Positions 1-52,833 of a DNA stretch of 52,833 bases are shown here, piece by piece. The notes under the pieces are model-generated. The model worked only from the letters and a program-made list of their open reading frames with translations, had not been told where the DNA came from and did not search any database. Source of the DNA: a virus (Duplodnaviria; Caudoviricetes); IMG/VR virus record IMGVR_UViG_3300034993_000256, positions 1-52,833 of that record; one strand, written 5' to 3'. How positions within the stretch are numbered: position 1 is the stretch's first letter; every line of letters starts with the position of its first letter. The translations under genes and the position numbers were made by a program.

Positions 1-567
1 GACCCCGCGAACAGCACCGGCACGACGGGTATCGTTCTCGTGCACATGACAAACGACCGGCACCTCTTTGTAGTGGAAGATGCGTCCCTAAAGGGACGCA
101 CCGCCGAGCAATGGACTCGTATCGCAGTTGACTTGGCCATCGAGCACTCCGCACCGATCATTCCCGAGAATGACTCCGGCGGCGATGCTATCCGGGCCGT
201 CTTGAAAGCAGCCGACCTCCTCGACGAAGTGACGATCATCCCGGCCACTGCTCGCGGTCGCGGGAGTAAGGGCGCTCGTGCTGAACCGGTCGCACTGCTC
301 TGGGAGAGGGATGACTTCCGAGGCCACCTCGTCGGCCACCACCCCCTCCTCGAGGAAGAGCTCACGACGTACGTCGAGGGCATTACCACCGAGAGCCCAG
401 ACCGGATGGACGCGATGGTCTGGGCCTGCACCTATCTGTGGGGCCGCGCCGGATTCGAAGATGTCACTACCAGCTTTCCGGGCGCAAGCACCGTAAACAG
501 GGCTGTTAGCAGACGGCCGGGTACAATGATACGCTGGCACCGCGGCAAGAAGAAAGTCGGCACCTGA
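1..567 (+). CDS. terL: terminase large subunit, C-terminal nuclease domain (5' truncated)
   Basis: Frame open from base 1 (DPANSTGTTGIV). RNase H-like terminase motifs DP, ENDSGG, K..RAEP and SPDRMDAMVWA. Confidence 0.9.
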   Translation, partial: DPANSTGTTGIVLVHMTNDRHLFVVEDASLKGRTAEQWTRIAVDLAIEHSAPIIPENDSGGDAIRAVLKAADLLDEVTIIPATARGRGSKGARAEPVALLWERDDFRGHLVGHHPLLEEELTTYVEGITTESPDRMDAMVWACTYLWGRAGFEDVTTSFPGASTVNRAVSRRPGTMIRWHRGKKKVGT

Positions 568-576
568 GGAGGGTCC

Positions 577-723
577 ATGCAAGACGGCGAACGCAATGAA
601 GGAGATTTCATCCCCTGTGTCCCCCCACCCTGTCCCGAAGTGGAAGAGATCGAAGTCACGTTGCACGTGATGTCGCCCGAAGAGATCGAGGCCTTCTATG
701 CCAGCGACAGGACGATCTTCTGA
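577..723 (+). CDS. small acidic hypothetical protein (48 aa)
   Basis: GAGGAGG RBS, ATG 577, MQDGERNEGDFIPCVPPPCPEVEE; its TGA overlaps the next ATG (TGATG). Below the ORF-track cutoff. Confidence 0.65.
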   Translation: MQDGERNEGDFIPCVPPPCPEVEEIEVTLHVMSPEEIEAFYASDRTIF

Positions 724-1106
724 TGGCAAAGTACAGACCCGCCAACACCAGCCGACGGGTTGATAGCTTCGGCACTGCGCAGATCGGTGATCACGGCGCC
801 TTCCGAGCTCGGCTAATCCAGACCGACGAGACTGAGTTTGCTCTCTTCCCGGAGGACCCCAATACCTATCCCGTCAACCTTCGTTTCGCTGAGCCGCCTC
901 GCATCCGAGGACGAGTCCTCTCCGGCACCCTCCAGGTCGAGGGTCCGACCGATTTCGCGTTCGCCCGCGCCTCCTGCGGCTGCCAGACCCCCCGGCACCT
1001 CCGCGGTCCTGCCCGCATGTTTCTTGCACAGCTGTCCGATCCAGAGCCCGACGCGATGTGGACGGAGGACGGCAGGCCGGTCCCGATCCCGGGCGGCGTG
1101 CTGTGA
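723..1106 (+). CDS. hypothetical protein
   Basis: Coupled to neighbours at both ends; contains SCGC. Confidence 0.75.
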   Translation: MAKYRPANTSRRVDSFGTAQIGDHGAFRARLIQTDETEFALFPEDPNTYPVNLRFAEPPRIRGRVLSGTLQVEGPTDFAFARASCGCQTPRHLRGPARMFLAQLSDPEPDAMWTEDGRPVPIPGGVL

Positions 1107-1279
1107 CAGTGTGCAGGGCAGGGACATGCGGCGGGCGACGAGATCCGTCGCACAGGCCGATCGAGTTCTTCATCCGCAGTGATGAAGGTGACAGTGAGTC
1201 ATTCGACCGTTACGACGATGCACAGGCGTACGTGGATACGCATGGCGGCCTAGTGCGAGTCCGGGCGAAGGCGTCGTGA
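1103..1279 (+). CDS. small hypothetical protein
   Basis: GTGA overlaps at both ends; MTVCRAGTCGGRR...GGLVRVRAKAS. Confidence 0.65.
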   Translation: MTVCRAGTCGGRRDPSHRPIEFFIRSDEGDSESFDRYDDAQAYVDTHGGLVRVRAKAS

Positions 1280-1647
1280 TCGAAGCGACCTTCGCTGCTC
1301 TCCTCATCGGGTGGGCAGCTTACCGACTTTGGCGCCTGCTCGCCGTCGATGTGATCACAATCCGCGCTCGCGCACGGCTGTTCGGTATCAAGATCACGGT
1401 TGACGACCCGGCCGAGATCGGCGAGGCGCCAGAGCCAGAGGATGAAGCCGAGGCACGTTGGCCGAAGTTGTTTCACATGTGGCACTGCCCATGGTGCTTT
1501 GGGTTCTGGATTGCGCTTGTGACGACTATCGTGACCGATCAGATGATCAACGGCGGATTGCCCGCCCCCGTCCTTGTCGCTGGCGCCTCTGCGGCCGTCG
1601 CGGGATTACTCGGGGCAAATGATCCCGATCAGATGTACAGCAGCTGA
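1276..1647 (+). CDS. DUF1360-like membrane protein
   Basis: AAYRLWRLLAVDVIT and CPWCFGFWIA motifs with hydrophobic helices. Confidence 0.8.
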   Translation: MIEATFAALLIGWAAYRLWRLLAVDVITIRARARLFGIKITVDDPAEIGEAPEPEDEAEARWPKLFHMWHCPWCFGFWIALVTTIVTDQMINGGLPAPVLVAGASAAVAGLLGANDPDQMYSS

Positions 1648-1670
1648 TCCGCAGACTAGATTCCGGGTCC

Positions 1671-1832
1671 ATGGCGCGAACGGACAAATCAGGAATCACC
1701 GACGACATCGAGGTCGTCATCAACGGTGACGACACCGATGAGGACACCGATGAGAATCTCCCCGAAGGTGTCAAGGGCCCAGACCCCGCCCAGTGGGGAC
1801 CCGAAGCGAGAGCTGAACGAGGGATGGAATGA
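1671..1832 (+). CDS. small acidic protein (53 aa) with one TDxxGITDD repeat unit
   Basis: ATG 1671, MARTDKSGITDDIEVVINGDDTDEDTDE; stop overlaps the next ATG. Not in the ORF track. Confidence 0.65.
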   Translation: MARTDKSGITDDIEVVINGDDTDEDTDENLPEGVKGPDPAQWGPEARAERGME

Positions 1833-2362
1833 TGAAAACTGCCGTAGCAGAACGTGATGGCTTGACCGGCCTCGTTGTCGTCGAACTCTGGCGCCCAGAC
1901 GACGCTGGCAAGCTGCAACTTGCTCATTACGAGGAGGCATCCAATCTTGTCACTCAAGTGGGCGACCAATACTACGGCGAGCGCGCGGCTGGCATTGGTA
2001 GTCCGCCAGGTCAAGTCACCGGCATGCGACTCGGTACGGGTAACACAGCCGCGTCGAAGACCGGCGCCGGTGCTGCGATCGTCACGTATGTTTCGGGATC
2101 GTCCATCGCCATCACTGGCGGCTTTCCCACGTCTGCTCTGTCAGGTGCCAGTCGTCGTATCCAATGGCAGACGCTGTGGAGTGCCGGTATCGCGACAAAT
2201 GCGGCTCTGGCTGAGGTCGTTATCACAAACGAGTCACCGTTGACGAATGTCGCCGGCACTGCCGCTAACACGATCAGTCGGTTCGTGTTCGCCGCGACGA
2301 TCGACAAGCAGGCCGTTGACATCTTGACGGTCACCTGGAATCACGATCTTCTGGGGGCCTGA
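1829..2362 (+). CDS. putative virion structural protein
   Basis: A/G/T-rich beta protein (NLVTQVG, MRLGTGNTAASKT, LTVTW) of the kind found in fibre-attachment modules. Confidence 0.65.
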   Translation: MMKTAVAERDGLTGLVVVELWRPDDAGKLQLAHYEEASNLVTQVGDQYYGERAAGIGSPPGQVTGMRLGTGNTAASKTGAGAAIVTYVSGSSIAITGGFPTSALSGASRRIQWQTLWSAGIATNAALAEVVITNESPLTNVAGTAANTISRFVFAATIDKQAVDILTVTWNHDLLGA

Positions 2363-3699
2363 TGCGTCGTATTGCCCGCATCCCGCGTGGCCGGTGGATC
2401 GTCGCTGTCGTCGCGTTGTTCGTCGGCAGCATCGGCGGGACTGCCGCGATCATCGACACCCCGTTCTCTGCCGCGCAAGATACGCCGGTCGTTCCGCTGT
2501 GTGACGGTTCCGCCCAACCGACCGTGATCATCATCTGTCAGCGGCCAGGCTCCGATTCGTGGGCGACGATCGCCGCACGGTATGGCCTGACCGCACAGCA
2601 GCTCGCCCAGCAGAACGGCCAGAACACCACCTCGCCAACGCTCACGCCGGGCCGCATCCTGCTGATCGTGCGGACGAACACCCCGACCACGACCACGACC
2701 ACGACCGTCGCACCGGCAACCACCCTGCCACCGTCGACGTCAACGTCCACGACGTTGCCGCCAACCACGACGACCACCACGGTTGCGCCCACAACGACCA
2801 CGACCACGACGAGCACGACTTCGACGACGACGGTGACGTCCACGACGACCACAACGACGACGACTCCGCCCGGTGAGTCGTTCGTCGAGATCTTCACCGA
2901 CGATGAGGCATGGCGGGGGCGCTGGGACCTCGACGTCCACCACCGTGATGACGTCAACGGCGGCTCAAATATCGACACCGCGAAGACGTTCCGTGGCGAC
3001 CACGACATGACGTGCGCCGGGGCCGACACGCAGCGCTCGGTCAACGCCGCCCCTGACCGGTCGCAGCACTTCTACCGTTGCGGCACCGAGAACGGCGTCG
3101 GTTCTGCGCATGTGATGACGGTGATGGGCGACGTCGACGGCTACTCGACGTTGTCGATGGCTCCGGTCCAGGTGTTCCCGACGATTCACCGGGTGTGCTG
3201 GGATCAGAACGTCACCGACCTCGGCGGGCGTGGCTGGACCGAGGTCGTGATCGTGCCCGCAGCGAAGATCGATGACGGTGACCTCACCCACGTCAATCCG
3301 GAATTCGTCTCCGTCGACGAGTTCACCAAGCAACACGATGCGACGACGTGGGGCATCATGGTGCAGCCCAACTACTTCGGGCTGCGAGTCTTCCCCAACG
3401 GCGGGTCGGAGCAGCGCGATGACGGATTCGGCAACGATCCGCAGGGGTTCCAGTCGCGGGCGATCCGCCGTCAGCACTGCTTGACCGCGAATGCCAACAA
3501 CACGATCACCGTCACCGTCGATCAGGGCAGCAATGGCATTTATTCGCGCGTCTTCCCCGGCCATTTCCCGACCAACGCTAGGGTGATCTTCGAGCAGCAT
3601 GCTTACACGCCCGATAAGGACGGCGAGGCCTGTCGCACCACCGGGACGTTGACTGGTTGCCGCTATACCTGGCACTGGGACAACGTCACGATCACCTAG
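2362..3699 (+). CDS. secreted/membrane LysM protein with Thr-rich linker and C-terminal beta-sandwich domain
   Basis: Basic plus hydrophobic N-terminus; LysM-like PGSDSWATIAARYGLTAQQLAQQN...LTPGRILLI; ~65-aa T/P/S linker; Cys-containing domain ending WHWDNVTIT. Confidence 0.8.
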   Translation: MRRIARIPRGRWIVAVVALFVGSIGGTAAIIDTPFSAAQDTPVVPLCDGSAQPTVIIICQRPGSDSWATIAARYGLTAQQLAQQNGQNTTSPTLTPGRILLIVRTNTPTTTTTTTVAPATTLPPSTSTSTTLPPTTTTTTVAPTTTTTTTSTTSTTTVTSTTTTTTTTPPGESFVEIFTDDEAWRGRWDLDVHHRDDVNGGSNIDTAKTFRGDHDMTCAGADTQRSVNAAPDRSQHFYRCGTENGVGSAHVMTVMGDVDGYSTLSMAPVQVFPTIHRVCWDQNVTDLGGRGWTEVVIVPAAKIDDGDLTHVNPEFVSVDEFTKQHDATTWGIMVQPNYFGLRVFPNGGSEQRDDGFGNDPQGFQSRAIRRQHCLTANANNTITVTVDQGSNGIYSRVFPGHFPTNARVIFEQHAYTPDKDGEACRTTGTLTGCRYTWHWDNVTIT

Positions 3700-3708
3700 G
3701 GTTGCAAT

Positions 3709-5079
3709 GTGGCGATCACGGTTGATGACTCCACCATCGCGCGATTCTCTGACAACGACGGTCAAGGCATTTCGGCATCGTTCGATCCACCTGACAACTG
3801 TTTGATTGTCGTCGGTGTTCATTCATTCGACGCGACCCGCGACGTGTTTGATTCAATCGACGGCTCAACGAAGCCGTGGGAGCAGATTGTTATCACGACA
3901 GCCGGATTCTCGTCGTGGCACGTTAAATGGTTTGGGGTCGGTGTCGGATCGATGACGATTTCCGCCAATGACGGCCAAGGCGGCCTCGGGCCATTCATCT
4001 CAGCGAAGGCATATATTCTCACGCCATCAGCGGGCAATTTCTTAAACATCGCACAGGTGAATCGCGGGACGTCGGTCACGAACAATCTGAACGCTCCGGT
4101 CTGTACGACCCTCGTTGACGGATCGCGGGTGTTCGGTGCCGGGACTGACACCACGACCAACCTCGTCGCCCCAACCTCATCAGATGTCGAATCGGCCGGG
4201 GTCAACTCTGGCTCAGCCTCGTTCTTGGATGCCTACAAGTCGGCCGATACCGCCACCGCTGGGACTGCGGTCACAATCAATATGGATGCCGATGGCGCGG
4301 CGGCGGCGGCATGGTCGTGGGCTGGTATGGAAGTGTTCGAGTCGACGGTGCGAGTGCCGTGGCTGTTCGCCGCTGGCGCTCTGTTCGCTGCAGCATCAGG
4401 GACGTCAATCACGCCGGTTATTCCAGCTAATGACGCGCTCAACGACATCCTGATCATGGGTGTCATGTGCAATGGATCGACGACATTCTCGACCCCGACG
4501 AACTGGACGTTACTCGGCACATCGATCGAGTCAAATGCCAACCAGTCGACTGCCTGGTTCTGGAAACGGGCTTCCGGCTCTGATGGAAATCCGACATCGA
4601 CCACATCGGCGACGCTGTCAGGGACGGTCGGCGGTTATGGACGCATTTGGGTGTTCCGCGACTGCGTCACTACCGGTAACCCGTTTGAGGATGTTACTAT
4701 GAACGGGGCGCCGACGTCCTCGACAACTCCTGCTTCGGCAACGATCGACACCACCGCCACCTTGAGGCTCGTCATGTCATTCGTATTGGTCGATGACGAC
4801 AACACTTGGGCGTCAGGGATGCCAGCGCTCGGTTGGTGGGACATTGGAGGCCGGGTGGCCTCAACTACCGGCGGCGACGCCATGTTTGATGCATTTGGCC
4901 TGGTTGCCCCAATAGTCGCAACCGTCACGGGAGTCACGGTAGGCACTATGAACGCCGCCGACTTCTGGCGCACTCTGACAATGGCATTAATCCCTATCAC
5001 TGCCGCAGTAGATAGCTTGACATTCCGTAACATCTTCGTTGTGCCAAGCGTCCCCGTTCATCAATCGTACTACTGGTAA
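3709..5079 (+). CDS. putative virion fibre/accessory protein, two similar beta domains
   Basis: S/T/A/G-rich; motifs such as NDILIMGV, PTNWTLL, AWFWKRASG seen in phage fibre proteins. Confidence 0.65.
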   Translation: MAITVDDSTIARFSDNDGQGISASFDPPDNCLIVVGVHSFDATRDVFDSIDGSTKPWEQIVITTAGFSSWHVKWFGVGVGSMTISANDGQGGLGPFISAKAYILTPSAGNFLNIAQVNRGTSVTNNLNAPVCTTLVDGSRVFGAGTDTTTNLVAPTSSDVESAGVNSGSASFLDAYKSADTATAGTAVTINMDADGAAAAAWSWAGMEVFESTVRVPWLFAAGALFAAASGTSITPVIPANDALNDILIMGVMCNGSTTFSTPTNWTLLGTSIESNANQSTAWFWKRASGSDGNPTSTTSATLSGTVGGYGRIWVFRDCVTTGNPFEDVTMNGAPTSSTTPASATIDTTATLRLVMSFVLVDDDNTWASGMPALGWWDIGGRVASTTGGDAMFDAFGLVAPIVATVTGVTVGTMNAADFWRTLTMALIPITAAVDSLTFRNIFVVPSVPVHQSYYW

Positions 5080-5094
5080 TGAGAGGATCACATC

Positions 5095-5562
5095 ATGTCC
5101 GCTCCGATCTATGATTGCTCAACTGAGGGGGCGAGATCTCTGACAACTGGTGCCAAGTCGCTTCTGGGTGTCAAAGCGCATGCCAACTCGGGATTGCAGG
5201 TTGTCGGCTTCAGGATCGGTTTCATTGGTGTCACCGCATCTGAAGTTCCGGCTTCCATCGAGCTTTGCTACTGCACTTGGGCGACCAACTCGCCGGGCAC
5301 CAACTCGACGTCGACCACGCCGCGCCAGCGTAGCGGTCGGGTGCTCACTGCCGGGTTCACGTCAGGTACGCTGTGGACGGCCGAACCGACAACCGTGACT
5401 CCGCTGTTGGAGTTTCCTCTTACGCCTAATGGTGGTCTCGTCATCGAGGGTGTTGCACTCAGTACTGAGCCAGATTGTGCTCTCGCCGAAGGATTCGTAA
5501 TCCGAGTCAACACGACAGCGACTGTCAGCGCCCGTGGCACTATTTCAGTGACTCGTATCTAG
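5095..5562 (+). CDS. putative virion structural protein
   Basis: GAGAGGA RBS; 155-aa beta-rich ORF within the fibre block. Confidence 0.6.
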   Translation: MSAPIYDCSTEGARSLTTGAKSLLGVKAHANSGLQVVGFRIGFIGVTASEVPASIELCYCTWATNSPGTNSTSTTPRQRSGRVLTAGFTSGTLWTAEPTTVTPLLEFPLTPNGGLVIEGVALSTEPDCALAEGFVIRVNTTATVSARGTISVTRI

Positions 5563-5568
5563 GCGATT

Positions 5569-7092
5569 ATGGCCCGCCTCGGCCGCGGTCTTCCGTACAA
5601 GGTCATCATCGTTCGTAACGGGGCAGCGGCGGCAGCCGGCAATAACCTCACTGAAACCGCAACTGACGCTGTTGGAATCACAGACAGCATCGCGACGAGC
5701 AAGGTAGTAGCGCCGACCAAGACCGATCCTGTCGGAATCACGGACTCCATCGCGACAAGTAAGGCGATCTCGCAAACGCAAACCGATCCGGTCGGAATCA
5801 CAGACACGATTACGTCGTCGAAGGGCGCATCCCAGAGTGTAACGGATTTCATCGGCATTACAGACACAGTTGTGCCGTCCAAGGGTGTCTCGTCGACGGT
5901 TATAGACCCAATCGGAATCACGGACAGTGTCACTGCGACGAAAGCCATCGACCAGATCGTCACTGACCTTGTTGGAATCACTGACAGTGCGACGCGAGTG
6001 GTGGTAGCCGAGCGGACAATCACTGATATCATCGGCATCACTGACACAGTCGCAATAACCAAGAACATCACTGTCACCATCACAGATGGTATCGGGATTA
6101 CTGACAGTGTCGTAGCAACGAACTCGAAGACTGTCACAATCACGGATTCCATCGGCGTCACTGATGACGTGACACGGGCCATGACGTACGACCGAACGAT
6201 TACGGACGTTATTGGCATCACAGACGTCGTGACTGATGATATTTCTTCCGCGGGCGACGTGAACACGTCTGACCCGATCGCGGTATCTGACAGTGTCGAA
6301 CGCACACTGGTCATGGCTCGCGCGCCACCAGACGATCTGGTCGGCATCACGGATAGTGTTACGACATCTAAGGGCGTTACCGTTGGTGTCACGGATGTCA
6401 TTGGCATCACAGACAGCGTCGTCGTCGGGAAGACGATCACTGTCACGATCACGGACGCCATCGGAATCACGGATGATGTAAGTACTGCATCTGGACTCTC
6501 AGTCGAGATTACCGATCCAATCGGAATCACGGACGATGTAAGTATCATCCTAGGACTCGTCGTCACGATCACCGATACCGTCGGGATCGTAGATGACATC
6601 ACGAGAACAACGGACGCAATTCGTGAGATCATTGACCTCATCGGGATCACTGACTCCGTAACAGTCACTGGTGGTACTGTTAATTCGACGGTCGGTGACG
6701 TCACTCTGTCGCTTAGCAGTCCAAACGTCACACTGTCAATCAGTAGCCCAGGCGTAGTTCTCGTGGTAGATTCCGCTCGCGTGGTACTGTCCAGTGACTC
6801 AACAACTTACGATGTCGGTGACCAGCCGATAGTTACCGGGCATTTCACGAATCTCGCTGGTGACCCTGCGGACCCAACTGCAATCACAGTACGTGTTCGC
6901 AACCCAGACGGATCCATCGCCGTATACGATGAGACAGACCTCCAGAATCCGGCCGTTGGAGAGTGGACATTCACGTTCCCAACTCCTCTCGCAAATGATG
7001 GTCCATACGTTGTGAAGTTCTTTGGGACTGCGACCATCGTTGCGGCAGAAGACATACGATTTGTCGTGGAATGTTCTGAGGCGGACGTCTGA
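5569..7092 (+). CDS. repeat-rich fibre-like protein
   Basis: About 17 tandem ~20-aa units (TDxIGITDxV) followed by an Ig-like C-terminal domain (GDQPIVTGHFTN...PDGS...GEWTF). Confidence 0.8.
   Translation: MARLGRGLPYKVIIVRNGAAAAAGNNLTETATDAVGITDSIATSKVVAPTKTDPVGITDSIATSKAISQTQTDPVGITDTITSSKGASQSVTDFIGITDTVVPSKGVSSTVIDPIGITDSVTATKAIDQIVTDLVGITDSATRVVVAERTITDIIGITDTVAITKNITVTITDGIGITDSVVATNSKTVTITDSIGVTDDVTRAMTYDRTITDVIGITDVVTDDISSAGDVNTSDPIAVSDSVERTLVMARAPPDDLVGITDSVTTSKGVTVGVTDVIGITDSVVVGKTITVTITDAIGITDDVSTASGLSVEITDPIGITDDVSIILGLVVTITDTVGIVDDITRTTDAIREIIDLIGITDSVTVTGGTVNSTVGDVTLSLSSPNVTLSISSPGVVLVVDSARVVLSSDSTTYDVGDQPIVTGHFTNLAGDPADPTAITVRVRNPDGSIAVYDETDLQNPAVGEWTFTFPTPLANDGPYVVKFFGTATIVAAEDIRFVVECSEADV
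5659..6665 (+). repeat. degenerate ~60-bp coding tandem repeat (about 17 units)
   Basis: Recurrent GG(A/C/G)AT(C/T)AC(A/G/T)GA at ~60-bp spacing, encoding GITD. Confidence 0.85.
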
Positions 7093-8846
7093 TGGTCAGT
7101 GCAGCAGGAGCAATACTCCTTGGTCAGGGCGGTGCACTCGCCACTGCCAATCTTGGGTGGCAAGCCAAGGCATGGCGGTACTACGGCGCACCGGATGAAA
7201 CGAACTCATCTGACCTTCGTGCGAATCAGGGCGCAATCGGCGAAGTCCGTTCGGTTATGGGCTGGATTGCTGAGCAGATCGGTCGTATCCACTGGGATGT
7301 CGCGATTGATGGAAAGACGCTTGAGCAAGTCGAATCCGATGAACTTATGCTCAAAGTCGCCAACAACGAATCAACGATCAACATCACGACCAACCTGATC
7401 GTTGCCGGCGAGCTTAACTACGTCGCGATGACCGAAGCGGCGCTCGAGATCTTGTCCGGCAAGCCTGGATTTGAAGCGCTAGCAGGTCCGGTGTTCGCCG
7501 GCGATCCAGAGGCACTCTGGATTCCGGTCAGTGTCGTTGACAATCACCGGAAGGAATTGCTTGAGGGAGCGGATCTCAACCTTCGCGCTATTTGGCCCCA
7601 CCCCGGCAAGCCGACAGTCGCTGACCCGCCACTTCGCGGTGTCATCGACGTGCTCGAAGAGATTGAGCAGGTCCAGGACCTCGCGTATAGTCAGAACCGT
7701 AGCCGAATCGCGCAGATGGGCATCCTCACGGTTGCGAGTGAGTTCGATCTCGGGGTACCAGGCGGCGATTTCAAAGTCAGTCTCGAAGAGGCGATCAATG
7801 CGCAAATCCATGACCCACGTCGGGCTAGCGCAGCTCCGATCCTCCTCCGCGGCCCATTTGAGATGATGACTGGCGCACTCTCTAATGGCGCTCGTGCAGT
7901 CCAGTGGACACGCCCGCCTGCGGACGGATTCGATGAACGACTCGATGACAAGATGCGTTTCCTTATTCAGCGCCTTGCTTGGGGATTCCCGATTGCGCCT
8001 GAAATCCTGCTTGGCATGACTGCTACGAACCGAGCCGTTGCATTCCAAGTCGAAGAGTCAACGTATCGGAGTCACCTCGAACCGATTGCCAAACTCGTTG
8101 GACGAATCTACGCGCGTGCTCTGAAGATGATTCTGTCCGAAGAGTTCGACGGTCAACGGGTGAACGTGAACCCGGACGCTACTGAACTCCTCGCCCGCCG
8201 ACATAGTGTCGCTGACGCCAAGGACCTCTATGACCGCGGACTCGTCAATGCTGAATTTGTCCGACGAGTCGCTGGCATCCAGGAAGAAGATGCCGCCACT
8301 CAGGAAGACCTCGACAGGATCGTCCTCCTCCGGAAGGGAAGCAATGCAGGTGCCGCCAGAGAGCTCGACCCTAGTGAAGTTGCCGGCAATGAGCCAGTTC
8401 GCGCGTCTGCGGCATTTGCTCATGATGGCGCGACTGAGGCACTTCGAGCCGCTGTATCGATGGCAGCACGATCCGCCGTTTCTCGAGTTGGCGCTGCAGC
8501 TCGAACAAGACTCGGACGACTTAATGGCATTGGCGTCGAACCGCCGCTAGAGGTTGATCCGGATTCCGTTTCAAACGGTCGACTCCCTAGTATTCTCGGT
8601 GTTGATCGCCTTGCGAGTCTCGGTATCGACTTCCAAGCTGCAATTCACCCGGCGGCCGATCAATTGGCTGATTGGTGGGATACTTACGCTGTCAGTCCCA
8701 CAAGTCGTCATTTACTCGTACAGCAATTCACGGATTGGTGCGCCGCTACCTGTTGCTCGTGGCCATCGCCGCCCGTACCAGATGAGATGGTGGACCCAGT
8801 CGTCGCCGCAGTGCTAGTGTCCCCGGTCGAGTTAGGAGAAGTCTGA
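7092..8846 (+). CDS. portal protein
   Basis: WQAKAWRYY...GEV N-terminus, IWPHP, SRIAQMGIL, RLAWG...PEILLG motifs of actinophage portals; lies upstream of the protease. Confidence 0.85.
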   Translation: MVSAAGAILLGQGGALATANLGWQAKAWRYYGAPDETNSSDLRANQGAIGEVRSVMGWIAEQIGRIHWDVAIDGKTLEQVESDELMLKVANNESTINITTNLIVAGELNYVAMTEAALEILSGKPGFEALAGPVFAGDPEALWIPVSVVDNHRKELLEGADLNLRAIWPHPGKPTVADPPLRGVIDVLEEIEQVQDLAYSQNRSRIAQMGILTVASEFDLGVPGGDFKVSLEEAINAQIHDPRRASAAPILLRGPFEMMTGALSNGARAVQWTRPPADGFDERLDDKMRFLIQRLAWGFPIAPEILLGMTATNRAVAFQVEESTYRSHLEPIAKLVGRIYARALKMILSEEFDGQRVNVNPDATELLARRHSVADAKDLYDRGLVNAEFVRRVAGIQEEDAATQEDLDRIVLLRKGSNAGAARELDPSEVAGNEPVRASAAFAHDGATEALRAAVSMAARSAVSRVGAAARTRLGRLNGIGVEPPLEVDPDSVSNGRLPSILGVDRLASLGIDFQAAIHPAADQLADWWDTYAVSPTSRHLLVQQFTDWCAATCCSWPSPPVPDEMVDPVVAAVLVSPVELGEV

Positions 8847-10177
8847 TGGTCGCCAGGAGAAGGACACCCGTCGCAGGACCGTTAGCTGTCGAAGGTGAAT
8901 CAACCGGGGACGGTCGGATGTTGGAGGCCGGATCACTCGTCTGGGATGGCGTAATGCCTATACCAATTGTCTGGGATTCGGAAGATGGTGATCACTCTGG
9001 ATCTGTACTCGGCGCCATCGAGAGCATCACGCGGCGATCGAATGGCGTGATCTGGGGAGATGGATACCTCGAAGATAGTGATGTGCCAGAGTTCCAGGCA
9101 CTAGTCGACCGAGCTTGTGAAGTTCTTGAACAGGGCGCCGTCGGCGTGTCACTGCGCCTCGACAGCGAAGAAGTCGAGATCCGAGTTAAGCGCGAGCTCA
9201 TCGAAGTCGCCGCAGTTCAAGAGGCGAACATCGATCCTCCTGAGCTCGAGTCGGATGAAGACGGAGAGCGGATCGTTGTTACCCGGTTCGCAGCTGACGA
9301 TGCACTCTATGTCACGACTTCCGGGAGGGTCCGGCACCTTGCGATCGTTGATACCGCCGCGATCTGCATAGTCGACGGCGAGCGCTTTGGTGTCGTTGCT
9401 GCGTCCGGCGAATTGCGCAGTGCGACCGGTGCCATCGCCGCCTCGGCACTAGCAGGTGACTGGTCTGGTCGGGAATGGATGTTCGCGAATCCTCAGTTCG
9501 GCGATTTCACACTCGACGTACGCCTGCGGTATGATCCGGAGCGAAGCCTCTGGAGCTGTCCGACGACAGTCACCGATGACGGTCATGTGTTCGGACACAT
9601 CACTCCGCAGGGCATCTGTCTTCGCGGGCGCCCAGACAAGTGCGTCAATCCGCCCGATGGTGATCTCGAGGGGTTCATGCGCGGGCGTGCGCCCGCTGCG
9701 GGGGGTCTCCGTACTGGCGTGATTTGCGTCGCCGGCGGGCATTGTCAGACCGGTATCGGCGTTCTCGAAGCAACCCAGTTCTACGACAACACCGGACACG
9801 CAGTTGCGGATGTTCGCATCGGTCCAGATCGATACGGAATCTGGTTCGCTGGCATGATTCGACCTGGTGCGACGAAGGAACAAATCTACACGCTCGAGGC
9901 GAGTGACGTCTCAGGGCATTGGGAGTATCCGCTCCAAGGAACACGAAGTCGCGCGACGCTCGTCGGGTTGCCGGCTGTGAACATCGGCGGATTCCCGAAG
10001 GGTTATCTGACGTATCAAGAGTATGCCGGCGGTCTGGCTGCATCGGCATCTGTCGTCGGTGAGGGATGTGGAAGTTGGTCGCAAGAACTCACGGATGACG
10101 ACGTCGGTACTCGGCTCGCTCGTATGGAATTCGCACTCGGAGAGATGTACGCCGCACACCTGCGGGCGCAAGAGTAA
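8846..10177 (+). CDS. capsid maturation protease
   Basis: EGESTGDGRML, GVSLRLD, DDGHVFGHI, ADVRIG.D.YGIWFAG and VSGHW motifs; between portal and capsid genes. Confidence 0.8.
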   Translation: MVARRRTPVAGPLAVEGESTGDGRMLEAGSLVWDGVMPIPIVWDSEDGDHSGSVLGAIESITRRSNGVIWGDGYLEDSDVPEFQALVDRACEVLEQGAVGVSLRLDSEEVEIRVKRELIEVAAVQEANIDPPELESDEDGERIVVTRFAADDALYVTTSGRVRHLAIVDTAAICIVDGERFGVVAASGELRSATGAIAASALAGDWSGREWMFANPQFGDFTLDVRLRYDPERSLWSCPTTVTDDGHVFGHITPQGICLRGRPDKCVNPPDGDLEGFMRGRAPAAGGLRTGVICVAGGHCQTGIGVLEATQFYDNTGHAVADVRIGPDRYGIWFAGMIRPGATKEQIYTLEASDVSGHWEYPLQGTRSRATLVGLPAVNIGGFPKGYLTYQEYAGGLAASASVVGEGCGSWSQELTDDDVGTRLARMEFALGEMYAAHLRAQE

Positions 10178-10202
10178 ATCACCCACCACGTAAGGAGAGT
10201 TC

Positions 10203-10535
10203 ATGAATACTGATACTTCACTGATCGTCATCTCAGCACCGATTGTGACGCTGATCGTGGCTTTGTTGATCCCGATCGTCAATGGCTATTTCACCAAGAT
10301 CACTCTCTCTGGCGGTGTCAAGGGACTCATTACCCTCGTGTTGAACACCCTCGTCGCGTTCATCACCACAGCGACAACCGCCGAAGGAACCGCTGTCTTC
10401 TCGAAACAGACCGCCTACACCGCGGCCGTCGGTTTCATTATCTCTGTCGCGAGTTATGTCGGCATCTACAAGCCAGCCGACCTGACGTCGTCGGAGCCTG
10501 ACGGGAAGTTGTCACCCAATTCCGGTATCGGTTGA
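10203..10535 (+). CDS. small membrane protein (holin-like, about 3 TM helices)
   Basis: AAGGAG RBS; three hydrophobic segments. Confidence 0.65.
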   Translation: MNTDTSLIVISAPIVTLIVALLIPIVNGYFTKITLSGGVKGLITLVLNTLVAFITTATTAEGTAVFSKQTAYTAAVGFIISVASYVGIYKPADLTSSEPDGKLSPNSGIG

Positions 10536-10557
10536 TTCTGACTTCCGAAGACTGAGG

Positions 10558-10586
10558 TTTACAAAGTCAAAGCGGCCTGCTACAGT
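10558..10586 (+). promoter_or_regulatory. sigma70-type promoter for the capsid operon
   Basis: TTTACA (10558-63), 17 nt, TACAGT (10581-86) in the intergenic gap before the capsid gene. Confidence 0.65.
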
Positions 10587-10689
10587 CCGCACCAGATAGG
10601 TCCGCCGCGCAGTCGCATAGCGCAGTCGGAGGGCCGCAGCGCATAGCGCGGCACCCCACAGAACTACAGCGACTGAGGAGACGGATCAA

Positions 10690-12390
10690 ATGGACCTCGA
10701 AGCGATTCTCGCCATCATCGAGAGGATCGGCGGCGACAACCCCCCGACCGCGGATGAGCTGACGACCGCCCGAACCGAACTCGCCCGGGCGATCCACGCC
10801 GAAGCACGGAGTGAGGTGCCGGACCTCGAGGTCCTTACCACGCTCCGGACGGCGTTCGGCGCGGCCGGCACCGCTCTCACCGAGGCAGAGGCTGCGGCTG
10901 CTGTTCTTGCCGAGCAGGTCGAAGAGATCCTTGCTGACGTCGAGGATCCTGACCAGTCGGAAGACCCGCCTGCGGAAGACCCGCCTGCGGAAGACCCGCT
11001 CGTCGAGGACAGTGAGGTCCCGCCTGTTGCGGGCGAGACTCCGCCCGTCGTCACCGAACTTCCTCCGCCCGTCGTCGGCGCTGAGCCTGAGGCGATCCCG
11101 GTTGCTGCTGCGGCCGCTCGGACGCCCGCTGCTCGGACGCTGTCCCTCCGCGAAGCCGCGGCTAGGGTACGGGTCCGTCCGCCGGCTCCCGCATCTGAGA
11201 CTGTCGCAGCCGGTGCTGGTGGTGCTTCGATTTACATCCTGGGGCACGAGGTCACCACGGCCCCGACCCTCTACGAAGCGGCCGACGCGTTCCGGCGTTT
11301 CGTCCGCTCGCCGTCGAAGGGCCGGACGGAGATCATCCAGTTCGAGAATCACATGGATGAGGGTCTCATCCTCCCCGGCACGCCAGAGGGCAATACTCGA
11401 CTGCTCGACAGCTTCACCAGTCCCGAAGCCGTTGCGGCTGCCGGCGGCTGTTGCTCACTCCCGACGCCCATCCGTTCGCAGAACGTCCTGAGTTCGACGG
11501 ACACCCCCATCCGTAACTCGCTTCCGACCATCGGTGTTCAGAGCACCGGCGCAGTTACCTACTTCCCGGCCGTCTGTCTCCCAGATGACGGTGTGTGGAC
11601 GTGGCTCTGTTCGCAGGACGAGCTCGTTGATCCGGAAGATCCGGAGACGTGGAAGGAATGCGCATTCATCGAATGCCCAGATTCCGAAACGACCATCGTT
11701 GACGCGATTTACCGGTGTCTGACTATCGGTGAATTCCAGCGGCGTTTCGCCACTGAACAGTGGGTCGCCATCCTCCAGGCGACCCTGGCCCTCCAGGCGC
11801 GCCTCGCCGAGCTCAAGACCTGGACGCAGATGATTGCCGGTGTTAGTAGCACGCATACCGCCGACGCGACCGGTTCGGTCTTCACGACTTGGGCGACTAG
11901 CCTCCGTCTCGCCGCGGACACCATCCGTCAGGATCAGCGCTATACCGACGTTCAGCTTCATCAGTGGCTCCCTGGCTGGATGCGTGGAGCGATCCACAAC
12001 GATCTGATCAACCGGCGCCTTGTCGATGTTCAGGATCCCACAGTTGTCGACAGCATGATCAACTCGGTCGCCGCCCAGGCGAATACCAACCTGACGTTCT
12101 CAATCGACACTGATCCGATCCAAGCAGGACCGCAGGGTGACGGTCCCCTGGCCGACTACCCAGCGCTGGCCTCGACGATCCTGGCGCCCGAGGGGTACTA
12201 CTCGTACCTCGAAGGCGGTGGTTTCAATATAGGTGTCGAGATCCGCGACATAGACCTCGCCCGCCAGAATGCCGTCGGTGCCTTCGCCGAAGATTTCGGT
12301 GCAGTCCTTGCCCGTGGATGCAATGCCAAGCGCCTCAACATCCCCGTCGGGATCTGCATGAACGCACCTGGATGTGACGATTCCGCATGA
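10690..12390 (+). CDS. major capsid (hexamer-type) protein with N-terminal scaffold-like region
   Basis: GAGGAG RBS; helical acidic/Pro-rich N-terminal half, then AVAAAGGCCSLP, LPTIGV..GAV.YF and KEC..IECP as in actinophage hexamer capsid proteins. Confidence 0.85.
   Translation: MDLEAILAIIERIGGDNPPTADELTTARTELARAIHAEARSEVPDLEVLTTLRTAFGAAGTALTEAEAAAAVLAEQVEEILADVEDPDQSEDPPAEDPPAEDPLVEDSEVPPVAGETPPVVTELPPPVVGAEPEAIPVAAAAARTPAARTLSLREAAARVRVRPPAPASETVAAGAGGASIYILGHEVTTAPTLYEAADAFRRFVRSPSKGRTEIIQFENHMDEGLILPGTPEGNTRLLDSFTSPEAVAAAGGCCSLPTPIRSQNVLSSTDTPIRNSLPTIGVQSTGAVTYFPAVCLPDDGVWTWLCSQDELVDPEDPETWKECAFIECPDSETTIVDAIYRCLTIGEFQRRFATEQWVAILQATLALQARLAELKTWTQMIAGVSSTHTADATGSVFTTWATSLRLAADTIRQDQRYTDVQLHQWLPGWMRGAIHNDLINRRLVDVQDPTVVDSMINSVAAQANTNLTFSIDTDPIQAGPQGDGPLADYPALASTILAPEGYYSYLEGGGFNIGVEIRDIDLARQNAVGAFAEDFGAVLARGCNAKRLNIPVGICMNAPGCDDSA
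10958..10999 (+). repeat. 15-bp tandem repeat x2.8 (EDPPA) in the capsid linker
   Basis: CGGAAGACCCGCCTG repeated directly. Confidence 0.85.
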
Positions 12391-13166
12391 CGATGCTTCA
12401 TGAGCCGGTCGATCTTGGCAGCGGAAGGCGCCTGCGTGGCGGGATTCTTGCCCAGGCGCTTCCACTTCCTGATGGCTGGGAGAATGGTATCGGGTTTCTT
12501 GGCACTGGTTGCCAGGAGCCTCAGATCGAACTTCCATGCGTCGTCACTGATCGGACTGAGATTCGTCCCGGTGAGGGAGTCTTCTTCGAGCCGATCTTTG
12601 TCCAACAGTCTTCGGCCTGCTCGACCTTGTCCAAGCTCGGCCACACGGACATCGCGGCGGATCGTCTCGAATCCACAACTGAGTGGGCCCTCGGGCGCCT
12701 GCTCGCGACAGGATTCACCACCACTAACCCGGCGCTAGCCGACGCGGATCTGATCTCGGCCAGTGCTGAAGCAGTCGATGCGATGTCCTGTCTTGAGCAG
12801 GCGATCGCTGATGTTGGTTTCGGAGCGGACGCTGTTATCCACGTGCCATTTCGCGCGGCCGCCTATCTCCGTCAGCAATACCTCATCGACGACTTGGGGC
12901 GTAGCCCGACCGGTATCCCGGTCATCATTAGCCCCGGGTACCCTGTGACCGAAGATGATGAGGTCAGTCTCTGGGCGACCGGACCCGTGTTCGCCGCGGT
13001 GACCGACGCCTACCCACTCGTCGATGGTGTCACTGGTCTTCCGCCGATGAAGTGGCGCCAGAACACAGACGCCGCGTATCAGCAGAGGATGGCACTTGCT
13101 GTGTTCGATCCCTGCCTGAACCTGACCGTGACCTTCCCCGTTCCAGTTTGCACCGGAGGCTCTTGA
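12387..13166 (+). CDS. second capsid-associated protein (pentamer-type)
   Basis: Directly follows the capsid gene; WENGIGF, LEQAIA, GIPVIISPGY, LWATGPVF motifs typical of this gene in such phages. Confidence 0.7.
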   Translation: MTMLHEPVDLGSGRRLRGGILAQALPLPDGWENGIGFLGTGCQEPQIELPCVVTDRTEIRPGEGVFFEPIFVQQSSACSTLSKLGHTDIAADRLESTTEWALGRLLATGFTTTNPALADADLISASAEAVDAMSCLEQAIADVGFGADAVIHVPFRAAAYLRQQYLIDDLGRSPTGIPVIISPGYPVTEDDEVSLWATGPVFAAVTDAYPLVDGVTGLPPMKWRQNTDAAYQQRMALAVFDPCLNLTVTFPVPVCTGGS

Positions 13167-13167
13167 C

Positions 13168-13872
13168 ATGCCCGCACAGTGTTTCCCCTTCGCCCAGGGC
13201 CGTCGTCTCAGGGTCACCGCAGTCGATGCTTGCGGTGCTCCAATCGAGGACGACGACTGCGCACGAGTCGTATCGAGCGGATTCGTCCAAGTCTCCGTCG
13301 GCAGTGAGACGATCACGGGTACGAGCATTCGGCCGCTGAACGCAGCCGGCGAGCTCTGTTACCAACTCCGTGCGCCAGACGTCTTCACGAACCATACCCT
13401 GTCCATCGAGTTCTGCGAAGTGGACCCTTCGTTGATGGGTCTGGTGACGCACTCCAACCCAGTCTACGATTACGACGGAGAGACCATCGTCGGATTCCAG
13501 ACGTTGGAAGGTGTCAAGGTCGGCGGCTACGCACTCGAGGTCTGGATGGGCGTTCCTGGTGTCGATTGCCCGCCTGAAAGCGTGAACCCGGTCGACAGTC
13601 TCGGCTATGTTCTCTTCCCGTACATCATCGCAGGGCCGCTCGGCGACTTCACGATCGCGAATGATGCGATCAACTTCACTGTCGCCGGCTACACCAGGGG
13701 CAATGGTGCCTGGCTCACAGGTCCATACGATGTCGTCGCGCAGGATGTCGCGAACCTCGCCGGTCCGTTGATCGATCCGATCCCCAGCGACGCACATGCC
13801 CACCTGCAGTGGACTTCGGTCCCGGCGCCAGACGCGTTCTGCGGCTGTCAGCCGCTCGTCGGCAGCAGCTGA
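13168..13872 (+). CDS. major tail protein
   Basis: GRRLRVTAVDACG, SSGFVQV, NAAGELC, FCEVDP, TGPYDVV motifs. Confidence 0.85.
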   Translation: MPAQCFPFAQGRRLRVTAVDACGAPIEDDDCARVVSSGFVQVSVGSETITGTSIRPLNAAGELCYQLRAPDVFTNHTLSIEFCEVDPSLMGLVTHSNPVYDYDGETIVGFQTLEGVKVGGYALEVWMGVPGVDCPPESVNPVDSLGYVLFPYIIAGPLGDFTIANDAINFTVAGYTRGNGAWLTGPYDVVAQDVANLAGPLIDPIPSDAHAHLQWTSVPAPDAFCGCQPLVGSS

Positions 13873-13878
13873 CAAGTT

Positions 13879-13938
13879 GTCAGGCTTCGCCGCCTGACCC
13901 TCCGGCGGGTGTTCCTGTCCCAACCAGGGGCACCCGCC
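13879..13938 (+). terminator. tandem hairpins after the major tail gene
   Basis: GTCAGGC-ttcgcc-GCCTGAC (13879-98) and a 14-bp stem GGCGGGTGTTCCTG/CAGGGGCACCCGCC (13904-38, two G-U pairs); no U tract. Confidence 0.65.
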
Positions 13939-13948
13939 AATAGGGTTA

Positions 13949-13957
13949 TGGTACAAT
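13949..13957 (+). promoter_or_regulatory. extended -10 promoter (TGG-TACAAT), probably leaderless
   Basis: TGGTACAAT just after the hairpins; in-frame GTG 7 nt downstream at 13965; no RBS. Confidence 0.6.
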
Positions 13958-13964
13958 GTCATGC

Positions 13965-14621
13965 GTGGACGATCTGCCGGACGTAGTGTACGTTGTCAAG
14001 CCCGGCGAACGAAACAACGCACTGAGGTATTCACTTCGCTCACTCGCGAACCTTCCGCATCGTCGAGTCATCATCGGCGGTTCGTGCCCCACCTGGGTAA
14101 AGAATGTCGTCCACGTCCCAGTCCCTCGACTTTCTAGAAGTAAGTTCGACTCCATCGAGGCGAACCTCAAGGCGGCACTCAATGATATGGATATCACGGA
14201 CGAGTGCACGTACTTCAATGATGATTTCTACGTCATGACGCCGCTCGAGCGAATGCCCGTCCTTCACGGCGGTCCGGCTATCGACTACCATCCACGAGAA
14301 CAAATAGGACGACGTTACCGGAAGACGATCGCGGCGCTTGGTGACCCTTGTGCTCTCACGTATGATGGGACGCATGTCCCGCTTCCTATCATCACGGATG
14401 ACGTTCTCCGATCTCTTGAACTCTCGCCTGGAGGTATTCTTTGGCGAACGTGGTATGGGAATACGTACGACATTGACGGAGAACGGACGCACAATGCGAA
14501 GGTGCGTAGTGCTAAAGGTACGATCCCGGACGGGCCATTCCTGTCGTCGTCACCGATGAGTTTACCCGCCCTCAAAGAGTACCTCGAGGATACCCTGCCG
14601 AGAAGGAGTCCGTATGTCTGA
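13965..14621 (+). CDS. Stealth-like hexose-phosphate transferase / glycosyltransferase
   Basis: DVVYV, LRYSLRSL and YFNDDFY match Stealth conserved regions 1 and 2. The ORF track starts it at ATG 13956. Confidence 0.75.
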   Translation: MDDLPDVVYVVKPGERNNALRYSLRSLANLPHRRVIIGGSCPTWVKNVVHVPVPRLSRSKFDSIEANLKAALNDMDITDECTYFNDDFYVMTPLERMPVLHGGPAIDYHPREQIGRRYRKTIAALGDPCALTYDGTHVPLPIITDDVLRSLELSPGGILWRTWYGNTYDIDGERTHNAKVRSAKGTIPDGPFLSSSPMSLPALKEYLEDTLPRRSPYV

Positions 14622-15204
14622 TGCCGAGTTCGAATATCACGGTGAGGTCCTGCCGTACTTTTTCCACATGTACAATCTCACGCATCTGAATGAGCGAATG
14701 GCCGAACTCGCCATCGCACATTGGTGGCTTGCGACGCAACTTCCGACGAACAACCCAGATCACGGTCTGGAGGTCGGCAACGTGCTCGGGCATTATCGTC
14801 GGCGGAAGCACACGGTCGTTGATCTTCATGAACAGGCCGCATGGTACCAATGGAATCATCAGAGTGTCATCAACGAGGACATGTTCGTGTTCGTTGACCG
14901 GTCAATCACCTTTCCCTGGGTCTGTTCTATCTCGACGATCGAGCACACAGGTGCGGGACTTATGGCTCTGGAGGCATTGAAGATGCTGACGCAGCCTGGC
15001 GGGAAGGGGATTGTGACATTTCCAACTGGCGTCGATGAAGATCTCGATAGGTTAGTTGCCGCGGGTCTTCCTGGTTTCTTTGATCGAGCGTGTACCATCA
15101 GCCGTTGCGGCGATGGGTGGTTGCAAGACGACCGGCCGGTAGTTAGTGAGTACGGTCCCTGGGCGAATACTGTTGCAGTGTGCGAATGGACCGCTCCGGA
15201 ATGA
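14614..15204 (+). CDS. class I SAM-dependent methyltransferase-like protein
   Basis: LEVGNV, VVD, SISTIEHTG and LTQPGGKGIVTFP motifs. Confidence 0.7.
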   Translation: MSDAEFEYHGEVLPYFFHMYNLTHLNERMAELAIAHWWLATQLPTNNPDHGLEVGNVLGHYRRRKHTVVDLHEQAAWYQWNHQSVINEDMFVFVDRSITFPWVCSISTIEHTGAGLMALEALKMLTQPGGKGIVTFPTGVDEDLDRLVAAGLPGFFDRACTISRCGDGWLQDDRPVVSEYGPWANTVAVCEWTAPE

Positions 15205-17387
15205 AGGTCGTCATTCTTGTCCCCAGACGACGTGATAACGGATGGCGCGACAAACTCTGGGCGTTCTGTCGTCAGCGATGGGTTGAGCATCACGACCCGA
15301 TGCCGATCTACGAAGGTCATCATGAGATGGGCCCGTTCAATCGGTCTGCTGCGGTCAATGCCGCGTCCGAACTCGCTGATCGCGACGGTCGATGGGATGT
15401 GGCACTGATCATCGACAGTGACACGATCAGCGACTCAAAGGCGGTCCAAGCGGCTATCGAATACGCCGTTCGAACGGGTGGACTCGCAGTCGCTCACGAT
15501 CAGCGGCACATGATGAGTCAGCATGCCACTATCGCGATCCTGGACGGGTACGTAGGCAGTTGGAAGCGTAACAGGATGGTTCGTCGGACGTACACCGACA
15601 GCGTGAGTTGTGCAGTGGCTGTAGCGCGGCAGACGTGGGATTTGGTTGGTGGATTCGATGAACGATTCGTCGGGTGGGGATTCGAAGATACCGGATTCCA
15701 CATCGCGTGCGAGACGATGACTGGAATACCGATTCACAACGTGCCAGGCGAGTGCTTCCACCTCTGGCACCCGCTGTCACCTGAAGCGTCGAAGGACGCC
15801 ATCACGTATGAGTTGAATCGATCTCTCAAGCGCCGTTACGAGGCTGTGCGGTGGAACAAGGAACGACTTCAGCGTCTGCTCGGTACGAGTGACGAACAGG
15901 CCGTCGGTACGATCCCTCGAATCCTCCACCGGACCGTTCCTGAAGTGACGAGTTCACAGGTTGAGGGGTGGTGGCAGCGCTTCGAAGAACTTCATCCGGA
16001 CTGGGACCTCAGGACGTACCGTGAGCCGATTGACCCGATCGATTGGCCGATGACCGGCGACCTCTTTGCCCGCTGTCAGAACGGAGCGCAGAAGGCTGGC
16101 CTCATCCGACTCGAAGCGATCTTTACTCACGGTGGCGTATACGTCGACAGTGATGTGGAACCGTACCGACCGCTCGATTCGCTCCTCCAATGCAAAGCAT
16201 TCGCAGCATGGGAGGATGAGAAGGTCGTGCCTGACGCTGTGATGGGCGCGATTGCCGAGCATCCTGCCTGGCTCGAGTTGATCGGGCGAGCTCGTGAGGC
16301 GATTGAAGGCGGTCAAGACGCATGGGCGTCGGGTCCGGGCGGGACAACTGAACTTCTCCCTGGGCGGGAAGATGTCTTACTCCTTCCGCCCGGTGCCTTC
16401 TATCCGGCGCACTACTTGGAGAAGGCGAGACTCGGCCAGAGCGGTGCGAAACCCTGGGTGTTCATGGAGCACAAGTGGCATCATAGTTGGGGCACTCCTG
16501 CACAGCACGCGACGAATCAGAGACGGCAGCGGGTTCATCTCGAACCCGAGCCTGAAGTTGTGTGCAAGCCTGATCTACGAATCGCTCTGTGTATGCCGTG
16601 GAACAACCCGGACGATCGTTGGCGGCGGGATGCGCATGAGTGGTGCGTTCGTTGGTGGAAGTCAGGTGACTTGCCGATCTTTGAAGGTGTGGGGGATAGT
16701 CGATCAGCGATGTGCAATGACGCAGCCAAGTGGGCGGGCAATGCAGACGTTCTGGTGTTCGTTGACGCTGATACGTGGGTACCTCGCGCTCAGATCTATG
16801 AGGCGGCTCGTATTGCTCATGAGACCGGATGCATGACGCACGCATTCACGACGTACACACGACTGAGTTCGTCACTCACGCGACAGACTCAGAAACGACA
16901 TGTCGAGAAGGTTAGTGCGGTCCAACTTGCCAAGACGAATCGTCGTCATCGAAGTCATGTCTCAGGTGCGAATGCCGTACCACTCGCGCTCTGGCAGCGA
17001 CTTGGTGGGTACGACGAACGATTCACGGAGTGGGGTCATGAAGATCGAGCATTCGATCTTGCGGCCGGATGTCTCGGCGGTGGCATCAACCGTGTCGAGG
17101 GGCCGGCCCTACACTGGTATCATCCACCTGTCGACGGCAAATTGATGAGACCGACGATGGATGACCCGGCAACGCAGCTCGTAATTCGTTATGCGCAAGC
17201 TGCGGGGCGTGTTCCTGATGCCGGACGAGCTCTCATCCACGCTGTGCACCGCGTACCGACCGATGCTCAGCCCGACGTTGAGGCGATGCTCGCGATCCTC
17301 CGCGAGGACGGCGGGCCATTGGCCTCAGCGATATCTTACCCCGCGGGGGCTGTCTCTCCGCGAGAAGCAAGTCTCGGACCTCTGTAA
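15201..17387 (+). CDS. three-domain glycosyltransferase (GT2/7-like + GT32-like + GT2/7-like)
   Basis: Domain 1 IDSD, GGFDERFVGWGFED; domain 2 IPRILH, GGVYVDSDV, SGPG; domain 3 VDAD, GGYDERFTEWGHED. ATG 15201 overlaps the upstream stop. Confidence 0.88.
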   Translation: MKVVILVPRRRDNGWRDKLWAFCRQRWVEHHDPMPIYEGHHEMGPFNRSAAVNAASELADRDGRWDVALIIDSDTISDSKAVQAAIEYAVRTGGLAVAHDQRHMMSQHATIAILDGYVGSWKRNRMVRRTYTDSVSCAVAVARQTWDLVGGFDERFVGWGFEDTGFHIACETMTGIPIHNVPGECFHLWHPLSPEASKDAITYELNRSLKRRYEAVRWNKERLQRLLGTSDEQAVGTIPRILHRTVPEVTSSQVEGWWQRFEELHPDWDLRTYREPIDPIDWPMTGDLFARCQNGAQKAGLIRLEAIFTHGGVYVDSDVEPYRPLDSLLQCKAFAAWEDEKVVPDAVMGAIAEHPAWLELIGRAREAIEGGQDAWASGPGGTTELLPGREDVLLLPPGAFYPAHYLEKARLGQSGAKPWVFMEHKWHHSWGTPAQHATNQRRQRVHLEPEPEVVCKPDLRIALCMPWNNPDDRWRRDAHEWCVRWWKSGDLPIFEGVGDSRSAMCNDAAKWAGNADVLVFVDADTWVPRAQIYEAARIAHETGCMTHAFTTYTRLSSSLTRQTQKRHVEKVSAVQLAKTNRRHRSHVSGANAVPLALWQRLGGYDERFTEWGHEDRAFDLAAGCLGGGINRVEGPALHWYHPPVDGKLMRPTMDDPATQLVIRYAQAAGRVPDAGRALIHAVHRVPTDAQPDVEAMLAILREDGGPLASAISYPAGAVSPREASLGPL

Positions 17388-17417
17388 TACCTCAGAGCGG
17401 CGTGATAGCCTGCTCGC

Positions 17418-18101
17418 ATGCCCGCATGTGGCTGGGACATCAGTGGATGTTGCGGAGATTGCGCTCCGTACCAGAACCTCGACAATGCCATCAAAGACAT
17501 GGTCGATGCGTGGGCGATCAATCGACTTTGGGAGTGGACCAATCAACGTTTCGGCCCGTGTGAGGTCACGTACACGAATGAGAGTGAGGAGTGTTGTTGG
17601 CTTGGCGGTCGGTATCGTTCGGCCTGCCGGAATTCGGATCTCATTCTGCCGGGTCCGATCGCCGAACCGCTCGAGGTCACGGTTGGTGGTGAAGTCATTG
17701 ATGTCTGTGATCTTCGAGTCGATGACTACGCGTATCTAGTTCGGTTGGACGGCGGTAATTTCCGCGGTGATTGGTCGGTCACGTACCTGAAGGGCGAACC
17801 GATTCCGCCGGGTGGCGAGTTAGTCGCCGGACTCCTCGCCTGTGAGTATGCGAAGTCGATCTGTAATGATAAGACGTGTCAACTTCCGAAACGACTCACA
17901 ACCGTCACGCGTGAAGGTCTTACAATGGGGACGATCGATAACTTCACGGGACTCAAGGACGGATTTACGGGCATCTGGATCATCGACGACTGGATCGCAA
18001 CGAACAATGCCAAGCTGAGTTCATGGAAGGCGGCAACGGTCAGCAGTCCCGATATCACGCGTCCGCGCCTGACGACCTGGACTTGCGATGAGTCGTCATG
18101 A
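17418..18101 (+). CDS. head-to-tail adaptor
   Basis: LWEWTNQRFGPC, LACEYAK, C.LP.R.T.VTREG and TGIWIIDDWI motifs. Confidence 0.8.
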   Translation: MPACGWDISGCCGDCAPYQNLDNAIKDMVDAWAINRLWEWTNQRFGPCEVTYTNESEECCWLGGRYRSACRNSDLILPGPIAEPLEVTVGGEVIDVCDLRVDDYAYLVRLDGGNFRGDWSVTYLKGEPIPPGGELVAGLLACEYAKSICNDKTCQLPKRLTTVTREGLTMGTIDNFTGLKDGFTGIWIIDDWIATNNAKLSSWKAATVSSPDITRPRLTTWTCDESS

Positions 18102-18580
18102 ATCTGATTGATGCACTTCATGACCTTCTCGACTATGTAGAGGGAGAGATCGACCCTCCGGTCTGTCGTAAGTTTGTGTACCCCGGATTGAACGCTCCGC
18201 ACGATTCATGTGAAGCAACGTCAGAAGGTAACGGTCAGATTTGGGTCGGGCACGGCGACACGCTCGTTGGTTGGCCATCTCCGACCGGACTACCGACTGT
18301 TTGCTCGACGCCACTCAACGAGACAGTCGAGCTCGGCATCGTACGCTGTCAGAAGGGTTCCCTTCAAGACGGCGGCGAGTTACCTGATGTCAATCTCATC
18401 ACGGAGGATGCTCAACAACAGGAAGACGATCGCCAGGCGCTACGCCGAGCGATCATGTGCTGCTGGGGTATCGAAGGCCGCGACTTGATCGTCGATAGTT
18501 GGCGACCTATTCCGCCGTTGGGTAAGTGCGTTGGCGGCGTCTGGACCTTCCAATTTCGGATGGACGGATGTAATTGCTGA
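18098..18580 (+). CDS. neck/tail terminator-like protein
   Basis: ELGIVRC and P.G.CVGG.W motifs; follows the adaptor. Confidence 0.65.
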   Translation: MNLIDALHDLLDYVEGEIDPPVCRKFVYPGLNAPHDSCEATSEGNGQIWVGHGDTLVGWPSPTGLPTVCSTPLNETVELGIVRCQKGSLQDGGELPDVNLITEDAQQQEDDRQALRRAIMCCWGIEGRDLIVDSWRPIPPLGKCVGGVWTFQFRMDGCNC

Positions 18581-19008
18581 TGGTCGTTGGCAATGTTAAA
18601 GTTGATGTTCGTCTCGACAAACGGGCGCTCGATCGCGAACTCATGGACCGCAGTGGCGCCGTTGGCTTCGTCATTGCCGGGTTCGCGGGGAACGTGACGA
18701 AAGAGATCAAAGCTGTCTTCAGAGAGCGGGCGGGTGGTGCCTGGTGGCCAGTTGCGTCAACAGTACGACGTGGTACACGAGGTACTCATCTGACCGTTAC
18801 CATCAAGAAGTCCAAAGCGCACCGTATCGTCGTCAAGAACGTATCGCAACTCACGTTCTTCTGGGAACGTGAAGGGCGGATGTTCTACGGGCCGTCGGTC
18901 AATCACCCAGGTTCCTCACCACCTGAGAACCTGATACAATCCGGCATCGAGAGGGCAAGTCGTCGTCTCACGTTTACCAGGGCCGCGCCGCGAGTGCGAT
19001 CCGATTGA
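18580..19008 (+). CDS. tail completion/neck protein
   Basis: Basic protein with VNHPG motif; ATG 18580 overlaps the upstream TGA. Confidence 0.65.
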   Translation: MVVGNVKVDVRLDKRALDRELMDRSGAVGFVIAGFAGNVTKEIKAVFRERAGGAWWPVASTVRRGTRGTHLTVTIKKSKAHRIVVKNVSQLTFFWEREGRMFYGPSVNHPGSSPPENLIQSGIERASRRLTFTRAAPRVRSD

Positions 19009-19020
19009 CTGGAGGGTCAT

Positions 19021-19353
19021 ATGGCGAAGGATTTCACTACCAAGCAGCGTGAACGACAGAGTGTTGAGTTCACACTCGACGGCGAGACGTTTACGTTCAC
19101 TTCACCCAAGCGAGCTGAGTTGATCATGAGTGCGATCACCACGGTCGGTCTCGACAAGACATCAACCGATGGCGACAGCGTCAGAGACCTTCTCAACTGG
19201 TTGGGTGAGGGCCTCGGTGATGAACAGGCTGAACGTATTCTCGGTCGACTCCGTGATCCAGAGGATGACTTCGACCTCGATCAGGTCAACGAGATCGCTC
19301 GCTTTCTTCTGGGGCAGTCCAGTAACCGCCCTACGAGGCGGCGACTCGGCTGA
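19021..19353 (+). CDS. tail assembly chaperone (gpG-like)
   Basis: GGAGG RBS; FTLDGETF; ends NRPTRRRLG; just upstream of the tape measure gene. Confidence 0.85.
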   Translation: MAKDFTTKQRERQSVEFTLDGETFTFTSPKRAELIMSAITTVGLDKTSTDGDSVRDLLNWLGEGLGDEQAERILGRLRDPEDDFDLDQVNEIARFLLGQSSNRPTRRRLG

Positions 19354-19604
19354 TCTGGGTTGCTGCTGGTGATGACTTCGATGGGTGGGCGACTGCCCGT
19401 CGGATCAAGGTTTGGCGGATGCCAATACGTCAGGCACTCAACGTCACGTGGCACTATCTGACGGACGGCGCCCCTAAGAAGGCAGTCGATAAGTTGAAGA
19501 TAGATCTTATACGACCATTGCCGGGGATGGCTGAGCAGGTTTCTGACGAGGTAGTATCAAACGAGCTTGACATGTTCAGGACGGCACTTGGTAAAGGACT
19601 CTGA
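19326..19604 (+). CDS. tail assembly chaperone -1 frame extension (gpT-like)
   Basis: The -1 frame is open from 19326 (after TAA 19323-25): PPYEAATRLIWVAAGDDFDGWA...LGKGL; its stop overlaps the tape measure ATG. Confidence 0.7.
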   Translation, partial: PPYEAATRLIWVAAGDDFDGWATARRIKVWRMPIRQALNVTWHYLTDGAPKKAVDKLKIDLIRPLPGMAEQVSDEVVSNELDMFRTALGKGL

Positions 19605-22600
19605 TGGCCACCAAGATCGGTGACCTGTACTTTAACGTTAGCGCTGACACTAGTGCTGTTAATCGGGCGATCGCTGGCATCGGACTTGCAGCGACTGCGG
19701 CGGCTGCGATTATCGCGACAGAATTGGTCAGTGCCGGCGTCAAGTTCAATACTGAGATACAGCGAACTACGGCCCTGTTCTCAGCTCTCACAGGTTCCGT
19801 CGAGGTTGCTCGCGACACGATGCGCGAGTTCGCTGGCTTGTCACTTGATAGTCCGATCTTTGATGCGAAGACCTTGGCACGGGCCGCCCAACTGTTACTC
19901 ACGTTCGATGTCGCGCAGAAGTACGTGGGCGAGCTTGCCGAGAATATTACCCTCGCTTCGGTGGCACTCGGTAAAGGGACGCAGGGAGCGACTCAGTTGG
20001 CTCGAGCGATCGGTCAGATCCAAGGTCGCGGGTGGCTTGAAGGTGACGAAGCACGTCAGCTCTCAGAAGTTGGCATCAATGCGTACGCAGTGATCGCCGA
20101 GGCTATCGGGAAGACGACCGGTGAGGTGATGGAACTCGGCCGGCAGAATCTGCTGCTCGCGGAAGACGTCATCCCCATCCTGAACGATCATCTCCGTGAG
20201 ACATTTGGCGAAGTTGCTCCGCAACTTCTTAACACGTTCGGTGTGCAGGTCCAGGGCCTCGGGAACATCTTCAAAGCGCTCGGTAGCGCCATCGTCGAGC
20301 CGTTCATCGGATCATTTAGCGGTGGGGCACTGACCACGGCGATCGGTGATATCCGAGAGGGTCTACGAGGCCTCGTAACCGAAGGTGAGGACGGTCTCTT
20401 CGAACTCGCGGGTGCACTCGAGCCGTTCAATGATCTTTTTCAGTCGATGGCTGACTCAGTTGGGAGAGTAGCTGAGAAGTTCTCAGGGTGGTTGAGTGGT
20501 GCTACTGCCGGTGACTCGCTGGAAGGTGTCGTCGCTGGTTTATCCGTATTCGGTTCTGAAGTTAGCGATGCACTCTCAGGAGCCGTAGATCTCGTCCAAG
20601 ATGTGTTCGCAAGTCTTCAACCAGTATTCCCGGCCATCGGTATGTTTCTCGGTTCACTCTACGAACTCGCCCGGGATGCTCTTCCGATCGTCGCAGATGG
20701 CATTCGAGAGCTCGCCGACATTATCGGCATCATCGCGCCAGATGTTCTCAAGGCTGGTGCCGCATTCGTTGTTGTATTCGGACCTGTTCTCCTTGCAACT
20801 CTTAATGCGACGGTGCTGGCTATCGGACTCGTTGCTGACGTACTAGAGATCATCGATGGTGTTGCTCCCGTTGCCGCTGTTGCTATTGGTCTTCTTACCA
20901 CTGCACTTATTGCTTTCAATGCGCAGGCTGCGATCGCTTCGGGTATCGGCGGAGCAAACGTACTTCGTAGTGTCTTCGTTAGTCTTTCGTTCCAAGCTAG
21001 CGCAGCTGGGGCAGCACTTGCAGGAGTGACTCCGAGACTTGCTGCGTTTGCTACTACTGTATCCCGTCTAGCGGGTCCGCTCGCACTAGCTGCCACAGCT
21101 GTTGGTGCGTGGACTGCAGCTATGAGGGGGGCCCAAGGCGACATCGACTGGCTGTACCGGGAAGTTTCCTTGCTTGAAAAACCATTCCAAGCCCTTGCCC
21201 GCGGTGTTTACGAATTGTTTGGCGGTACCAAACAGTTCGAGACGTGGTCCCGTGAGGTTGCGGAGGCATCGAGTGCGCTATTTGCGGAATTGTCCGCAGG
21301 CTCACCCACGTTCGAGGAATTCAGTACTCGCGCTGATGAAATGCGACAGTCGCTATTGGAACTCGCCGCGCAGTACGAGCAATTGCCGTCAGGCGACATT
21401 CGCTCTGGGCTGCTTGATGGTATTGATCAGCAACTGACCGCACTCAACCAGGTCGAGATTGACAGCGTCCGCGAGGAAGTGGACAGGCTACTGCCCGCAC
21501 TTCAGCAGGGTATTGACACACTTGAGGAATTTGACATCCTCCTTAGCGGACTCTCACTTGACCCCGGATTGAAGGAAGCCCTTCGTACGGAATTTGCTGA
21601 CTTCCTTCTTAACGAAGAGGAACTTGCGCGAGCTCGTGCGATGGTCGAAGTCATCGATGCAATCAATAGTCTTATTGCTGATGCGCCAACTGGGACCGGC
21701 GGTTGGTTGGGTGTGATGCACGAAATGAAGGATCTGTTGGACGACTTCGCCGCAAGGGAAGTCAAGCCGATTCGATTGTCAAGTGGGCAGATCATAGAGA
21801 TTCCGATCGACATGATCAAAGATGCCACCGATCTGATCAAGGTACTTGAGACCGTCGCAGACGACGCTGCGCAATCACTCGCTGAACTCCTCACACCGCC
21901 GCCAGGAGCAAGCATTGATACGTTCCTCCAATCGCTCATCGGCCTCGCCACGGACGTTACTGAAGCAATGCAATCACCTGCCGGAGTGCTCGCTGATCTC
22001 GACTTCCGCGTCGCCGAAGAATCTGTCAGGCAACAAGCCCGCGAATTGGTTTCTGCCCTCGTTGATGAGTACGGTTTGTCTCTCAAAGAGATCGAAGATC
22101 TTCTAAATGATCAAGGACTTGCCGGTGTCATCGAGGCGCTCGGCCTGGTTACAGAGCAAACAACGGATACTGTCGATCCGCTGATTGCGAAGTATGGCGA
22201 ACTTGGTGCAAGTGCAGATCTGATTCGCGAAGCAATCAGCAAGCTTGAAGATCAGCGGACGACAAGACTTCGGGCCCAGATCGATCAGGTCCAGGCCGCA
22301 TTACGCGATGCTACTGCCGCCGCAGATGAGGCGCGCAAGGCCTTCGATGAGTTCTTCCTTGGCGGGACGGGCGGATTGCAAGGTGCCATTGACAAACTCG
22401 TGCTCGACGTCCCAGGGATCGGCGACGACATTGAGGAAGGCCTCCTTAGGGGAGGTCCGCAGGGTGAGGCGATGGTCCGCCAGGCACTTGGGCAGGCAGG
22501 TCAGAGTCTTGGATCAATCTTCCAACTCGGCCTGGAGCAGGGACTTAGTCCGGAAGAGATTATCACACTCCTCGAGCCCGTCTATGGTTCGATCAGTCAA

Positions 22601-23404
22601 GAACTCGGTGAGGCACTCAATCGCATCAGCACACTTGATTGGACGTCCGGTTTCACGCCAGCAGCGGCTGCTGAGATTCAGGGTTGGTTCGCCGGTATCC
22701 TTGACCCTGCTCAGATTGGTGCTTTGTTCGCAGGTATCACCGGCGCTGACTCTCAAGTAGCGGGACTCCAGGCGCAACTCGATGCGCTCCAGGCAGAGAT
22801 GCAACTTGATGTCGAATTCAGTCCTGAGCAGGTCCAAGCTGCGATTGATGAGATTCAAGCTGAAGTCGCAACTACAGCGATCATCACGCCAGAGGCTGCT
22901 CAGGCTGTTTACGACGCTATTCAGGATGTTCTTGATTCTGATGAACTTCTTACCTCAATCGACAAGAAGAACACCACGCAGCAGATCGTCGATGCTGCAA
23001 AGGATGCTGAGAATCAAATCACTCTCGATCTCAACAGTCAACTGGTGTTCGACCCGGTAGCGCTCGATGCGATGGCGCAGATCGTTGGCGCTGAATTCGC
23101 AGAGATCTTCCGGACGCAGATGATCATGAGCCTCGGCGGAGTTATCAGCCCGGAAGGTGCGCCTAATCCGGGCGCCGGTCCGACGTTGGAAGATTTCATC
23201 AATCGCGGCGTGCAACTCGGTATCATTTCACCAGAAGCCGGCACGCAGGTCCTGATTGACAACGACATCACGATCAACGAGTCTGGTAGTCCGCGGCAGA
23301 CAGCCAGTGAAGTGGTAGCAGCTTCGAGTGCGGCAGCCGGGAGCGGCGGTCGGTATGACCCGTCACGTTACAGCGGGTATCGACCCATTCAAGGACCGCG
23401 CTGA
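19604..23404 (+). CDS. tape measure protein
   Basis: 1266 aa, helical, Ala/Gly/Leu-rich; tape-measure domain (AIGQIQGRG.L.GDE.RQL.E.GI); hydrophobic central segment. Confidence 0.93.
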   Translation: MATKIGDLYFNVSADTSAVNRAIAGIGLAATAAAAIIATELVSAGVKFNTEIQRTTALFSALTGSVEVARDTMREFAGLSLDSPIFDAKTLARAAQLLLTFDVAQKYVGELAENITLASVALGKGTQGATQLARAIGQIQGRGWLEGDEARQLSEVGINAYAVIAEAIGKTTGEVMELGRQNLLLAEDVIPILNDHLRETFGEVAPQLLNTFGVQVQGLGNIFKALGSAIVEPFIGSFSGGALTTAIGDIREGLRGLVTEGEDGLFELAGALEPFNDLFQSMADSVGRVAEKFSGWLSGATAGDSLEGVVAGLSVFGSEVSDALSGAVDLVQDVFASLQPVFPAIGMFLGSLYELARDALPIVADGIRELADIIGIIAPDVLKAGAAFVVVFGPVLLATLNATVLAIGLVADVLEIIDGVAPVAAVAIGLLTTALIAFNAQAAIASGIGGANVLRSVFVSLSFQASAAGAALAGVTPRLAAFATTVSRLAGPLALAATAVGAWTAAMRGAQGDIDWLYREVSLLEKPFQALARGVYELFGGTKQFETWSREVAEASSALFAELSAGSPTFEEFSTRADEMRQSLLELAAQYEQLPSGDIRSGLLDGIDQQLTALNQVEIDSVREEVDRLLPALQQGIDTLEEFDILLSGLSLDPGLKEALRTEFADFLLNEEELARARAMVEVIDAINSLIADAPTGTGGWLGVMHEMKDLLDDFAAREVKPIRLSSGQIIEIPIDMIKDATDLIKVLETVADDAAQSLAELLTPPPGASIDTFLQSLIGLATDVTEAMQSPAGVLADLDFRVAEESVRQQARELVSALVDEYGLSLKEIEDLLNDQGLAGVIEALGLVTEQTTDTVDPLIAKYGELGASADLIREAISKLEDQRTTRLRAQIDQVQAALRDATAAADEARKAFDEFFLGGTGGLQGAIDKLVLDVPGIGDDIEEGLLRGGPQGEAMVRQALGQAGQSLGSIFQLGLEQGLSPEEIITLLEPVYGSISQELGEALNRISTLDWTSGFTPAAAAEIQGWFAGILDPAQIGALFAGITGADSQVAGLQAQLDALQAEMQLDVEFSPEQVQAAIDEIQAEVATTAIITPEAAQAVYDAIQDVLDSDELLTSIDKKNTTQQIVDAAKDAENQITLDLNSQLVFDPVALDAMAQIVGAEFAEIFRTQMIMSLGGVISPEGAPNPGAGPTLEDFINRGVQLGIISPEAGTQVLIDNDITINESGSPRQTASEVVAASSAAAGSGGRYDPSRYSGYRPIQGPR

Positions 23405-23910
23405 TGCCGCTCCTGCATAACGCACGTGATGGGATACTCACCGTCAGTGCCATTTCCATGAACCCGGCCAACGGGGCATGGGGTGTCATTGGTGATGAGC
23501 GCGGCGAGGGCGGTCTCATCCCTCTATGGACCGACTTTGATGTTCGCGGTCAGGATCGTATTCTTCCGTCGGCGACGGGCGTTATCGCGTACCCACGACG
23601 GATGACCGTAACTCGTCATGACTTACGGTTGCTTGTTGTCGGCGATATCATCGGCTCAACGAGTGTCCCTGAAACAGACACAGATGAGGGATTGGAAGTC
23701 AACCTCGAATACCTCCGTGCAAATGTATTCGCGCCGGTTGTCTCTGCAACCGGCACCCGAGCAGCAACTATCGGTATGCCGAGTGGTGCTACCCGATCGG
23801 CGAACATTCACGTTCTCGGTGTGAAGACGCAATCGTACGGATTTGGAGAGTGCGGTGCTATCTGGGTTGGCACACTCCAGATCAGCATCCCTGCCGGGCG
23901 ATTCGTATGA
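23404..23910 (+). CDS. minor tail protein (distal tail-like)
   Basis: First gene after the tape measure; RGQDRILPSATG; ends IPAGRF. Confidence 0.7.
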   Translation: MPLLHNARDGILTVSAISMNPANGAWGVIGDERGEGGLIPLWTDFDVRGQDRILPSATGVIAYPRRMTVTRHDLRLLVVGDIIGSTSVPETDTDEGLEVNLEYLRANVFAPVVSATGTRAATIGMPSGATRSANIHVLGVKTQSYGFGECGAIWVGTLQISIPAGRFV

Positions 23911-26639
23911 CAAATGAACGTGCTACTGGCGGCACTCTCACAATTGATACGCCGACCCTAGTCGAACATCAATTTACGGCTAATGGGTCCTTTGCACTTA
24001 TGGCTGTAGGCACTCTTAACGTGTCGTATCTTGTAATCGCTGGAGGTGGCGGTGGAGGTGCTCGTCGTGCCGGCGGCGGCGGTGGTGGTGGTGAAGCTGT
24101 ACCCGGGACAACGTCAGTAATATCCACGCAAGCAGCCGTGATCGGTGGTGGTGGAGCTGGTGGAATTGGTAGCGCAGAAGGAACACGAAATGGGTCGCCG
24201 GGGCAGAACTCATCATTTGCGGGTACTACAGCGTCTGGTGGGGGATACGGGGCAGGCGGCGGTAACTCACCCGGCCCTGACCCTGGAGGAAATGGCGGTT
24301 CTGGCGGTGGAGGTGGCGCGACCGACACTGTCGTAACGTCACTCGGTGGTGTTGGTGAAGATGGTGGCGATGGCGGTACTGGAAATGGAAATACTAACGG
24401 TTTACTTGGTGGTGGTGGTGGTGGTGGCGGTGCATCTGGCACAAATGGTGTCAATGCATCCGTTAGCACTGGTGGTAATGGCGGAATTGGGTACCTTTGG
24501 TTGAATGGATCTCGTTATGGCGGTGGCGGTGGAGGTGGGGCAGGTAACGGCGGTGGTACTGGTACGCCAGGCACAGGTGGGACAGGCGGCGGCGGTAACG
24601 GAGTAGCTAGTGGCACAGGTGTATCTGGTGCGGTGAATACAGGTGGCGGCGGCGGCGGCACGTCGTCGGCAGCAAACTCTGCTGGTGCTGGTGGCTCGGG
24701 TACGGTATTCGTTAGATATAACCCAGCAGCTGATTGGACGCCTGCGCCGCCAAATAGAAAGATCACGGCGCAATTGCTTGACTACGATGGAACTCCCGTG
24801 AGTGGGACGCCGCTCGTAAATGCATTCGGTGTTTCATTCTACGACGAAGAGAATGGGCCTGGACGTGGTCAAGTGTCGCTATCACTGTCTGAGGCAGGTA
24901 GTGCTGATCTTCTTCCTGGTCGTTACATTAATTGCCTTGTTGAGGGCACGGTTCGATTCACATTCAAGATTGAGGGTAAACCACAATACAACGTGATTGA
25001 GCGTGGTGAAGAGCATGATCAGATCGTGTCCGTCTCTGGTCGTGGATGGGCGTGCATCATGGATGATGCGATTACCTACCCAGAATATGACCTTAAGTTC
25101 ATGATCGGGACGACATGGCGCTTGTTCAGTTTCGCAAGTCCGTCATACCCGGGTGCAGGTGCGTGGCCGGCCGCGACTGCGTATCAAGAATATCTTGACG
25201 GTGTTACGACGATGGACTGTTATGGACACGCACAGATCGCGCCAGATGGTATATGGTACCCCGCACCAATCGGATTCCCGTGGACAACGAACTCATTCAA
25301 CTTAGTTGGCGGCGTCCCGACAGCTAATTACGCTGACACATTCTGGATCAGACCCGATTCTTCAGTTATGCCCACTTTCAATGATCCCGGATATTACTTC
25401 TTCAGGGGCGAATTCACGCTGAGTGCGGGAGCGCCAGTGACGTTCACTGTCACTGGAGACAACTTCTTCACACTATTCATCGAGGGGGTACCGATCCTCG
25501 GTGAAGAGATCCTCAATGGTGATGCATGGATCTGGCAGGGCTGGAAAGAACAAACGATTTGGTTGCCGGCAGGAACATTTACGGTAGCTGCTGCTGTCTA
25601 TAACGTCAGTTACGCCGACCTTGGTGACGGATCAGCCATCTTCTGGCCACCATGCCCAGCTGAGAGTTTCGCTGGTGGCGCTACATTTGGTAGTCCCGGC
25701 GGACTCATATTCGCCGCGTACGTCGAAGGTGATGCTTTCTTCACACCACCTGGGTATGTCTATACATCAGACAGTAGTTGGGACAGCTGGTATGAGCTTG
25801 ACACCTGGCCAGGATGGACGCCAGGGGAGATCATTCAGAAACTCATTGACGAAGCGACAGCTCGCGGAGCGATGACGATCTATAACTCGAACACATTTAC
25901 CGCCCCAAATGACTCCAATAGCGACGCATGGCGTCCAGCGATTGTAAGCGTCACAAGACCTGACCTCCCAACATTCGCAGTTGAGGTTTGGTCTACCCTC
26001 ATGAACGCACTCGAAGAACTTGATGCGCAGGGATGGATCAATTGGCATGTCCGGCCTGGGACATGGATACTAGACGTGATGCGCGGTCGGGCTCCTGCGA
26101 GTCCAACATCGCTCGCGACATTTGCGGCCGGCACAAATCTCGTGGCTTTCGAGCGGAGTGCAACAGCACCGTATGCCAATGTACTTATGGTGCAATGGGA
26201 AGGCGGTTACGTCGTTGTTGAAGATGCGGCCGCGATTACAGCGTACGGTACGCGCGTCGAAGATGGTTACTCAACTGATGCCCCTTCTGAGGAAGAGGCT
26301 ATTCTCCAAGGTGAGAATGAACTCTTACGTCGTGCCCAGAGTCAATACCCCGCTATTGTTGCCGTAGTTGAACCTACTTCGGTGGCAGATTGTCCGTATG
26401 AAGCATTCGAGACTGGCGACTACGTCACAGTGCCCGCGTTCGGCGGCGGAACTGAGGTCGTCAGAGTCCTCAGCATCCAGTGTACCCAAGATGATGATCC
26501 ACAGTCGGGGACGTTCGGGTACGCGATCTGGACACTCGAACTCAATAACAAGCTCGATGTCCCAGAGCGGAAGACGACTCGCCTTCTCCAACAACTTGGT
26601 GGGAGAAACCAGGTTGTGCGCGGTTCGGTGCAGTCGTGA
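23907..26639 (+). CDS. large minor tail protein (Gly-rich N-terminus fused to hub-like domains)
   Basis: ATG 23907 (ATGA overlap); ~270-aa Gly-rich domain, then hub-like region, beta-sandwich insert (YYFFRGEF...GDNFF) and C-terminal GDYVTV motif. Confidence 0.8.
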   Translation: MTNERATGGTLTIDTPTLVEHQFTANGSFALMAVGTLNVSYLVIAGGGGGGARRAGGGGGGGEAVPGTTSVISTQAAVIGGGGAGGIGSAEGTRNGSPGQNSSFAGTTASGGGYGAGGGNSPGPDPGGNGGSGGGGGATDTVVTSLGGVGEDGGDGGTGNGNTNGLLGGGGGGGGASGTNGVNASVSTGGNGGIGYLWLNGSRYGGGGGGGAGNGGGTGTPGTGGTGGGGNGVASGTGVSGAVNTGGGGGGTSSAANSAGAGGSGTVFVRYNPAADWTPAPPNRKITAQLLDYDGTPVSGTPLVNAFGVSFYDEENGPGRGQVSLSLSEAGSADLLPGRYINCLVEGTVRFTFKIEGKPQYNVIERGEEHDQIVSVSGRGWACIMDDAITYPEYDLKFMIGTTWRLFSFASPSYPGAGAWPAATAYQEYLDGVTTMDCYGHAQIAPDGIWYPAPIGFPWTTNSFNLVGGVPTANYADTFWIRPDSSVMPTFNDPGYYFFRGEFTLSAGAPVTFTVTGDNFFTLFIEGVPILGEEILNGDAWIWQGWKEQTIWLPAGTFTVAAAVYNVSYADLGDGSAIFWPPCPAESFAGGATFGSPGGLIFAAYVEGDAFFTPPGYVYTSDSSWDSWYELDTWPGWTPGEIIQKLIDEATARGAMTIYNSNTFTAPNDSNSDAWRPAIVSVTRPDLPTFAVEVWSTLMNALEELDAQGWINWHVRPGTWILDVMRGRAPASPTSLATFAAGTNLVAFERSATAPYANVLMVQWEGGYVVVEDAAAITAYGTRVEDGYSTDAPSEEEAILQGENELLRRAQSQYPAIVAVVEPTSVADCPYEAFETGDYVTVPAFGGGTEVVRVLSIQCTQDDDPQSGTFGYAIWTLELNNKLDVPERKTTRLLQQLGGRNQVVRGSVQS

Positions 26640-27823
26640 GTCAAACTCGGAACTTACGCCCGCTTGACCCGATCTTCAATCCGTCTAAGAGATTGGGTGC
26701 GATCAGTACAGGCAATACTCCTGGAGATGGAGGTAATGACTTTCGGTTGGATTTACCGCGATTCTTCCGTCCTGGAACACTGAATACGACATGGGATTCG
26801 ACAGTATGGAATAGCGAAGGAGCGACGACGTGGACGCAATGCGTTGTTGATTTCCCATCCGGGACGACAGGTGACGCTGCGATCGACTTCGACATCTTGG
26901 TCAATGGAGTCATCATCGAGTCACTGACCCTAGGGTCAGCAATCGATCAGATCGAGTTTGACATCTTGGTAACGGTCTTTCGTAATGATAAGATTACTAT
27001 TGAGATTACTGACGATGGTGGTGGAACCACAACTGATATAGCATTTTGTCTTCGGTACGCCATACCGCCAGAACCACCGCCAGGACCTGATCCAGACGAT
27101 TTGTTCGTCTGGTACGACGGCGCGGACCTAGCGACGATCACGGAATCCGGCGGGCTGGTTACCGTCTGGGGCGATAAGGGTCCTGACTCAATCGACGTCA
27201 CTGCGACCGGCGGACTTCGCCCCGGCATCGGAGGTGACAACCTCAATGGCTTGACGACGATGACGTTCAATGGGTCACAAGCATTCCAGGCCCCCGGCGG
27301 CACTACCCCCGATCTCGCCAAGTGGGCGTTTCTCAATGATGAGACGCCGCATCTCATCATGTGTGTTCTCAAGTTAACCGCGACGACCGGCAACGAACGG
27401 ATGCCATTCTCCAACATAAACTCGGTTAACGGCATCGGGACCTTCTTTATTGACAACCGGGCTGATACGAAAGTTTGGCACGTCGTCGGTAACGGATCGG
27501 GCGGGAATGAGCCAGTGTCGAACCTTTCGGCGGCAGGCGCACTCACACCGAATCAATGGGCGATCCTCGCAATTCGATCGCCGGGAGGAGCTGGCGGGGC
27601 TGCGTCACGGTCCAGTATTCGTATCGACAATGGCAGCGCGATCGCCAACAATACGCAATCGACTAGTTATACGTCGTCCAATCCGACTTTCGCCCTCTGG
27701 ATCGGGGATGCCCCCAATACGAACTTTGGTTGGGAGGGGTCGATCGCTGAGCTGATCTTCGCTAACGACGTAGACCTTGAAGCATCACTCTACGATTACC
27801 TTGCATACAAGTGGGGCTTGTAA
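26636..27823 (+). CDS. tail/receptor-binding protein with LamG/ConA-like domain
   Basis: Pro linker then WYDGAD, V.VWGDK, F.G, WEGSIAELI and YL.YKWG. Confidence 0.75.
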   Translation: MSQTRNLRPLDPIFNPSKRLGAISTGNTPGDGGNDFRLDLPRFFRPGTLNTTWDSTVWNSEGATTWTQCVVDFPSGTTGDAAIDFDILVNGVIIESLTLGSAIDQIEFDILVTVFRNDKITIEITDDGGGTTTDIAFCLRYAIPPEPPPGPDPDDLFVWYDGADLATITESGGLVTVWGDKGPDSIDVTATGGLRPGIGGDNLNGLTTMTFNGSQAFQAPGGTTPDLAKWAFLNDETPHLIMCVLKLTATTGNERMPFSNINSVNGIGTFFIDNRADTKVWHVVGNGSGGNEPVSNLSAAGALTPNQWAILAIRSPGGAGGAASRSSIRIDNGSAIANNTQSTSYTSSNPTFALWIGDAPNTNFGWEGSIAELIFANDVDLEASLYDYLAYKWGL

Positions 27824-27825
27824 TT

Positions 27826-28551
27826 ATGACTCTTTACCCGAATGGCTACGGCACCCAGATGGTGTCGTTGGCGCGGATGCGCGAGATTCACGAACTGAAG
27901 ATGCACCCGGAGTATGCCCGGCGACTGTTCCCGTATCTGGAGCACCGCGGCGGCCTGCTTGGCATCGGTGGTGGCTGGCGGTCGACGCAGCCGACACTGC
28001 CGGGCTTTGCGCCCGACGGCAAGTCGTTCCATCAAACGCAACAGTGGGCGTCGGGATTCGCCGGGTACGCTGCAGTCGATCTCGTCGCCGTGAACACGAC
28101 CGCCGTGATGGTCCTCACTCATCGCGCGCCGACATGGGCGGAGACCGAGGACGCTCCCGAGTGGGGGTTGCACACGTTCATCAAGATCCCGCCCGAGCCG
28201 TGGCACATGCAGCCTATTGAGATCCGCGGTTGGCAGACTTGGGTGAACGCCGGCAGCCCTGATCCGATTGCTAATATTCCGCTACCAAATGACCCACCGC
28301 CCGACGAGGAGGACGAAATGTCCAAGCCCATCACAGTCCATAAGCCGAAGCCCGGTTGGCAGACCGGCTACGACAACGGCAACGGTCCGGCGACGTTCAT
28401 CCGCTACGGCTCCGGGACGTTGGCGCGCGCCGTTGGTGCCGACGAGCAGGTGGCGGTCAACCTGGGGGCTGAGGTACATCCTTATGACTCGATCGACTGG
28501 TACAATGACATGTTGCGCCAGTCGGGGTCGACGCTGCCGGTGATGGTGTAA
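27826..28551 (+). CDS. endolysin, M15-family Zn peptidase
   Basis: GWRS, SFH, AVD and EPWH Zn-peptidase motifs; Pro/acidic linker and short C-terminal domain. Confidence 0.8.
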   Translation: MTLYPNGYGTQMVSLARMREIHELKMHPEYARRLFPYLEHRGGLLGIGGGWRSTQPTLPGFAPDGKSFHQTQQWASGFAGYAAVDLVAVNTTAVMVLTHRAPTWAETEDAPEWGLHTFIKIPPEPWHMQPIEIRGWQTWVNAGSPDPIANIPLPNDPPPDEEDEMSKPITVHKPKPGWQTGYDNGNGPATFIRYGSGTLARAVGADEQVAVNLGAEVHPYDSIDWYNDMLRQSGSTLPVMV

Positions 28552-28555
28552 TGGG

Positions 28556-28999
28556 TTGAGCCGAATCAATGGTGGGGAGGACGGGGATTTGAACAATGTC
28601 ATCAAGCACAGCAGGGTGAACATCCGCCAAACTCACCCCGCCCTCTATCACTCGATCATGACACTTGGTGCGATGTCGATCGCATTGGCTGTCAACTTCT
28701 GGACGTCCAACCCGGCATTCAACCCGTATGGCTTCGACAAGAATCTCATCGGAGTCGCATTCTTTGCGCTCGGGTCGAGTAAGATGATCTTCCTCAACAT
28801 CTTCCGCGACCTGCGGATCGTCCGGGTTATCTTGGCATTGTCGATCAGCTTCCATTTCTTCTGGGGTGTGAGTAACACTCAACAATTCTTTGGCGGGAAG
28901 GCCAGTCTTCAACTTCCGATCCTGTACATTGCGATCGCGATCTTGCAGATGCCTCTGCTGCTCGAGGCGCCCGTGAACCCGATGACGGAGAAGAAATGA
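28556..28999 (+). CDS. multi-TM membrane protein (holin candidate)
   Basis: About four hydrophobic helices, directly after the endolysin; start may be TTG 28589 behind GGGAGG. Confidence 0.65.
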   Translation: MSRINGGEDGDLNNVIKHSRVNIRQTHPALYHSIMTLGAMSIALAVNFWTSNPAFNPYGFDKNLIGVAFFALGSSKMIFLNIFRDLRIVRVILALSISFHFFWGVSNTQQFFGGKASLQLPILYIAIAILQMPLLLEAPVNPMTEKK

Positions 29000-29343
29000 G
29001 TTGGGAGCAGGTAACAGGTGGTATTGGAACCGCTGGTGTTGCGCTCGCTCTAGGTGTCTTGACGTATAGACGATCCCGGGCAGTCGACAAGATCTCGGCG
29101 CAGTCGGGGGTGGCGACCGAATCGAGAGCGGGAACAGCCCAGGTGATTGACGGACTCAACCGCATCATCGACACGTTGCAAGAGGACAACAAGGAATGGC
29201 GGGCGGGGTTCCGAGAATTGACAATACGACTCGAGGTGATGGCTGCGGAGCGGGACAAACTTCGTCAGGAAATTGCTCGATTACGTCGCAAATATGGCGA
29301 TAACAGCGATACGCCGGCTAGCGGGATGTCTCCGACGACGTAA
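28996..29343 (+). CDS. single-TM coiled-coil protein (lysis cassette)
   Basis: N-terminal TM helix followed by a heptad-rich region. Confidence 0.7.
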   Translation: MSWEQVTGGIGTAGVALALGVLTYRRSRAVDKISAQSGVATESRAGTAQVIDGLNRIIDTLQEDNKEWRAGFRELTIRLEVMAAERDKLRQEIARLRRKYGDNSDTPASGMSPTT

Positions 29344-29604
29344 TTAGGATGATGCTCTGCGACAAATGCGTGTCAATAGTAGCGGACAATGCGAATGTTT
29401 CGGGCTGTGCGGCGGGCAGAGCATGTCGTATCGGATGTCGATACACGTCTTGCAGCAATCTTCTTCTTTGTCGTCCTCAACTGCGAGAAGTTCAGGATGG
29501 AACGGCCGGCCGCAGAAGAACGCATCTGCGATGCAACAGGCGATATGCGGGCGCTCGTCGCCGAGTGAGATCTCGGTGATGATCTCTTCATTCAGGAGGG
29601 TCAT
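29344..29604 (-). CDS. small Cys/His-rich protein
   Basis: HIACC, FCG, CCKTC; last gene of the - arm. Confidence 0.6.
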   Translation of the reverse strand: MTLLNEEIITEISLGDERPHIACCIADAFFCGRPFHPELLAVEDDKEEDCCKTCIDIRYDMLCPPHSPKHSHCPLLLTRICRRASS

Positions 29605-29663
29605 GATGGGCGTGTCTTAGTCGCGGGACGGTCTGTCAAAGAGAGGCAAGCTGAGGGGTCACG

Positions 29664-29948
29664 CTAGCCTCTTAGCGGTTGACGGCGGATGATCTCTTCG
29701 ATCTCACTACTCTCGACGAGGATCGTGACTTCGATGCGGCCTGGGTGACAGTCGAGATCGCGAGCGCAGGCATTCAGAGTATGCCAGATCACCGGGAACG
29801 GATCAAACCCACTCCCGGCCTGACGATTCGCAGACTCTGCGACACTGACGCCGTTGTTTTGTTGTTCGTGCTTCTGGACGACCGTTGCGGCTGTCCACCC
29901 TGGATTGGTCTCATTCCAGGACAATACGACCTTTGCCGTGGCACTCAC
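29664..29948 (-). CDS. hypothetical protein
   Basis: GGAGGAG RBS and GTGA overlap at 29945-48. Confidence 0.6.
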   Translation of the reverse strand: MSATAKVVLSWNETNPGWTAATVVQKHEQQNNGVSVAESANRQAGSGFDPFPVIWHTLNACARDLDCHPGRIEVTILVESSEIEEIIRRQPLRG

Positions 29949-30199
29949 GACTCCTCCGCGATGCACCAGAGATAGCCGGCGCGCCGTTCGATGTGGCCAG
30001 CGCGCTCGAGTCGCTTCACGACGTAGTAGCACTGCCCGCGGGACAGCCCTGGCTCACGCTCGGTGAGCGACCGGCGGATGTCGATGAGTCTGGTGCACAA
30101 ACCGTCATCGGCACGCCGCTTGATGAGCTTGAGAGCCACCTCATCACGTTCGACGACCTCTCTCCGTCGCGGCGATCCGATACCGTCACGTGTGGTCAT
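29945..30199 (-). CDS. winged-helix-like DNA-binding protein
   Basis: AGGAGG RBS, TAATG overlap; LSRGQCYYVVKRLERAGHIER. Confidence 0.65.
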   Translation of the reverse strand: MTTRDGIGSPRRREVVERDEVALKLIKRRADDGLCTRLIDIRRSLTEREPGLSRGQCYYVVKRLERAGHIERRAGYLWCIAEES

Positions 30200-31413
30200 T
30201 ACTTCCTCCTTGGTCTGACATCGTAGAACCATTCTCTGTCGCCGACGGGCGTACCTTCTGGGAGCTCGGATACGTCACCCTCGATGGCGAGTTTGATCCA
30301 CTTCCCCAGGAATTGCCCGCATTGGACGGTGATGCCCTTCCCCCAATAGTCTTTCAGACCCTTATCGTCGGCAAGCGGAGCAATCTTCCACGTATCCGGA
30401 AACCCCATCGCTCTTGCGACTTCACGGTGCGTGATGCGCCTCGGCAACCAGGGGTGAATCACATTCCCGATGGCACCACCATAGATGACATACCCTGGGC
30501 GATCTGGCTTCCACCGCGTCGTCGGGAAGTAGCCGGATGTCCACCCCCGCCGTTCGTGTTGCGCGATCTCGTCCGGTGTCCACGGCTCGCCAGGGTGTCC
30601 GCCCATACGTTCCGTTCTACGGCGCAGGATCTCTTCGTAATTCTCGCCAGGCGCCCACTCTTCCTGTTCGAGCAGGATGGCAAGTCGACTCCCGCGCCTG
30701 TCGGTGAGCGGCGGCGACCAGTGTCCGTCCGTACCGAATAGGCCTCGTACCTGGTGCGTGGCCCACAATGACGCCAGTGTCGCGCCGTATCGTTGGAACC
30801 CCCAGTCGTCACCTGGCATGTCGACGAGATCATGAATCGCATCGGCCCACGTCGGCTGCAGTGTCACTGGTGTCACATCGACTCGGAATGGTATCCGGTG
30901 AACGACCCAGAAGTAACGGCGTCGAGTGCACGGACCACCAACGGCCGCGGCATCGTGCTTCACGTGCGTGAGGTCGTACTTGAGACCAGAGATCGCTTCG
31001 AGGTAGTTCCGGAGGTCGACCATCAACTTACGACCGTCAGGGCGACTATACGCGGGCATCACGCTCTCAAATGCGGCGATCTGCGGCTTGACCCTCGCGA
31101 CGTAGTCGGCGAAGTCCCACATGCAGTGGTTGATTGGACTGTCGGCACCGCGGAATTCGGTATTGCTCGCGACCGAGAACCCGCTGCACGGCGGATTGCC
31201 GAGCACGAGCTCGACATCATGTACTTCCCACCCCGCTGGCGCCTCGGCCTGCCACTTCCAATCGTATCCGAGCAAGTGCCGATTATGATCGCAATTCGGG
31301 ATGCCGAATCCGCCGACGTTCTCGACCTTGTGGACCATTCGCAGGCCGGCTTTCGTCGCGCCCATGTCCATCCCGCCAGCGAAACTTTGACAGGCAACGA
31401 AGTGAACGGTCAT
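30199..31413 (-). CDS. C5-cytosine DNA methyltransferase homolog with divergent motifs
   Basis: Motif IV GNPPCSGFS, VI FESV, VIII RRRYF, IX REVARAMGFPD; atypical motif I CQSFAGG and motif X WGKGI. ATG 31413 is coupled to the upstream stop. Confidence 0.88.
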   Translation of the reverse strand: MTVHFVACQSFAGGMDMGATKAGLRMVHKVENVGGFGIPNCDHNRHLLGYDWKWQAEAPAGWEVHDVELVLGNPPCSGFSVASNTEFRGADSPINHCMWDFADYVARVKPQIAAFESVMPAYSRPDGRKLMVDLRNYLEAISGLKYDLTHVKHDAAAVGGPCTRRRYFWVVHRIPFRVDVTPVTLQPTWADAIHDLVDMPGDDWGFQRYGATLASLWATHQVRGLFGTDGHWSPPLTDRRGSRLAILLEQEEWAPGENYEEILRRRTERMGGHPGEPWTPDEIAQHERRGWTSGYFPTTRWKPDRPGYVIYGGAIGNVIHPWLPRRITHREVARAMGFPDTWKIAPLADDKGLKDYWGKGITVQCGQFLGKWIKLAIEGDVSELPEGTPVGDREWFYDVRPRRK

Positions 31414-31760
31414 CGTACGATCTCCAGTGCTTCGCGCATGGTCACCCGAGTAACTTGGGGGTGTTCGACCCACGTGCCAGGAGGATCGCCAACGAGGAGT
31501 ACCGGGATACTCAAGGCGATGGCGGCGCCGATCTCGACGTGAGCACCCTTCCATGGTCCGTCACCCTCGAAATGAACTGCGATGAGGTAGTCCGCAGAAC
31601 GAACCTCTGCGATGCATCTGAGCCAGAATTGCCGCCAATCCTGAATGGCGTCCGACTCATAGAGATCGATCCACGATGAGGTGATGGTGATACCAGCATC
31701 GCGAAGTGCGACCCACTGGGGCCCGTGTTTCGCCTTGGATGCGATGTAGACGCGACTCAC
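31410..31760 (-). CDS. nucleoside 2-deoxyribosyltransferase-like protein
   Basis: VYIAS, SSWID, V.SAD, GAHVEIGAAIA and PVLLVG motifs. Confidence 0.8.
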   Translation of the reverse strand: MSRVYIASKAKHGPQWVALRDAGITITSSWIDLYESDAIQDWRQFWLRCIAEVRSADYLIAVHFEGDGPWKGAHVEIGAAIALSIPVLLVGDPPGTWVEHPQVTRVTMREALEIVR

Positions 31761-31954
31761 TCTTGGACCTCCGGTCGTTCTCGTAGTACGACGACCAGGT
31801 CCACGACGTCGTCGACTTGGAATGCGTATGGGTTGCCGACCGGGCAGATCATCGTCGCCGGTGCCGGGTGATTTGGTTCGATCTTCGACTCCCCATCCCA
31901 GAGTTCGACTGCATTGTCGTGAATCGCCACAACGCGATAACTCGCGAAGTTCAT
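31757..31954 (-). CDS. small hypothetical protein
   Basis: GGAGG RBS; overlapped start and stop with neighbours. Confidence 0.6.
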   Translation of the reverse strand: MNFASYRVVAIHDNAVELWDGESKIEPNHPAPATMICPVGNPYAFQVDDVVDLVVVLRERPEVQE

Positions 31955-32400
31955 TCGAACCCGACCTCCTTCAGGATGCCGGCGATGTCCGGCGGCGTCC
32001 AATCCGGTCCCTTCACGACGTCCCACGTGCCGCCCCTGAGAGATTGATCTGCGGTCGTCGCCCGCAACTTCATCATGTTCGCCCGCTGGACCTCGTCCCA
32101 GCCCTCCTGCCACGGGTAGCCGAAGAGGTGTGCGGTCCCCATCGCGACGTAGACGAGATCGATGAGAGCATCGAACATCTGGGCGTGATCGCCTAGTGCG
32201 ATACCGTCACGGAATTCGTCGAGCTCTTCTGTGAGAAATCGAACCCGGAATTCGACGAGTTCTGTCGTGACATCAATGGGCCCCGGATCACGATCGCTGG
32301 TGTGGAGGTCGAACTTGCGGTGGAAGTCGCCGACGTCCTCGAAGTTGGACGAAGTGCACACCGTATCGATGTCTATCGGTAATGGCTTGAGGTCCGCCAT
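31951..32400 (-). CDS. MazG-like (all-alpha) nucleotide pyrophosphohydrolase
   Basis: EELDEF, DALIDLVYV, EVQRANMMK, KGPDW.PP motifs. Confidence 0.88.
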   Translation of the reverse strand: MADLKPLPIDIDTVCTSSNFEDVGDFHRKFDLHTSDRDPGPIDVTTELVEFRVRFLTEELDEFRDGIALGDHAQMFDALIDLVYVAMGTAHLFGYPWQEGWDEVQRANMMKLRATTADQSLRGGTWDVVKGPDWTPPDIAGILKEVGFE

Positions 32401-33242
32401 CAGAACGGCTCCTCGTCGCCCGCCGAGTACGGGACGGGCGCGGGAGCCGGCGCCGGCGCAGGAACGGGAGCCTGCGGGACCGGAGGCTGCGGCACTTCCT
32501 GGACAGGAGCGGGGGGTGCTACCGGCGCTGGCGGCGGGATCTGTGCGACCGGGGCCGGCGGGGCGACCGGGGCCTGTGGCGCGATCGCGGCCGGAGGCGG
32601 TACGACGGTTGGCGTCTGCGACGGGACCGGAGTTGGTGCGCCGGCGGGTACTTGCATGGGCTGCCCGGTTCCGGAGTCGATGACCCAGACCATTGCGGCG
32701 GGTGCGGGGGCTGGTGCGACGACTGGCGCCTGGGGAACCAGAACGGGTGCGACAGGCGGTGCGACCTGCGGTACGGGCGCTGCCTGCGGAATGCCAGCGC
32801 CGGGACCAAATCCTGCCGTGGCGGCGACACCGATTTGCCCGCCGGTAATTGGACTGTAAGCCTGAACTTCGTTGCGATCACTGCCCTTGAACGGCTTGAT
32901 GCCCACGCTGACAGCGACTTGTCGGCCCATGAGAGCGGCGGCGACCTGCTCCAACGGCGGATTCGAGGCGAAGTACGTGCGGTCGAGCCCGAAGGCGGCC
33001 ATGTGTTCGAAGAAGAAAGACAGGGCGTTCGGGTTACCGGCCGTGATCACGTACTGATCGAAGAGGAGTCGGCCGTCGTGCGGTCCACCGACGATCCTGA
33101 GTTGCACCTTGATCATCGGCTTGCTCGTAGACGATGTGGTCGCCTCGGCCTTCGAGACCTGGACGTTGTACGGTCCCGACGGGACCGGCTGGAATCCTTC
33201 GCCAGCCTCCTTCATGAGGGCACCGAAATCAATCGTAGTCAA
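32400..33242 (-). CDS. DUF669-like ssDNA-binding protein with long Pro-rich tail
   Basis: P.GPY.V, KPMIKV, G.HDGR motifs; acidic C-terminus DEEPF; downstream of the Sak4-like ATPase. Confidence 0.75.
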   Translation of the reverse strand: MTTIDFGALMKEAGEGFQPVPSGPYNVQVSKAEATTSSTSKPMIKVQLRIVGGPHDGRLLFDQYVITAGNPNALSFFFEHMAAFGLDRTYFASNPPLEQVAAALMGRQVAVSVGIKPFKGSDRNEVQAYSPITGGQIGVAATAGFGPGAGIPQAAPVPQVAPPVAPVLVPQAPVVAPAPAPAAMVWVIDSGTGQPMQVPAGAPTPVPSQTPTVVPPPAAIAPQAPVAPPAPVAQIPPPAPVAPPAPVQEVPQPPVPQAPVPAPAPAPAPVPYSAGDEEPF

Positions 33243-33649
33243 CTGGAATCACTCCTTTGTGGTAGTTGCGCAAGATGTGCCTTTCGGCACGCCCACCCAG
33301 CGCGCATTGCGGCGCGGCGCTCTTCTGAGTATACGCGACCGCGCTGTGCGGCAGCAATCTTGTCACGGGTTTCCTGTGATACCGGATGCCCCTTCAGACT
33401 TGCGCTCGTCTTCTGCTGAGATTTAGCAGTACTCGGCCGAGCGCGATCATATCGATGACGTAGCGCATGACACGATCGGCAAAGAAGAGCAAGATTTTCG
33501 ATGACATCATTCTGATGATCCTGATCGATATGGTGAATCTGTCCCTGGCCCGATCGTCGTCCAAGTTCAATGAGAATGATATCGCAATCTTCACACGACC
33601 ATGGTCCAGTACCGTGAATTCTGAAGTACACGCGGTGAGACTTAGGCAC
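33239..33649 (-). CDS. HNH endonuclease with NUMOD3 motifs
   Basis: CEDC, IHHIDQDHQND..ENL.LLC.SCH, ETRDKIAAAQRG; start GTG 33649 or ATG 33676. Confidence 0.8.
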   Translation of the reverse strand: MPKSHRVYFRIHGTGPWSCEDCDIILIELGRRSGQGQIHHIDQDHQNDVIENLALLCRSCHALRHRYDRARPSTAKSQQKTSASLKGHPVSQETRDKIAAAQRGRVYSEERRAAMRAGWACRKAHLAQLPQRSDSS

Positions 33650-34433
33650 TTTGAATCTCTTGTGCAGGCGCGGCATAGTGCGGATAGATGAGTTCGAGCA
33701 TGCGGTAGATGTCAGGGTTGTCGACGACCGGTCCGACAAGACCTTGAACTCGCTCGCCGGCTTCGAAGAGAGGAGTCTGGTTGACGAGCAATTTGCGGAC
33801 GATCTGCGTGAGTTGTCCGTTTGCATCCGGTGCCTGGTCGACGTAGAGGTACCCGACGACGTCCATCCAGTATGGCAGGCTGGTGCTGATCTGTCCCTGC
33901 ATATATGGGCGAAACTTGCCGTCAATCTGTCGAGTCTCGGCGACGAACATGGCAACTCTGATCGGATTGTACGGGTCGATCGTGAGGTCACGGAATCCGC
34001 GGATGACGGTGTCCATGACCGTGAGAAGTTGACCCCAATCCTGGATCATCATCGCCTCCGTGCCCTTCAGATTCGCCTTGGCACGGCGTTGGATCTCAGT
34101 GATGGAGTCGACGACGACGGACGTAAAGTAGTGATTGCCCTGCGCTAACCACTGCCATGCATACTGGACATCTTGCCAACTACGGACTGTGACAACGGCG
34201 GCATCCCACGTTCCATCTGGGATCGGCGGTGACTGTGATGGTTCCCAAGGGATGATCGTGAATGGACGGCCACCTAGTCTGTCCCTGAGGTACGTGCTGC
34301 CGGGGAGAAACTTGGTGCCACCTTCGGCGTCCAGAATGCAGATTGGCGCGGGACATGTTGCCCCCAGTGTCGATTTCCCAACCTTGGACTCAGCATGGAC
34401 GAGGATGCTTAGCGTCCTCAGATCGACCGTCAT
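33642..34433 (-). CDS. Sak4-like (AAA_24) ATPase/recombinase
   Basis: Walker A AESKVGKST, DAEGG, VVDSITE, DWG, DVVGYL. Confidence 0.85.
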   Translation of the reverse strand: MTVDLRTLSILVHAESKVGKSTLGATCPAPICILDAEGGTKFLPGSTYLRDRLGGRPFTIIPWEPSQSPPIPDGTWDAAVVTVRSWQDVQYAWQWLAQGNHYFTSVVVDSITEIQRRAKANLKGTEAMMIQDWGQLLTVMDTVIRGFRDLTIDPYNPIRVAMFVAETRQIDGKFRPYMQGQISTSLPYWMDVVGYLYVDQAPDANGQLTQIVRKLLVNQTPLFEAGERVQGLVGPVVDNPDIYRMLELIYPHYAAPAQEIQSA

Positions 34434-34825
34434 GCGATTCCTTTCTTACGCGCCCAATAGGCATGAGTTGCGTCGGATAGTTTCTGCTTGTGCTCGTCTG
34501 TGAGTCTGACTCCGCGCTTGATCTCACTCATCTTGCGCCGATACTCATCTGTGACTGGCGGTCGTTTCTTACCTGTCTTGGCCGCCGAGATTTTGGCTCG
34601 TGTCTCGGTTGATCGAGGAACGCCTGCGAAATGCAGACGACTATGGCACCCTTTGTGCATTGCGGTCAAGTTCGTTGGTTCGTTGTTCTCGTGATTCTCA
34701 TCAAGGTGATGGATGGCGAGTTCGTCTGGTAGGACGAGATCCTCACAGGCGTTGAGGTAGCACGGCCACGGCCCAGGACCGTTCACAGCGATGAAGATGG
34801 GACGGTACTTCCAACCATCACTCAT
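34430..34825 (-). CDS. HNH endonuclease with NUMOD3 motifs
   Basis: IHHLDENHENNEPTNL...CH..LH; ETRAKISAAKTG, EYRRKMSE, EHKQKLS. Confidence 0.85.
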   Translation of the reverse strand: MSDGWKYRPIFIAVNGPGPWPCYLNACEDLVLPDELAIHHLDENHENNEPTNLTAMHKGCHSRLHFAGVPRSTETRAKISAAKTGKKRPPVTDEYRRKMSEIKRGVRLTDEHKQKLSDATHAYWARKKGIA

Positions 34826-35762
34826 CGGCGGTCCCTCCTGTAAGGTCCGGGTATCTGTCGAGGGGATCGCCGACGACGTATAGAGATTGTATCATGTCTT
34901 CAGCGCGACTGCCATCATCGAACATTGGGCAGACTGCAAAGAATTCACATTTCCACGAGCAGTCTTTGTTCGGTCGGGGGTACGCCGCAGTGAGGTGAGA
35001 CTCCCCTGAATCAAGCCGAGCGGTCACAGCGAGAATGTCGTTGATGATCGCCATCACCCGGTACCACGCGCTGTTGAGTTGGTGTTGGTTGAACGGCACC
35101 GGCAGACGCTCGTAGAAGGGCGGCTTGGCCCTTGCCGTTCGCTTCACCTTCCTGAGCATGTTGAACAGCATGCCGCTGCTGCGACCCTCGGTCGTCAGTC
35201 GCCTGAGTATCTCGTAGAGCAGCATCTGCTCCTCCATGGGCAGTGTCTTCACGAGGGCGCCGAAGTCGCCGGTCTTGTGGTCCATGCCGAGGTGCGAGCC
35301 GTCGCTGACCTTCTCGAGCAGGGTGTCGATACGACCTGCGATCGAGAGTCCGTCCGCGAACTGGTACTCGACGGCGCGCTCGCTGCCGACGACGCGGTAG
35401 TCACTGTCGATGCCGGTTTCCGCGAGCCACTCGACGTACCCCTCGATCATCGCCCGGACGAGGTCACTCTCGCCCTCGAAGTCCTTTACCAACATGCCGT
35501 TCGCGACCTCGTCTTCGCCGAAACCCGCGAGGAGGTCGGCGCGGTCCGCGGTGATGATTGCCTCGAGCGCTTCCCGCGGGTCCACCCGCTCCTCGCCCTC
35601 CGGGACGTACCACTGCGCGAGTGATTGGTGCACGCGAGTACCGATGGGCGCTGGCCCTACGACTTTCCTCGCCCGCGGCCTCAGTCGCCGATACGTCCCC
35701 AGCCACCACTTGCGACGACAGTCGCGGAAGGTGCTCATCTCTGAGTTGGTGAAGTACCTCAT
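34818..35762 (-). CDS. Cas4/RecB-like PD-(D/E)xK exonuclease
   Basis: N-terminal Cys (DCRRKW), GTRVH, GRID, DHKT and C-terminal C...C.....C; ATG 35762 overlaps the upstream TGA. Confidence 0.88.
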   Translation of the reverse strand: MRYFTNSEMSTFRDCRRKWWLGTYRRLRPRARKVVGPAPIGTRVHQSLAQWYVPEGEERVDPREALEAIITADRADLLAGFGEDEVANGMLVKDFEGESDLVRAMIEGYVEWLAETGIDSDYRVVGSERAVEYQFADGLSIAGRIDTLLEKVSDGSHLGMDHKTGDFGALVKTLPMEEQMLLYEILRRLTTEGRSSGMLFNMLRKVKRTARAKPPFYERLPVPFNQHQLNSAWYRVMAIINDILAVTARLDSGESHLTAAYPRPNKDCSWKCEFFAVCPMFDDGSRAEDMIQSLYVVGDPLDRYPDLTGGTADE

Positions 35763-36151
35763 ATCCCGGTGTCCCACCGCTTGTCCGGGTGCCACTGTCG
35801 CTGAATCTCGCTGGCAATGCGGGTAATCGCCGACAGCTTCTCGTCGGCGTCCGCCTGGGGTCGCAGCGTGTTGCGGAAGGTAAAGCGGAGGGCGGCCTCG
35901 ACCAACTGCTCTGTCAGTTGGTCGGGGGGCTTGTTCGCTTTCTCTTGCAGTCTTGTGACCTCTTGGAGGACGCTGTCGGCGGTGTACTCCCCGAGGTGAC
36001 CGGAGAGATCGAAACACTCGCCGACCGCGTCCCAGTGTTTCAGCACCTCGAGCGCCTCTGTCTTCCAGCGCCGCAGTCGGTTGATCTCCCTGGTCATCGC
36101 GTCGTACTGCTCAAGTGGGGCGAAGGCTGGGTAGTCGTCGCGAGCGCTCAT
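35759..36151 (-). CDS. hypothetical helical protein
   Basis: ATGA overlaps at both ends. Confidence 0.7.
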   Translation of the reverse strand: MSARDDYPAFAPLEQYDAMTREINRLRRWKTEALEVLKHWDAVGECFDLSGHLGEYTADSVLQEVTRLQEKANKPPDQLTEQLVEAALRFTFRNTLRPQADADEKLSAITRIASEIQRQWHPDKRWDTGI

Positions 36152-36915
36152 GACGGGAACTTCACTCTGTGCTTCTCGATTTCGTTGAGGAAGCGTTGAC
36201 CACGTTCCGGGTCGCTGTCTGGCATCCCCTTGGTGTGGAGTTCGTTCCAGACGTCCTCCAGCGAGTAGCGGGTACGGATCCGTGGGTGCGCCGGCGGCGG
36301 GGTCGAGAATGGATCCCAGCCCCCAGAGATCAGCAAAGCGATCATTGTCTCGTACGCCGCTTCCCAGGGGAGGGTCTCACAGCGCTCCTTCTTCTCCGTG
36401 AAGCGCTCGCGGATCTGCCGGACTCGCTTCCACTGGTGATCGACGGTCGCTTCCTCGTTGATGCCCTTCCCCGTCGGCCCTTTCCCGTCGTTACGGGACA
36501 GGATACGCTCGCGACAGACCTCGAGCGGCGTATCGAGGAAGGCGAACGTGATGCTGTTCTGCACGCCCAACGTCACGTCGAGGCGCTTACGAAGTTCGTG
36601 ATAGCGACCGATCGCGAGGCTCGCCATCATCGACTCGAAGATGACGTGCGGGTAGATGGCGCAGTTCCGTTCGAGCCAGAGTGTGACCAACTCGGTCTTG
36701 CCGGGCATCAACATGTCCATGCCGCCGGTCTTCGCCGTTGGCGCGTACGGACCGACGATGAATAGGCCGCCGGCGAGGAGGTGTCCGACTTGCCGAGGCT
36801 TGACCTTATTCCAGCCGACCTTCTCCCAGACCTCGACTGAGGGGTAATCCTGCAGGAGGCGGTAGAGGCTAGTTGACTTACCGCTGCACGACGAGCCGCG
36901 GATGTTGAGGATCAT
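36148..36915 (-). CDS. P-loop kinase of DNA hypermodification clusters (putative hydroxymethyl-pyrimidine DNA kinase)
   Basis: ILNIRGSSCSGKST, VGPY...GGMD, IFES and FLDTPLEVCRERI..R; near the ADDT-like gene. Confidence 0.75.
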   Translation of the reverse strand: MILNIRGSSCSGKSTSLYRLLQDYPSVEVWEKVGWNKVKPRQVGHLLAGGLFIVGPYAPTAKTGGMDMLMPGKTELVTLWLERNCAIYPHVIFESMMASLAIGRYHELRKRLDVTLGVQNSITFAFLDTPLEVCRERILSRNDGKGPTGKGINEEATVDHQWKRVRQIRERFTEKKERCETLPWEAAYETMIALLISGGWDPFSTPPPAHPRIRTRYSLEDVWNELHTKGMPDSDPERGQRFLNEIEKHRVKFPS

Positions 36916-37118
36916 CAGCCCTCCCGCCAGCTCTTGCGCACCCATTCAGACACCGTGCCCTCACTAACTTTAAATCCGCTTTCACGAAGTTCTCTGGCGA
37001 TTACGGTATACGTCAAACCGTCGTTCTTGTGCCGTCGTTTGATGAACTTGACGACGTCCTCATCCAGCCAATCACTGAGTTCGGCCTTCAAGCTGCGCAT
37101 CGGTCGGTGTTCAATCAT
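36915..37118 (-). CDS. small HTH DNA-binding protein
   Basis: GLTYTVIAREL...VSEGTVSEW; GGAGG RBS, coupled on both sides. Confidence 0.75.
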   Translation of the reverse strand: MIEHRPMRSLKAELSDWLDEDVVKFIKRRHKNDGLTYTVIARELRESGFKVSEGTVSEWVRKSWREG

Positions 37119-37531
37119 ATTCGAGCCTCCAGACTCTCTAGCCACTCGTAGTGGACTGTGTTGACAAGGGCATTTGGCCGGCGAGCACGCACTATGTAGG
37201 CGGCACTCGCGCCGTCGATCCGGTACCGCTCCATCAGGACGAGAGCAGCGATTAGACACGATCGGTTGCGGCCGGCGAGACAGTTGATGACGACGCGGTG
37301 GCCGTGATCCAACATCGCCAGCGCGTAGTCGCGGGCCCGGACGTAATCATCGACCTGAAGACCTTTGCCGTCAGTCACGGGGACGTGCTGCCACCACATG
37401 AGTTTGCGTCGTACATCGGCGGGCGGTAACTTGGTGCAGACCGTGAGGCAGGCCGTCCACTGATAGACCTCGACCTGTTTGACGGTCGGTGTGCCGCACA
37501 CCTCAAGATTCGTATCGATGTGCCAGGGCAC
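37115..37531 (-). CDS. dual-specificity (CX5R) phosphatase
   Basis: Catalytic loop NCLAGRNRS, upstream PVTD acid loop, downstream VRARRP. Confidence 0.88.
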   Translation of the reverse strand: MPWHIDTNLEVCGTPTVKQVEVYQWTACLTVCTKLPPADVRRKLMWWQHVPVTDGKGLQVDDYVRARDYALAMLDHGHRVVINCLAGRNRSCLIAALVLMERYRIDGASAAYIVRARRPNALVNTVHYEWLESLEARI

Positions 37532-38450
37532 GCTTCACCTTCTCTTTCTGCGCCGCTTCGAGATCCGGACGTGCTCCCCACCATTTCATATCGCCGTACT
37601 CGCCGAGATACTCAGGCGGAAACAACTCAAGGCGCAGACGGTAGAACGGAACAACCTGTCGGAGGTCGACGATGCCTCGTTCGTTGAAGTACCCGTTCGC
37701 CTTCCGCCAGTGCGCGAGCTCGCGGTCGTGACTGCGGCCCGGATATTTGCCGTCGAGACTCTGTCGTGCGTTGCAGAGGAGAGTCTCGAGCTGGAACCAG
37801 GTCACGTCCTGCTCAGTCCAAGCCGACGCCGCGAGCGCGAGTTGATTCAACCAGGCCAAAGTCTCTGGTCGATTGTCCTTCGAGTTGATCAGGTCGTCGT
37901 ATTCAGGGAACATCAGGGCGAGCATCTTCCGCGGGTACTTCGCTCCCTTCGCGACGATCGATGACTGCGGTGCGACCTGAAGACCGGCCTGGTGCATCGT
38001 CTCGATGACCTTCATCGTTGCGTACCGGCCGAAGTATTTCGCCCGCTTGCCGATACTCATGTACAACTCATCGTACGTCATTGCATGGACCTCATCGGAT
38101 GACGTGGTGTAGCACCAATCGATCCACGAGACGACGGACTCCATCAGTTTCCGCCGGTCATCACCCCAGACCGACCGCCGCTCACGTCGCATCGGGAACC
38201 CGTCTTTGTGTTCGATGAGGAAGGACGCCCAATCCGTGATGCCGGTCTGACGGAGGTGCCAAAGGACAGCTCCCGAACCGACCGTGTACGGCACGACGAA
38301 CAAGCCGCAGAAGACGGCCTGCTCCGCCGGAATGAGACCCTGCTCCCGGACAGCGCGACCGACAAGCGTCACCTGCGGGTCCGGGCCACCGCTCGCGAGC
38401 TCGGCCCGGCAGAAGTCCACGAAGAGTTCGCGGTAGACATCAGCGCTCAC
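37503..38450 (-). CDS. amino acid:DNA transferase-like protein (ADDT / aGPT-Pplase2, HhH-glycosylase fold)
   Basis: GPDP, RRERR, YFGRY...IE, LETLLC and YPG motifs recalled from this family; GTG 38450 with GAGGTG RBS. Confidence 0.7.
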   Translation of the reverse strand: MSADVYRELFVDFCRAELASGGPDPQVTLVGRAVREQGLIPAEQAVFCGLFVVPYTVGSGAVLWHLRQTGITDWASFLIEHKDGFPMRRERRSVWGDDRRKLMESVVSWIDWCYTTSSDEVHAMTYDELYMSIGKRAKYFGRYATMKVIETMHQAGLQVAPQSSIVAKGAKYPRKMLALMFPEYDDLINSKDNRPETLAWLNQLALAASAWTEQDVTWFQLETLLCNARQSLDGKYPGRSHDRELAHWRKANGYFNERGIVDLRQVVPFYRLRLELFPPEYLGEYGDMKWWGARPDLEAAQKEKVKRALAHRYES

Positions 38451-39009
38451 GTAGCACCTCACGTAAGAGCGTGTCGATGTGTTCGTGGATGTCGACATAC
38501 TCGAACTTGATGCCGAGCATCGCTGCTCTCTTCGCGTCGCTGAAGCTGTCGCCGACGAACCAATCCGGCTGACACCGTTTGAGATTCTCGATCTTCGTTC
38601 CCATGTCGATGCCGTGACAGTGGATGAGTGACTCGAGCTGCACGAGGTGCTCTCGCAACCAAGTACGAATGATCGGTGTCGTGGTGGACGAGATGATGTG
38701 CACGCCGATATGCGCGGCGATCAGTTGGTGAATTGCAGCGATCGTCTCTTTCTTCGGCTTGGACCGGATCGTCACGTCGAACTTCTCAGCGGCGTATGCA
38801 GCGACGGCGAGACTGACTTCACGACCGGTCGAGCACATGATCCGCGGTAACTGCACATCGAACGGGTCGCCTGATGTTTCTCGGTATCGTTGCCGGATCA
38901 CATTCTCATCGGCGACATCCCAGTACCGACCGATGACGTCCACGGCGAGGTCTTCCAACCCGCCCATACTGTCGCAGATCGTGCCGTCGAAGTCGAATGC
39001 GACGATCAT
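38440..39009 (-). CDS. HAD-family phosphatase
   Basis: Motif I FDFDGT, II ISS, III K, IV GDSFSD. Confidence 0.88.
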   Translation of the reverse strand: MIVAFDFDGTICDSMGGLEDLAVDVIGRYWDVADENVIRQRYRETSGDPFDVQLPRIMCSTGREVSLAVAAYAAEKFDVTIRSKPKKETIAAIHQLIAAHIGVHIISSTTTPIIRTWLREHLVQLESLIHCHGIDMGTKIENLKRCQPDWFVGDSFSDAKRAAMLGIKFEYVDIHEHIDTLLREVLRER

Positions 39010-39419
39010 GATCTAACCCGACGACAGGTGCAGATTGGATCAAAGTCAGGTAGTGGACAAGCGCGTGGACATCCATTCTCATGAAGACTGTGCCCTTGTC
39101 GGACTGCAAATGGCGGACCGTTGTATCCTTCATGCACACCGCCATCAGGAGCACGCAAGCACGTTGAGTTATCGACGATGAGAGCACCACAACGAATGCA
39201 CCACGGCAGCGTGATGTGACGACGATCATCCAATGCTTCGATGGCACTCATCAACAGCGCGTCCGCGATCGGATCAACCATCTCATCATTACTGATCTGC
39301 ATGTCGCCAGTCAGCATGACCTTTCGCAACTCATGACGAAAGTAGCCGAGTGTCGTCTGCGGAATCGCCCGAAGCGGGTGATCGGCGATGCTCGCGTAGT
39401 CAACTGCGTTCGGCATCAT
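39006..39419 (-). CDS. hypothetical Cys-rich protein
   Basis: Coupled at both ends; CIRC, CPRAC, CTC. Confidence 0.65.
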   Translation of the reverse strand: MMPNAVDYASIADHPLRAIPQTTLGYFRHELRKVMLTGDMQISNDEMVDPIADALLMSAIEALDDRRHITLPWCIRCGALIVDNSTCLRAPDGGVHEGYNGPPFAVRQGHSLHENGCPRACPLPDFDPICTCRRVRS

Positions 39420-41209
39420 GTCACCACCTTTAGATCATCCGGGCCGGCGACTGAGAAGTCCAGCCCGTCGCGACGGACCTCTTCCAGACGGGCCAGCTTG
39501 GCTTGCACTCTCACGATCTGATCCTCCTCGATTGTTCCTTCTGTGATCACGTCGATGACGTGGATGGCTTCGTGAATCTCACTGCCAATCCGGTGGACCC
39601 TGTCCTCCATCTGCAGGTTCTGGATGAGGCTCCAGGACCGCTGGAGGAAGAGGATGGTGTCGGCGGCTGTCATCGTGAGGCCCTCGCCGCCCGCTCCGAT
39701 GGTCACCAGCAGGGCAGCGAGTCGGCCCGCCTGGAACGCGTCGAGGTTCCGCCTCCGGTCACTCTCGTGGACGGCACCGGTGATCAGTCCGAACGAGACA
39801 CCGCTCTTCTCGAGGCGCGCCGCGGCAAGGTCGATGAGCTGGCGACTGAGCGCGGCGACGACCATTGGTCGCCCCCCGCGCTCAGCGAGGATCTCTTCCA
39901 TCACGTCCAACTTTGGACTCGGCTCGGTCAGGATATACTTCCCGTCGGCTTCGACAGTCCCGTAGGCAGACGACATCTGAAGGAGACGAGTCGACTGCGT
40001 GAGGTTGTTCGAAGCGAACACGATTGTTCCGTCATCGAGACGAGTGATCAATTGCTCATCGAGCTCGCGATACGCCTTCAGCATCTTCGTCGGCAGGGTC
40101 ACGTACCTGATGCTGCGGTACTTGTCTGGCAGCCAGGGCGCGGCCTGCACCTTCGTGATGCGGCGGTACCGTGCGTCGAAGAAGGAGAAGAACTCCGCGG
40201 CGTGGTCCTGCCTGAGGCCGACGACGTCGAGGCCGCCGAACGCGTTCCAGCTCATCTGCGCGTAGCGGTCGAGGAAGGCGGAGCGAACCGGATACTCCTC
40301 CGGCGCGACGGCGTGCATGATCGACCAGAGGTCGCCGATGTGATTCGCGACCGGCGTGCCCGTCATCGCGATCCGACGCGTCACGGACGGGTCGTGACAG
40401 ACTGCCCACACGGCTCTTGTTTGCTGACTCTTAGGATCCTTCAAGCGCTGTGCCTCATCAATCACGACAGACTTGATAACGCCCGTATCATTCAATTCCT
40501 TGGGATGACTGTGACACTTAGCGGGGCGTACCTTCTTATCTTCGCCACCGCAAGCCTGGCACCGCTTCAGTCGAATGCTGCCGTAAGGCGCAAGCCTGGA
40601 GTGCGATCGCAGTGATTCGTAGTTGATGACGAGCACTCCACGCGGATCGGCGAGGCCGGCAACGATCGTCTTCTGTCGTGCGGTAGCACCCCCGCCAATG
40701 ACGTACACGTTGACGTCGGGCATCGCTCGTCGTGCCTCGGCTTCCCAGACTCGCTTGACGCTGTTCGGGCAGATGACCAGAGCTGGCAGTGCGCCTTTCA
40801 GACTGCGGAGAGCGACCTCAACGGACATCGTCTTGCCGGTTCCCTGGTCGTTGCCGAGCAGCATGCCGCTCCCGGCAGCGTTCGCCCAGAAGTAGTCGGC
40901 GACCTGCCACGGGTAGAGGCCCTCGACCTCGACGCCGGGGTCGATGACGTCGTGCCATGTCCTCGCCGTCTCGACCTCGACCTTGCGGATGCGGGCCCAA
41001 TCCCTGACGAAGTCGTCCATCGTGAGGCGGTGTGAGAACGTGCCCCTGAGCTGCACGCAGGCGGCCCACGTCATCGGCACATGCCAGACCTTCCGGTCTG
41101 CGTCCCAGCGCGACCCGGGCACCGTCTTGATCAACTCCTTGTCGGAGAAGTCACATGCGACGTCAAGACGCCGGTCAGAGGTGTCGTGTCTAATGTGGAC
41201 GTGGGGCAT
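39416..41209 (-). CDS. SNF2-like SF2 helicase
   Basis: DQGTGKT, DEAQ, TGTP, GEGLT, QMEDRVHRIG; CxxC insert. Confidence 0.92.
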   Translation of the reverse strand: MPHVHIRHDTSDRRLDVACDFSDKELIKTVPGSRWDADRKVWHVPMTWAACVQLRGTFSHRLTMDDFVRDWARIRKVEVETARTWHDVIDPGVEVEGLYPWQVADYFWANAAGSGMLLGNDQGTGKTMSVEVALRSLKGALPALVICPNSVKRVWEAEARRAMPDVNVYVIGGGATARQKTIVAGLADPRGVLVINYESLRSHSRLAPYGSIRLKRCQACGGEDKKVRPAKCHSHPKELNDTGVIKSVVIDEAQRLKDPKSQQTRAVWAVCHDPSVTRRIAMTGTPVANHIGDLWSIMHAVAPEEYPVRSAFLDRYAQMSWNAFGGLDVVGLRQDHAAEFFSFFDARYRRITKVQAAPWLPDKYRSIRYVTLPTKMLKAYRELDEQLITRLDDGTIVFASNNLTQSTRLLQMSSAYGTVEADGKYILTEPSPKLDVMEEILAERGGRPMVVAALSRQLIDLAAARLEKSGVSFGLITGAVHESDRRRNLDAFQAGRLAALLVTIGAGGEGLTMTAADTILFLQRSWSLIQNLQMEDRVHRIGSEIHEAIHVIDVITEGTIEEDQIVRVQAKLARLEEVRRDGLDFSVAGPDDLKVVT

Positions 41210-41286
41210 TAGCGCTTGTCGCCCTCGTAGAACTCTTCCACAGTCCGTCGGAGTGTCACGTCGTCGCAGTACCTCGGGCTGCTCAC
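41209..41286 (-). CDS. 25-aa micro-ORF
   Basis: GTGA overlap upstream and TAATG overlap with the helicase start; MSSPRYCDDVTLRRTVEEFYEGDKR. Confidence 0.5.
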   Translation of the reverse strand: MSSPRYCDDVTLRRTVEEFYEGDKR

Positions 41287-41498
41287 AGCAGCGACCTCAC
41301 CATGTTGATCGTCCGGACGAACTCGGGCGTCGGGATGGTCACGTACGACGTGAGCTCGCCGTCGACTCTAATTGCGACCCCGACGCTGTCGTCGTCTACC
41401 TCACGCGAGCGGCCGAGGGTGACGACGATTTCGGGCTCAATAGTCAGCTCCATCACGGGGCCGGTGAAGAAGTCGTAGAGATTCGGTGTCGTGGTCAT
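41283..41498 (-). CDS. small hypothetical protein (leaderless)
   Basis: ATG 7 nt after the TACAAT of promoter P5. Confidence 0.7.
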   Translation of the reverse strand: MTTTPNLYDFFTGPVMELTIEPEIVVTLGRSREVDDDSVGVAIRVDGELTSYVTIPTPEFVRTINMVRSLL

Positions 41499-41959
41499 AT
41501 TAGAGATTGTATCAACTCTTCGCGTACCTGTCCAGTACCGTGCGTGACTATTCCAAGAACAAGGTGCCGGATGGCGTCGCGGGCGTGGTCCTTACCGGGC
41601 TGCCAAAGGCCGATCTTCCGCAGCTGAGCGTCGGAGCAGAACCGTTTAGCAGCTGCCGGTGTCTGCATTACGGGACACGATCTCGCACGGCGGAGGAGGA
41701 ACTTCATGGTGCCGATCACTTCCATGGCAATGGGCTGCTGACTCATGCGTACGGTTTGGGCGGTGATCGTGAACGTTTCAATGAGCACCAAGCACGATGA
41801 GTCAAGGAATTGCGGTGTGTCAGCGAACCAATTGAGAAACTCATAATCGGTACATTGTCCGGCAGCGACAGAATTAGCCGACCAATGCCCACCCAACATC
41901 ATATGCGCCCATCCGGTCATGTCGCCAGGGTCCACGGCGAGTGCGTAGCGGAAGGTCAT
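41495..41959 (-). CDS. RuvC-like Holliday junction resolvase
   Basis: LAVDPG.MTGWA, IETF, EVIG, HARDA..H. Confidence 0.8.
   Translation of the reverse strand: MTFRYALAVDPGDMTGWAHMMLGGHWSANSVAAGQCTDYEFLNWFADTPQFLDSSCLVLIETFTITAQTVRMSQQPIAMEVIGTMKFLLRRARSCPVMQTPAAAKRFCSDAQLRKIGLWQPGKDHARDAIRHLVLGIVTHGTGQVREELIQSLI
41506..41535 (-). promoter_or_regulatory. promoter P5, CTGGACA-N17-TACAAT, inside the 3' end of the RuvC-like gene
   Basis: -35 at 41529-34 and -10 at 41506-11, with extended TG. Confidence 0.8.
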
Positions 41960-42243
41960 CGCGCTCTCCATTCTCTTATATGCGCCGCATTCGCTTCACG
42001 GCAACACGCGTCGTGACAAGGAGACAAACGAGACTGATAGCGCTCGTAAGTGCCGTGCGGCGGTAAGAGGATGTACTTCTTCGGGAGTTTGACGCGACGC
42101 TTGGGCCGTCCGTATGGGCGCGGTGCGTATGTACCCGCGCGTATGGCAGCGCGACGATCTCGTTTATACTTCGTGTTGGCAGCCCGGCACTCATCGTGCT
42201 TGCAACCCGTGTTGTAGCAAGCGCGCGTCCCGCGTTTGGTCAT
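41956..42243 (-). CDS. small basic protein with two (H/R)GT..Y..C..C R.AN repeats
   Basis: RGTRACYNTGCKHDECRAAN and HGTYERY...CHDACCREAN. Confidence 0.75.
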   Translation of the reverse strand: MTKRGTRACYNTGCKHDECRAANTKYKRDRRAAIRAGTYAPRPYGRPKRRVKLPKKYILLPPHGTYERYQSRLSPCHDACCREANAAHIREWRAR

Positions 42244-44021
42244 AGCGCATAGTCTTCCTTGGAACCCCAGGACTGACCAACGGACGGTGCAACCGTGATG
42301 GGGACGCTGATCAGATTGGCATCGGCCATGATGTTGCAGGCCGAGTCAGCAAGTTCGCGCAACTGATCCGTTGGGACATCGAAGATGATCTCATCGTGAA
42401 CTGGGAGGACGAGGTACGGACCGAAGCCGGCGTGATCGAGTTCGACCAATTTCATCTTCAGCAACTCTGCGGCGGCTCCCTGCACCAACTTGTTAACGAG
42501 CGTGTACACACGGTCGTGATCCATCGGGTGAATCTGGCCGGTGAGTGGTGAACGAGCATAGGCGACACCTTCCTCTTGCCGGCGCTGATTCGCTCGGTTC
42601 TCGATGTGCCGGTTGAGACCTTTCATCAGCGGGTAGCGAGCCGCGATCATGTCGTACATCTGCTGTCCGTACTCAGCTGCGAGACCAGCCGTCTTCGCGA
42701 ACTTCGCGGCGCCAGCGCCGTAGCCAATTGCGTACATGGCATTCTTCGTATGTTGCCTGCGCTCGTCCTTCCGAGTGAGTGTCGGCTCAGCCCACAACTC
42801 GCGCATGATGGCCGTGAACACATCGACGTCTGGGTCGGTGAAGGCCGCGATCAGCCCGAGATCTTGCGACACATGGGCGAGGAATCGCAACTCGACCTGG
42901 TCGTAGTCGACCATCAATAGCGTATTGCCGGGCGATGCGATCAGTGCCTTACGAACTGTGATCGCAGCCGGGTTGTCTTCTGAGGACCGCGGCAGGTTCT
43001 GGAGGTTCGGTGCACTCATCGTCATACGAGTCGTCACCGCGCCGCACGATTTGATGCTTGGGTGTAGCCGAGGGTCTTCGTCTGTCGTCTCTTCGACGAA
43101 ATGACGGAGATACGTCGACGCGAGCTTGGAATACCGACGATGTTCGAGTACCGCGTTTGCGAGTGGGTGCAGGTGAGCGATGGGACCGAGCACGAATTTG
43201 TCGAGTTGAACGGCGCCAGAGGCGGTTGTCTTGTCGAGTGGTATCCCATCAGCGATCAACCGTTGAGCAACCGATGCATTCGCACTCGGTCGGACGCCGT
43301 AGTGCTCACTGCACCAATCGCTGACTGACTTGGCGTATGAGCGGAAAGATACAAGCGCCTCACTGGCGAATGGACGGTCAACCATGATGCCATTGCGCTC
43401 CATCTTCTCCACGACCCAGGCAGCTGCCAGCTCGAGTTCGTACGCTCGTGTCGCACCCATTTCCCGGACTTTCGGCATGAGGATGGCGGCAAGCCGAGTA
43501 GTGAGGACGACGTCCATCGCTGCGTACGTCCAATACGGCTCGTAATCGACGGGGACTGTTGCCCAAGTCCATCCTGTCGTACTCTTCCACTGATCTTGGA
43601 GAGCGAGTGCCATTGGGTCCACATACCGGCCAGCGAGTTGCTTCAATCCGCCGGACATGTTCGGCTCGATGGCGTGCGCCATCAGCATTGTGTCATCACA
43701 GCGATCCTGCGGCATCTGATAGTCACAGGTGGCACGGATCATCCCGACATCGAACTTCATGTTGTGCAGGACCATGCGACCGTCGTAACGGTCCATCGCT
43801 TCCAAGAACACGCCGCCCCACCGCTGCCATGGGATCGCCCAACCATGCACTTCGTCGCCGATCTGCACAAGCCGGACTTTGTCGTGTTCGATACGCAGGC
43901 CCTCCGTTTCAGTGTCGACGGCGATCCCGCCTTCACGTCGCTCTCCGAGCCAGCGCATCATCTCATTCGCTGTCTCGAGGTCATCGACTAGGTGCAACTT
44001 GACGTCGGCGAGTGAACTCAC
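42240..44021 (-). CDS. polA: DNA polymerase, family A, with 3'-5' exonuclease
   Basis: Exo DTET, HNMKFD, YAAMD; polymerase motif A DYDQVELR, B RQHTKNAMYAIGYG, C VHDE. Confidence 0.95.
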   Translation of the reverse strand: MSSLADVKLHLVDDLETANEMMRWLGERREGGIAVDTETEGLRIEHDKVRLVQIGDEVHGWAIPWQRWGGVFLEAMDRYDGRMVLHNMKFDVGMIRATCDYQMPQDRCDDTMLMAHAIEPNMSGGLKQLAGRYVDPMALALQDQWKSTTGWTWATVPVDYEPYWTYAAMDVVLTTRLAAILMPKVREMGATRAYELELAAAWVVEKMERNGIMVDRPFASEALVSFRSYAKSVSDWCSEHYGVRPSANASVAQRLIADGIPLDKTTASGAVQLDKFVLGPIAHLHPLANAVLEHRRYSKLASTYLRHFVEETTDEDPRLHPSIKSCGAVTTRMTMSAPNLQNLPRSSEDNPAAITVRKALIASPGNTLLMVDYDQVELRFLAHVSQDLGLIAAFTDPDVDVFTAIMRELWAEPTLTRKDERRQHTKNAMYAIGYGAGAAKFAKTAGLAAEYGQQMYDMIAARYPLMKGLNRHIENRANQRRQEEGVAYARSPLTGQIHPMDHDRVYTLVNKLVQGAAAELLKMKLVELDHAGFGPYLVLPVHDEIIFDVPTDQLRELADSACNIMADANLISVPITVAPSVGQSWGSKEDYAL

Positions 44022-44482
44022 AGAACCTCCACCCCGATACCGAGTGAGCGCAGGAATCGATAATTCTCGTCCGCCTTTCGGTATTCCCGGCCGGCATCAG
44101 TCTTCACGATGACCATAGCGAGTCCGCTGTTCGCGATGAGCTTCGCGCAGTTGAAACAGAGGTCGCCAAGGACGTAGATGGTGCCGCCCTGCCAAGCCGA
44201 GCGATCGGCTGCCATTAAAGCATTCGCCTCGGCGTGAAGGGCGTAACAGTCGTCGTACAAGGGACTGAGTCCATCTCCCAATTTCACCGCTCTCGGGCAC
44301 CAATTGACACACGACTCATCGCGGTGATCGAAGTGCGCAGGGGGGTTGTTGTACCCTGTCGCGATGACACGATTACGTGAGTCCGTGATGACGGCGCCGA
44401 CGTGCGCTCGCGAGCAGAGGCTTCGTTCAGCGATCACCGTCGCGGCCTCGAGCCAGACTTCATCCCAGGTTGGACGGGTCAT
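44018..44482 (-). CDS. dCMP deaminase
   Basis: C....VGAVI, TGYN, HAEANAL, C..CAKLI.NSG. Confidence 0.9.
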   Translation of the reverse strand: MTRPTWDEVWLEAATVIAERSLCSRAHVGAVITDSRNRVIATGYNNPPAHFDHRDESCVNWCPRAVKLGDGLSPLYDDCYALHAEANALMAADRSAWQGGTIYVLGDLCFNCAKLIANSGLAMVIVKTDAGREYRKADENYRFLRSLGIGVEVL

Positions 44483-45360
44483 GAGATCGCCTCCACCTGC
44501 TTCCACGCCGCCCCCAAGCGGGTGTGGTACCATTGGTGCGACGGCGGCTCGTCTCCGATGTTACGGCCTTCGAGGATGTCGTACGCCGTAGTCAACAGTG
44601 ACCGACCAGACATCATCCCGCCTTGCGCCGGATGAAGACCGTCAGGCAGCGGGTTAGTCGACTTCCACCCTTCATCGAAGGTGAGGGACCGGGCCCGTTC
44701 GAGATCTTTCTTGTAGAGGTGCATCGAGATGGAGTGGTGACAGTATTCGCCGATCTCACGCCCGAGGAAGTTGGCGACCGTACGTTGGAGCTGACGGAAT
44801 TGGAACACGTCGAACGGCATACCGAGCCACACATCGCTCGATCGCATGACAACACTGAGAAGGAGCAACTCATCCCGGATGCGGAATGTTAGCGCAATGG
44901 TGCACGGGATGTCCTTCGGCATCGGATCACGCCACTCACTGTCTTCGTTCTTGTCCCAAATCTGGATCACGGCCTGCCGACTGCTCGGGTCCATCTTCAA
45001 CTTGTTGACAACATCCATGATCTGGTTGTCGATGCGCCCACCGTAGTTCCCGTGGACGGTACCGTCGGCTTCCCGGACGTAATCAGCCACCCCCGCTGCG
45101 ACGGCCTCAGTGAGGCGTGGTAATTCAATACCGGCACAGAGTTGAATGGCTTCGGCTGCGGCGAGGTTTGTATTGATCTTGCGTCCGACGCCGAGCGGAA
45201 GGTCGAGCGCTTCAGGAGCGAGCGTGAATACGAAGTCGTCAGTCTCATATGCCATACCAGCCCGGCTCTTAATAACGGTGTCGTAGTGCCGATCGACTCG
45301 TCGGACGAGGGACATGTACCCTTTTCGCCAATCGTCGTAATAGTCGTTCATGTAGGCCAT
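44479..45360 (-). CDS. thymidylate synthase superfamily enzyme, Asp-type (dCMP hydroxymethylase/methylase-like)
   Basis: SRQAV..IW, DIPCT, MRSSDVWLGMPFDVF, SMHLY. Confidence 0.88.
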   Translation of the reverse strand: MAYMNDYYDDWRKGYMSLVRRVDRHYDTVIKSRAGMAYETDDFVFTLAPEALDLPLGVGRKINTNLAAAEAIQLCAGIELPRLTEAVAAGVADYVREADGTVHGNYGGRIDNQIMDVVNKLKMDPSSRQAVIQIWDKNEDSEWRDPMPKDIPCTIALTFRIRDELLLLSVVMRSSDVWLGMPFDVFQFRQLQRTVANFLGREIGEYCHHSISMHLYKKDLERARSLTFDEGWKSTNPLPDGLHPAQGGMMSGRSLLTTAYDILEGRNIGDEPPSHQWYHTRLGAAWKQVEAIS

Positions 45361-45953
45361 GGATGTGTCTCCTCGTAGGTTGGGATCGGATTTCTGTACC
45401 CCGCAACCGATGCCTCCATGCGAGCGCTGGCTAGAATGGCTGGCGCAATAGCGCTCGCTTGTGTGAGGTCAGTGTTAACGACCTTCAACTTAGGGCCGGG
45501 TGTCATGAATTGCACATCCAAGAACAGCCCGGCATACGCATTGTTGATCTTAGGCAGGAGGTGCGGGTCGATGAGGTCGTCACCCCGCTCCGCGAGACGC
45601 TTCATGAGGACGGGGCTGGGGGCATGTGCGTGAACATACAACGCACCCCTGTCGCGGAGTAGTCCGTCAAGCCAGCGTGCCTGCGCTAGGCTCAGTTTGC
45701 TTGCACCCCTCAGGATCGGCCCGTACACGAGCTCGCCGAGGTGCCAGCGATCCATCACGACGAGCCAGTCCTGGTTCGGGGTCAATGCGAGGAGATCCTG
45801 AGCGTACTCCTCCCAGGGTCCGTGCTCTGCCGTGAAGGGCCCGCGGTTCCAAACGGCGCTGCCCCCGCGACCTTCTTCTGCGTACACTCGGATGAGTTCG
45901 TCGCGGAGGGTCGACTTGCCGGCGCAGTCCGGACCTTCAAGGAGGATGATCAT
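45348..45953 (-). CDS. dNMP (thymidylate kinase-like) kinase
   Basis: LEGPDCAGKST, DRWHLGELVYG, R...RGD. Confidence 0.88.
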   Translation of the reverse strand: MIILLEGPDCAGKSTLRDELIRVYAEEGRGGSAVWNRGPFTAEHGPWEEYAQDLLALTPNQDWLVVMDRWHLGELVYGPILRGASKLSLAQARWLDGLLRDRGALYVHAHAPSPVLMKRLAERGDDLIDPHLLPKINNAYAGLFLDVQFMTPGPKLKVVNTDLTQASAIAPAILASARMEASVAGYRNPIPTYEETHPWPT

Positions 45954-46345
45954 CGCGCACCTGCGATCTCATCGAAGGCGTCAAGCGCGTCAATGATGTC
46001 CTCATCGATCTCACCGGCCTCATGAAGGACCTTCCGGCTGACCTTGGGGATGTACCGCCGACCAGGCTCGCCCATGGAGAGGTAGTCGACGATCGCTCCC
46101 GCTGCCGTGGTGTATTCCACCCGGACTCGGTCCACCTCGCCTTGCACCCTGGAGCGACCGATCATCTCGACTCGGTATTCAATTTGCTGTTCGTCATCGA
46201 CAATATCCGTCGGTCTGCTGCTGAGCCGGACCTCAAACCACCGGCAGCCCTGACAACCTTGGGCGTCGTGAAGCTTGTTTGGGTGATCTGTTCGGCTTGA
46301 TGCTGTAGAGAGCACCAACCACCCGTGACGGTCGACGACTCTCAT
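45950..46345 (-). CDS. hypothetical protein
   Basis: CQGCRWFE; ATG 46345 coupled to the upstream stop. Confidence 0.7.
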   Translation of the reverse strand: MRVVDRHGWLVLSTASSRTDHPNKLHDAQGCQGCRWFEVRLSSRPTDIVDDEQQIEYRVEMIGRSRVQGEVDRVRVEYTTAAGAIVDYLSMGEPGRRYIPKVSRKVLHEAGEIDEDIIDALDAFDEIAGAR

Positions 46346-46569
46346 ATCCGGACCACCGTCAATGCTTTGTTTGTTGTCCAATCAGCAATGAACGGCCCAA
46401 GGTGATCAGAGCAGACGAATACCTGCTTACTGCCGTTGGAGACTGTGAAGCCTGGGTGACGATCGCAGAACATGCACTTGCTCGGTTTGCCGTGATCGTG
46501 AGCGGCGAAATCGCGCGCCTTGATGATCTCCGCCGAGCGGAGGACGACGTCCCTGATGAACTTCCTCAT
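46342..46569 (-). CDS. small Zn-finger-like protein
   Basis: CMFC...CSDH; ATGA coupling, GGAG RBS. Confidence 0.65.
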   Translation of the reverse strand: MRKFIRDVVLRSAEIIKARDFAAHDHGKPSKCMFCDRHPGFTVSNGSKQVFVCSDHLGPFIADWTTNKALTVVRI

Positions 46570-46811
46570 GACTCCTGCCTCGCGAGGAATTGGGCGGCGG
46601 TCTCTCGGCTGCGGAACCCGCCGCAGGAAACCCAAGTCAGCGCCGGGTGCTGTTGAAAGCGGACTATCCATATCCCCCCACGCTTACCGTTGCTCTTGGC
46701 GGTCGACCCAACGTATTCACCTGCTGGCGAAAATACGTCCCAGAGTGGACTGCCGTTATAGGCCGTTCCGTTGCGGGTGAATCTGAAGGATTCTGTCTGT
46801 GTCTTTGTCAT
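46566..46811 (-). CDS. early hypothetical protein (leaderless)
   Basis: ATG 6 nt after the -10 of P4. Confidence 0.75.
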   Translation of the reverse strand: MTKTQTESFRFTRNGTAYNGSPLWDVFSPAGEYVGSTAKSNGKRGGIWIVRFQQHPALTWVSCGGFRSRETAAQFLARQES

Positions 46812-46817
46812 AAGAAC

Positions 46818-46847
46818 ATTGTACCATATCTCATGAAGTTTGTCCAG
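46818..46847 (-). promoter_or_regulatory. promoter P4, CTGGACA-N17-TACAAT
   Basis: -35 at 46841-46 and -10 at 46818-23, with extended TG. Confidence 0.88.
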
Positions 46848-46858
46848 TGGGACCCCGA

Positions 46859-46884
46859 GCTCGCCAGCGAAGGGACTGGCGAGC
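46859..46884 (-). terminator. hairpin terminator upstream of P4
   Basis: GCTCGCCAG / CTGGCGAGC 9-bp stem, extendable, downstream of the LPxTG gene. Confidence 0.6.
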
Positions 46885-46910
46885 CCGGGAAAGTGACGTG
46901 CGGGTTGACG

Positions 46911-47558
46911 TTATTTACGGCGGGCGACGCTGACCGCCGTACCTCCGAGTGTCAATAGCACGGTCACGATGATCAGAAGGGTGATTGAGTTGCCAGTCGG
47001 CGGGAGTTCGGGCGGGTCAGTGACGACCGGCCCAGAGGAAGAAGACGGTAATGAAGACGATGATGGCACTGACGACGAGGAGGGCGACGACGATGAAGGT
47101 GGTGTAGTCGTCGACGTAGCGGGGGAGGTCGTCGTAGTATCGGTCGGCTGTGTCGTCGTCGGGGAAGTGGATGTCGGCGGGGTCGTCGTGGTCGTTGATG
47201 TCGTCGTCTCCTCTGGGATGGTGGTCTCTGGTGGTTGATCGCTCTTGCAGACGTAGGCGTGACTGATCTCGTACTGCTGGTAGCTCACGTCGAGCACCTG
47301 GCCTGGCATGACCGGGGTGAATGTGATGTGCGATCCGCCGCCCGGCCCGCCGACCTTCAAGATGACACCGGTGACCGTCCACCCTGACGGCGGAGTCGGA
47401 ACGGTGAACGTATAGCCGTCGAGTGGTTCGACCTTGTAATCAAAGGTGGTCCCTGTCGGGCACGAGAAGACGTCGCCGTCTTGGGCCGCCGCGACGGCTG
47501 GGACGAGAAGGGACAGCAGCGCTCCAAGGAACACGGCTGCGATGGACTTGTACTTCAT
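46911..47558 (-). CDS. secreted sortase-anchored (LPxTG) surface protein
   Basis: Signal peptide MKYK...AAAQ, ~85-aa domain with two Cys, T/S-rich stalk, then LPPTG, TM helix and ARRK tail. Confidence 0.85.
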   Translation of the reverse strand: MKYKSIAAVFLGALLSLLVPAVAAAQDGDVFSCPTGTTFDYKVEPLDGYTFTVPTPPSGWTVTGVILKVGGPGGGSHITFTPVMPGQVLDVSYQQYEISHAYVCKSDQPPETTIPEETTTSTTTTTPPTSTSPTTTQPTDTTTTSPATSTTTPPSSSSPSSSSVPSSSSLPSSSSGPVVTDPPELPPTGNSITLLIIVTVLLTLGGTAVSVARRK

Positions 47559-47758
47559 GGGTGCCCGCTTTCTATTGGTGGAGATTGAGATGGTGGCAGC
47601 TCGAAGGCGACCAGGCCGACGCCGTAGCCCCAGTCGGCTTCCTCGACTGGCTTCGCTCCGAGGACACGCGCGGCGTCGAGGTCGTCTACGACGGTCATCA
47701 GAATTGATGGCTCGTTGCAGCAGAGGCAGCCGATCGACATCACGACGTACTGGCTCAT
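47555..47758 (-). CDS. small hypothetical protein
   Basis: GAGGTG RBS; GCLCC; coupled at both ends. Confidence 0.6.
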   Translation of the reverse strand: MSQYVVMSIGCLCCNEPSILMTVVDDLDAARVLGAKPVEEADWGYGVGLVAFELPPSQSPPIESGHP

Positions 47759-48471
47759 CCCGGCCACCTCGCACAATCCCCGTTGCGGATGTGCAGGTTC
47801 GGTCGGCCGTTGTCGTAGTAGCACCACGGACGCTTGCCTTGGTCGGTGAGCACCGCGACGTAGGCAAGCATCGACGGCCACGGCGCTGCGATCGTCGCTT
47901 CGCGCGTGCAGATCCCGACCTTCTCGCATGTGAACGGCCGGAGGACATCGGTGATCTGCCCGAAGCCAACATCCTCTCGGGTGCCTTGATGGGCGCGCTC
48001 GGTGCACGGCATCAGCATGTAGGTGTCGTGCGACCAGGCTCGGCTGTTCCAACAGAACGCCGACTCGCCGGCCATGATCTGTTGCACGAACGTCGCCCGC
48101 GCCTCGATTTGAATCTCGTTCCATCCGTAGAACGCGGCGACCACCCGGTATGCCTCCATCGCCGGGGCCGGGCACTGCCAGCAATAGGCGAGACCGTTGA
48201 CGTAGGCGACGGGGTCGAACGGCCGGAGCGGTGGCTCCGAAACTTGAATCTGTACCTCGGCCCGGACTGCTGGCTTGGTGGTGATTGCGGCGTCGGTGAA
48301 CGACGGTGGAAGGTTGGTGGTCTGCCAGATTGTCGGCGGAGACGTTTCTATGGTCCGGATCGTGTCAGGCGATTCGTCGGTCATGTCAATGCAGCCGCCG
48401 ATTGCGGCGCCAAGACAGACGGCCATCAATGTTAGGATCGCAGCAACGATACCGATGTCCTGTCGTTTCAC
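47755..48471 (-). CDS. membrane-anchored lysozyme-like/lytic transglycosylase protein
   Basis: N-terminal TM or possible lipobox (AIGGC), T/P linker, SLT-like motifs IMAGES and GFGQI, C-terminal PW. Confidence 0.6.
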   Translation of the reverse strand: MKRQDIGIVAAILTLMAVCLGAAIGGCIDMTDESPDTIRTIETSPPTIWQTTNLPPSFTDAAITTKPAVRAEVQIQVSEPPLRPFDPVAYVNGLAYCWQCPAPAMEAYRVVAAFYGWNEIQIEARATFVQQIMAGESAFCWNSRAWSHDTYMLMPCTERAHQGTREDVGFGQITDVLRPFTCEKVGICTREATIAAPWPSMLAYVAVLTDQGKRPWCYYDNGRPNLHIRNGDCARWPG

Positions 48472-48620
48472 GCGAGCTTCTCCACTCGGTAAATGGCCAT
48501 TCCACGTCGGACCAACCGATTCGCCGAACGACACTCTAGTATCGCGCCGATACGCGTCCAGTGTCGACTCTCGAGGTACCCGTTGTTCTGGACGACCCAC
48601 CTACGAATGCGGAACATCAT
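48468..48620 (-). CDS. small basic hypothetical protein (50 aa)
   Basis: Fills the gap with ATGA and GTGA overlaps; MMFRIRRWVVQNNGY. Confidence 0.5.
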   Translation of the reverse strand: MMFRIRRWVVQNNGYLESRHWTRIGAILECRSANRLVRRGMAIYRVEKLA

Positions 48621-49210
48621 GACTCCCAATTCCAGACGCCTTGCCGGCCGGTGACGGGGATCGGGTCGCAGGGTTCGGCGTCAGCGAGCAGCCACGCCCA
48701 CCGTCCCGGGGCAAAGTCACCGAACGGAAGCTGATCCGACACGTCGTCCGCGTCCGCAGGATGCCGATCGACGTAGCAGCGCCAGAGGGTGCCATTGTCG
48801 CGGCGGACCTTGACGACAGACTCGTAGTAACCGCCGCAATCGTCGATCGGGACGCAGTCGGTGAGTACCGCTGTACCGACGACAGCACCGAGCGGCACCT
48901 GCGGGATAGCGATGGGCCATCCGGCCTCGTTGAGTACGTCGCAGCCGACTTGATCAACGCGTCGTTTGGCGGCGTGGATGGCGATGCGTTGCCCGATCAG
49001 AGCCGGCGGCGCGGGCCACGACCGCGTCTCAATCGTCTTGAACGGGATCGCCTTGAACAGACTGCCGGGGATGCGACACATATTCGTGTAGCCGAACGAT
49101 TCCTGATGGACCCATAGGCCGTACCGCCACACGATCGGCGCGCCGCAATCGCACGGTCGGGGGAGCACGCACAGCGACGCCCACGGCTGCCAGAGTGTCA
49201 GCGCTTTCAC
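48617..49210 (-). CDS. ASCH domain protein
   Basis: KALTLWQPWASL, KTIETRSW, IAIHAAK, GAVVG, GRQGVW. Confidence 0.88.
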   Translation of the reverse strand: MKALTLWQPWASLCVLPRPCDCGAPIVWRYGLWVHQESFGYTNMCRIPGSLFKAIPFKTIETRSWPAPPALIGQRIAIHAAKRRVDQVGCDVLNEAGWPIAIPQVPLGAVVGTAVLTDCVPIDDCGGYYESVVKVRRDNGTLWRCYVDRHPADADDVSDQLPFGDFAPGRWAWLLADAEPCDPIPVTGRQGVWNWES

Positions 49211-49446
49211 GACGGGTACTCTCCTGCCAAACGAAGGGCGATGAGCTCGCCGAGGTGCTTGCGGCAGACGAAGGTGGTGTACTCGTCATCGCGATGAACT
49301 CGCGGGTCCTGTCGTTGCGTGGGCGGTGTGACCGTGTAAGCGATCGCCTCCTCACACCGACCGGGTTCGAACTCACAGAACCTCGTCGGCAACTTGGAGA
49401 CGTACGCCTCAACGGTCAACTCAGGAAGTCGGTGTGTCATGGTCAT
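49207..49446 (-). CDS. early small Cys/His protein (leaderless)
   Basis: ATG 6 nt after the -10 of P3; C.....C and C..H. Confidence 0.7.
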   Translation of the reverse strand: MTMTHRLPELTVEAYVSKLPTRFCEFEPGRCEEAIAYTVTPPTQRQDPRVHRDDEYTTFVCRKHLGELIALRLAGEYPS

Positions 49447-49452
49447 GAGATC

Positions 49453-49482
49453 ATTGTATCATCTCTCAGCGGAGATGTCCAG
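49453..49482 (-). promoter_or_regulatory. promoter P3, CTGGACA-N17-TACAAT
   Basis: -35 at 49476-81 and -10 at 49453-58. Confidence 0.88.
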
Positions 49483-49489
49483 TGATTCT

Positions 49490-50002
49490 TCAGACGTCTT
49501 CCGCGGTGCCCTCGATGAGGGCAGGGACGTCGGTCTTCGCGACAGCGAGCAGGTCGTCCTCACCGTAGATCTCGAGGCCGACGAGCCAGGTGATGAGGGC
49601 GTCGTCGTCGCCACCCGTGAGGGCCGTGGCATTGCCCGTGCTGTACCAAACGCCGCCGGACTTGATGGCAGCATAGTGGTACACTCGCCCGTTGTCGGCG
49701 GTGCGGGCGAAGCTGAACACACTGCCATCGCCGGCACCCGCAAACAGGTCGCTCAGGTGCGCGACTGCCGCCTCCACTCGCTCCCGCAGGCCCTCGGTAC
49801 GACGCCCGGCGAGAATCTCGCTGGCGAGTTCTTGTGCCTCGTGATTGACGAATTTCATGTCATTGTCTTCTTTCCTTAGTTGGATTGGTTGTGATGGAGT
49901 CCATCCGTCGAGCATGCTTGGGAAGAATCCGGATCCGCCTCCGCCTCCGCCTCCGCCTCCGACGATGAAGCTGCTGTACCCGGCACCACCGCTACCGCTC
50001 AT
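49490..50002 (-). CDS. hypothetical protein (Gly-rich leader; alternative start at 49858)
   Basis: YHYAAIKSGGVWYSTG core; ATG 50002 is coupled to the upstream stop, ATG 49858 has an AAGGAAG RBS. Confidence 0.7.
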   Translation of the reverse strand: MSGSGGAGYSSFIVGGGGGGGGGSGFFPSMLDGWTPSQPIQLRKEDNDMKFVNHEAQELASEILAGRRTEGLRERVEAAVAHLSDLFAGAGDGSVFSFARTADNGRVYHYAAIKSGGVWYSTGNATALTGGDDDALITWLVGLEIYGEDDLLAVAKTDVPALIEGTAEDV

Positions 50003-50271
50003 GACGGCCTCCAAATCTCATCGCGGACTTTCGTCCAACTCCAGACTTTCTGAGCGTTCAACCACTTCGTTCGGACGGCTTCTGAGGTGAGGCCGCGTAC
50101 ATGGATGAAGGCGAGTGACGGATCGTCGCCGTGGATATGGACGGTGATCAGGTTGACGCCCTGGTGCACCTCGGCCTCAGGCGGAGGTTCCCAATCGCGG
50201 GCGACAGTCGCGATCCGAACGGTCGGGTCTATGTCATTGCTGACACCGAAGGCCTCCCATGGCGCAGTCAT
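49999..50271 (-). CDS. hypothetical protein
   Basis: AAGGAG RBS, ATGA overlaps. Confidence 0.65.
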   Translation of the reverse strand: MTAPWEAFGVSNDIDPTVRIATVARDWEPPPEAEVHQGVNLITVHIHGDDPSLAFIHVRGLTSEAVRTKWLNAQKVWSWTKVRDEIWRPS

Positions 50272-50525
50272 TCTGGCTCCTTGCAATCAGGGGCCCCACA
50301 GGATTCTGTGAGGCCGCGGGCGATCCGATCAAATGTGGAACGAACGATGTCGGCCTGGCACCAGCAGTACACGTCGGCTCGACGGTGCGTTCGGGTCGGA
50401 TTGGGCTTTTCCGCAATCTGACCGTGAGTGAGTTGACCGCGGAGAGTATCACGGATGCCGCGACCGTCGCGGTAGTGATGCTGAGCAAGGGCGCTGACAA
50501 CACCGAGAGTGCGTACTCTCGTCAC
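50268..50525 (-). CDS. small Zn-ribbon-like protein
   Basis: CWC...SCG..DC; GTGA overlap. Confidence 0.65.
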   Translation of the reverse strand: MTRVRTLGVVSALAQHHYRDGRGIRDTLRGQLTHGQIAEKPNPTRTHRRADVYCWCQADIVRSTFDRIARGLTESCGAPDCKEPE

Positions 50526-51025
50526 AGCCACCGTACTCCACTGCCAACTTCCGCGAGGCGGTCGATGTCGATGATCGGGCTGACAGGTAGCGGGAGTTTG
50601 GCAGGGCCAACCTCGAGTCCCTGCTCGAAGAAAGCCTCGCGGAGGAGGCGGCCGTAGTGCGGGCCGTAGACGACGGCTGCGAGTTCGGCATAAATGGCGC
50701 GGTAGCCGGGGCCGTGGTGCTCTCGTTCGTCAACGTGAGCGCGACGAGCGATGATGTGCGCGAGCTCGTGGACGGCGACGTGCCGGCCGACGATGTTCGG
50801 TGCGAACCGGATCGTCTGGTACTGGGCGTACGCAGCCTGGGTAGCGAGCCGGACTGATGCTTCACCGACGTACACCTGCCCGACGAACGGGAGCACCCAG
50901 GGGTGCTCCGCAATCTCGCGGGTCTCGGCGATCAGTGAGCGCCGGTCGAACATGTCTCCAAGTGGCGTACCCTCGAAGGCGAGGCGCTGGGCGTCATAGA
51001 CGCGTTCATCCTGTGTCGTAGTCAT
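50522..51025 (-). CDS. HExxH metallopeptidase-like protein (Rv0185-like), leaderless
   Basis: RVYDAQ N-terminus, VHELAH and HHGPGY. Confidence 0.8.
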   Translation of the reverse strand: MTTTQDERVYDAQRLAFEGTPLGDMFDRRSLIAETREIAEHPWVLPFVGQVYVGEASVRLATQAAYAQYQTIRFAPNIVGRHVAVHELAHIIARRAHVDEREHHGPGYRAIYAELAAVVYGPHYGRLLREAFFEQGLEVGPAKLPLPVSPIIDIDRLAEVGSGVRWL

Positions 51026-51231
51026 GAGGTCATTGTACTATGATCTCGTGCGGATGTCCAGCGTTTCTTTCGCGGTTGCCGAAGTTGCTTGCGTTTGGTG
51101 CGCATCTTGCGACGGATGCCGGCGAGTTCGGCCTCCTCCTCGTCGGTGAGGTCCTCCTCATCGTCGATGAGTTTGATGAGGAGGTCGAGCTCGGGCACGG
51201 TGAGACCGACGTTGTAGGCGAGGCGAGTCAC
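51022..51231 (-). CDS. small acidic/basic hypothetical protein
   Basis: GTGA overlap upstream; PELDLLIK motif. Confidence 0.65.
   Translation of the reverse strand: MTRLAYNVGLTVPELDLLIKLIDDEEDLTDEEEAELAGIRRKMRTKRKQLRQPRKKRWTSARDHSTMTS
51032..51061 (-). promoter_or_regulatory. promoter P2, CTGGACA-N17-TACAAT
   Basis: -35 at 51055-60 and -10 at 51032-37; embedded in the upstream ORF. Confidence 0.85.
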
Positions 51232-52013
51232 CGTCCAAGCGCCTTCCGCGAGCCGACTTGGTTGTTGCTGGAGAGGTCTGCGTTGCGGCCGGCCTCGGCA
51301 CCGCGGCTGTAGCCATTGTGGCCGCCGCCGTCGATACCGCTGGCGGCCCGCGTCTTGACGTTGGCGCGGAAGGTGTCGTTGACCTGACGCTTGCGGTCAA
51401 CGAGTACGAGGGCGGCAGAGGCAACGTCGACCCCCTCTTCGGTAGCTGCAGCCTGGGCGGCCTGGTGCGCTCGGCGGAGGCGGGCGCGGATCTGGTCGGC
51501 ATAGCCTGAGTAGAACCCGCGCCGCTCCCGGATGGTGGCAGCCTGGACTGCGCCCTTCCAACTGCGGTAGGCGTCACCAGAGGGGTTGTATTCGTCGATG
51601 TAGTCAGGCGGGTCGATGAGTTGAACCCGGAGGTCGGCGTCGGCAAGGAGCCGATTGACGAGGGCGATCACCTGGTCGATGTCGGACCTGAACCCGTACG
51701 CCTTCAGGCGACGGCTGTTCTGGTAGCCGGTCCAGAAGAGCTTGGCATCGAAGGCCTGGGCGACGGCATCGACGATCTCGATGCGGACCCGGCCGTAGAT
51801 GCCGTTGAAGTCGCCGACGGTGTCGGTGATGATCACGTCGTCCGCGGCGAGGTGCCCGCCGATGAGGGAGCGATCGATGCGGTGGCGCTCGATGAGTTGG
51901 AAGGCCTTCGCTTGGAAGGACTCCCGCTCCGCTTCGGTGCATCCCGGGTCGGCGCCCTGGGCGAGCAGCTTCTCCACTCGGATGATGAGGTCGAGGTCTG
52001 GTGTCTCGGCCAT
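51228..52013 (-). CDS. DUF2786 domain protein
   Basis: RVEKLLAQG...TEAE.E....KA.QLI..H.ID N-terminus; G...G..AG..ADL C-terminus; ATG 52013 (TGATG). Confidence 0.82.
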   Translation of the reverse strand: MAETPDLDLIIRVEKLLAQGADPGCTEAERESFQAKAFQLIERHRIDRSLIGGHLAADDVIITDTVGDFNGIYGRVRIEIVDAVAQAFDAKLFWTGYQNSRRLKAYGFRSDIDQVIALVNRLLADADLRVQLIDPPDYIDEYNPSGDAYRSWKGAVQAATIRERRGFYSGYADQIRARLRRAHQAAQAAATEEGVDVASAALVLVDRKRQVNDTFRANVKTRAASGIDGGGHNGYSRGAEAGRNADLSSNNQVGSRKALGR

Positions 52014-52297
52014 CAGACGCGCGGTCCTGTGACGGTGGTCCACTCGATGGTGGCGCCGAGCGACTTCAGGATGTCGGTGAGGGTGTCGATGAGCTCGCTG
52101 TCGGCGTGACAGCGTCGGGTGACGATGCCGTCCTGTTCGACCTCGGCCCAGTCGGCGGAGTTGTCGATTCGGATGATGAGGTCGAGGTCCGGCGTGTCGC
52201 TCGGCTGGTTGATGGTGTAGCACCCTGGGTGCTGCCCCTCTGTCACCGGCTTGCCGCAGGCTCCGCAGTTCTGGATGGTTGTCTGTGTCTTGGTCAT
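52013..52297 (-). CDS. early hypothetical protein (leaderless)
   Basis: ATG 6 nt after the -10 of P1; CGACG...H..C. Confidence 0.75.
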   Translation of the reverse strand: MTKTQTTIQNCGACGKPVTEGQHPGCYTINQPSDTPDLDLIIRIDNSADWAEVEQDGIVTRRCHADSELIDTLTDILKSLGATIEWTTVTGPRV

Positions 52298-52303
52298 GAG
52301 ATC

Positions 52304-52333
52304 ATTGTACTATGAATGAAGGCAGGTGTCCAG
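52304..52333 (-). promoter_or_regulatory. promoter P1, CTGGACA-N17-TACAAT
   Basis: -35 at 52327-32 and -10 at 52304-09. Confidence 0.88.
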
Positions 52334-52388
52334 CAGAAATTCGAGAATCTGGCAGAAGAGTACCGTTTGGGGCACGAGAACCTTACAC

Positions 52389-52422
52389 GGCAGTAGCGTA
52401 CCGCGAACGGTACGCTACTGCC
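52389..52422 (-). terminator. perfect 15-bp hairpin with UUCG loop on the - strand
   Basis: GGCAGTAGCGTACCG-cgaa-CGGTACGCTACTGCC between the last ORF and P1. Confidence 0.8.
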
Positions 52423-52443
52423 TGCCTGCCCTCCTGCGTCCCT

Positions 52444-52833
52444 TCAGGAGACGACGGTGAGGACCCGACGCATCGTCGGGAAGTTGGCGCCGATAACCCG
52501 GTTGATGCGAGCTGTCTCGCGGTCTGCACTCCTGGACATGTGCTCGTCGATGCCCTGGGCTGCCATCACCGCACCGAGTGCCGTGCCGTCGAGGTGCTGG
52601 TTGTACGGCCGGGTGTACTCGGTGAGGAAGGCCGTCATCCGTGCTTCGTGAGCGGTGATCGCCCGCTCGTTGGTGCCGTCTGCTTTCGGCGCGGGGCCGG
52701 CGGCGACCAGGGCGGCGTCGCCGCGCTGCAATTCAAAGGCGAGGAGGCGCTGGATCTCGACCTCGAGGTCGTCCATCTCGTGGGCGAGGGCGCGGAGCGT
52801 GTCCTTCGCGGCCTTCAACTTCCAGGTGTGATT
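52444..52833 (-). CDS. hypothetical protein, probably 5' truncated
   Basis: Frame stays open to the window edge; helical sequence. Confidence 0.6.
   Translation of the reverse strand, partial: NHTWKLKAAKDTLRALAHEMDDLEVEIQRLLAFELQRGDAALVAAGPAPKADGTNERAITAHEARMTAFLTEYTRPYNQHLDGTALGAVMAAQGIDEHMSRSADRETARINRVIGANFPTMRRVLTVVS

What the first reader, a model, noticed from the sequence alone, without database searches (positions are those of the whole stretch)
30199..31413. C5-methyltransferase homolog with natural Asn-to-Lys in motif X and a remodelled SAM motif I
Seen: catalytic PPC, motif VI Glu and motif VIII Arg residues are intact, but motif X reads WGKGI (Lys codon 30337-39) where M.HhaI has FGNSV, and motif I reads CQSFAGG instead of LFxGxGG. 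Established: the engineered Asn-to-Lys change at this position in M.MpeI (N374K) lets the enzyme use carboxy-SAM and make 5-carboxymethylcytosine; C5-MTases can also add or exchange groups at hmC without SAM. Inference: this enzyme may transfer something other than methyl or act on the pre-modified base. Caveat: no CmoA-like carboxy-SAM synthase is visible in the window.
Basis: partly seen in the sequence, partly recalled or inferred. Interest (0 to 1): 0.8.

Follow-up and report, generated by a model that had tools for sequence, protein, structure and literature searches.

The report
Lysine-pocket cytosine-C5 enzyme of hydroxymethylcytosine-type phages
A phage gene that looks like a DNA cytosine methylase keeps its catalytic residues but has a rebuilt, lysine-bearing donor pocket and always travels with a gene for making C5-modified cytosine nucleotides, so what it puts on DNA is an open, easily testable question.

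Summary
The gene at 30199-31413 (-) encodes a 404-aa C5-cytosine methyltransferase-fold protein. Cys76, Glu116 and Arg164/Arg166 are intact. Lys359 (codon 30337-30339) sits at the motif X Asn position, and motif I is altered. The Lys is not a one-off: 138 of 145 aligned 50%-cluster representatives have it and 3 have Arg. The family also has Ser for Gln after the catalytic Cys, and Ser for Asn in ENV.

The carboxy-SAM idea is not supported. No CmoA was found in the window, in 0 of 50 related viral records, or by tblastn in 80 loci. CmoA-like genes were found in only 3 of 301 genomes of the likely host phylum. A basic residue here also does not rule out plain methylation: DNMT3A carries Arg, and M.MedI-N377K still methylates with SAM.

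New here: the family is virus-only and co-occurs with a thymidylate-synthase homolog carrying the cytosine-specifying Asp. This held in 24 of 24 complete records chosen by the methylase. Among 15 complete helicase relatives, 2 had both genes, none had one without the other, and 13 had neither.

My best reading (0.45) is non-methyl or hydroxymethylcytosine-linked chemistry. Plain 5mC methylation (0.38) remains a strong rival. This scan had already noted the same family on other genomes.

The parts
30199..31413 (-). Lys-pocket C5-cytosine methyltransferase-fold gene (404 aa, P0001)
   Evidence: PF00145 E 4.2e-18. AF2 model has mean pLDDT 94.2. Best Foldseek matches are M.HaeIII, the Cp-933R prophage MTase and DNMT1/MET1.
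30337..30339 (-). Lys359 codon (AAG), at the motif X Asn position
   Evidence: aligned to M.HaeIII GN; same column as SpCmoX R350; K in 138 of 145 aligned representatives; coordinates.
31372..31392 (-). Altered motif I, CQSFAGG (residues 8-14)
   Evidence: Family consensus is [CV][QLMH][GST][FL]AGG.
31174..31197 (-). Motif IV NPPCSGFS: catalytic Cys76 followed by Ser77 instead of the canonical Gln
   Evidence: SpCmoX also reads PPCS.
31060..31071 (-). Motif VI FESV: Glu116 kept, Ser117 in place of the Asn of ENV
30910..30924 (-). Motif VIII RRRYF (Arg164, Arg166)
   Evidence: (R164 in 146 and R166 in 149 of 149 aligned representatives).
29945..30232 (-). 95-aa ORF overlapping the 3' end of the MTase gene; weak winged-helix signal
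   Evidence: TrmB/MarR/HTH_24 at E 0.02-0.06, below cut-offs. The same two families form the C-terminal domain fused to the MTase in homolog P0055, 636 aa. tblastn finds it in 6 of 80 loci.
31410..31760 (-). NDT-fold-like 116-aa gene, translationally coupled to the MTase (ATGA overlap)
   Evidence: PF05014 E 8.9e-6, 26.3 bits, below the 28.8 cut-off. Overlap seen. Found in 0 of 80 related loci, so it is specific to this window.
31951..32400 (-). All-alpha (MazG/PRA-PH type) nucleotide pyrophosphohydrolase
   Evidence: phrog_671 E 1.3e-27; PF01503 E 1.1e-12. In 69 of 80 related loci a dUTPase_2/MazG-like gene lies directly upstream of the MTase.
44479..45360 (-). Thymidylate-synthase homolog with Asp184 at the E. 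coli ThyA Asn177 position (cytosine-type); ThyA Asp169 equivalent kept
   Evidence: PF00303 E 1.2e-18. Best PDB match is MilA, a CMP 5-hydroxymethylase, at E 1.6e-18; the L. casei TS N229D mutant outranks wild type. Residues; diagnostic positions from PMC13326640 section 28.
44018..44533 (-). dCMP deaminase
   Evidence: phrog_174 E 7.1e-35; PF00383 E 4.5e-15.
45348..45953 (-). dNMP (thymidylate-kinase-like) kinase
   Evidence: phrog_761 E 5.3e-16. The Pfam signal is weak only.
36148..36945 (-). Homolog of the 5-hmdU DNA kinase family
   Evidence: PF18748 at 22 bits alone, below cut-off. All 8 orthologs scanned match it, best E 4.7e-8.
37503..38498 (-). Homolog of amino acid:DNA transferase (Pfam ADDT)
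   Evidence: PF18724 at 24 bits alone, below cut-off. All 7 orthologs scanned match it, best E 2.8e-8.

Best explanation
The gene encodes a catalytically competent cytosine-C5 DNA enzyme of a virus-only 'Lys-pocket' family. The family is a fixed part of a phage kit that changes cytosine at C5 before replication.

Shown:
- The fold and the residues for covalent catalysis are kept: Cys76 for attack on C6, and Glu116 and Arg164/Arg166 to hold the base.
- The residues that line the space next to C5 and the transferable group are all changed and then conserved: motif I, Ser77 for Gln, Ser117 for Asn, Lys359 for Asn.
- The family co-occurs with a thymidylate-synthase homolog that has the cytosine-specifying Asp.

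Inferred: the widened, positively charged pocket does not serve plain methyl transfer to plain cytosine. It holds an oxygen-bearing one-carbon or larger group at C5. My most likely version is as follows. The phage DNA carries 5-hydroxymethylcytosine made from 5-hydroxymethyl-dCMP. The enzyme flips out either that base or a cytosine that escaped replacement, and Cys76 adds to C6. Lys359 then acts as acid/base or charge partner for the C5 substituent. The enzyme would thereby either install the same kind of group after replication or activate the hydroxymethyl for exchange.

Carboxy-SAM is not the donor in this lineage. The group actually transferred is unknown.
For: Conservation of the pocket changes:
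- K in 138 of 145 aligned representatives, plus 3 R.
- S77 in 118 of 131 and S117 in 141 of 146.
- C76 in 131 of 132, E116 in 145 of 146, R166 in 149 of 149.

Motifs IV and X are the two positions that bacterial C5-MTases need changed to accept larger transferable groups (PMC13594970 discussion passage). The natural carboxymethyltransferase SpCmoX shares PPCS plus a basic residue.

Virus-only distribution:
- One hit in 185,579 species genomes, on a 17.5-kb contig of a MAG.
- 0 of 400 other genomes of that phylum at E<=1e-25.

Co-occurrence with a cytosine-type TS homolog:
- PF00303 was found in 41 of 50 records chosen through the MTase, and in 24 of 24 that are at least 90% complete.
- All 41, plus the window's, have Asp at the ThyA N177 position (30, 11).
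- In 38 records chosen independently through the helicase, 5 have a GK-type MTase and all 5 have a D-type TS.
- Of the 15 complete records among those 38, 2 have both genes and 11 have neither. One has only a canonical PPCQ MTase and one has only an N-type TS.
- G464, whose helicase is 42% identical and which is 97% complete, has neither gene.
- Three cultured isolates (Kurnik, GMA2, DSL-LC01) have both GK and a D-type TS.

The decorating genes vary while the MTase and TS stay. Glycosyltransferase-like and epimerase genes occur in 26-28 of 80 loci. Kinase and ADDT homologs occur in about 10 of 80 loci and in the window.

Ordinary C5-MTases can form covalent complexes with 5hmC and remove its hydroxymethyl group (PMC11347137 passages).

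The protein scores 46.1 bits against NCBIfam dcm, whose cut-off is 100.65.
Against: - No chemistry was tested. No alternative donor synthase was found: CmoA 0 of 50, AsnB-type ligase 0 of 50, and none in the window.
- A basic residue at this site occurs in AdoMet-using DNMT3A/3B. An engineered N-to-K enzyme still methylates fully with SAM.
- The motif II acidic residue (Glu31) that would bind the SAM ribose is kept in at least 90% of a 40-sequence alignment, so an adenosyl cofactor may still bind.
- The co-occurrence is confounded by common descent. All GK-bearing phages share one replication module: SSB in 66, Sak4 in 66 and exonuclease in 62 of 80 loci. The counts are therefore not independent events.
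- That the TS homolog makes 5-hydroxymethyl-dCMP, rather than 5-methyl-dCMP, is inferred from similarity to MilA and from residue patterns only. That the base replaces all cytosine is not known.
- The phage dCMP deaminase could in principle divert the product to the uracil series, which would leave cytosine free for ordinary methylation.
Confidence: 0.45

Rival explanations
1. It is an ordinary SAM-dependent DNA (cytosine-5) methyltransferase that makes 5mC at a short motif on phage DNA, either on cytosines that are not replaced or as anti-restriction cover. The Lys, the two Ser residues and the motif I change are a lineage-specific way of building the SAM pocket. The link to the TS homolog is common descent.
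For: - Pfam PF00145 is above its cut-off. The fold and all catalytic residues are present.
- DNMT3A R887 and DNMT3B R839 sit at the same motif X position and use AdoMet.
- M.MedI-N377K gave >99% protection with SAM.
- Glu31 of motif II is kept in at least 90% of 40 sequences.
- No other donor pathway was found.
- All GK phages share one replication module, so co-occurrence may be inheritance.
- Base rate: nearly all members of this fold are methyltransferases (general knowledge).
Against: - Four cofactor- or C5-lining positions are changed and then held nearly invariant across clusters down to about 30% identity. Phage orphan methylases are usually patchy.
- This family has a strict distribution: 26 of 26 complete GK-bearing records have a D-type TS, and 0 of 13 complete relatives without that TS have the GK enzyme.
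- If cytosine is fully replaced at C5, a methyltransferase has no substrate.
- M.MpeI-N374K methylates poorly, at 28% protection.
- The protein is below the NCBIfam dcm cut-off.
Confidence: 0.38
2. It is a Lys-type CmoX: a carboxy-SAM-dependent cytosine C5-carboxymethyltransferase making 5cxmC, with Cx-SAM supplied by the host or by a gene in the missing 27% of the genome.
For: - Lys359 is in the column of SpCmoX Arg350, which contacts the Cx-SAM carboxymethyl group.
- Engineered N-to-K enzymes gain this activity.
- PPCS is shared with SpCmoX.
- The window is only 73% complete.
Against: - CmoA was found in 0 of 50 related viral records, including 0 of 24 complete ones. tblastn with SpCmoA gave nothing in 80 loci, the window or 3 isolates. 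By contrast, Yang et al. report 4,257 CmoA genes for 5,615 CmoX contigs.
- CmoA-like genes occur in only 3 of 301 genomes of the likely host phylum at E<=1e-20, none over the family cut-off, and one of the three is in an unpublished genome, G052.
- No CmoY/AsnB-type ligase was found: 0 of 50 records and none in the window.
- Kinship to SpCmoX is only distant: BLASTP E 2e-4.
Confidence: 0.07
3. It no longer transfers anything. It would be a DNA-binding or base-flipping protein, for example a reader or shield of modified cytosine or a regulator working with the winged-helix partner.
For: - Cofactor motifs I, III and X depart from the consensus.
- Many homologs are fused to a winged-helix domain.
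Against: - The nucleophile Cys, Glu116 and both Arg residues are kept in over 98% of aligned representatives. That is the pattern of an active enzyme.
- The pocket changes are themselves conserved rather than decaying.
Confidence: 0.05

Closest known systems
CmoX of Synechococcus phage S-B43 (PDB 8YF3; Yang et al., Nat Commun 2025, PMC12783734; Results and Discussion read)
   Same: Both are phage C5-MTase-fold enzymes. Both have a basic residue at the motif X Asn position (R350 there, K359 here; same MAFFT column). Both have Ser after the catalytic Cys (PPCS).
   Different: - This enzyme has Lys, not Arg, and NPPC, not SPPC. The paper's search filter (SPPC plus R350) would not have counted it.
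- Motif I and ENV are canonical in SpCmoX and changed here.
- No CmoA and no CmoY-type ligase occur in this lineage.
- Sequence kinship is only distant (BLASTP E 2e-4).
- The companion gene here is a cytosine-type TS homolog instead.
Engineered M.MpeI N374K and M.MedI N377K (PMC12015181, passages read)
   Same: The same Asn-to-Lys change at motif X. The Lys is proposed to form a salt bridge with the carboxylate of carboxy-SAM.
   Different: Those are laboratory point mutants of CpG methylases with otherwise canonical pockets, and they still methylate with SAM. Here the Lys is natural, family-wide, and comes with three further pocket changes.
Animal DNMT3A/DNMT3B (PMC13594970, passages and figure legend read)
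   Same: A natural basic residue (R887/R839) sits at the motif X position of DNMT1 N1580 and lines the cofactor pocket.
   Different: They are AdoMet-dependent 5mC writers of eukaryotes. They were not detectable as close relatives: no DNMT3 chain appeared among the PDB sequence matches at E<=0.001.
Canonical bacterial C5-MTases M.HaeIII and M.HhaI and the Cp-933R prophage MTase (1DCT, 3UBT, 3G7U)
   Same: They are the best sequence and fold matches, and motifs IV, VI, VIII and IX align.
   Different: They carry FxGxGG, PCQ, ENV and GN. This family carries (Q/H/L)x(F/L)AGG, PCS, ESV and GK.
SAM-independent side reactions of C5-MTases on 5hmC (dehydroxymethylation, exchange with thiols, aldehyde addition). 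Seen in passages of PMC11347137; the Klimasauskas-laboratory papers are recalled, not read.
   Same: The same covalent Cys chemistry acts on a C5-substituted cytosine. This is the only known precedent for this fold acting on 5hmC.
   Different: Those are slow side reactions of ordinary enzymes in vitro. No natural enzyme dedicated to such a reaction is known to me.

Membership tests
DNA (cytosine-5) methyltransferase, Pfam PF00145 / Dcm type | Matches the family model above its curated cut-off | tested here: met
   PF00145 at 66.3 bits against a cut-off of 22. NCBIfam dcm TIGR00675, however, scores only 46.1 bits against a cut-off of 100.65.
DNA (cytosine-5) methyltransferase, Pfam PF00145 / Dcm type | Two-domain C5-MTase fold | tested here: met
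   AF2 pLDDT 94.2, pTM 0.92. Foldseek matches M.HaeIII at E 7.5e-18 and MET1 at TM 0.73.
DNA (cytosine-5) methyltransferase, Pfam PF00145 / Dcm type | Motif IV Pro-Cys nucleophile, motif VI Glu, motif VIII Arg-x-Arg | tested here: met
   C76, E116, R164 and R166 are present and conserved in over 98% of aligned representatives.
DNA (cytosine-5) methyltransferase, Pfam PF00145 / Dcm type | Canonical cofactor-pocket motifs: FxGxGG (I), PCQ (IV), ENV (VI), GN (X) | tested here: not met
   The protein reads QSFAGG, PCS, ESV and GK, family-wide. The canonical forms are seen in the aligned PDB chains. The motif names are recalled.
DNA (cytosine-5) methyltransferase, Pfam PF00145 / Dcm type | SAM-dependent transfer of methyl to cytosine C5 | not testable with these tools
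   Needs an enzyme assay or DNA mass spectrometry.
CmoX (Cx-SAM-dependent cytosine C5-carboxymethyltransferase) | SPPC motif and Arg at position 350, the filter used by Yang et al. | tested here: not met
   NPPC and Lys359. A basic residue and the Ser after Cys are shared.
CmoX (Cx-SAM-dependent cytosine C5-carboxymethyltransferase) | Cx-SAM synthase CmoA in the same genome or available from the host | tested here: not met
   None in the window, which is 73% complete. 0 of 50 related records and 0 by tblastn. 3 of 301 genomes of the likely host phylum. Positive control: SpCmoA at 115.6 bits.
CmoX (Cx-SAM-dependent cytosine C5-carboxymethyltransferase) | Neighbouring ATP-dependent amide ligase (CmoY / asparagine-synthetase type); frequent but not obligatory | tested here: not met
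   PF00733 in 0 of 50 records and none in the window.
CmoX (Cx-SAM-dependent cytosine C5-carboxymethyltransferase) | Uses Cx-SAM and forms 5cxmC | not testable with these tools
   Needs an assay.
Phage cytosine-replacement kit of the T4 type (context, not the enzyme itself) | TS homolog with Asp at ThyA Asn177 (cytosine substrate) that keeps ThyA Asp169 (so not a 5-hydroxy-dCMP synthase by the D169N rule) | tested here: met
   Asp184 and Asp176 in the window protein. The rule is from PMC13326640 section 28. MilA is the best PDB match.
Phage cytosine-replacement kit of the T4 type (context, not the enzyme itself) | dNTP pyrophosphohydrolase, dNMP kinase and dCMP deaminase present | tested here: met
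   Their substrate specificities were not tested.
Phage cytosine-replacement kit of the T4 type (context, not the enzyme itself) | 5-hydroxymethylcytosine, or a derivative, actually present in virion DNA | not testable with these tools
   Needs nucleoside LC-MS of virion DNA.

The most novel reading that the evidence does not exclude
The Lys-pocket family is a natural DNA enzyme that handles hydroxymethyl chemistry at cytosine C5 after replication, without methyl transfer from SAM. It would either hydroxymethylate cytosines that escaped nucleotide-level replacement, or use Cys76 and Lys359 to activate 5-hydroxymethylcytosine for exchange of its hydroxyl. This would be the first dedicated natural use of reactions known so far only as in-vitro side reactions of C5-methyltransferases.
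Probability: 0.22. Interest if true: 0.9.

Novelty: new variant of a known kind. Interest (0 to 1): 0.62.

Why it matters
If the enzyme is not a plain methylase, it defines a second natural class of repurposed C5-methyltransferases in phages, after CmoX. It would use different chemistry or a different donor and would be tied to hydroxymethylcytosine-type DNA. That would add a new DNA modification, or a new route to one. It could also yield a tool enzyme for labelling or reading 5hmC or cytosine.

If the enzyme is a plain methylase, it shows, as DNMT3 does, that a Lys/Ser-lined pocket still supports methyl transfer. That would caution against predicting carboxymethyltransferases from the motif X residue alone.

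Either answer is within easy reach. Cultured family members exist: Micrococcus phage Kurnik, Gordonia phage GMA2 and the Forza group.

Tried and rejected
1. Close DNA relatives among deposited phages: none by megablast.

2. Carboxy-SAM supply was rejected for this lineage. A small 'class I SAM-dependent methyltransferase' lies next to the gene in phage DSL-LC01. I checked it as a possible donor synthase. It has no NCBIfam match and occurs in only 2 of 80 loci.

3. The amide-ligase (AsnB/CmoY) partner reported by earlier notes on other genomes was not found: 0 of 50 records and none in the window.

4. Link to the thymidine-hypermodification genes. The kinase, ADDT, phosphatase and HAD homologs are in only 6-10 of 80 loci, so they do not explain a family-wide enzyme.

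5. Cellular restriction-modification context: none was found.

6. Measuring the Lys-to-pocket geometry was not possible, because model coordinates are not given to scripts.

7. Experimental data on DNA of isolates. The GMA2 paper (passages read) only speculates on methylase function. No paper on Kurnik was found.

8. A paper describing this Lys-type family. Searches found none. Supplementary files of the CmoX paper, which may list sequence clusters, were not open to me.

9. A regex count of motif X residues first gave 4 N and 1 R among the 80 loci. Inspection showed these were pattern artefacts.

10. Complex prediction, read laying, the look-up of sequencing runs and the protein-atlas search were not used, because none bears on the donor question.
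Full report
**What is there.** The window is a 52,833-base IMG/VR virus record judged 73% complete. The ORF at 30199-31554 (-) is best read from the ATG at 31413, giving 404 aa (P0001). Homologs of 404-414 aa align from residue 1. That ATG overlaps the stop codon of the upstream gene as ATGA.

The protein matches Pfam PF00145 (E 4.2e-18) and two PHROG DNA-methyltransferase families. It is the only such gene in the window. An AlphaFold2 model built on 40 homologs is confident (mean pLDDT 94.2). Its best structural matches are M.HaeIII, a prophage C5-MTase, and DNMT1/MET1.

**The observation.**
- Cys76 in NPPCSGFS
- Glu116 in FESV
- Arg164/Arg166 in RRRYF
- motif IX at residues 325-340
- WGKGI with Lys359 = AAG at 30337-30339

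Sequence and profile alignments put GK on the GN of M.HaeIII motif X. A multiple alignment puts Lys359 in the column of Arg350 of SpCmoX. I took the SpCmoX ORF from the S-B43 genome, and its numbering agrees with the paper.

Motif I is changed. Depending on the alignment it is either a two-place shift of the aromatic residue or a shorter loop.

**It is a family trait.**
- A word-index search gave 599 relatives at E<=1e-5.
- An exhaustive search of 50%-identity representatives gave 149 at E<=1e-30.
- Among 151 aligned representatives the motif X residue is K in 138 and R in 3. N, Q, M and S occur once each, and 6 are gapped.
- The catalytic residues are kept in over 98% of aligned representatives.
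- Two more pocket residues differ from the canonical PCQ and ENV. Ser77 is found in 118 of 131, and also in SpCmoX. Ser117 is found in 141 of 146, while SpCmoX keeps Asn.
- 78 of 80 related viral loci show GK after motif IX.

**What is known.** Yang et al. (PMC12783734; Results and Discussion read) showed that phage S-B43 CmoX is a natural cytosine C5-carboxymethyltransferase.
- Its Arg350 replaces HhaI Asn304 and touches the carboxymethyl group of Cx-SAM.
- The cofactor comes from a phage CmoA.
- Their census required SPPC plus R350, so Lys-type enzymes fall outside it.

Two other papers bear on the inference.
- M.MedI-N377K is an efficient carboxymethyltransferase, but it still fully methylates with SAM (PMC12015181, passages).
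- DNMT3A R887 and DNMT3B R839 occupy the same motif X position as DNMT1 N1580 and use AdoMet. Bacterial enzymes generally need changes in both motifs IV and X to accept larger groups (PMC13594970, passages).

A basic residue here is therefore compatible with either plain methylation or carboxymethylation.

**Testing the carboxy-SAM idea.**
- The CmoA model TIGR00740 scores SpCmoA at 115.6 bits.
- It finds nothing in the window.
- It finds nothing in 50 related viral records, 24 of them at least 90% complete. I searched 50 of the 79 loci, choosing the longer contigs.
- tblastn with SpCmoA finds nothing in 80 loci, the window or three isolates.
- No asparagine-synthetase-type ligase is present: 0 of 50 records and none in the window.

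The hosts are probably actinobacteria.
- The nearest isolates infect Gordonia and Micrococcus.
- WhiB genes lie in 26 of 80 related loci, though not in the window.
- The only hit in species genomes is a contig of a Coriobacteriia MAG.

In 301 genomes of that phylum, 3 had a CmoA-like match at E<=1e-20 and none was over the family cut-off. One of the three is in an unpublished genome. SpCmoX is only a distant relative (BLASTP E 2e-4; hhalign probability 96.8%). I therefore put the Cx-SAM reading at 0.07.

**Context.** The family is virus-only as far as I could see. There was one hit in 185,579 species genomes and none in 400 other genomes of the phylum at E<=1e-25.

In 80 loci the gene sits at the end of a conserved replication and recombination module:
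- DUF669/SSB-like gene in 66 loci
- Sak4 in 66
- PD-(D/E)XK exonuclease in 62
- helicase in 52
- an all-alpha NTP pyrophosphohydrolase directly upstream in 69

Variable neighbours are a 454-aa protein without family match (52 loci), an RGP/GT75-like protein (28) and an SDR epimerase (26). In the window's own sub-lineage the variable neighbours are homologs of the 5-hmdU DNA kinase and of amino acid:DNA transferase. Alone these score below cut-off. All 8 and all 7 orthologs scanned match those families, with best E 4.7e-8 and 2.8e-8.

**The strongest new result.** The window's thymidylate-synthase homolog (44479-45360) has Asp at the ThyA Asn177 position and keeps ThyA Asp169.
- Its best solved relative is MilA, a CMP 5-hydroxymethylase.
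- The L. casei TS N229D mutant outranks wild type.
- By the rules summarised in PMC13326640 (section 28 read), this points to a cytosine nucleotide substrate and not to a 5-hydroxy-dCMP synthase.

A TS homolog is present in 41 of 50 records chosen through the MTase, and in 24 of 24 complete ones. All 41 have the Asp.

For a sample not chosen through the MTase, I collected helicase relatives and searched the 38 records of at least 25 kb.
- Five have a GK-type MTase, and all five have a D-type TS.
- Of the 15 complete records, 2 have both genes and 11 have neither.
- One has only a canonical PPCQ methylase.
- One has only an N-type TS.

Three cultured phages (Kurnik, GMA2, DSL-LC01) have both genes. 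This association is confounded by common descent and the counts are not independent events. Still, the decorating genes turn over while this pair stays.

**Reading.** Three things are shown: a competent covalent-catalysis core, a conserved rebuilt pocket next to C5, and a strict link to a cytosine-C5 nucleotide pathway.

My inference, at 0.45, is that the pocket handles something other than a methyl from SAM on plain cytosine. The most likely substrate is the hydroxymethyl series of the phage's own DNA. Ordinary C5-MTases are known to engage 5hmC covalently and to remove its hydroxymethyl group (PMC11347137, passages).

The plain-methylase reading stays strong at 0.38, for four reasons:
- the DNMT3 and M.MedI precedents;
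- the retained motif II Glu;
- the absence of any donor pathway;
- the possibility that cytosine is only partly replaced, or that the product is diverted by the phage's dCMP deaminase.

**Earlier notes.** After my own analysis I found that follow-up agents of this scan had reached much the same reading of this family on other genomes. Some of them reported an AsnB-like partner, which I tested and did not find in this sub-lineage.

**Verdict.** The Cx-SAM interpretation is not supported. The 'pre-modified base' interpretation is plausible but untested. I rate this a new variant of a known kind.

Noticed in passing
window 36148-39009 (-) together with 44018-45953 (-): Homologs of the 5-hmdU DNA kinase and of amino acid:DNA transferase, plus a dual-specificity phosphatase and a HAD hydrolase, sit in a phage whose TS homolog is of the cytosine type (Asp at ThyA N177). 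These enzymes are known from thymidine hypermodification. Two readings are open: a cytosine version of that pathway, or deamination of the hydroxymethyl-dCMP to the uracil series by the phage dCMP deaminase.
   Followed up: partly
window 29945-30232 (-): A 95-aa ORF overlapping the 3' end of the MTase gene has weak winged-helix signals (TrmB/MarR). These are the same families that form a fused C-terminal domain in 500-640-aa homologs such as P0055. The winged helix is therefore split off here and fused elsewhere.
   Followed up: partly
window 31410-31760 (-): An NDT-fold-like gene (PF05014, below cut-off) is translationally coupled to the MTase by an ATGA overlap. It is absent from all 80 related loci, even those with a 91% identical MTase. 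With a MilA-like TS homolog in the same genome, it recalls the MilA/MilB pair of mildiomycin biosynthesis.
   Followed up: partly
related loci, e.g. L049:5689-7110 (+), L031:8157-9275 (+), L038:580-1566 (+): Many relatives carry three genes between the SSB-like gene and the pyrophosphohydrolase: a 454-aa protein with no Pfam, PHROG or NCBIfam match (52 of 80 loci), an RGP/GT75-like protein (28) and an SDR sugar epimerase (26). This looks like a DNA glycosylation cassette with its own sugar-nucleotide supply. It is absent from the window.
   Followed up: partly
window 46911-47972 (-): A 353-aa protein in the early region has a weak LPXTG cell-wall anchor match at its C-terminus (PF00746, E 0.0025, below cut-off). 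This fits a Gram-positive host.
   Followed up: no
L123:11434-11943 (+) (Actinomycetia phage DSL-LC01): A 170-aa gene annotated as a class I SAM-dependent methyltransferase lies directly upstream of the GK-type MTase. It has no NCBIfam match and is found in only 2 of 80 related loci.
   Followed up: yes

What the first reader, a model, noticed from the sequence alone, without database searches (positions are those of the whole stretch)
36148..39009. DNA hypermodification block with an ADDT-like transferase flanked by two unrelated phosphatases
Seen: five overlapping genes in the order HAD phosphatase, ADDT/aGPT-Pplase2-like protein, CX5R phosphatase, HTH, P-loop kinase. Established: in 5-hmdU phages (ViI, M6, PhiW-14, SP10) a DNA kinase phosphorylates the hydroxymethyl group and an amino acid:DNA transferase replaces the phosphate with an amino acid or amine; PLP, radical SAM, FAD or acetyltransferase enzymes can tailor it further. 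None of those tailoring enzymes is visible here. Inference: the two phosphatases make or unmask a different nucleophile (a phosphorylated metabolite dephosphorylated before or after transfer), or edit unreacted phospho-base, giving a base not yet described.
Basis: partly seen in the sequence, partly recalled or inferred. Interest (0 to 1): 0.9.

Follow-up and report, generated by a model that had tools for sequence, protein, structure and literature searches.

The report
Phage DNA-base transferase paired with phosphatases
An uncultured phage of actinobacteria carries a gene set for chemically decorating a pyrimidine base in its DNA, in which the base-decorating enzyme is always partnered with a small phosphatase, which points to a DNA base that has not yet been described chemically.

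Summary
On the minus strand, five translationally coupled genes lie at 36148-39009: HAD phosphatase, amino-acid:DNA-transferase (AADT)-like protein, CX5R dual-specificity phosphatase (DSP), a small HTH-like protein and a 5-hmdU-DNA-kinase homolog.

- **Transferase.** It has the fold of PaMx11 gp46/PUGT (Z 16.6) and the Glu-Thr-x-x-Cys catalytic motif.
- **DSP link.** The DSP follows this AADT subfamily in 46 of 48 distinct viral loci. It is fused to the transferase in at least 10 proteins. It is absent from 4 of 4 cultured phages with canonical clusters.
- **Inositol link in relatives.** 8 of 23 distinct loci found through the transferase carry a myo-inositol-1-phosphate synthase directly upstream. 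Other windows of this scan had noted that wiring before.
- **This window differs.** The window's own clade has no synthase. It lacks an aromatic C-terminal tail and differs at 11 of 32 columns conserved in synthase-linked relatives.

Best reading (0.45): a phosphorylated alcohol is attached to the activated base and then dephosphorylated on DNA by the DSP, while the HAD acts on the free metabolite. The nucleophile here is unidentified, no chemistry exists, and no paper I found reports this pairing. Verdict: a new variant of thymidine hypermodification clusters.

The parts
38440..39009 (-). HAD-superfamily phosphatase, 189 aa, subfamily IA with a helical C1 cap
   Evidence: Pfam HAD and HAD_2. 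Motifs I-IV are invariant in 11 homologs: D6, D8, G9, S107, S108, K139, G153, D154, D158. The model has pLDDT 94. Its best folds are small-molecule sugar-phosphate or phosphoglycolate phosphatases: 3d6j, AlnB 4ex7 and CbbY. The family is acidic, median pI 5.7.
37503..38450 (-). AADT-like (aGPT-Pplase2/PUGT-fold) DNA base transferase, 315 aa from a GTG start; the open frame runs to 38498
   Evidence: PF18724 E 3.7e-5, below the cut-off. 31 of 53 homologs carry a precomputed PF18724 hit. hhalign against M6 gp51 gives E 2e-4 with the E-T-x-x-C motif aligned. The model has pLDDT 92.6. The top PDB fold is PaMx11 gp46/PUGT (8z2n/8z2m): Foldseek probability 1.0, VIA Z 16.6, rmsd 3.0 over 239 residues. 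The next rows are HhH glycosylases at Z 9.5 or less.
37115..37531 (-). Small CX5R dual-specificity-type phosphatase, 138 aa
   Evidence: DSPc 38.3 bits, above the cut-off; PF00782 E 5.4e-11. C84 and R90 are invariant and G87 and R88 are at least 90% conserved in 30 homologs. The PxxDG general-acid Asp is present. The family is basic, median pI 9.1.
36915..37118 (-). Small HTH-like protein, 67 aa from an ATG that overlaps the DSP stop; function unknown
   Evidence: Weak HTH matches only. Homologs were found only in close relatives: L002-L005, L008 and L119.
36148..36915 (-). P-loop kinase, homolog of 5-hmdU DNA kinases, 255 aa
   Evidence: 29% identity over 196 aa to M6 gp54, E 6e-16. PF18748 E 1.3e-4 (below the cut-off) and phrog_800 E 4e-13. 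The HMM built from its relatives hits M6 gp54 at 1.8e-31.
44479..45360 (-). Thymidylate-synthase homolog, candidate pyrimidine hydroxymethylase. It has Asp where dUMP-type enzymes have Asn.
   Evidence: Thymidylat_synt E 1.2e-18. In the alignment with M6 gp58 and relatives, PFD here stands against GAN there.
44018..44533 (-). dCMP deaminase
   Evidence: dCMP_cyt_deam_1 E 4.5e-15.
45348..45953 (-). P-loop protein, weakly dTMP-kinase-like; candidate kinase for the modified monophosphate
   Evidence: Thymidylate_kin E 0.0048; TIGR00041 E 5.7e-4. Both are weak.
41506..41534 (-). Promoter-like site at the head of the transcription unit that holds the block
   Evidence: TGGACA-N17-TACAAT with TG, 10 of 12 matches. 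No convincing terminator lies between it and the block.

Best explanation
The block is the DNA-level half of a pyrimidine hypermodification pathway of an uncultured actinophage. All steps below are inferred unless marked as shown.

1. Upstream genes (dCMP deaminase, thymidylate-synthase-like hydroxymethylase, an NMP-kinase-like protein) supply a 5-hydroxymethyl-pyrimidine nucleotide. The phage family-A polymerase builds it into DNA.
2. The P-loop kinase phosphorylates the hydroxymethyl group in DNA, as its homolog M6 gp54 does (inferred from homology).
3. The AADT-like enzyme attacks C6 with its conserved cysteine, expels the phosphate and lets a nucleophile add to the exocyclic methylene. This is inferred from the PUGT fold and the shared Glu-Thr-x-x-Cys motif.
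4. What is special is shown here: this enzyme belongs to a distinct subfamily that is nearly always followed by, or fused to, a small basic CX5R phosphatase.
5. My proposal is that the nucleophile of this subfamily is a phosphorylated alcohol. It would be attached through a hydroxyl and then dephosphorylated on the DNA by the CX5R phosphatase.
6. In many relatives that alcohol would be inositol phosphate, made by a synthase encoded directly upstream. In this window it is host-derived and unidentified.
7. The C1-capped HAD phosphatase would act on the free phospho-metabolite.
8. The product would be an ether-linked polyol or cyclitol base not described so far.
For: - Fold and motif of the transferase. 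The roles of Cys and Glu in M6 gp51, ViI gp247 and PUGT come from PMC8989533 section 17 and from passages in sections 14 and 22 of PMC11472151 returned by a term search.
- Kinase homology to M6 gp54.
- A DSP lies directly downstream in 29 of 30 transferase-seeded loci, and in 46 of 48 distinct transferase sequences overall. All 5 further distinct loci from metagenomes and a MAG also have it.
- Fusions with the transferase N-terminal and DSPc C-terminal, the same order as here: P0044, P0047, the L046 ORF, and 8 of 10 further long forms tested.
- A DSPc plus kinase fusion in L051 fits a pathway enzyme better than an eraser of the kinase's product.
- DSPc is absent from the whole genomes of M6, Cr30, RP13 and Tonitrus, 0 of 4.
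- An inositol-phosphate synthase lies directly upstream of the pair in 8 of 23 distinct transferase-seeded loci.
- In the reverse search, 33 of 79 synthase-seeded viral loci carry this transferase subfamily, and 31 of those 33 have the DSP.
- The DSP family is basic and the HAD family acidic with a small-molecule-type cap.
- The family is large: 617 representatives at E <= 1e-3.
Against: - No inositol-phosphate synthase occurs in the window record or in the records of its relatives L003, L006, L008 and L013.
- The window clade forms its own synthase-less branch.
- It lacks the aromatic C-terminal tail. It differs at 11 of 32 columns that are at least 90% conserved in synthase-linked rows, including a residue two positions after the catalytic Cys. 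Its nucleophile may therefore differ.
- A syntenic relative (L115) lies in a Coriobacteriia MAG in which no synthase was found. The MAG's completeness is not stated, and binning is weak host evidence.
- Cr30-like clusters join a canonical transferase to the synthase without any DSP. So inositol use does not in itself require the DSP.
- The Pfam scores of the window's transferase and kinase are below the curated cut-offs.
- The thymidylate-synthase homolog has Asp at the position that selects cytosine. The modified base could derive from hydroxymethyl-C rather than hydroxymethyl-U.
- There are no chemical or expression data.
Confidence: 0.45

Rival explanations
1. The CX5R phosphatase is an eraser or proofreader. 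It removes the phosphate from 5-phosphomethyl bases that the transferase did not use and restores the hydroxymethyl base. The nucleophile would then be an ordinary non-phosphorylated compound.
For: The DSP tracks the transferase subfamily rather than the inositol synthase. It is present in synthase-less loci, including this window. It is absent from Cr30-like synthase clusters. Its basic pI and its fusion to a DNA-acting enzyme suit a DNA substrate.
Against: Characterised clusters (M6 and the PaMx11 type) leave many sites unmodified yet have no such enzyme. DSPc is absent from M6. A DSPc plus kinase fusion (L051) would be a futile cycle. This reading does not explain why a synthase of a phosphorylated polyol sits beside the pair so often.
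Confidence: 0.2
2. The phosphatases act before transfer. The HAD and/or the DSP dephosphorylate a free phospho-metabolite (inositol phosphate in relatives) and the transferase uses the free alcohol.
For: Synthase plus phosphatase is the universal two-step route to inositol (recalled). In 6 of 79 synthase-seeded loci the HAD lies between the synthase and the transferase. The HAD has a small-molecule-type C1 cap and its best folds are sugar-phosphate phosphatases.
Against: Most synthase-linked loci have no HAD: 27 of the 33 with this transferase subfamily. The recurrent fusion of the DSP to DNA-acting enzymes and its basic charge are not needed for a soluble metabolite phosphatase. This window keeps both phosphatases yet has no synthase.
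Confidence: 0.2
3. The HAD is not part of the base chemistry. It is a nucleotide-pool enzyme, for example a 5'-nucleotidase that removes the competing canonical monophosphate.
For: The HAD is present in only 8 of 23 distinct transferase-seeded loci. Phages that replace thymine are known to destroy the competing nucleotide (recalled). The weak PHROG hits are to a polynucleotide kinase/phosphatase family.
Against: When present, the HAD is always the gene directly upstream of the transferase. In L010, L011, L016, L048, L050 and L054 it lies between the inositol synthase and the transferase. Its fold neighbours are sugar-phosphate rather than nucleotide phosphatases.
Confidence: 0.15

Closest known systems
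Pseudomonas phage PaMx11 gp46 (PUGT) with gp49 5-HMUDK, and M6 gp51 with gp54 (thymidine hypermodification via 5-PmdU)
   Same: Same fold (Z 16.6 to 8z2n), the same Glu-Thr-x-x-Cys motif, a homologous DNA kinase and an upstream thymidylate-synthase-like gene.
   Different: About 15% identity. The Pfam score is below the cut-off. No PLP, radical SAM, FAD or acetyltransferase tailoring gene is present. There is an obligatory CX5R phosphatase partner, which is absent from M6.
Salmonella phage ViI gp247 (serine:DNA transferase; O-seryl ether later decarboxylated)
   Same: A hydroxyl nucleophile forms an ether on the C5 methylene (PMC8989533 section 17). That is the chemistry proposed here for a polyol.
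   Different: In ViI the nucleophile is a free amino acid and a PLP decarboxylase follows. No phosphatase is involved.
Inositol-synthase-linked transferase plus DSP clusters of uncultured phages
   Same: The same transferase subfamily, the same DSP and kinase order, and the same HAD in some loci. L010 is the nearest such locus, with 44% transferase identity.
   Different: The window clade has no synthase, lacks the aromatic C-terminal tail and differs at 11 of 32 conserved columns.
Caulobacter phage Cr30 gp123/gp121 (cultured)
   Same: A strong ADDT (PF18724, E 1.3e-52) lies two genes from an inositol-1-phosphate synthase. A kinase-like gene annotated 'terminase small subunit' is nearby.
   Different: The transferase is of the canonical type. 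No DSPc occurs anywhere in the genome, and a weak TAGT-like glycosyltransferase sits between the two genes. Its DNA chemistry is not reported in the papers I searched.
Attach-then-dephosphorylate pathways: mycothiol MshA/MshA2 and alnumycin AlnA/AlnB (mechanistic analogy, recalled)
   Same: A phosphorylated polyol or sugar is used as the substrate and the phosphate is removed after coupling. AlnB is among the best fold matches of the window's HAD.
   Different: The acceptors are small molecules, not DNA. This is an analogy only.

Membership tests
Amino acid:DNA transferase (aGPT-Pplase2 / PF18724 / PUGT) | Matches the Pfam model above its curated cut-off | tested here: not met
   24.0 bits against a cut-off of 26.2 for the window protein. 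31 of 53 homologs carry a precomputed PF18724 hit. Seven fused relatives score 27.5-41.6 bits.
Amino acid:DNA transferase (aGPT-Pplase2 / PF18724 / PUGT) | PUGT fold | tested here: met
   VIA Z 16.6, rmsd 3.0 over 239 of 288 residues to 8z2n_B. The next unrelated family scores Z 9.5. Foldseek probability 1.0.
Amino acid:DNA transferase (aGPT-Pplase2 / PF18724 / PUGT) | Catalytic Cys with a neighbouring Glu (Glu243, Thr244 and Cys247 in PUGT) | tested here: met
   E238, T239 and C242 of the 331-aa frame. E238 and C242 are invariant in 24 sequences and align with the motif of M6 gp51. In more distant subfamily members the Glu is replaced by Gln and a Glu follows the Cys.
Amino acid:DNA transferase (aGPT-Pplase2 / PF18724 / PUGT) | Transfers a nucleophile onto 5-phosphomethyl-dU in DNA | not testable with these tools
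   Needs an enzyme assay and LC-MS.
5-hmdU DNA kinase (5-HMUDK, PF18748) | Homology to an experimentally verified kinase, with a P-loop | tested here: met
   29% identity over 196 aa to M6 gp54, E 6e-16, with the Walker A region aligned. The Pfam score of 22 bits is below the cut-off of 27.
Dual-specificity / Cys-based phosphatase (PF00782) | Pfam above the cut-off, a CX5R loop and a general-acid Asp | tested here: met
   38.3 bits against a cut-off of 33.5. C84 and R90 are invariant in 30 sequences. The Asp of PxxDG is present here and missing in 4 divergent rows.
HAD phosphatase, subfamily IA | Motifs I-IV and a C1 cap | tested here: met
   D6, D8, G9, S107, S108, K139, G153, D154 and D158 are invariant. 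Pfam HAD 27.8 bits against a cut-off of 27. Fold matches to C1-capped phosphatases have TM up to 0.77.
Inositol-linked hypermodification cluster (unpublished class from this scan) | myo-Inositol-1-phosphate synthase encoded beside the transferase | tested here: not met
   No PF01658 match in the window record, and none in the loci of its clade.

The most novel reading that the evidence does not exclude
The small CX5R enzyme is the first phosphatase that works on a base adduct in DNA. The transferase attaches a phosphorylated polyol or other phospho-alcohol from host metabolism to an activated 5-hydroxymethyl-pyrimidine, and the phosphatase trims it on the polymer. That would give actinophage DNA a polyol-ether base of a kind never described. 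Because the thymidylate-synthase homolog carries the cytosine-selecting Asp, the base may even be reached through a hydroxymethyl-cytosine nucleotide.
Probability: 0.3. Interest if true: 0.9.

Novelty: new variant of a known kind. Interest (0 to 1): 0.72.

Why it matters
Known thymidine hypermodifications all start from free amino acids or polyamines. They are then tailored by PLP, radical SAM, flavin or acetyl-transfer enzymes.

Here a large, unreported branch of the transferase family (617 representative clusters) is instead wedded to a Cys-phosphatase. It is often also linked to an inositol-phosphate synthase. That implies a different class of nucleophile and a new enzymatic step on DNA.

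If this is confirmed it would add:
- a new family of natural DNA bases;
- a new substrate class for CX5R phosphatases;
- new tools for making restriction-resistant or chemically addressable DNA.

This window shows that the pair also works without a phage-encoded synthase. That makes it a useful contrast case for finding out what the phosphatase really does.

Tried and rejected
- **GenBank phages, blastn, megablast and tblastn.** The block, the left arm and the transferase gave no match. A distant subfamily member (L017) hit only canonical aGPT-Pplase2 genes of Rhodococcus phage Tonitrus and Gordonia phage CaiB. So no cultured phage with this subfamily was found.
- **Transferase profile against PDB sequences.** Only E 0.28, to 25qc_A. 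The fold search was needed to place it.
- **HAD against PDB sequences.** Nothing at E <= 0.01.
- **Complex prediction of transferase and DSP.** No verdict, score 0.00. This is evidence neither for nor against binding.
- **Metagenome scan for more members of the window's tail-less branch.** It gave only 8 loci, 3 of them already known. No alternative conserved neighbour that could make a nucleophile turned up.
- **L021, the one locus without a DSP.** It has a weak TAGT-like gene, a weak YfbR-like HD gene and a beta-helix protein instead. I could not explain this.
- **Host assignment.** PolA points to actinophages. One relative sits in a Coriobacteriia MAG. I did not try to trace samples.
- **Literature.** No paper links a phosphatase or inositol with the transferase family (searches; passages read). 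Iyer et al. 2013, which defined the aGPT-Pplase clades, is not held and is cited from recall only. Supplements were not opened and may hold gene-neighbourhood figures that bear on this.
- **Rejected reading: the DSP as a host-takeover protein phosphatase.** The fusions and near-universal adjacency to the transferase argue against it.


Full report
**What is there.** The window is a 52.8-kb linear virus record, estimated 73% complete. Virion genes lie on the plus strand and replication genes on the minus strand.

At 36148-39009 on the minus strand lie five genes whose ends overlap by 11, 29, 4 and 1 nt:
- a HAD phosphatase (38440-39009);
- an AADT-like protein (37503-38450, GTG start);
- a CX5R phosphatase (37115-37531);
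- a 67-aa HTH-like protein (36915-37118);
- a P-loop kinase (36148-36915).

Pfam gives HAD E 4.1e-6, ADDT E 3.7e-5 (24.0 bits, cut-off 26.2), DSPc E 1.4e-9 and HMUDK E 1.3e-4 (22 bits, cut-off 27).

A promoter-like site at 41534-41506 heads the unit. No convincing terminator interrupts it.

Upstream in the same direction are a P-loop NMP-kinase-like gene, a thymidylate-synthase homolog, a dCMP deaminase, a family-A polymerase and an SNF2 helicase. PolA is closest to actinophage polymerases, best 39.6% identity.

**The transferase.**
- 53 homologs were found. 31 of them carry a precomputed PF18724 hit.
- A profile of 24 of them aligns with M6 gp51 over 228 columns (E 2e-4), and the E-T-x-x-C motif is in register.
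- An AlphaFold model (pLDDT 92.6) matches PaMx11 gp46/PUGT first. Foldseek gives probability 1.0 and TM 0.51/0.57. VIA-align gives Z 16.6, rmsd 3.0, 239 residues aligned, with HhH glycosylases next at Z 9.5 or less.
- In PUGT, Glu243 and Thr244 hold the metal on O4 and Cys247 is the proposed nucleophile (passages in sections 14 and 22 of PMC11472151, found by a term search).
- Cys and Glu are essential in M6 gp51 and ViI gp247 (PMC8989533 section 17).
- The window protein has E238, T239 and C242. E238 and C242 are invariant in the 24-row alignment.
- I conclude that it is a real but divergent member of the AADT superfamily.

**The kinase.** It is 29% identical to the verified 5-hmdU DNA kinase M6 gp54 (E 6e-16).

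**The phosphatase partner.** I retrieved 30 viral loci through the transferase and searched them with HMMs built from the neighbours.
- A DSP lies directly downstream on the same strand in 29 of the 30. L014 has a partial hit at the contig end. L021 has none.
- Pooled with loci retrieved through the inositol synthase, 46 of 48 distinct transferase sequences have the DSP. One of the two exceptions is a contig that ends 2 nt after the transferase.
- Five further distinct loci from metagenomes and one MAG all show transferase, DSP and kinase in that order.
- Transferase identity falls to 27% with the pair still intact.
- Natural fusions keep the same order, with the transferase N-terminal and DSPc C-terminal: P0044, P0047 and the L046 ORF.
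- Of the 14 long forms (450 aa or more) among the best 150 representatives, I tested 10 beyond P0044 and P0047. Eight of those 10 are such fusions.
- L051 fuses DSPc to a P-loop kinase.
- DSPc is absent from the whole genomes of M6, Cr30, RP13 and Tonitrus, 0 of 4.
- C84 and R90 are invariant in 30 DSPs. The family is basic, median pI 9.1.
- The transferase subfamily is large: 617 representatives at E <= 1e-3 and 210 at E <= 1e-30.

**The HAD.**
- Motifs I-IV are invariant.
- The model (pLDDT 94) matches C1-capped small-molecule phosphatases: 3d6j, the alnumycin phosphatase AlnB, phosphoglycolate phosphatases and CbbY.
- It occurs in 8 of 23 distinct transferase-seeded loci. When present it is always the gene directly upstream of the transferase.
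- From recall, C1-capped HADs usually take small substrates.

**What relatives add.**
- In 8 of 23 distinct transferase-seeded loci, the gene upstream of the (HAD-)transferase-DSP unit is a myo-inositol-1-phosphate synthase. It scores PF01658 E 5.6e-37 and TIGR03450 (mycothiol-type INO1) E 2.2e-164, over its full length.
- In the reverse direction, 458 viral stretches encode such a synthase. I analysed 79 of the 80 best loci (L036-L114), leaving out L020, which the transferase search had already fetched.
- Of those 79, 33 carry this transferase subfamily, and 31 of the 33 also carry the DSP. 35 have the kinase and 48 a thymidylate-synthase homolog.
- 4 carry a canonical Cr30-type transferase instead. 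21 have an FkbM-type methyltransferase and 2 a radical SAM/SPASM enzyme.
- The cultured phage Cr30 has a strong ADDT (E 1.3e-52) two genes from its synthase.
- Other windows of this scan had already noted synthase-linked hypermodification operons. I reached the same wiring independently, before I looked those notes up. They are unchecked AI notes, not support.
- No paper I could search reports the link.

**What speaks against simply filing this window under the inositol reading.**
- Neither the window record nor the records of L003, L006, L008 and L013 hold a synthase.
- In the tree, the window, L002, L003, L006 and L008 form a supported synthase-less clade (100/97). The synthase-bearing L009/L010 pair is only a weakly supported sister.
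- That clade lacks the aromatic C-terminal tail that all 12 other displayed rows have.
- Of the 32 columns that are at least 90% conserved in the 32 synthase-linked rows, it keeps only 21. The changes include Trp to Val/Glu/His, Tyr to Phe, Trp to Phe, and Tyr to Ala two residues after the catalytic Cys.
- A syntenic relative, L115, has PolA 61%, SNF2 71% and kinase 76% identical. Its order is HAD, transferase, DSP, kinase. It lies in a Coriobacteriia MAG in which no synthase was found.
- The synthase set is also biased, because half of the loci were retrieved through the synthase.

**Mechanism.** The DSP follows the transferase subfamily rather than the synthase. It is fused to DNA-acting enzymes and is basic. 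The HAD is acidic and capped for small substrates.

The reading that fits most observations has three parts. This subfamily uses a phosphorylated alcohol as nucleophile. The DSP trims the phosphate on DNA. The HAD, where present, handles the free metabolite.

Each step is an inference. The eraser model and the pre-transfer model remain open (see the rivals).

The identity of the pyrimidine is also open. The thymidylate-synthase homolog of the window, L003, L010 and L011 has Asp where M6 gp58 and more distant relatives have Asn. That is the position that selects dCMP over dUMP in this enzyme family (recalled). The scan's note e1-6349753 had raised this point.

**Verdict.** This is a new variant of the known thymidine hypermodification clusters. 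Its defining new feature is the transferase-phosphatase pair. The product is unknown, and the decisive work is chemical.

Noticed in passing
window 44479-45360 (-): The thymidylate-synthase homolog has Asp (motif PFD) where M6 gp58 and distant relatives have Asn (GAN). L003, L010 and L011 share the Asp. Together with the adjacent dCMP deaminase, this suggests entry through a cytosine nucleotide.
   Followed up: partly
L034 (Caulobacter phage Cr30) 4732-10599: A cultured phage with gp123, a strong ADDT (E 1.3e-52), gp122, weakly TAGT-like, and gp121, an inositol-1-phosphate synthase. gp114 is annotated 'terminase small subunit' but hits my 5-HMUDK-type HMM (2.3e-4). It is a tractable system for testing an inositol-linked base.
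   Followed up: partly
L035 (Ralstonia phage RP13) 2918-8275: ORF120 is a strong HMUDK_hel (PF18723, E 3e-47). It lies five genes from an inositol-1-phosphate synthase (ORF125).
   Followed up: no
L033 (Stenotrophomonas phage Mendera) 6098-11624: Here the inositol-1-phosphate synthase sits among GTP cyclohydrolase, QueC-like and QueE-like genes (7-deazaguanine pathway). No transferase of the kind studied here is nearby.
   Followed up: no
L088-L113 (viral contigs): A second recurrent architecture: a thymidylate-synthase homolog, an inositol-1-phosphate synthase and an FkbM-type methyltransferase, without the transferase, DSP or kinase in the 8-kb flanks.
   Followed up: no
L032 (phage M6) 16686-17249; window 36148-36915: The verified 5-hmdU DNA kinase M6 gp54 is annotated 'terminase small subunit'. 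phrog_800, which the window's kinase matches (E 4e-13), carries the same name. This looks like a propagated misannotation.
   Followed up: partly
L124 (Rhodococcus phage Tonitrus) 1-4642: A cultured actinophage with a ParB-like nuclease, a TET/JBP-like protein, an aGPT-Pplase2 domain protein and a kinase at its left end. This is a dioxygenase-type thymidine hypermodification cluster. No DSPc occurs in the genome.
   Followed up: partly
L051 10895-11959; P0157; P0164: Other fusions in the family: DSPc plus Ploopntkinase3 (L051), NUMOD3 plus an ADDT-like domain (P0157, 524 aa), and a 761-aa protein with two ADDT-like stretches (P0164).
   Followed up: partly
L021 7141-10034: This is the only complete locus without a DSP. 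After the transferase it has a weak TAGT-like gene, a weak YfbR-like HD-domain gene and a beta-helix protein.
   Followed up: partly
window 39006-39419 (-): A 137-aa Cys-rich ORF lies between the SNF2 helicase and the HAD. It has no family match and no homolog in the related loci.
   Followed up: partly
window 33239-33991 and 34430-34825 (-): Two HNH/NUMOD3 homing-endonuclease-like genes are inserted in the replication module just downstream of the block.
   Followed up: no

What the first reader, a model, noticed from the sequence alone, without database searches (positions are those of the whole stretch)
44018..45953. Cytidylate-type synthase coupled to a dCMP deaminase: possible new route into hydroxymethyl-pyrimidine DNA
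Seen: kinase, TS homolog, dCMP deaminase and Pol A are consecutive overlapping genes. The TS reads PCT and MRSSDVWLGMPFD, with Asp (codon 44809-11) at the position of E. coli ThyA Asn177; no DHFR is in the window. Established: Asn selects dUMP and Asp selects dCMP (T4 dCMP hydroxymethylase), and the characterised kinase/ADDT pathways act on hmU made from dUMP. Inference: either hm-dCMP is deaminated to hm-dUMP (an indirect hmU route), or hmC is incorporated and the kinase/ADDT pair hypermodifies cytosine. A mundane alternative is 5m-dCMP deaminated to dTMP.
Basis: partly seen in the sequence, partly recalled or inferred. Interest (0 to 1): 0.85.

Follow-up and report, generated by a model that had tools for sequence, protein, structure and literature searches.

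The report
Phage cytosine hydroxymethylase with coupled deaminase
An uncultured soil or sediment phage carries a thymidylate-synthase relative built to hydroxymethylate dCMP, next to a deaminase, a common arrangement; unusually, it also has the kinase and transferase known only from thymine hypermodification, so its DNA probably holds an undescribed modified pyrimidine.

Summary
Kinase, TS homolog, dCMP deaminase and PolA are consecutive overlapping minus-strand genes. The TS reads PCT and MRSSDVWLGMPFD, and Asp184 (GAC, 44811-44809) aligns with ThyA Asn177. No DHFR is present.

All six literature-defined signature positions match T4 gp42. They do not match dUMP hydroxymethylases, the PaMx74 5mC-type enzyme, 5-hydroxy-dCMP synthases or the ribo-specific MilA. 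So the enzyme is most likely a 5-hydroxymethyl-dCMP synthase (about 0.8).

The coupling to a deaminase is not new. It occurs in 83 of 85 related loci and is described in the MetaGPA papers and a 2024 preprint.

What is unusual is a lineage-specific insert: HAD, AADT-fold transferase, phosphatase and 5-HMUDK homolog. Among 61 HMUDK loci with a readable TS, 57 have the Asn type and 4 the Asp type.

Sequence cannot tell whether hmC enters DNA and is hypermodified (about 0.4) or is deaminated to hmU (about 0.33).

One finding argues against full cytosine replacement: a C5-cytosine methyltransferase homolog occurs in 22 of 28 related records.

This scan flagged the same pairing before in other genomes (e1-5360941, e1-5963463).

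Verdict: a new variant of a known kind, testable in cultured Gordonia phages.

The parts
46818..46846 (-). Promoter-like site TGGACA-17-TACAAT upstream of the operon. An identical one at 41506-41534 starts the next unit.
   Evidence: This is a consensus match only: 4 sites were found against 2.1 expected.
45950..46381 (-). 143-aa ORF of unknown function. Its stop overlaps the kinase start (ATGA).
   Evidence: No Pfam or PHROG family. Relatives found in 4 of 85 related loci.
45348..45953 (-). Thymidylate-kinase-like dNMP kinase. Inferred to phosphorylate the modified monophosphate.
   Evidence: PF02223 and TIGR00041 match only at the P-loop and below cut-off. phrog_761 5.3e-16. The only PDB sequence match is SPbeta YorR, 3.6e-7. 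Present next to the TS in 82 of 85 related loci. Present in 5 of 5 Asp-type HMUDK loci but only 1 of 57 Asn-type loci.
44479..45360 (-). TS-fold enzyme with the dCMP hydroxymethylase signature: Arg128, Asp150, Cys153, Thr154, Ser174, Asp176, Asp184 correspond to ThyA R126, L143, C146, H147, S167, D169, N177.
44018..44533 (-). dCMP-deaminase-family protein. The probable start is the ATG at 44482, which forms ATGA with the TS stop.
   Evidence: PF00383 4.5e-15 and PF14437 2.1e-10. PDB matches: S. mutans dCMP deaminase 2e-12, human DCTD 1.9e-11, T4 cd 5.8e-10, with the HAE and C..C zinc motifs aligned.
42240..44021 (-). Family A DNA polymerase with a 3'-5' exonuclease domain.
   Evidence: The GTGA overlap with the deaminase is shown.
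38440..39009 (-). HAD-superfamily hydrolase, the first gene of the lineage-specific insert.
   Evidence: PF12710 27.8 bits and PF13419 25.5 bits. Among the 85 related loci it is found only in L012. Kept in 4 window-like contigs.
37503..38498 (-). Amino acid:DNA transferase (AADT/ADDT) homolog.
   Evidence: PF18724 scores 24.0 bits against a 26.2 cut-off. Orthologs score 31.0, 30.6 and 26.1. 31 of 53 homologs carry precomputed PF18724. hhalign to M6 gp51: E 7e-4, probability 26%. The AF2 model has pLDDT 94.9. The Foldseek top three hits are all PaMx11 gp46 PUGT: probability 1.00, TM 0.50/0.56, E 3.7e-3.
37115..37531 (-). Dual-specificity (Cys-type) phosphatase, functionally tied to the transferase.
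   Evidence: PF00782 1.4e-9. Two homologs of the transferase (P0163, P0166) are fused to a DSPc domain.
36148..36945 (-). Homolog of 5-hmdU DNA kinase (5-HMUDK), of a divergent subfamily with a longer C-terminus.
   Evidence: PF18748 scores 22 bits against a cut-off of 27. BLASTP to M6 gp54: 6e-16, 29% identity. Many orthologs carry precomputed PF18748.
31951..32400 (-). MazG/PRA-PH nucleotide pyrophosphohydrolase. Inferred to clear a competing canonical dNTP.
   Evidence: PF01503 1.1e-12. phrog_671 1.3e-27. A profile built from it finds 25 of 80 related loci, at the edge of the fetched flank, and gives 3 weak hits in Asn-type HMUDK loci.
31410..31760 (-). Small protein resembling nucleoside 2-deoxyribosyltransferase (the MilB/DNPH1 fold). 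Role unknown.
   Evidence: PF05014 26.3 bits, below the 28.8 cut-off.
30199..31554 (-). C5-cytosine DNA methyltransferase homolog (PPC motif present). It bears on whether cytosine is fully replaced.
   Evidence: PF00145 6.2e-18. 67-91% identical in window-like contigs. 34.7% identity over 403 aa to the DSL-LC01 copy. The family is present in 22 of 28 related records and in Sixama and GMA2.

Best explanation
The gene at 44479-45360 encodes a 5-hydroxymethyl-dCMP synthase, that is, a dCMP hydroxymethylase. It is neither a thymidylate synthase nor a dUMP hydroxymethylase.

It belongs to a translationally coupled operon (kinase, TS homolog, deaminase, PolA). This operon is the conserved nucleotide-supply core of a large group of actinophage-like viruses and works like the T4 pathway (gp42, gp1, gp56, cd).

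Inferred steps:
1. The MazG-like enzyme returns dCTP to dCMP.
2. The TS homolog adds a hydroxymethyl group from methylene-tetrahydrofolate. There is no net folate oxidation, so no DHFR is needed.
3. The adjacent thymidylate-kinase-like enzyme makes the diphosphate, and host NDP kinase makes 5hm-dCTP.
4. PolA incorporates it.
5. The deaminase most likely turns part of the dCMP pool into dUMP for host dTMP synthesis, as T4 cd does.

In this lineage only, an inserted block of HAD, AADT-fold transferase, Cys-phosphatase and 5-HMUDK homolog would then phosphorylate the hydroxymethyl group in DNA and replace the phosphate with an amino acid. On this reading that happens on 5-hydroxymethylcytosine.

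Shown here: the gene order, the signature residues, the folds and the distribution.
Inferred: every enzymatic step and the identity of the base.
Odds: dCMP hydroxymethylase about 0.8; the whole chain ending in hypermodified hmC about 0.4.
For: (1) Signature residues. At ThyA positions 126/143/146/147/167/169/177 the window has R/D/C/T/S/D/D, the same as T4 gp42. SPO1 gp29, M6 gp58 and a ViI-like phage have Asn147/Asn177. PaMx74 has Asn143/Pro147. E. coli has Leu143/His147/Asn177. The meaning of these positions comes from papers that I read in part:
- Asp177 means dCMP, Asp/Glu143 means a hydroxymethyl product, Asn169 means a 5-hydroxy product (PMC13326640, sections 24 and 28).
- Positions 177 and 147 are the two most discriminating in cytosine-modified contigs (PMC8670742).
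- Ser167/Arg126 mean a deoxyribose substrate (PMC5175136).

(2) All 55 homologs keep D143/C146/T147, and 54 of 55 keep D177; one has a gap.

(3) A profile of the family hits MilA, a CMP hydroxymethylase, at 7e-39. The next match is a TS at 1.2e-26.

(4) Tree of 49 rows. The Asp143 enzymes form one clade (SH-aLRT 98). All 19 Asn177 enzymes form one subclade (98). The window sits in a 16-row all-Asp177 clade (99).

(5) A dedicated kinase lies next to the TS in 5 of 5 Asp-type HMUDK loci but in only 1 of 57 Asn-type loci. That fits a cytidine nucleotide that the host kinase will not take; this T4 gp1 logic is recalled, not from a call.

(6) MazG accompanies the Asp-type cassette, as PRA-PH does in cytosine-modified contigs.

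(7) In the preprint's in vivo screen of 90 TS-linked deaminases, only 7 produced 5hmdU, and all 7 were linked to methyl-type TS.

(8) GMA2 and 2 of 28 related records also encode ThyX, so at least those make ordinary dTMP.

(9) No DHFR in 5 of 5 records.
Against: A C5-cytosine DNA methyltransferase homolog with an intact PPC motif is one of the best-conserved genes of the module. It is 67-91% identical across window-like contigs. The family is present in 22 of 28 related long records, in 6 of the 7 that are at least 90% complete, and also in DSL-LC01, Sixama and GMA2. Such an enzyme needs a free C5, so complete replacement of C by hmC is hard to reconcile with it.

HMUDK and AADT enzymes have only been shown to act on 5-hmdU or 5-PmdU (PMC8989533, PMC11472151; passages).

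The window's clade is sister to the dUMP hydroxymethylases (SH-aLRT 90) rather than to T4 gp42, which is a very long branch.

The deaminase is tightly coupled to the TS (ATGA overlap). Phage deaminases of this family that act on 5hm-dCTP exist: mSCD-B5 converted 65% in 30 min.

No experiment bears on this phage or on any cultured relative; none is reported in the passages I read of PMC4524720 and PMC10611076.
Confidence: 0.4

Rival explanations
1. Indirect route to hydroxymethyluracil. The TS homolog makes 5hm-dCMP. The coupled deaminase converts the hydroxymethylated cytidine nucleotide to the uridine form, either as the monophosphate or, like mSCD-B5, as the triphosphate. 5hmU replaces T in DNA and is then the ordinary substrate of the HMUDK and AADT homologs. 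Cytosine stays canonical and is the substrate of the conserved C5-methyltransferase homolog. This is the Xp12 logic (5m-dCTP to dTTP) transposed to hydroxymethyl.
For: The TS stop and the deaminase start overlap (ATGA), and the pair is kept in 83 of 85 related loci.

Every record that combines an Asp-type TS with an HMUDK also has a deaminase-family gene and a single TS. This holds for the window, G001, G002 (100% complete) and G003 (92% complete). No Tet/JBP was found in them, but that search's control was silent.

HMUDK and AADT are known only on 5hmU.

The C5-methyltransferase homolog, present in 22 of 28 records, needs unmodified cytosine.

A TS-linked phage deaminase that converts 5hm-dCTP to 5hm-dUTP exists, and 34 of 194 soluble candidates preferred 5-modified C.

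The kinase is thymidylate-kinase-like.
Against: In the preprint's screen, all 7 deaminases that made 5hmdU were linked to methyl-type TS, not hydroxymethyl-type.

Contigs with Asp177 TS, deaminase and PRA-PH were enriched by a selection for modified cytosine.

Asn-type phages mostly lack an adjacent kinase (1 of 57). A route through hm-dUMP would therefore not obviously need one.

Three records of the group encode ThyX.

Relatives carry enzymes linked elsewhere to 5hmC: a TAGT glycosyltransferase in L143 and a glycosyltransferase with a UDP-galactopyranose mutase in DSL-LC01.
Confidence: 0.33
2. Classical pathway after all. Despite the Asp, the enzyme hydroxymethylates dUMP supplied by the deaminase, as in SPO1, M6 and ViI, and 5hmU is hypermodified in the usual way.
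For: The gene set (deaminase, TS homolog, kinase, PolA, HMUDK, AADT) is the textbook set (PMC8989533 introduction). The window's clade is sister to the dUMP hydroxymethylases. PW916, which has the same signature, is annotated as a deoxyuridylate hydroxymethyltransferase, but only by similarity.
Against: All 19 Asn177 enzymes in the tree form one clade with Asn147 as well. The window's clade has Asp177/Thr147 without exception. Swapping this residue switches pyrimidine preference in TS and in T4 gp42 (references cited in PMC8670742). 57 of 61 HMUDK loci with a readable TS use the Asn type, so the Asn form is what selection keeps for dUMP.
Confidence: 0.1
3. Xp12-like methyl pathway. The enzyme is a dCMP methyltransferase and the deaminase turns 5-methyl-dC nucleotides into thymidine nucleotides.
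For: TS-linked deaminases with this role are documented: 5 of 7 tested TS homologs made 5mdCMP. PaMx74 has thyA and cd adjacent.
Against: PaMx74 gp52 has Asn143/Pro147 and keeps Trp80, with a DHFR two genes away. The window has Asp143/Thr147 and no DHFR. In the tree PaMx74 lies outside the Asp143 clade. An HMUDK homolog would have no hydroxyl group to phosphorylate.
Confidence: 0.05
4. An ordinary thymidylate synthase that supplies dTMP.
For: The databases annotate relatives as thymidylate synthase.
Against: Leu143, His147 and Asn177 are all replaced. All NCBIfam thymidylate synthase equivalog models score far below their cut-offs; the best is 71.5 bits against 174.55.
Confidence: 0.02

Closest known systems
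Phage T4 hmC pathway: gp42 dCMP hydroxymethylase, gp1 dNMP kinase, gp56 dCTPase, cd dCMP deaminase
   Same: The TS homolog has the same active-site signature (D143, C146, T147, S167, D169, D177). The functional set is the same: hydroxymethylase, dedicated kinase, NTP pyrophosphatase, deaminase. No DHFR is required.
   Different: The kinase is thymidylate-kinase/YorR-like, not gp1-like. The pyrophosphatase is MazG/PRA-PH. The genes are contiguous and overlapping and lie next to a family A polymerase. T4 gp42 is a distant, long branch in the tree. T4 has no C5-methyltransferase, no HMUDK and no AADT.
The 'Asp177 TS + in-cis dCMP deaminase + PRA-PH + PolA' module of cytosine-modified metaviromic contigs (MetaGPA, PMC8670742; bioRxiv 10.1101/2024.12.05.627091)
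   Same: Same domain neighbourhood. In that work 104 of 149 deaminases in modified contigs lie within 3 kb of a TS, and the top neighbours are TS, MafB19-deam, PRA-PH and DNA_pol_A. Both deaminase Pfam models hit the window protein.
   Different: The deaminases characterised there belong to methyl-type TS and make dTTP. The window's TS is hydroxymethyl-type. Those papers, in the parts I read, do not mention an HMUDK or AADT partner.
Thymidine hypermodification pathways of M6, PaMx11, ViI, PhiW-14 and SP10 (dUMP hydroxymethylase, 5-HMUDK, AADT)
   Same: An HMUDK homolog (BLASTP 6e-16 to M6 gp54), and an AADT homolog whose model matches the PaMx11 gp46 structure best. Both lie in the replication region near the TS homolog.
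   Different: The TS is Asp-type here. Both downstream enzymes are divergent subfamilies that fall below the Pfam cut-offs. They come with a Cys-phosphatase (fused to the transferase in two homologs) and a HAD hydrolase, not with PLP, radical-SAM or FAD enzymes.
MilA, the CMP 5-hydroxymethylase of mildiomycin biosynthesis (PDB 5b6d, 5jnh)
   Same: It is the closest solved structure by sequence (7e-39 with the family profile). It is cytosine-specific, with Asp at the 177 and 143 positions.
   Different: MilA has Ala176/Lys133' for a ribose substrate. The window has Ser/Arg, as do the deoxyribose enzymes.
Xp12/PaMx74 dCMP methyltransferase with a 5-methyl-dC nucleotide deaminase
   Same: An Asp177 TS homolog directly next to a deaminase. 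One TS homolog may feed both pyrimidines.
   Different: PaMx74 has Asn143/Pro147 and a DHFR neighbour, and its product is methyl.

Membership tests
dCMP hydroxymethylase (T4 gp42 type, 5hm-dCMP synthase) | TS fold with the catalytic Cys (ThyA C146) | tested here: met
   PF00303 1.2e-18. Cys153 lies in the C146 column in every alignment.
dCMP hydroxymethylase (T4 gp42 type, 5hm-dCMP synthase) | Asp at the ThyA Asn177 position (cytosine specificity) | tested here: met
   Asp184, codon GAC at 44811-44809. 54 of 55 homologs have Asp and one has a gap.
dCMP hydroxymethylase (T4 gp42 type, 5hm-dCMP synthase) | An acidic residue at the ThyA Leu143 position (lets water reach the methylene intermediate) | tested here: met
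   Asp150, and Asp in 55 of 55 homologs. The criterion is from PMC13326640, section 24.
dCMP hydroxymethylase (T4 gp42 type, 5hm-dCMP synthase) | Ser167 and Arg126 (deoxyribose rather than ribose substrate) | tested here: met
   Ser174 and Arg128 are invariant in the family. The criterion is from PMC5175136.
dCMP hydroxymethylase (T4 gp42 type, 5hm-dCMP synthase) | Branches with characterised dCMP hydroxymethylases | tested here: inconclusive
   The window lies inside the Asp143 clade (SH-aLRT 98) but in a separate all-Asp177 clade that is sister to the dUMP hydroxymethylases (90). T4 gp42 is a 4.6-unit branch.
dCMP hydroxymethylase (T4 gp42 type, 5hm-dCMP synthase) | Converts dCMP plus CH2-THF to 5hm-dCMP | not testable with these tools
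   This needs an enzyme assay.
dUMP hydroxymethylase (SPO1 gp29, M6 gp58) | Asn at position 177 and Asn at position 147 | tested here: not met
   The window has Asp and Thr. SPO1, M6, the ViI-like phage and the TS of 57 HMUDK loci have Asn and Asn.
dCMP methyltransferase (Xp12/PaMx74 type) | Non-acidic residue at 143, Pro147, and a DHFR partner | tested here: not met
   PaMx74 gp52 has N143/P147 with frd nearby. The window has D143/T147 and no PF00186.
5-hydroxy-dCMP synthase (RB69 gp48, DLP3 gp80) | Asn in place of ThyA Asp169 | tested here: not met
   Asp176 is retained. The criterion is from PMC13326640, section 28.
dCMP deaminase family (PF00383) | Zinc-binding HAE and C..C motifs, and a domain score over the cut-off | tested here: met
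   55.8 bits against a cut-off of 25. The motifs align with S. mutans, human and T4 dCMP deaminases. The residue before the first Cys is Leu, not Pro.
5-modified-dC-selective deaminase (mSCD-B5 type) | Prefers 5mC or 5hmC nucleotides over C | not testable with these tools
5-hmdU DNA kinase (PF18748) | Homology to characterised 5-HMUDK | tested here: met
   BLASTP to M6 gp54: 6e-16 over 196 aa. Pfam gives 22 bits, below the cut-off of 27, for the window itself. Many orthologs at 68-81% identity carry precomputed PF18748.
5-hmdU DNA kinase (PF18748) | Phosphorylates 5-hmdU in DNA | not testable with these tools
   The substrate base is the open question.
Amino acid:DNA transferase (AADT/ADDT, PF18724) | Pfam score over the cut-off | tested here: inconclusive
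   The window scores 24.0 against 26.2. Orthologs score 31.0, 30.6 and 26.1. 31 of 53 homologs carry precomputed PF18724.
Amino acid:DNA transferase (AADT/ADDT, PF18724) | Fold of the solved AADT (PaMx11 gp46 PUGT) | tested here: met
   Model pLDDT 94.9. Foldseek ranks 1-3 are 8z2m/8z2n: probability 1.00, TM 0.50/0.56, 316 columns, E 3.7e-3. The next unrelated hit has probability 0.05. The E-value is above 0.001, so this is a moderate match.

The most novel reading that the evidence does not exclude
The HMUDK and AADT homologs act on 5-hydroxymethylcytosine in DNA. This would be the first cytosine branch of the 'phosphorylate the hydroxymethyl, then displace with an amino acid' chemistry, and it would give an amino-acid-bearing cytosine that nobody has described. 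The pairing arose in at least two or three separate lineages: the window's actinophage-like lineage, the 40-kb complete genome behind L143, and the record behind L173.
Probability: 0.35. Interest if true: 0.85.

Novelty: new variant of a known kind. Interest (0 to 1): 0.62.

Why it matters
Phage DNA hypermodifications defeat restriction enzymes and CRISPR, and they supply enzymes for epigenetic sequencing and DNA labelling.

All known kinase-plus-amino-acid-transferase pathways start from 5-hydroxymethyluracil made by an Asn-type TS homolog. Here the only TS-fold enzyme in the record is cytosine-type. So one of two undescribed things must hold. Either the chemistry has a cytosine branch, or a deaminase carries hydroxymethyl-dC nucleotides into hydroxymethyl-dU. 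The second case would be a third way to make 5hmU DNA, beside dUMP hydroxymethylase and T-dioxygenases.

The core cassette is common: 474 stretches in IMG/VR. It is present in cultured Gordonia phages (Sixama, GMA2 and others), so nucleoside mass spectrometry on existing lysates would settle which base is changed.

The near-universal C5-methyltransferase homolog in this group is a further puzzle, and the same experiment would address it.

Tried and rejected
- **Close DNA relatives among phage records:** none found by megablast.
I used the search for related loci instead, which limits context to 10 kb each side. As a result, MazG and the methyltransferase (9-14 kb from the TS) fall at or beyond the edge of most loci. 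I recovered them by whole-record searches.
- **Sequencing runs:** 24 DNA runs hold the stretch, but all are kept as assembled contigs. No RNA holder is listed and there are no raw long reads, so no base-calling signal could be read.
- **AADT base recognition:** the PUGT paper reports backbone contacts rather than base-specific ones, so no residue test for U versus C was possible.
- **Kinase base recognition:** the only PDB sequence match is the uncharacterised YorR.
- **First AF2 model of the transferase,** from 5 sequences, was useless (pLDDT 42.8). The second, from 46 sequences, was good.
- **Profiles of the transferase against PDB sequences** found nothing.
- **The pdb_via library** was not on the machine.
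- **tblastn missed some deaminases** (L143, L007) that Pfam or the record annotation show. The deaminase counts are therefore lower bounds.
- **The Tet_JBP search** found nothing, but its control rang nowhere, so it carries little weight.
- **Tree sample:** it used 18 of the 55 family proteins and 16 of the 57 Asn-type TS from HMUDK loci. The others were left out for speed.
- **Correction to a note:** my notebook entry says 54 Asn-type loci. The correct count is 57.
- **Literature:** searches for a 5hmC DNA kinase or a cytosine-directed AADT found no such paper. This covers only the held library.
- **Supplementary files were closed.** These could contain members of this clade or tested deaminases next to hydroxymethyl-type TS: the TS and deaminase lists of 10.1101/2024.12.05.627091 and PMC8670742, and the alignment behind Fig. 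6 of PMC13326640.
- **Papers.** I read passages only, except where stated:
  - PMC8989533, PMC5889632, PMC11955845, PMC8670742, PMC11472151, PMC5175136, PMC13229309, PMC4524720, PMC10611076: passages.
  - PMC13326640: abstract and sections 24 and 28.
  - PMC12783734: abstract and outline.
  - The preprint: passages and section 20.
- **Recalled, not from any call:** E. coli kinases do not accept hm-dCMP, so T4 needs gp1.

Full report
**What is there.** The window is a whole IMG/VR virus record of 52,833 bp, estimated 73% complete. On the minus strand lie, in order:
- a thymidylate-kinase-like P-loop protein (45348-45953)
- a TS-fold protein (44479-45360; PF00303 1.2e-18)
- a dCMP-deaminase-family protein (44018-44533; PF00383 4.5e-15)
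- a family A DNA polymerase (42240-44021).

The genes overlap. Kinase and TS overlap by 13 nt. The TS stop and a deaminase ATG at 44482 form ATGA. The deaminase stop and the polymerase start form GTGA. The upstream 143-aa ORF overlaps the kinase by ATGA. Promoter-like sites of identical sequence at 46846-46818 and 41534-41506 bracket the block; these are consensus matches only. No DHFR domain is in the record.

**What the TS homolog is.** I aligned it with enzymes of known activity taken from annotated records: E. coli ThyA, T4 gp42, SPO1 gp29, M6 gp58, a ViI-like Klebsiella phage, and PaMx74 gp52. The last comes from a phage that a preprint says replaces C with 5mC (alignments). At ThyA positions 143/147/169/177 the readings are:

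| Enzyme | 143/147/169/177 |
|---|---|
| Window | D/T/D/D |
| T4 gp42 | D/T/D/D |
| The three dUMP hydroxymethylases | D/N/D/N |
| PaMx74 gp52 | N/P/D/D |
| E. coli ThyA | L/H/D/N |

The literature I read gives these positions their meaning:
- Asp177 selects dCMP.
- An acidic residue at 143 goes with hydroxymethyl products.
- Asn169 marks 5-hydroxy-dCMP synthases (PMC13326640, sections 24 and 28).
- Positions 177 and 147 are the two that best separate TS homologs of cytosine-modified contigs from those of unmodified contigs (PMC8670742).
- Ser167/Arg126 versus Ala/Lys separates deoxyribose from ribose substrates (PMC5175136). The window has Ser174/Arg128.

All 55 database homologs keep D143/C146/T147, and 54 of 55 keep D177, with one gap. 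A profile of the family matches MilA, a CMP hydroxymethylase, at 7e-39, ahead of any thymidylate synthase at 1.2e-26. All NCBIfam thymidylate synthase models score far below their cut-offs.

I built a tree of 49 rows, a sample of what I had. The Asp143 enzymes form one clade (SH-aLRT 98). All 19 Asn177 enzymes form one subclade (98). The window lies in a 16-row clade that is Asp177 throughout (99) and is sister to the Asn177 clade (90). T4 gp42 is a very long branch elsewhere in the Asp143 clade.

I conclude that the enzyme is a 5hm-dCMP synthase with odds of about 0.8. It is unlikely to be a dUMP hydroxymethylase (0.1), a dCMP methylase (0.05) or a thymidylate synthase (0.02).

**How common the coupling is.** A scan of IMG/VR with the family alignment found 474 related stretches. 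I examined the best 80 loci plus 5 phage records by tblastn with the window's proteins:

| Gene | Loci with it (of 85) |
|---|---|
| Deaminase | 83 |
| PolA | 83 |
| Kinase | 82 |
| SNF2 helicase | 78 |
| Exonuclease | 70 |
| SSB | 62 |

These are lower bounds, because some loci are cut and tblastn missed at least two deaminases. The same order is annotated in Actinomycetia phage DSL-LC01 and in Gordonia phages Sixama and GMA2.

So the kinase-TS-deaminase-PolA block is the conserved core of a large phage group, not a peculiarity of this genome. It is also in print. In MetaGPA data, 104 of 149 deaminases in cytosine-modified contigs lie within 3 kb of a TS, and the top neighbours are TS, MafB19-deaminase, PRA-PH and DNA_pol_A. 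The authors tested 90 such deaminases for action on hydroxymethyl-dC nucleotides in vivo. Seven made 5hmdU, and all seven sat next to methyl-type TS homologs. The best one, mSCD-B5, deaminates 5m-dCTP (99% in 30 min) and 5hm-dCTP (65%) but not dCMP or 5m-dCMP. Its proposed role is dTTP supply, as in Xp12 (bioRxiv 10.1101/2024.12.05.627091). T4 itself has gp42 and cd.

**What is unusual.** Between the helicase and the exonuclease the window carries four further genes:
- a HAD hydrolase
- a transferase (37503-38498)
- a Cys-type dual-specificity phosphatase
- a P-loop kinase (36148-36945).

Among the 85 related loci only L012 (77% TS identity) has these four.

The kinase is a real 5-HMUDK homolog: BLASTP 6e-16 to M6 gp54, with many orthologs carrying precomputed PF18748.

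The transferase scores just under the Pfam ADDT cut-off (24.0 against 26.2). Orthologs pass, at 31.0 and 30.6 bits, and 31 of 53 homologs carry PF18724. hhalign to M6 gp51 shows the shared motifs (E 7e-4, probability 26%). An AlphaFold model built from 46 sequences (pLDDT 94.9) has the solved AADT, PaMx11 gp46, as its three best Foldseek matches: probability 1.00, TM 0.50/0.56, E 3.7e-3, which is a moderate match. Two homologs are fused to the phosphatase domain, which ties those two genes together.

Eight IMG/VR contigs of the window's lineage keep the transferase, phosphatase and kinase. Where the locus reaches far enough, they also keep MazG and the C5-methyltransferase homolog.

**Which TS type goes with HMUDK elsewhere.** I looked at 80 IMG/VR loci found with canonical HMUDK proteins.

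| TS near the HMUDK | Loci |
|---|---|
| Asn-type | 57 |
| Asp-type | 4 |
| Unreadable | 1 |
| None found | 18 |

The four Asp-type loci are L138, L143, L173 and L177. L138 is the window's relative. L143 comes from a 100%-complete 40-kb genome with 39% GC. L173 and L177 are near-identical and come from a 92%-complete record.
- L143 has HMUDK (48.8 bits), the HMUDK helical-domain protein, a TET-associated glycosyltransferase, a thymidylate-kinase-like gene and the Asp-type TS.
- L173 has HMUDK, a dUTPase/dCTP-deaminase-like gene, the kinase, the Asp-type TS, a HAD and a Mom-family protein.
- Both records have a single TS-fold gene, a deaminase-family gene, no DHFR and no Tet/JBP hit. The Tet/JBP control was silent.

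The pairing of a cytosine-type TS with the 'thymine' kinase is thus rare but recurrent. In those genomes the hydroxymethyl group can only come from the Asp-type enzyme.

**Which base ends up modified.** Sequence does not decide this.

For hmC in DNA:
- The signature residues.
- A dedicated kinase next to the TS in 5 of 5 Asp-type HMUDK loci against 1 of 57 Asn-type loci.
- MazG/PRA-PH travelling with the Asp-type cassette: 25 of 80 loci at the flank edge, against 3 weak hits in Asn-type loci.
- The MetaGPA enrichment of such contigs by a selection for modified cytosine.
- The negative result for hydroxymethyl-linked deaminases implied by the preprint's screen.
- ThyX in GMA2 and in 2 of 28 records.
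- Glycosyltransferases of 5hmC-associated kinds in relatives.

For hmU by deamination:
- The overlapping TS and deaminase genes.
- The known substrates of HMUDK and AADT.
- The existence of deaminases that take 5hm-dCTP.
- Above all, a C5-cytosine DNA methyltransferase homolog with an intact PPC motif. It is among the best-conserved genes of the module: 67-91% identity in window-like contigs and 34.7% over 403 residues to DSL-LC01. The family is present in 22 of 28 long related records, in 6 of the 7 that are at least 90% complete, and in DSL-LC01, Sixama and GMA2. An enzyme that attacks C5 of cytosine has no obvious use in a genome whose cytosines are all hydroxymethylated.

I weigh the two at about 0.40 and 0.33 and commit to the first. 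I flag the methyltransferase as unexplained on that reading.

**Comparison with the known, and novelty.** The TS homolog passes every testable membership feature of a T4-type dCMP hydroxymethylase and fails those of the three sister activities. The cassette works like the T4 pathway and matches the published metaviromic module. The new element is the Asp-type enzyme combined with HMUDK and AADT homologs, plus a phosphatase and a HAD. On either reading this predicts an undescribed DNA base or an undescribed route. My literature searches found no paper naming a 5hmC DNA kinase or a cytosine-directed AADT.

This scan has noted the same pairing in other soil-phage genomes (e1-5360941, e1-5963463). 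My reading, reached from my own calls, agrees with theirs.

I class it as a new variant of a known kind, with interest 0.62. The first step of the question, which base the core cassette changes, is directly testable, because cultured Gordonia phages carry that cassette.

Noticed in passing
window 30199-31554 (-), and related records G007-G034: A C5-cytosine DNA methyltransferase homolog travels with the Asp-type TS cassette across the whole phage group. It is in 22 of 28 long IMG/VR records, and also in DSL-LC01, Sixama, GMA2 and MW202657. It usually lies 12-14 kb from the TS, just past MazG. This is odd for phages predicted to make hmC.
   Followed up: partly
window 31410-31760 (-): A 116-aa ORF between MazG and the methyltransferase weakly matches nucleoside 2-deoxyribosyltransferase (PF05014, 26.3 bits, below the 28.8 cut-off). 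That is the fold of MilB and DNPH1, which hydrolyse hydroxymethyl-pyrimidine nucleotides. The TS family's closest solved relative is MilA, the partner of MilB.
   Followed up: no
proteins P0163 and P0166 (homologs of window 37503-38498): Two homologs of the AADT-like protein are fused to a dual-specificity phosphatase domain (PF00782). In the window the two are adjacent, overlapping genes.
   Followed up: no
L143:9983-12714 (IMG/VR record G002, 40,441 bp, 100% complete): A low-GC (39%) phage carries these genes in a row: HMUDK, a TET-associated glycosyltransferase, a thymidylate-kinase-like gene and an Asp-type TS. The HMUDK helical-domain protein and a deaminase lie further upstream. It has no second TS.
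   Followed up: partly
L173:9575-15722 (record G003): An Asp-type TS, HMUDK, a dUTPase/dCTP-deaminase-like gene and a HAD sit next to a Mom-family protein (PF25680, 2.4e-44). Two different DNA modification systems may therefore lie side by side.
   Followed up: no
L003:19894-23515 (Actinomycetia phage DSL-LC01): The same core cassette is followed by a glycosyltransferase, a UDP-galactopyranose mutase and MazG. This suggests a glycosylated hydroxymethyl-pyrimidine in that phage.
   Followed up: no
L011:26686-27249 (M6 gp54) and phrog_800: The M6 5-HMUDK is annotated 'terminase small subunit' in RefSeq, and PHROG 800 carries that label. The window's kinase therefore also hits a 'terminase' family, which is a misleading name.
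   Followed up: partly
L009:3280-4098 (PW916) and L099:11869-12678 (AXL3): These TS homologs are annotated as deoxyuridylate hydroxymethyltransferase or thymidylate synthase, but they carry the D143/T147/D177 cytosine signature. PW916 has no HMUDK. The annotations are probably wrong about the substrate.
   Followed up: partly
window 33239-33991 and 34430-34825 (-): Two HNH/NUMOD3 homing-endonuclease-like genes are inserted in the replication module, between the exonuclease and the SSB.
   Followed up: no
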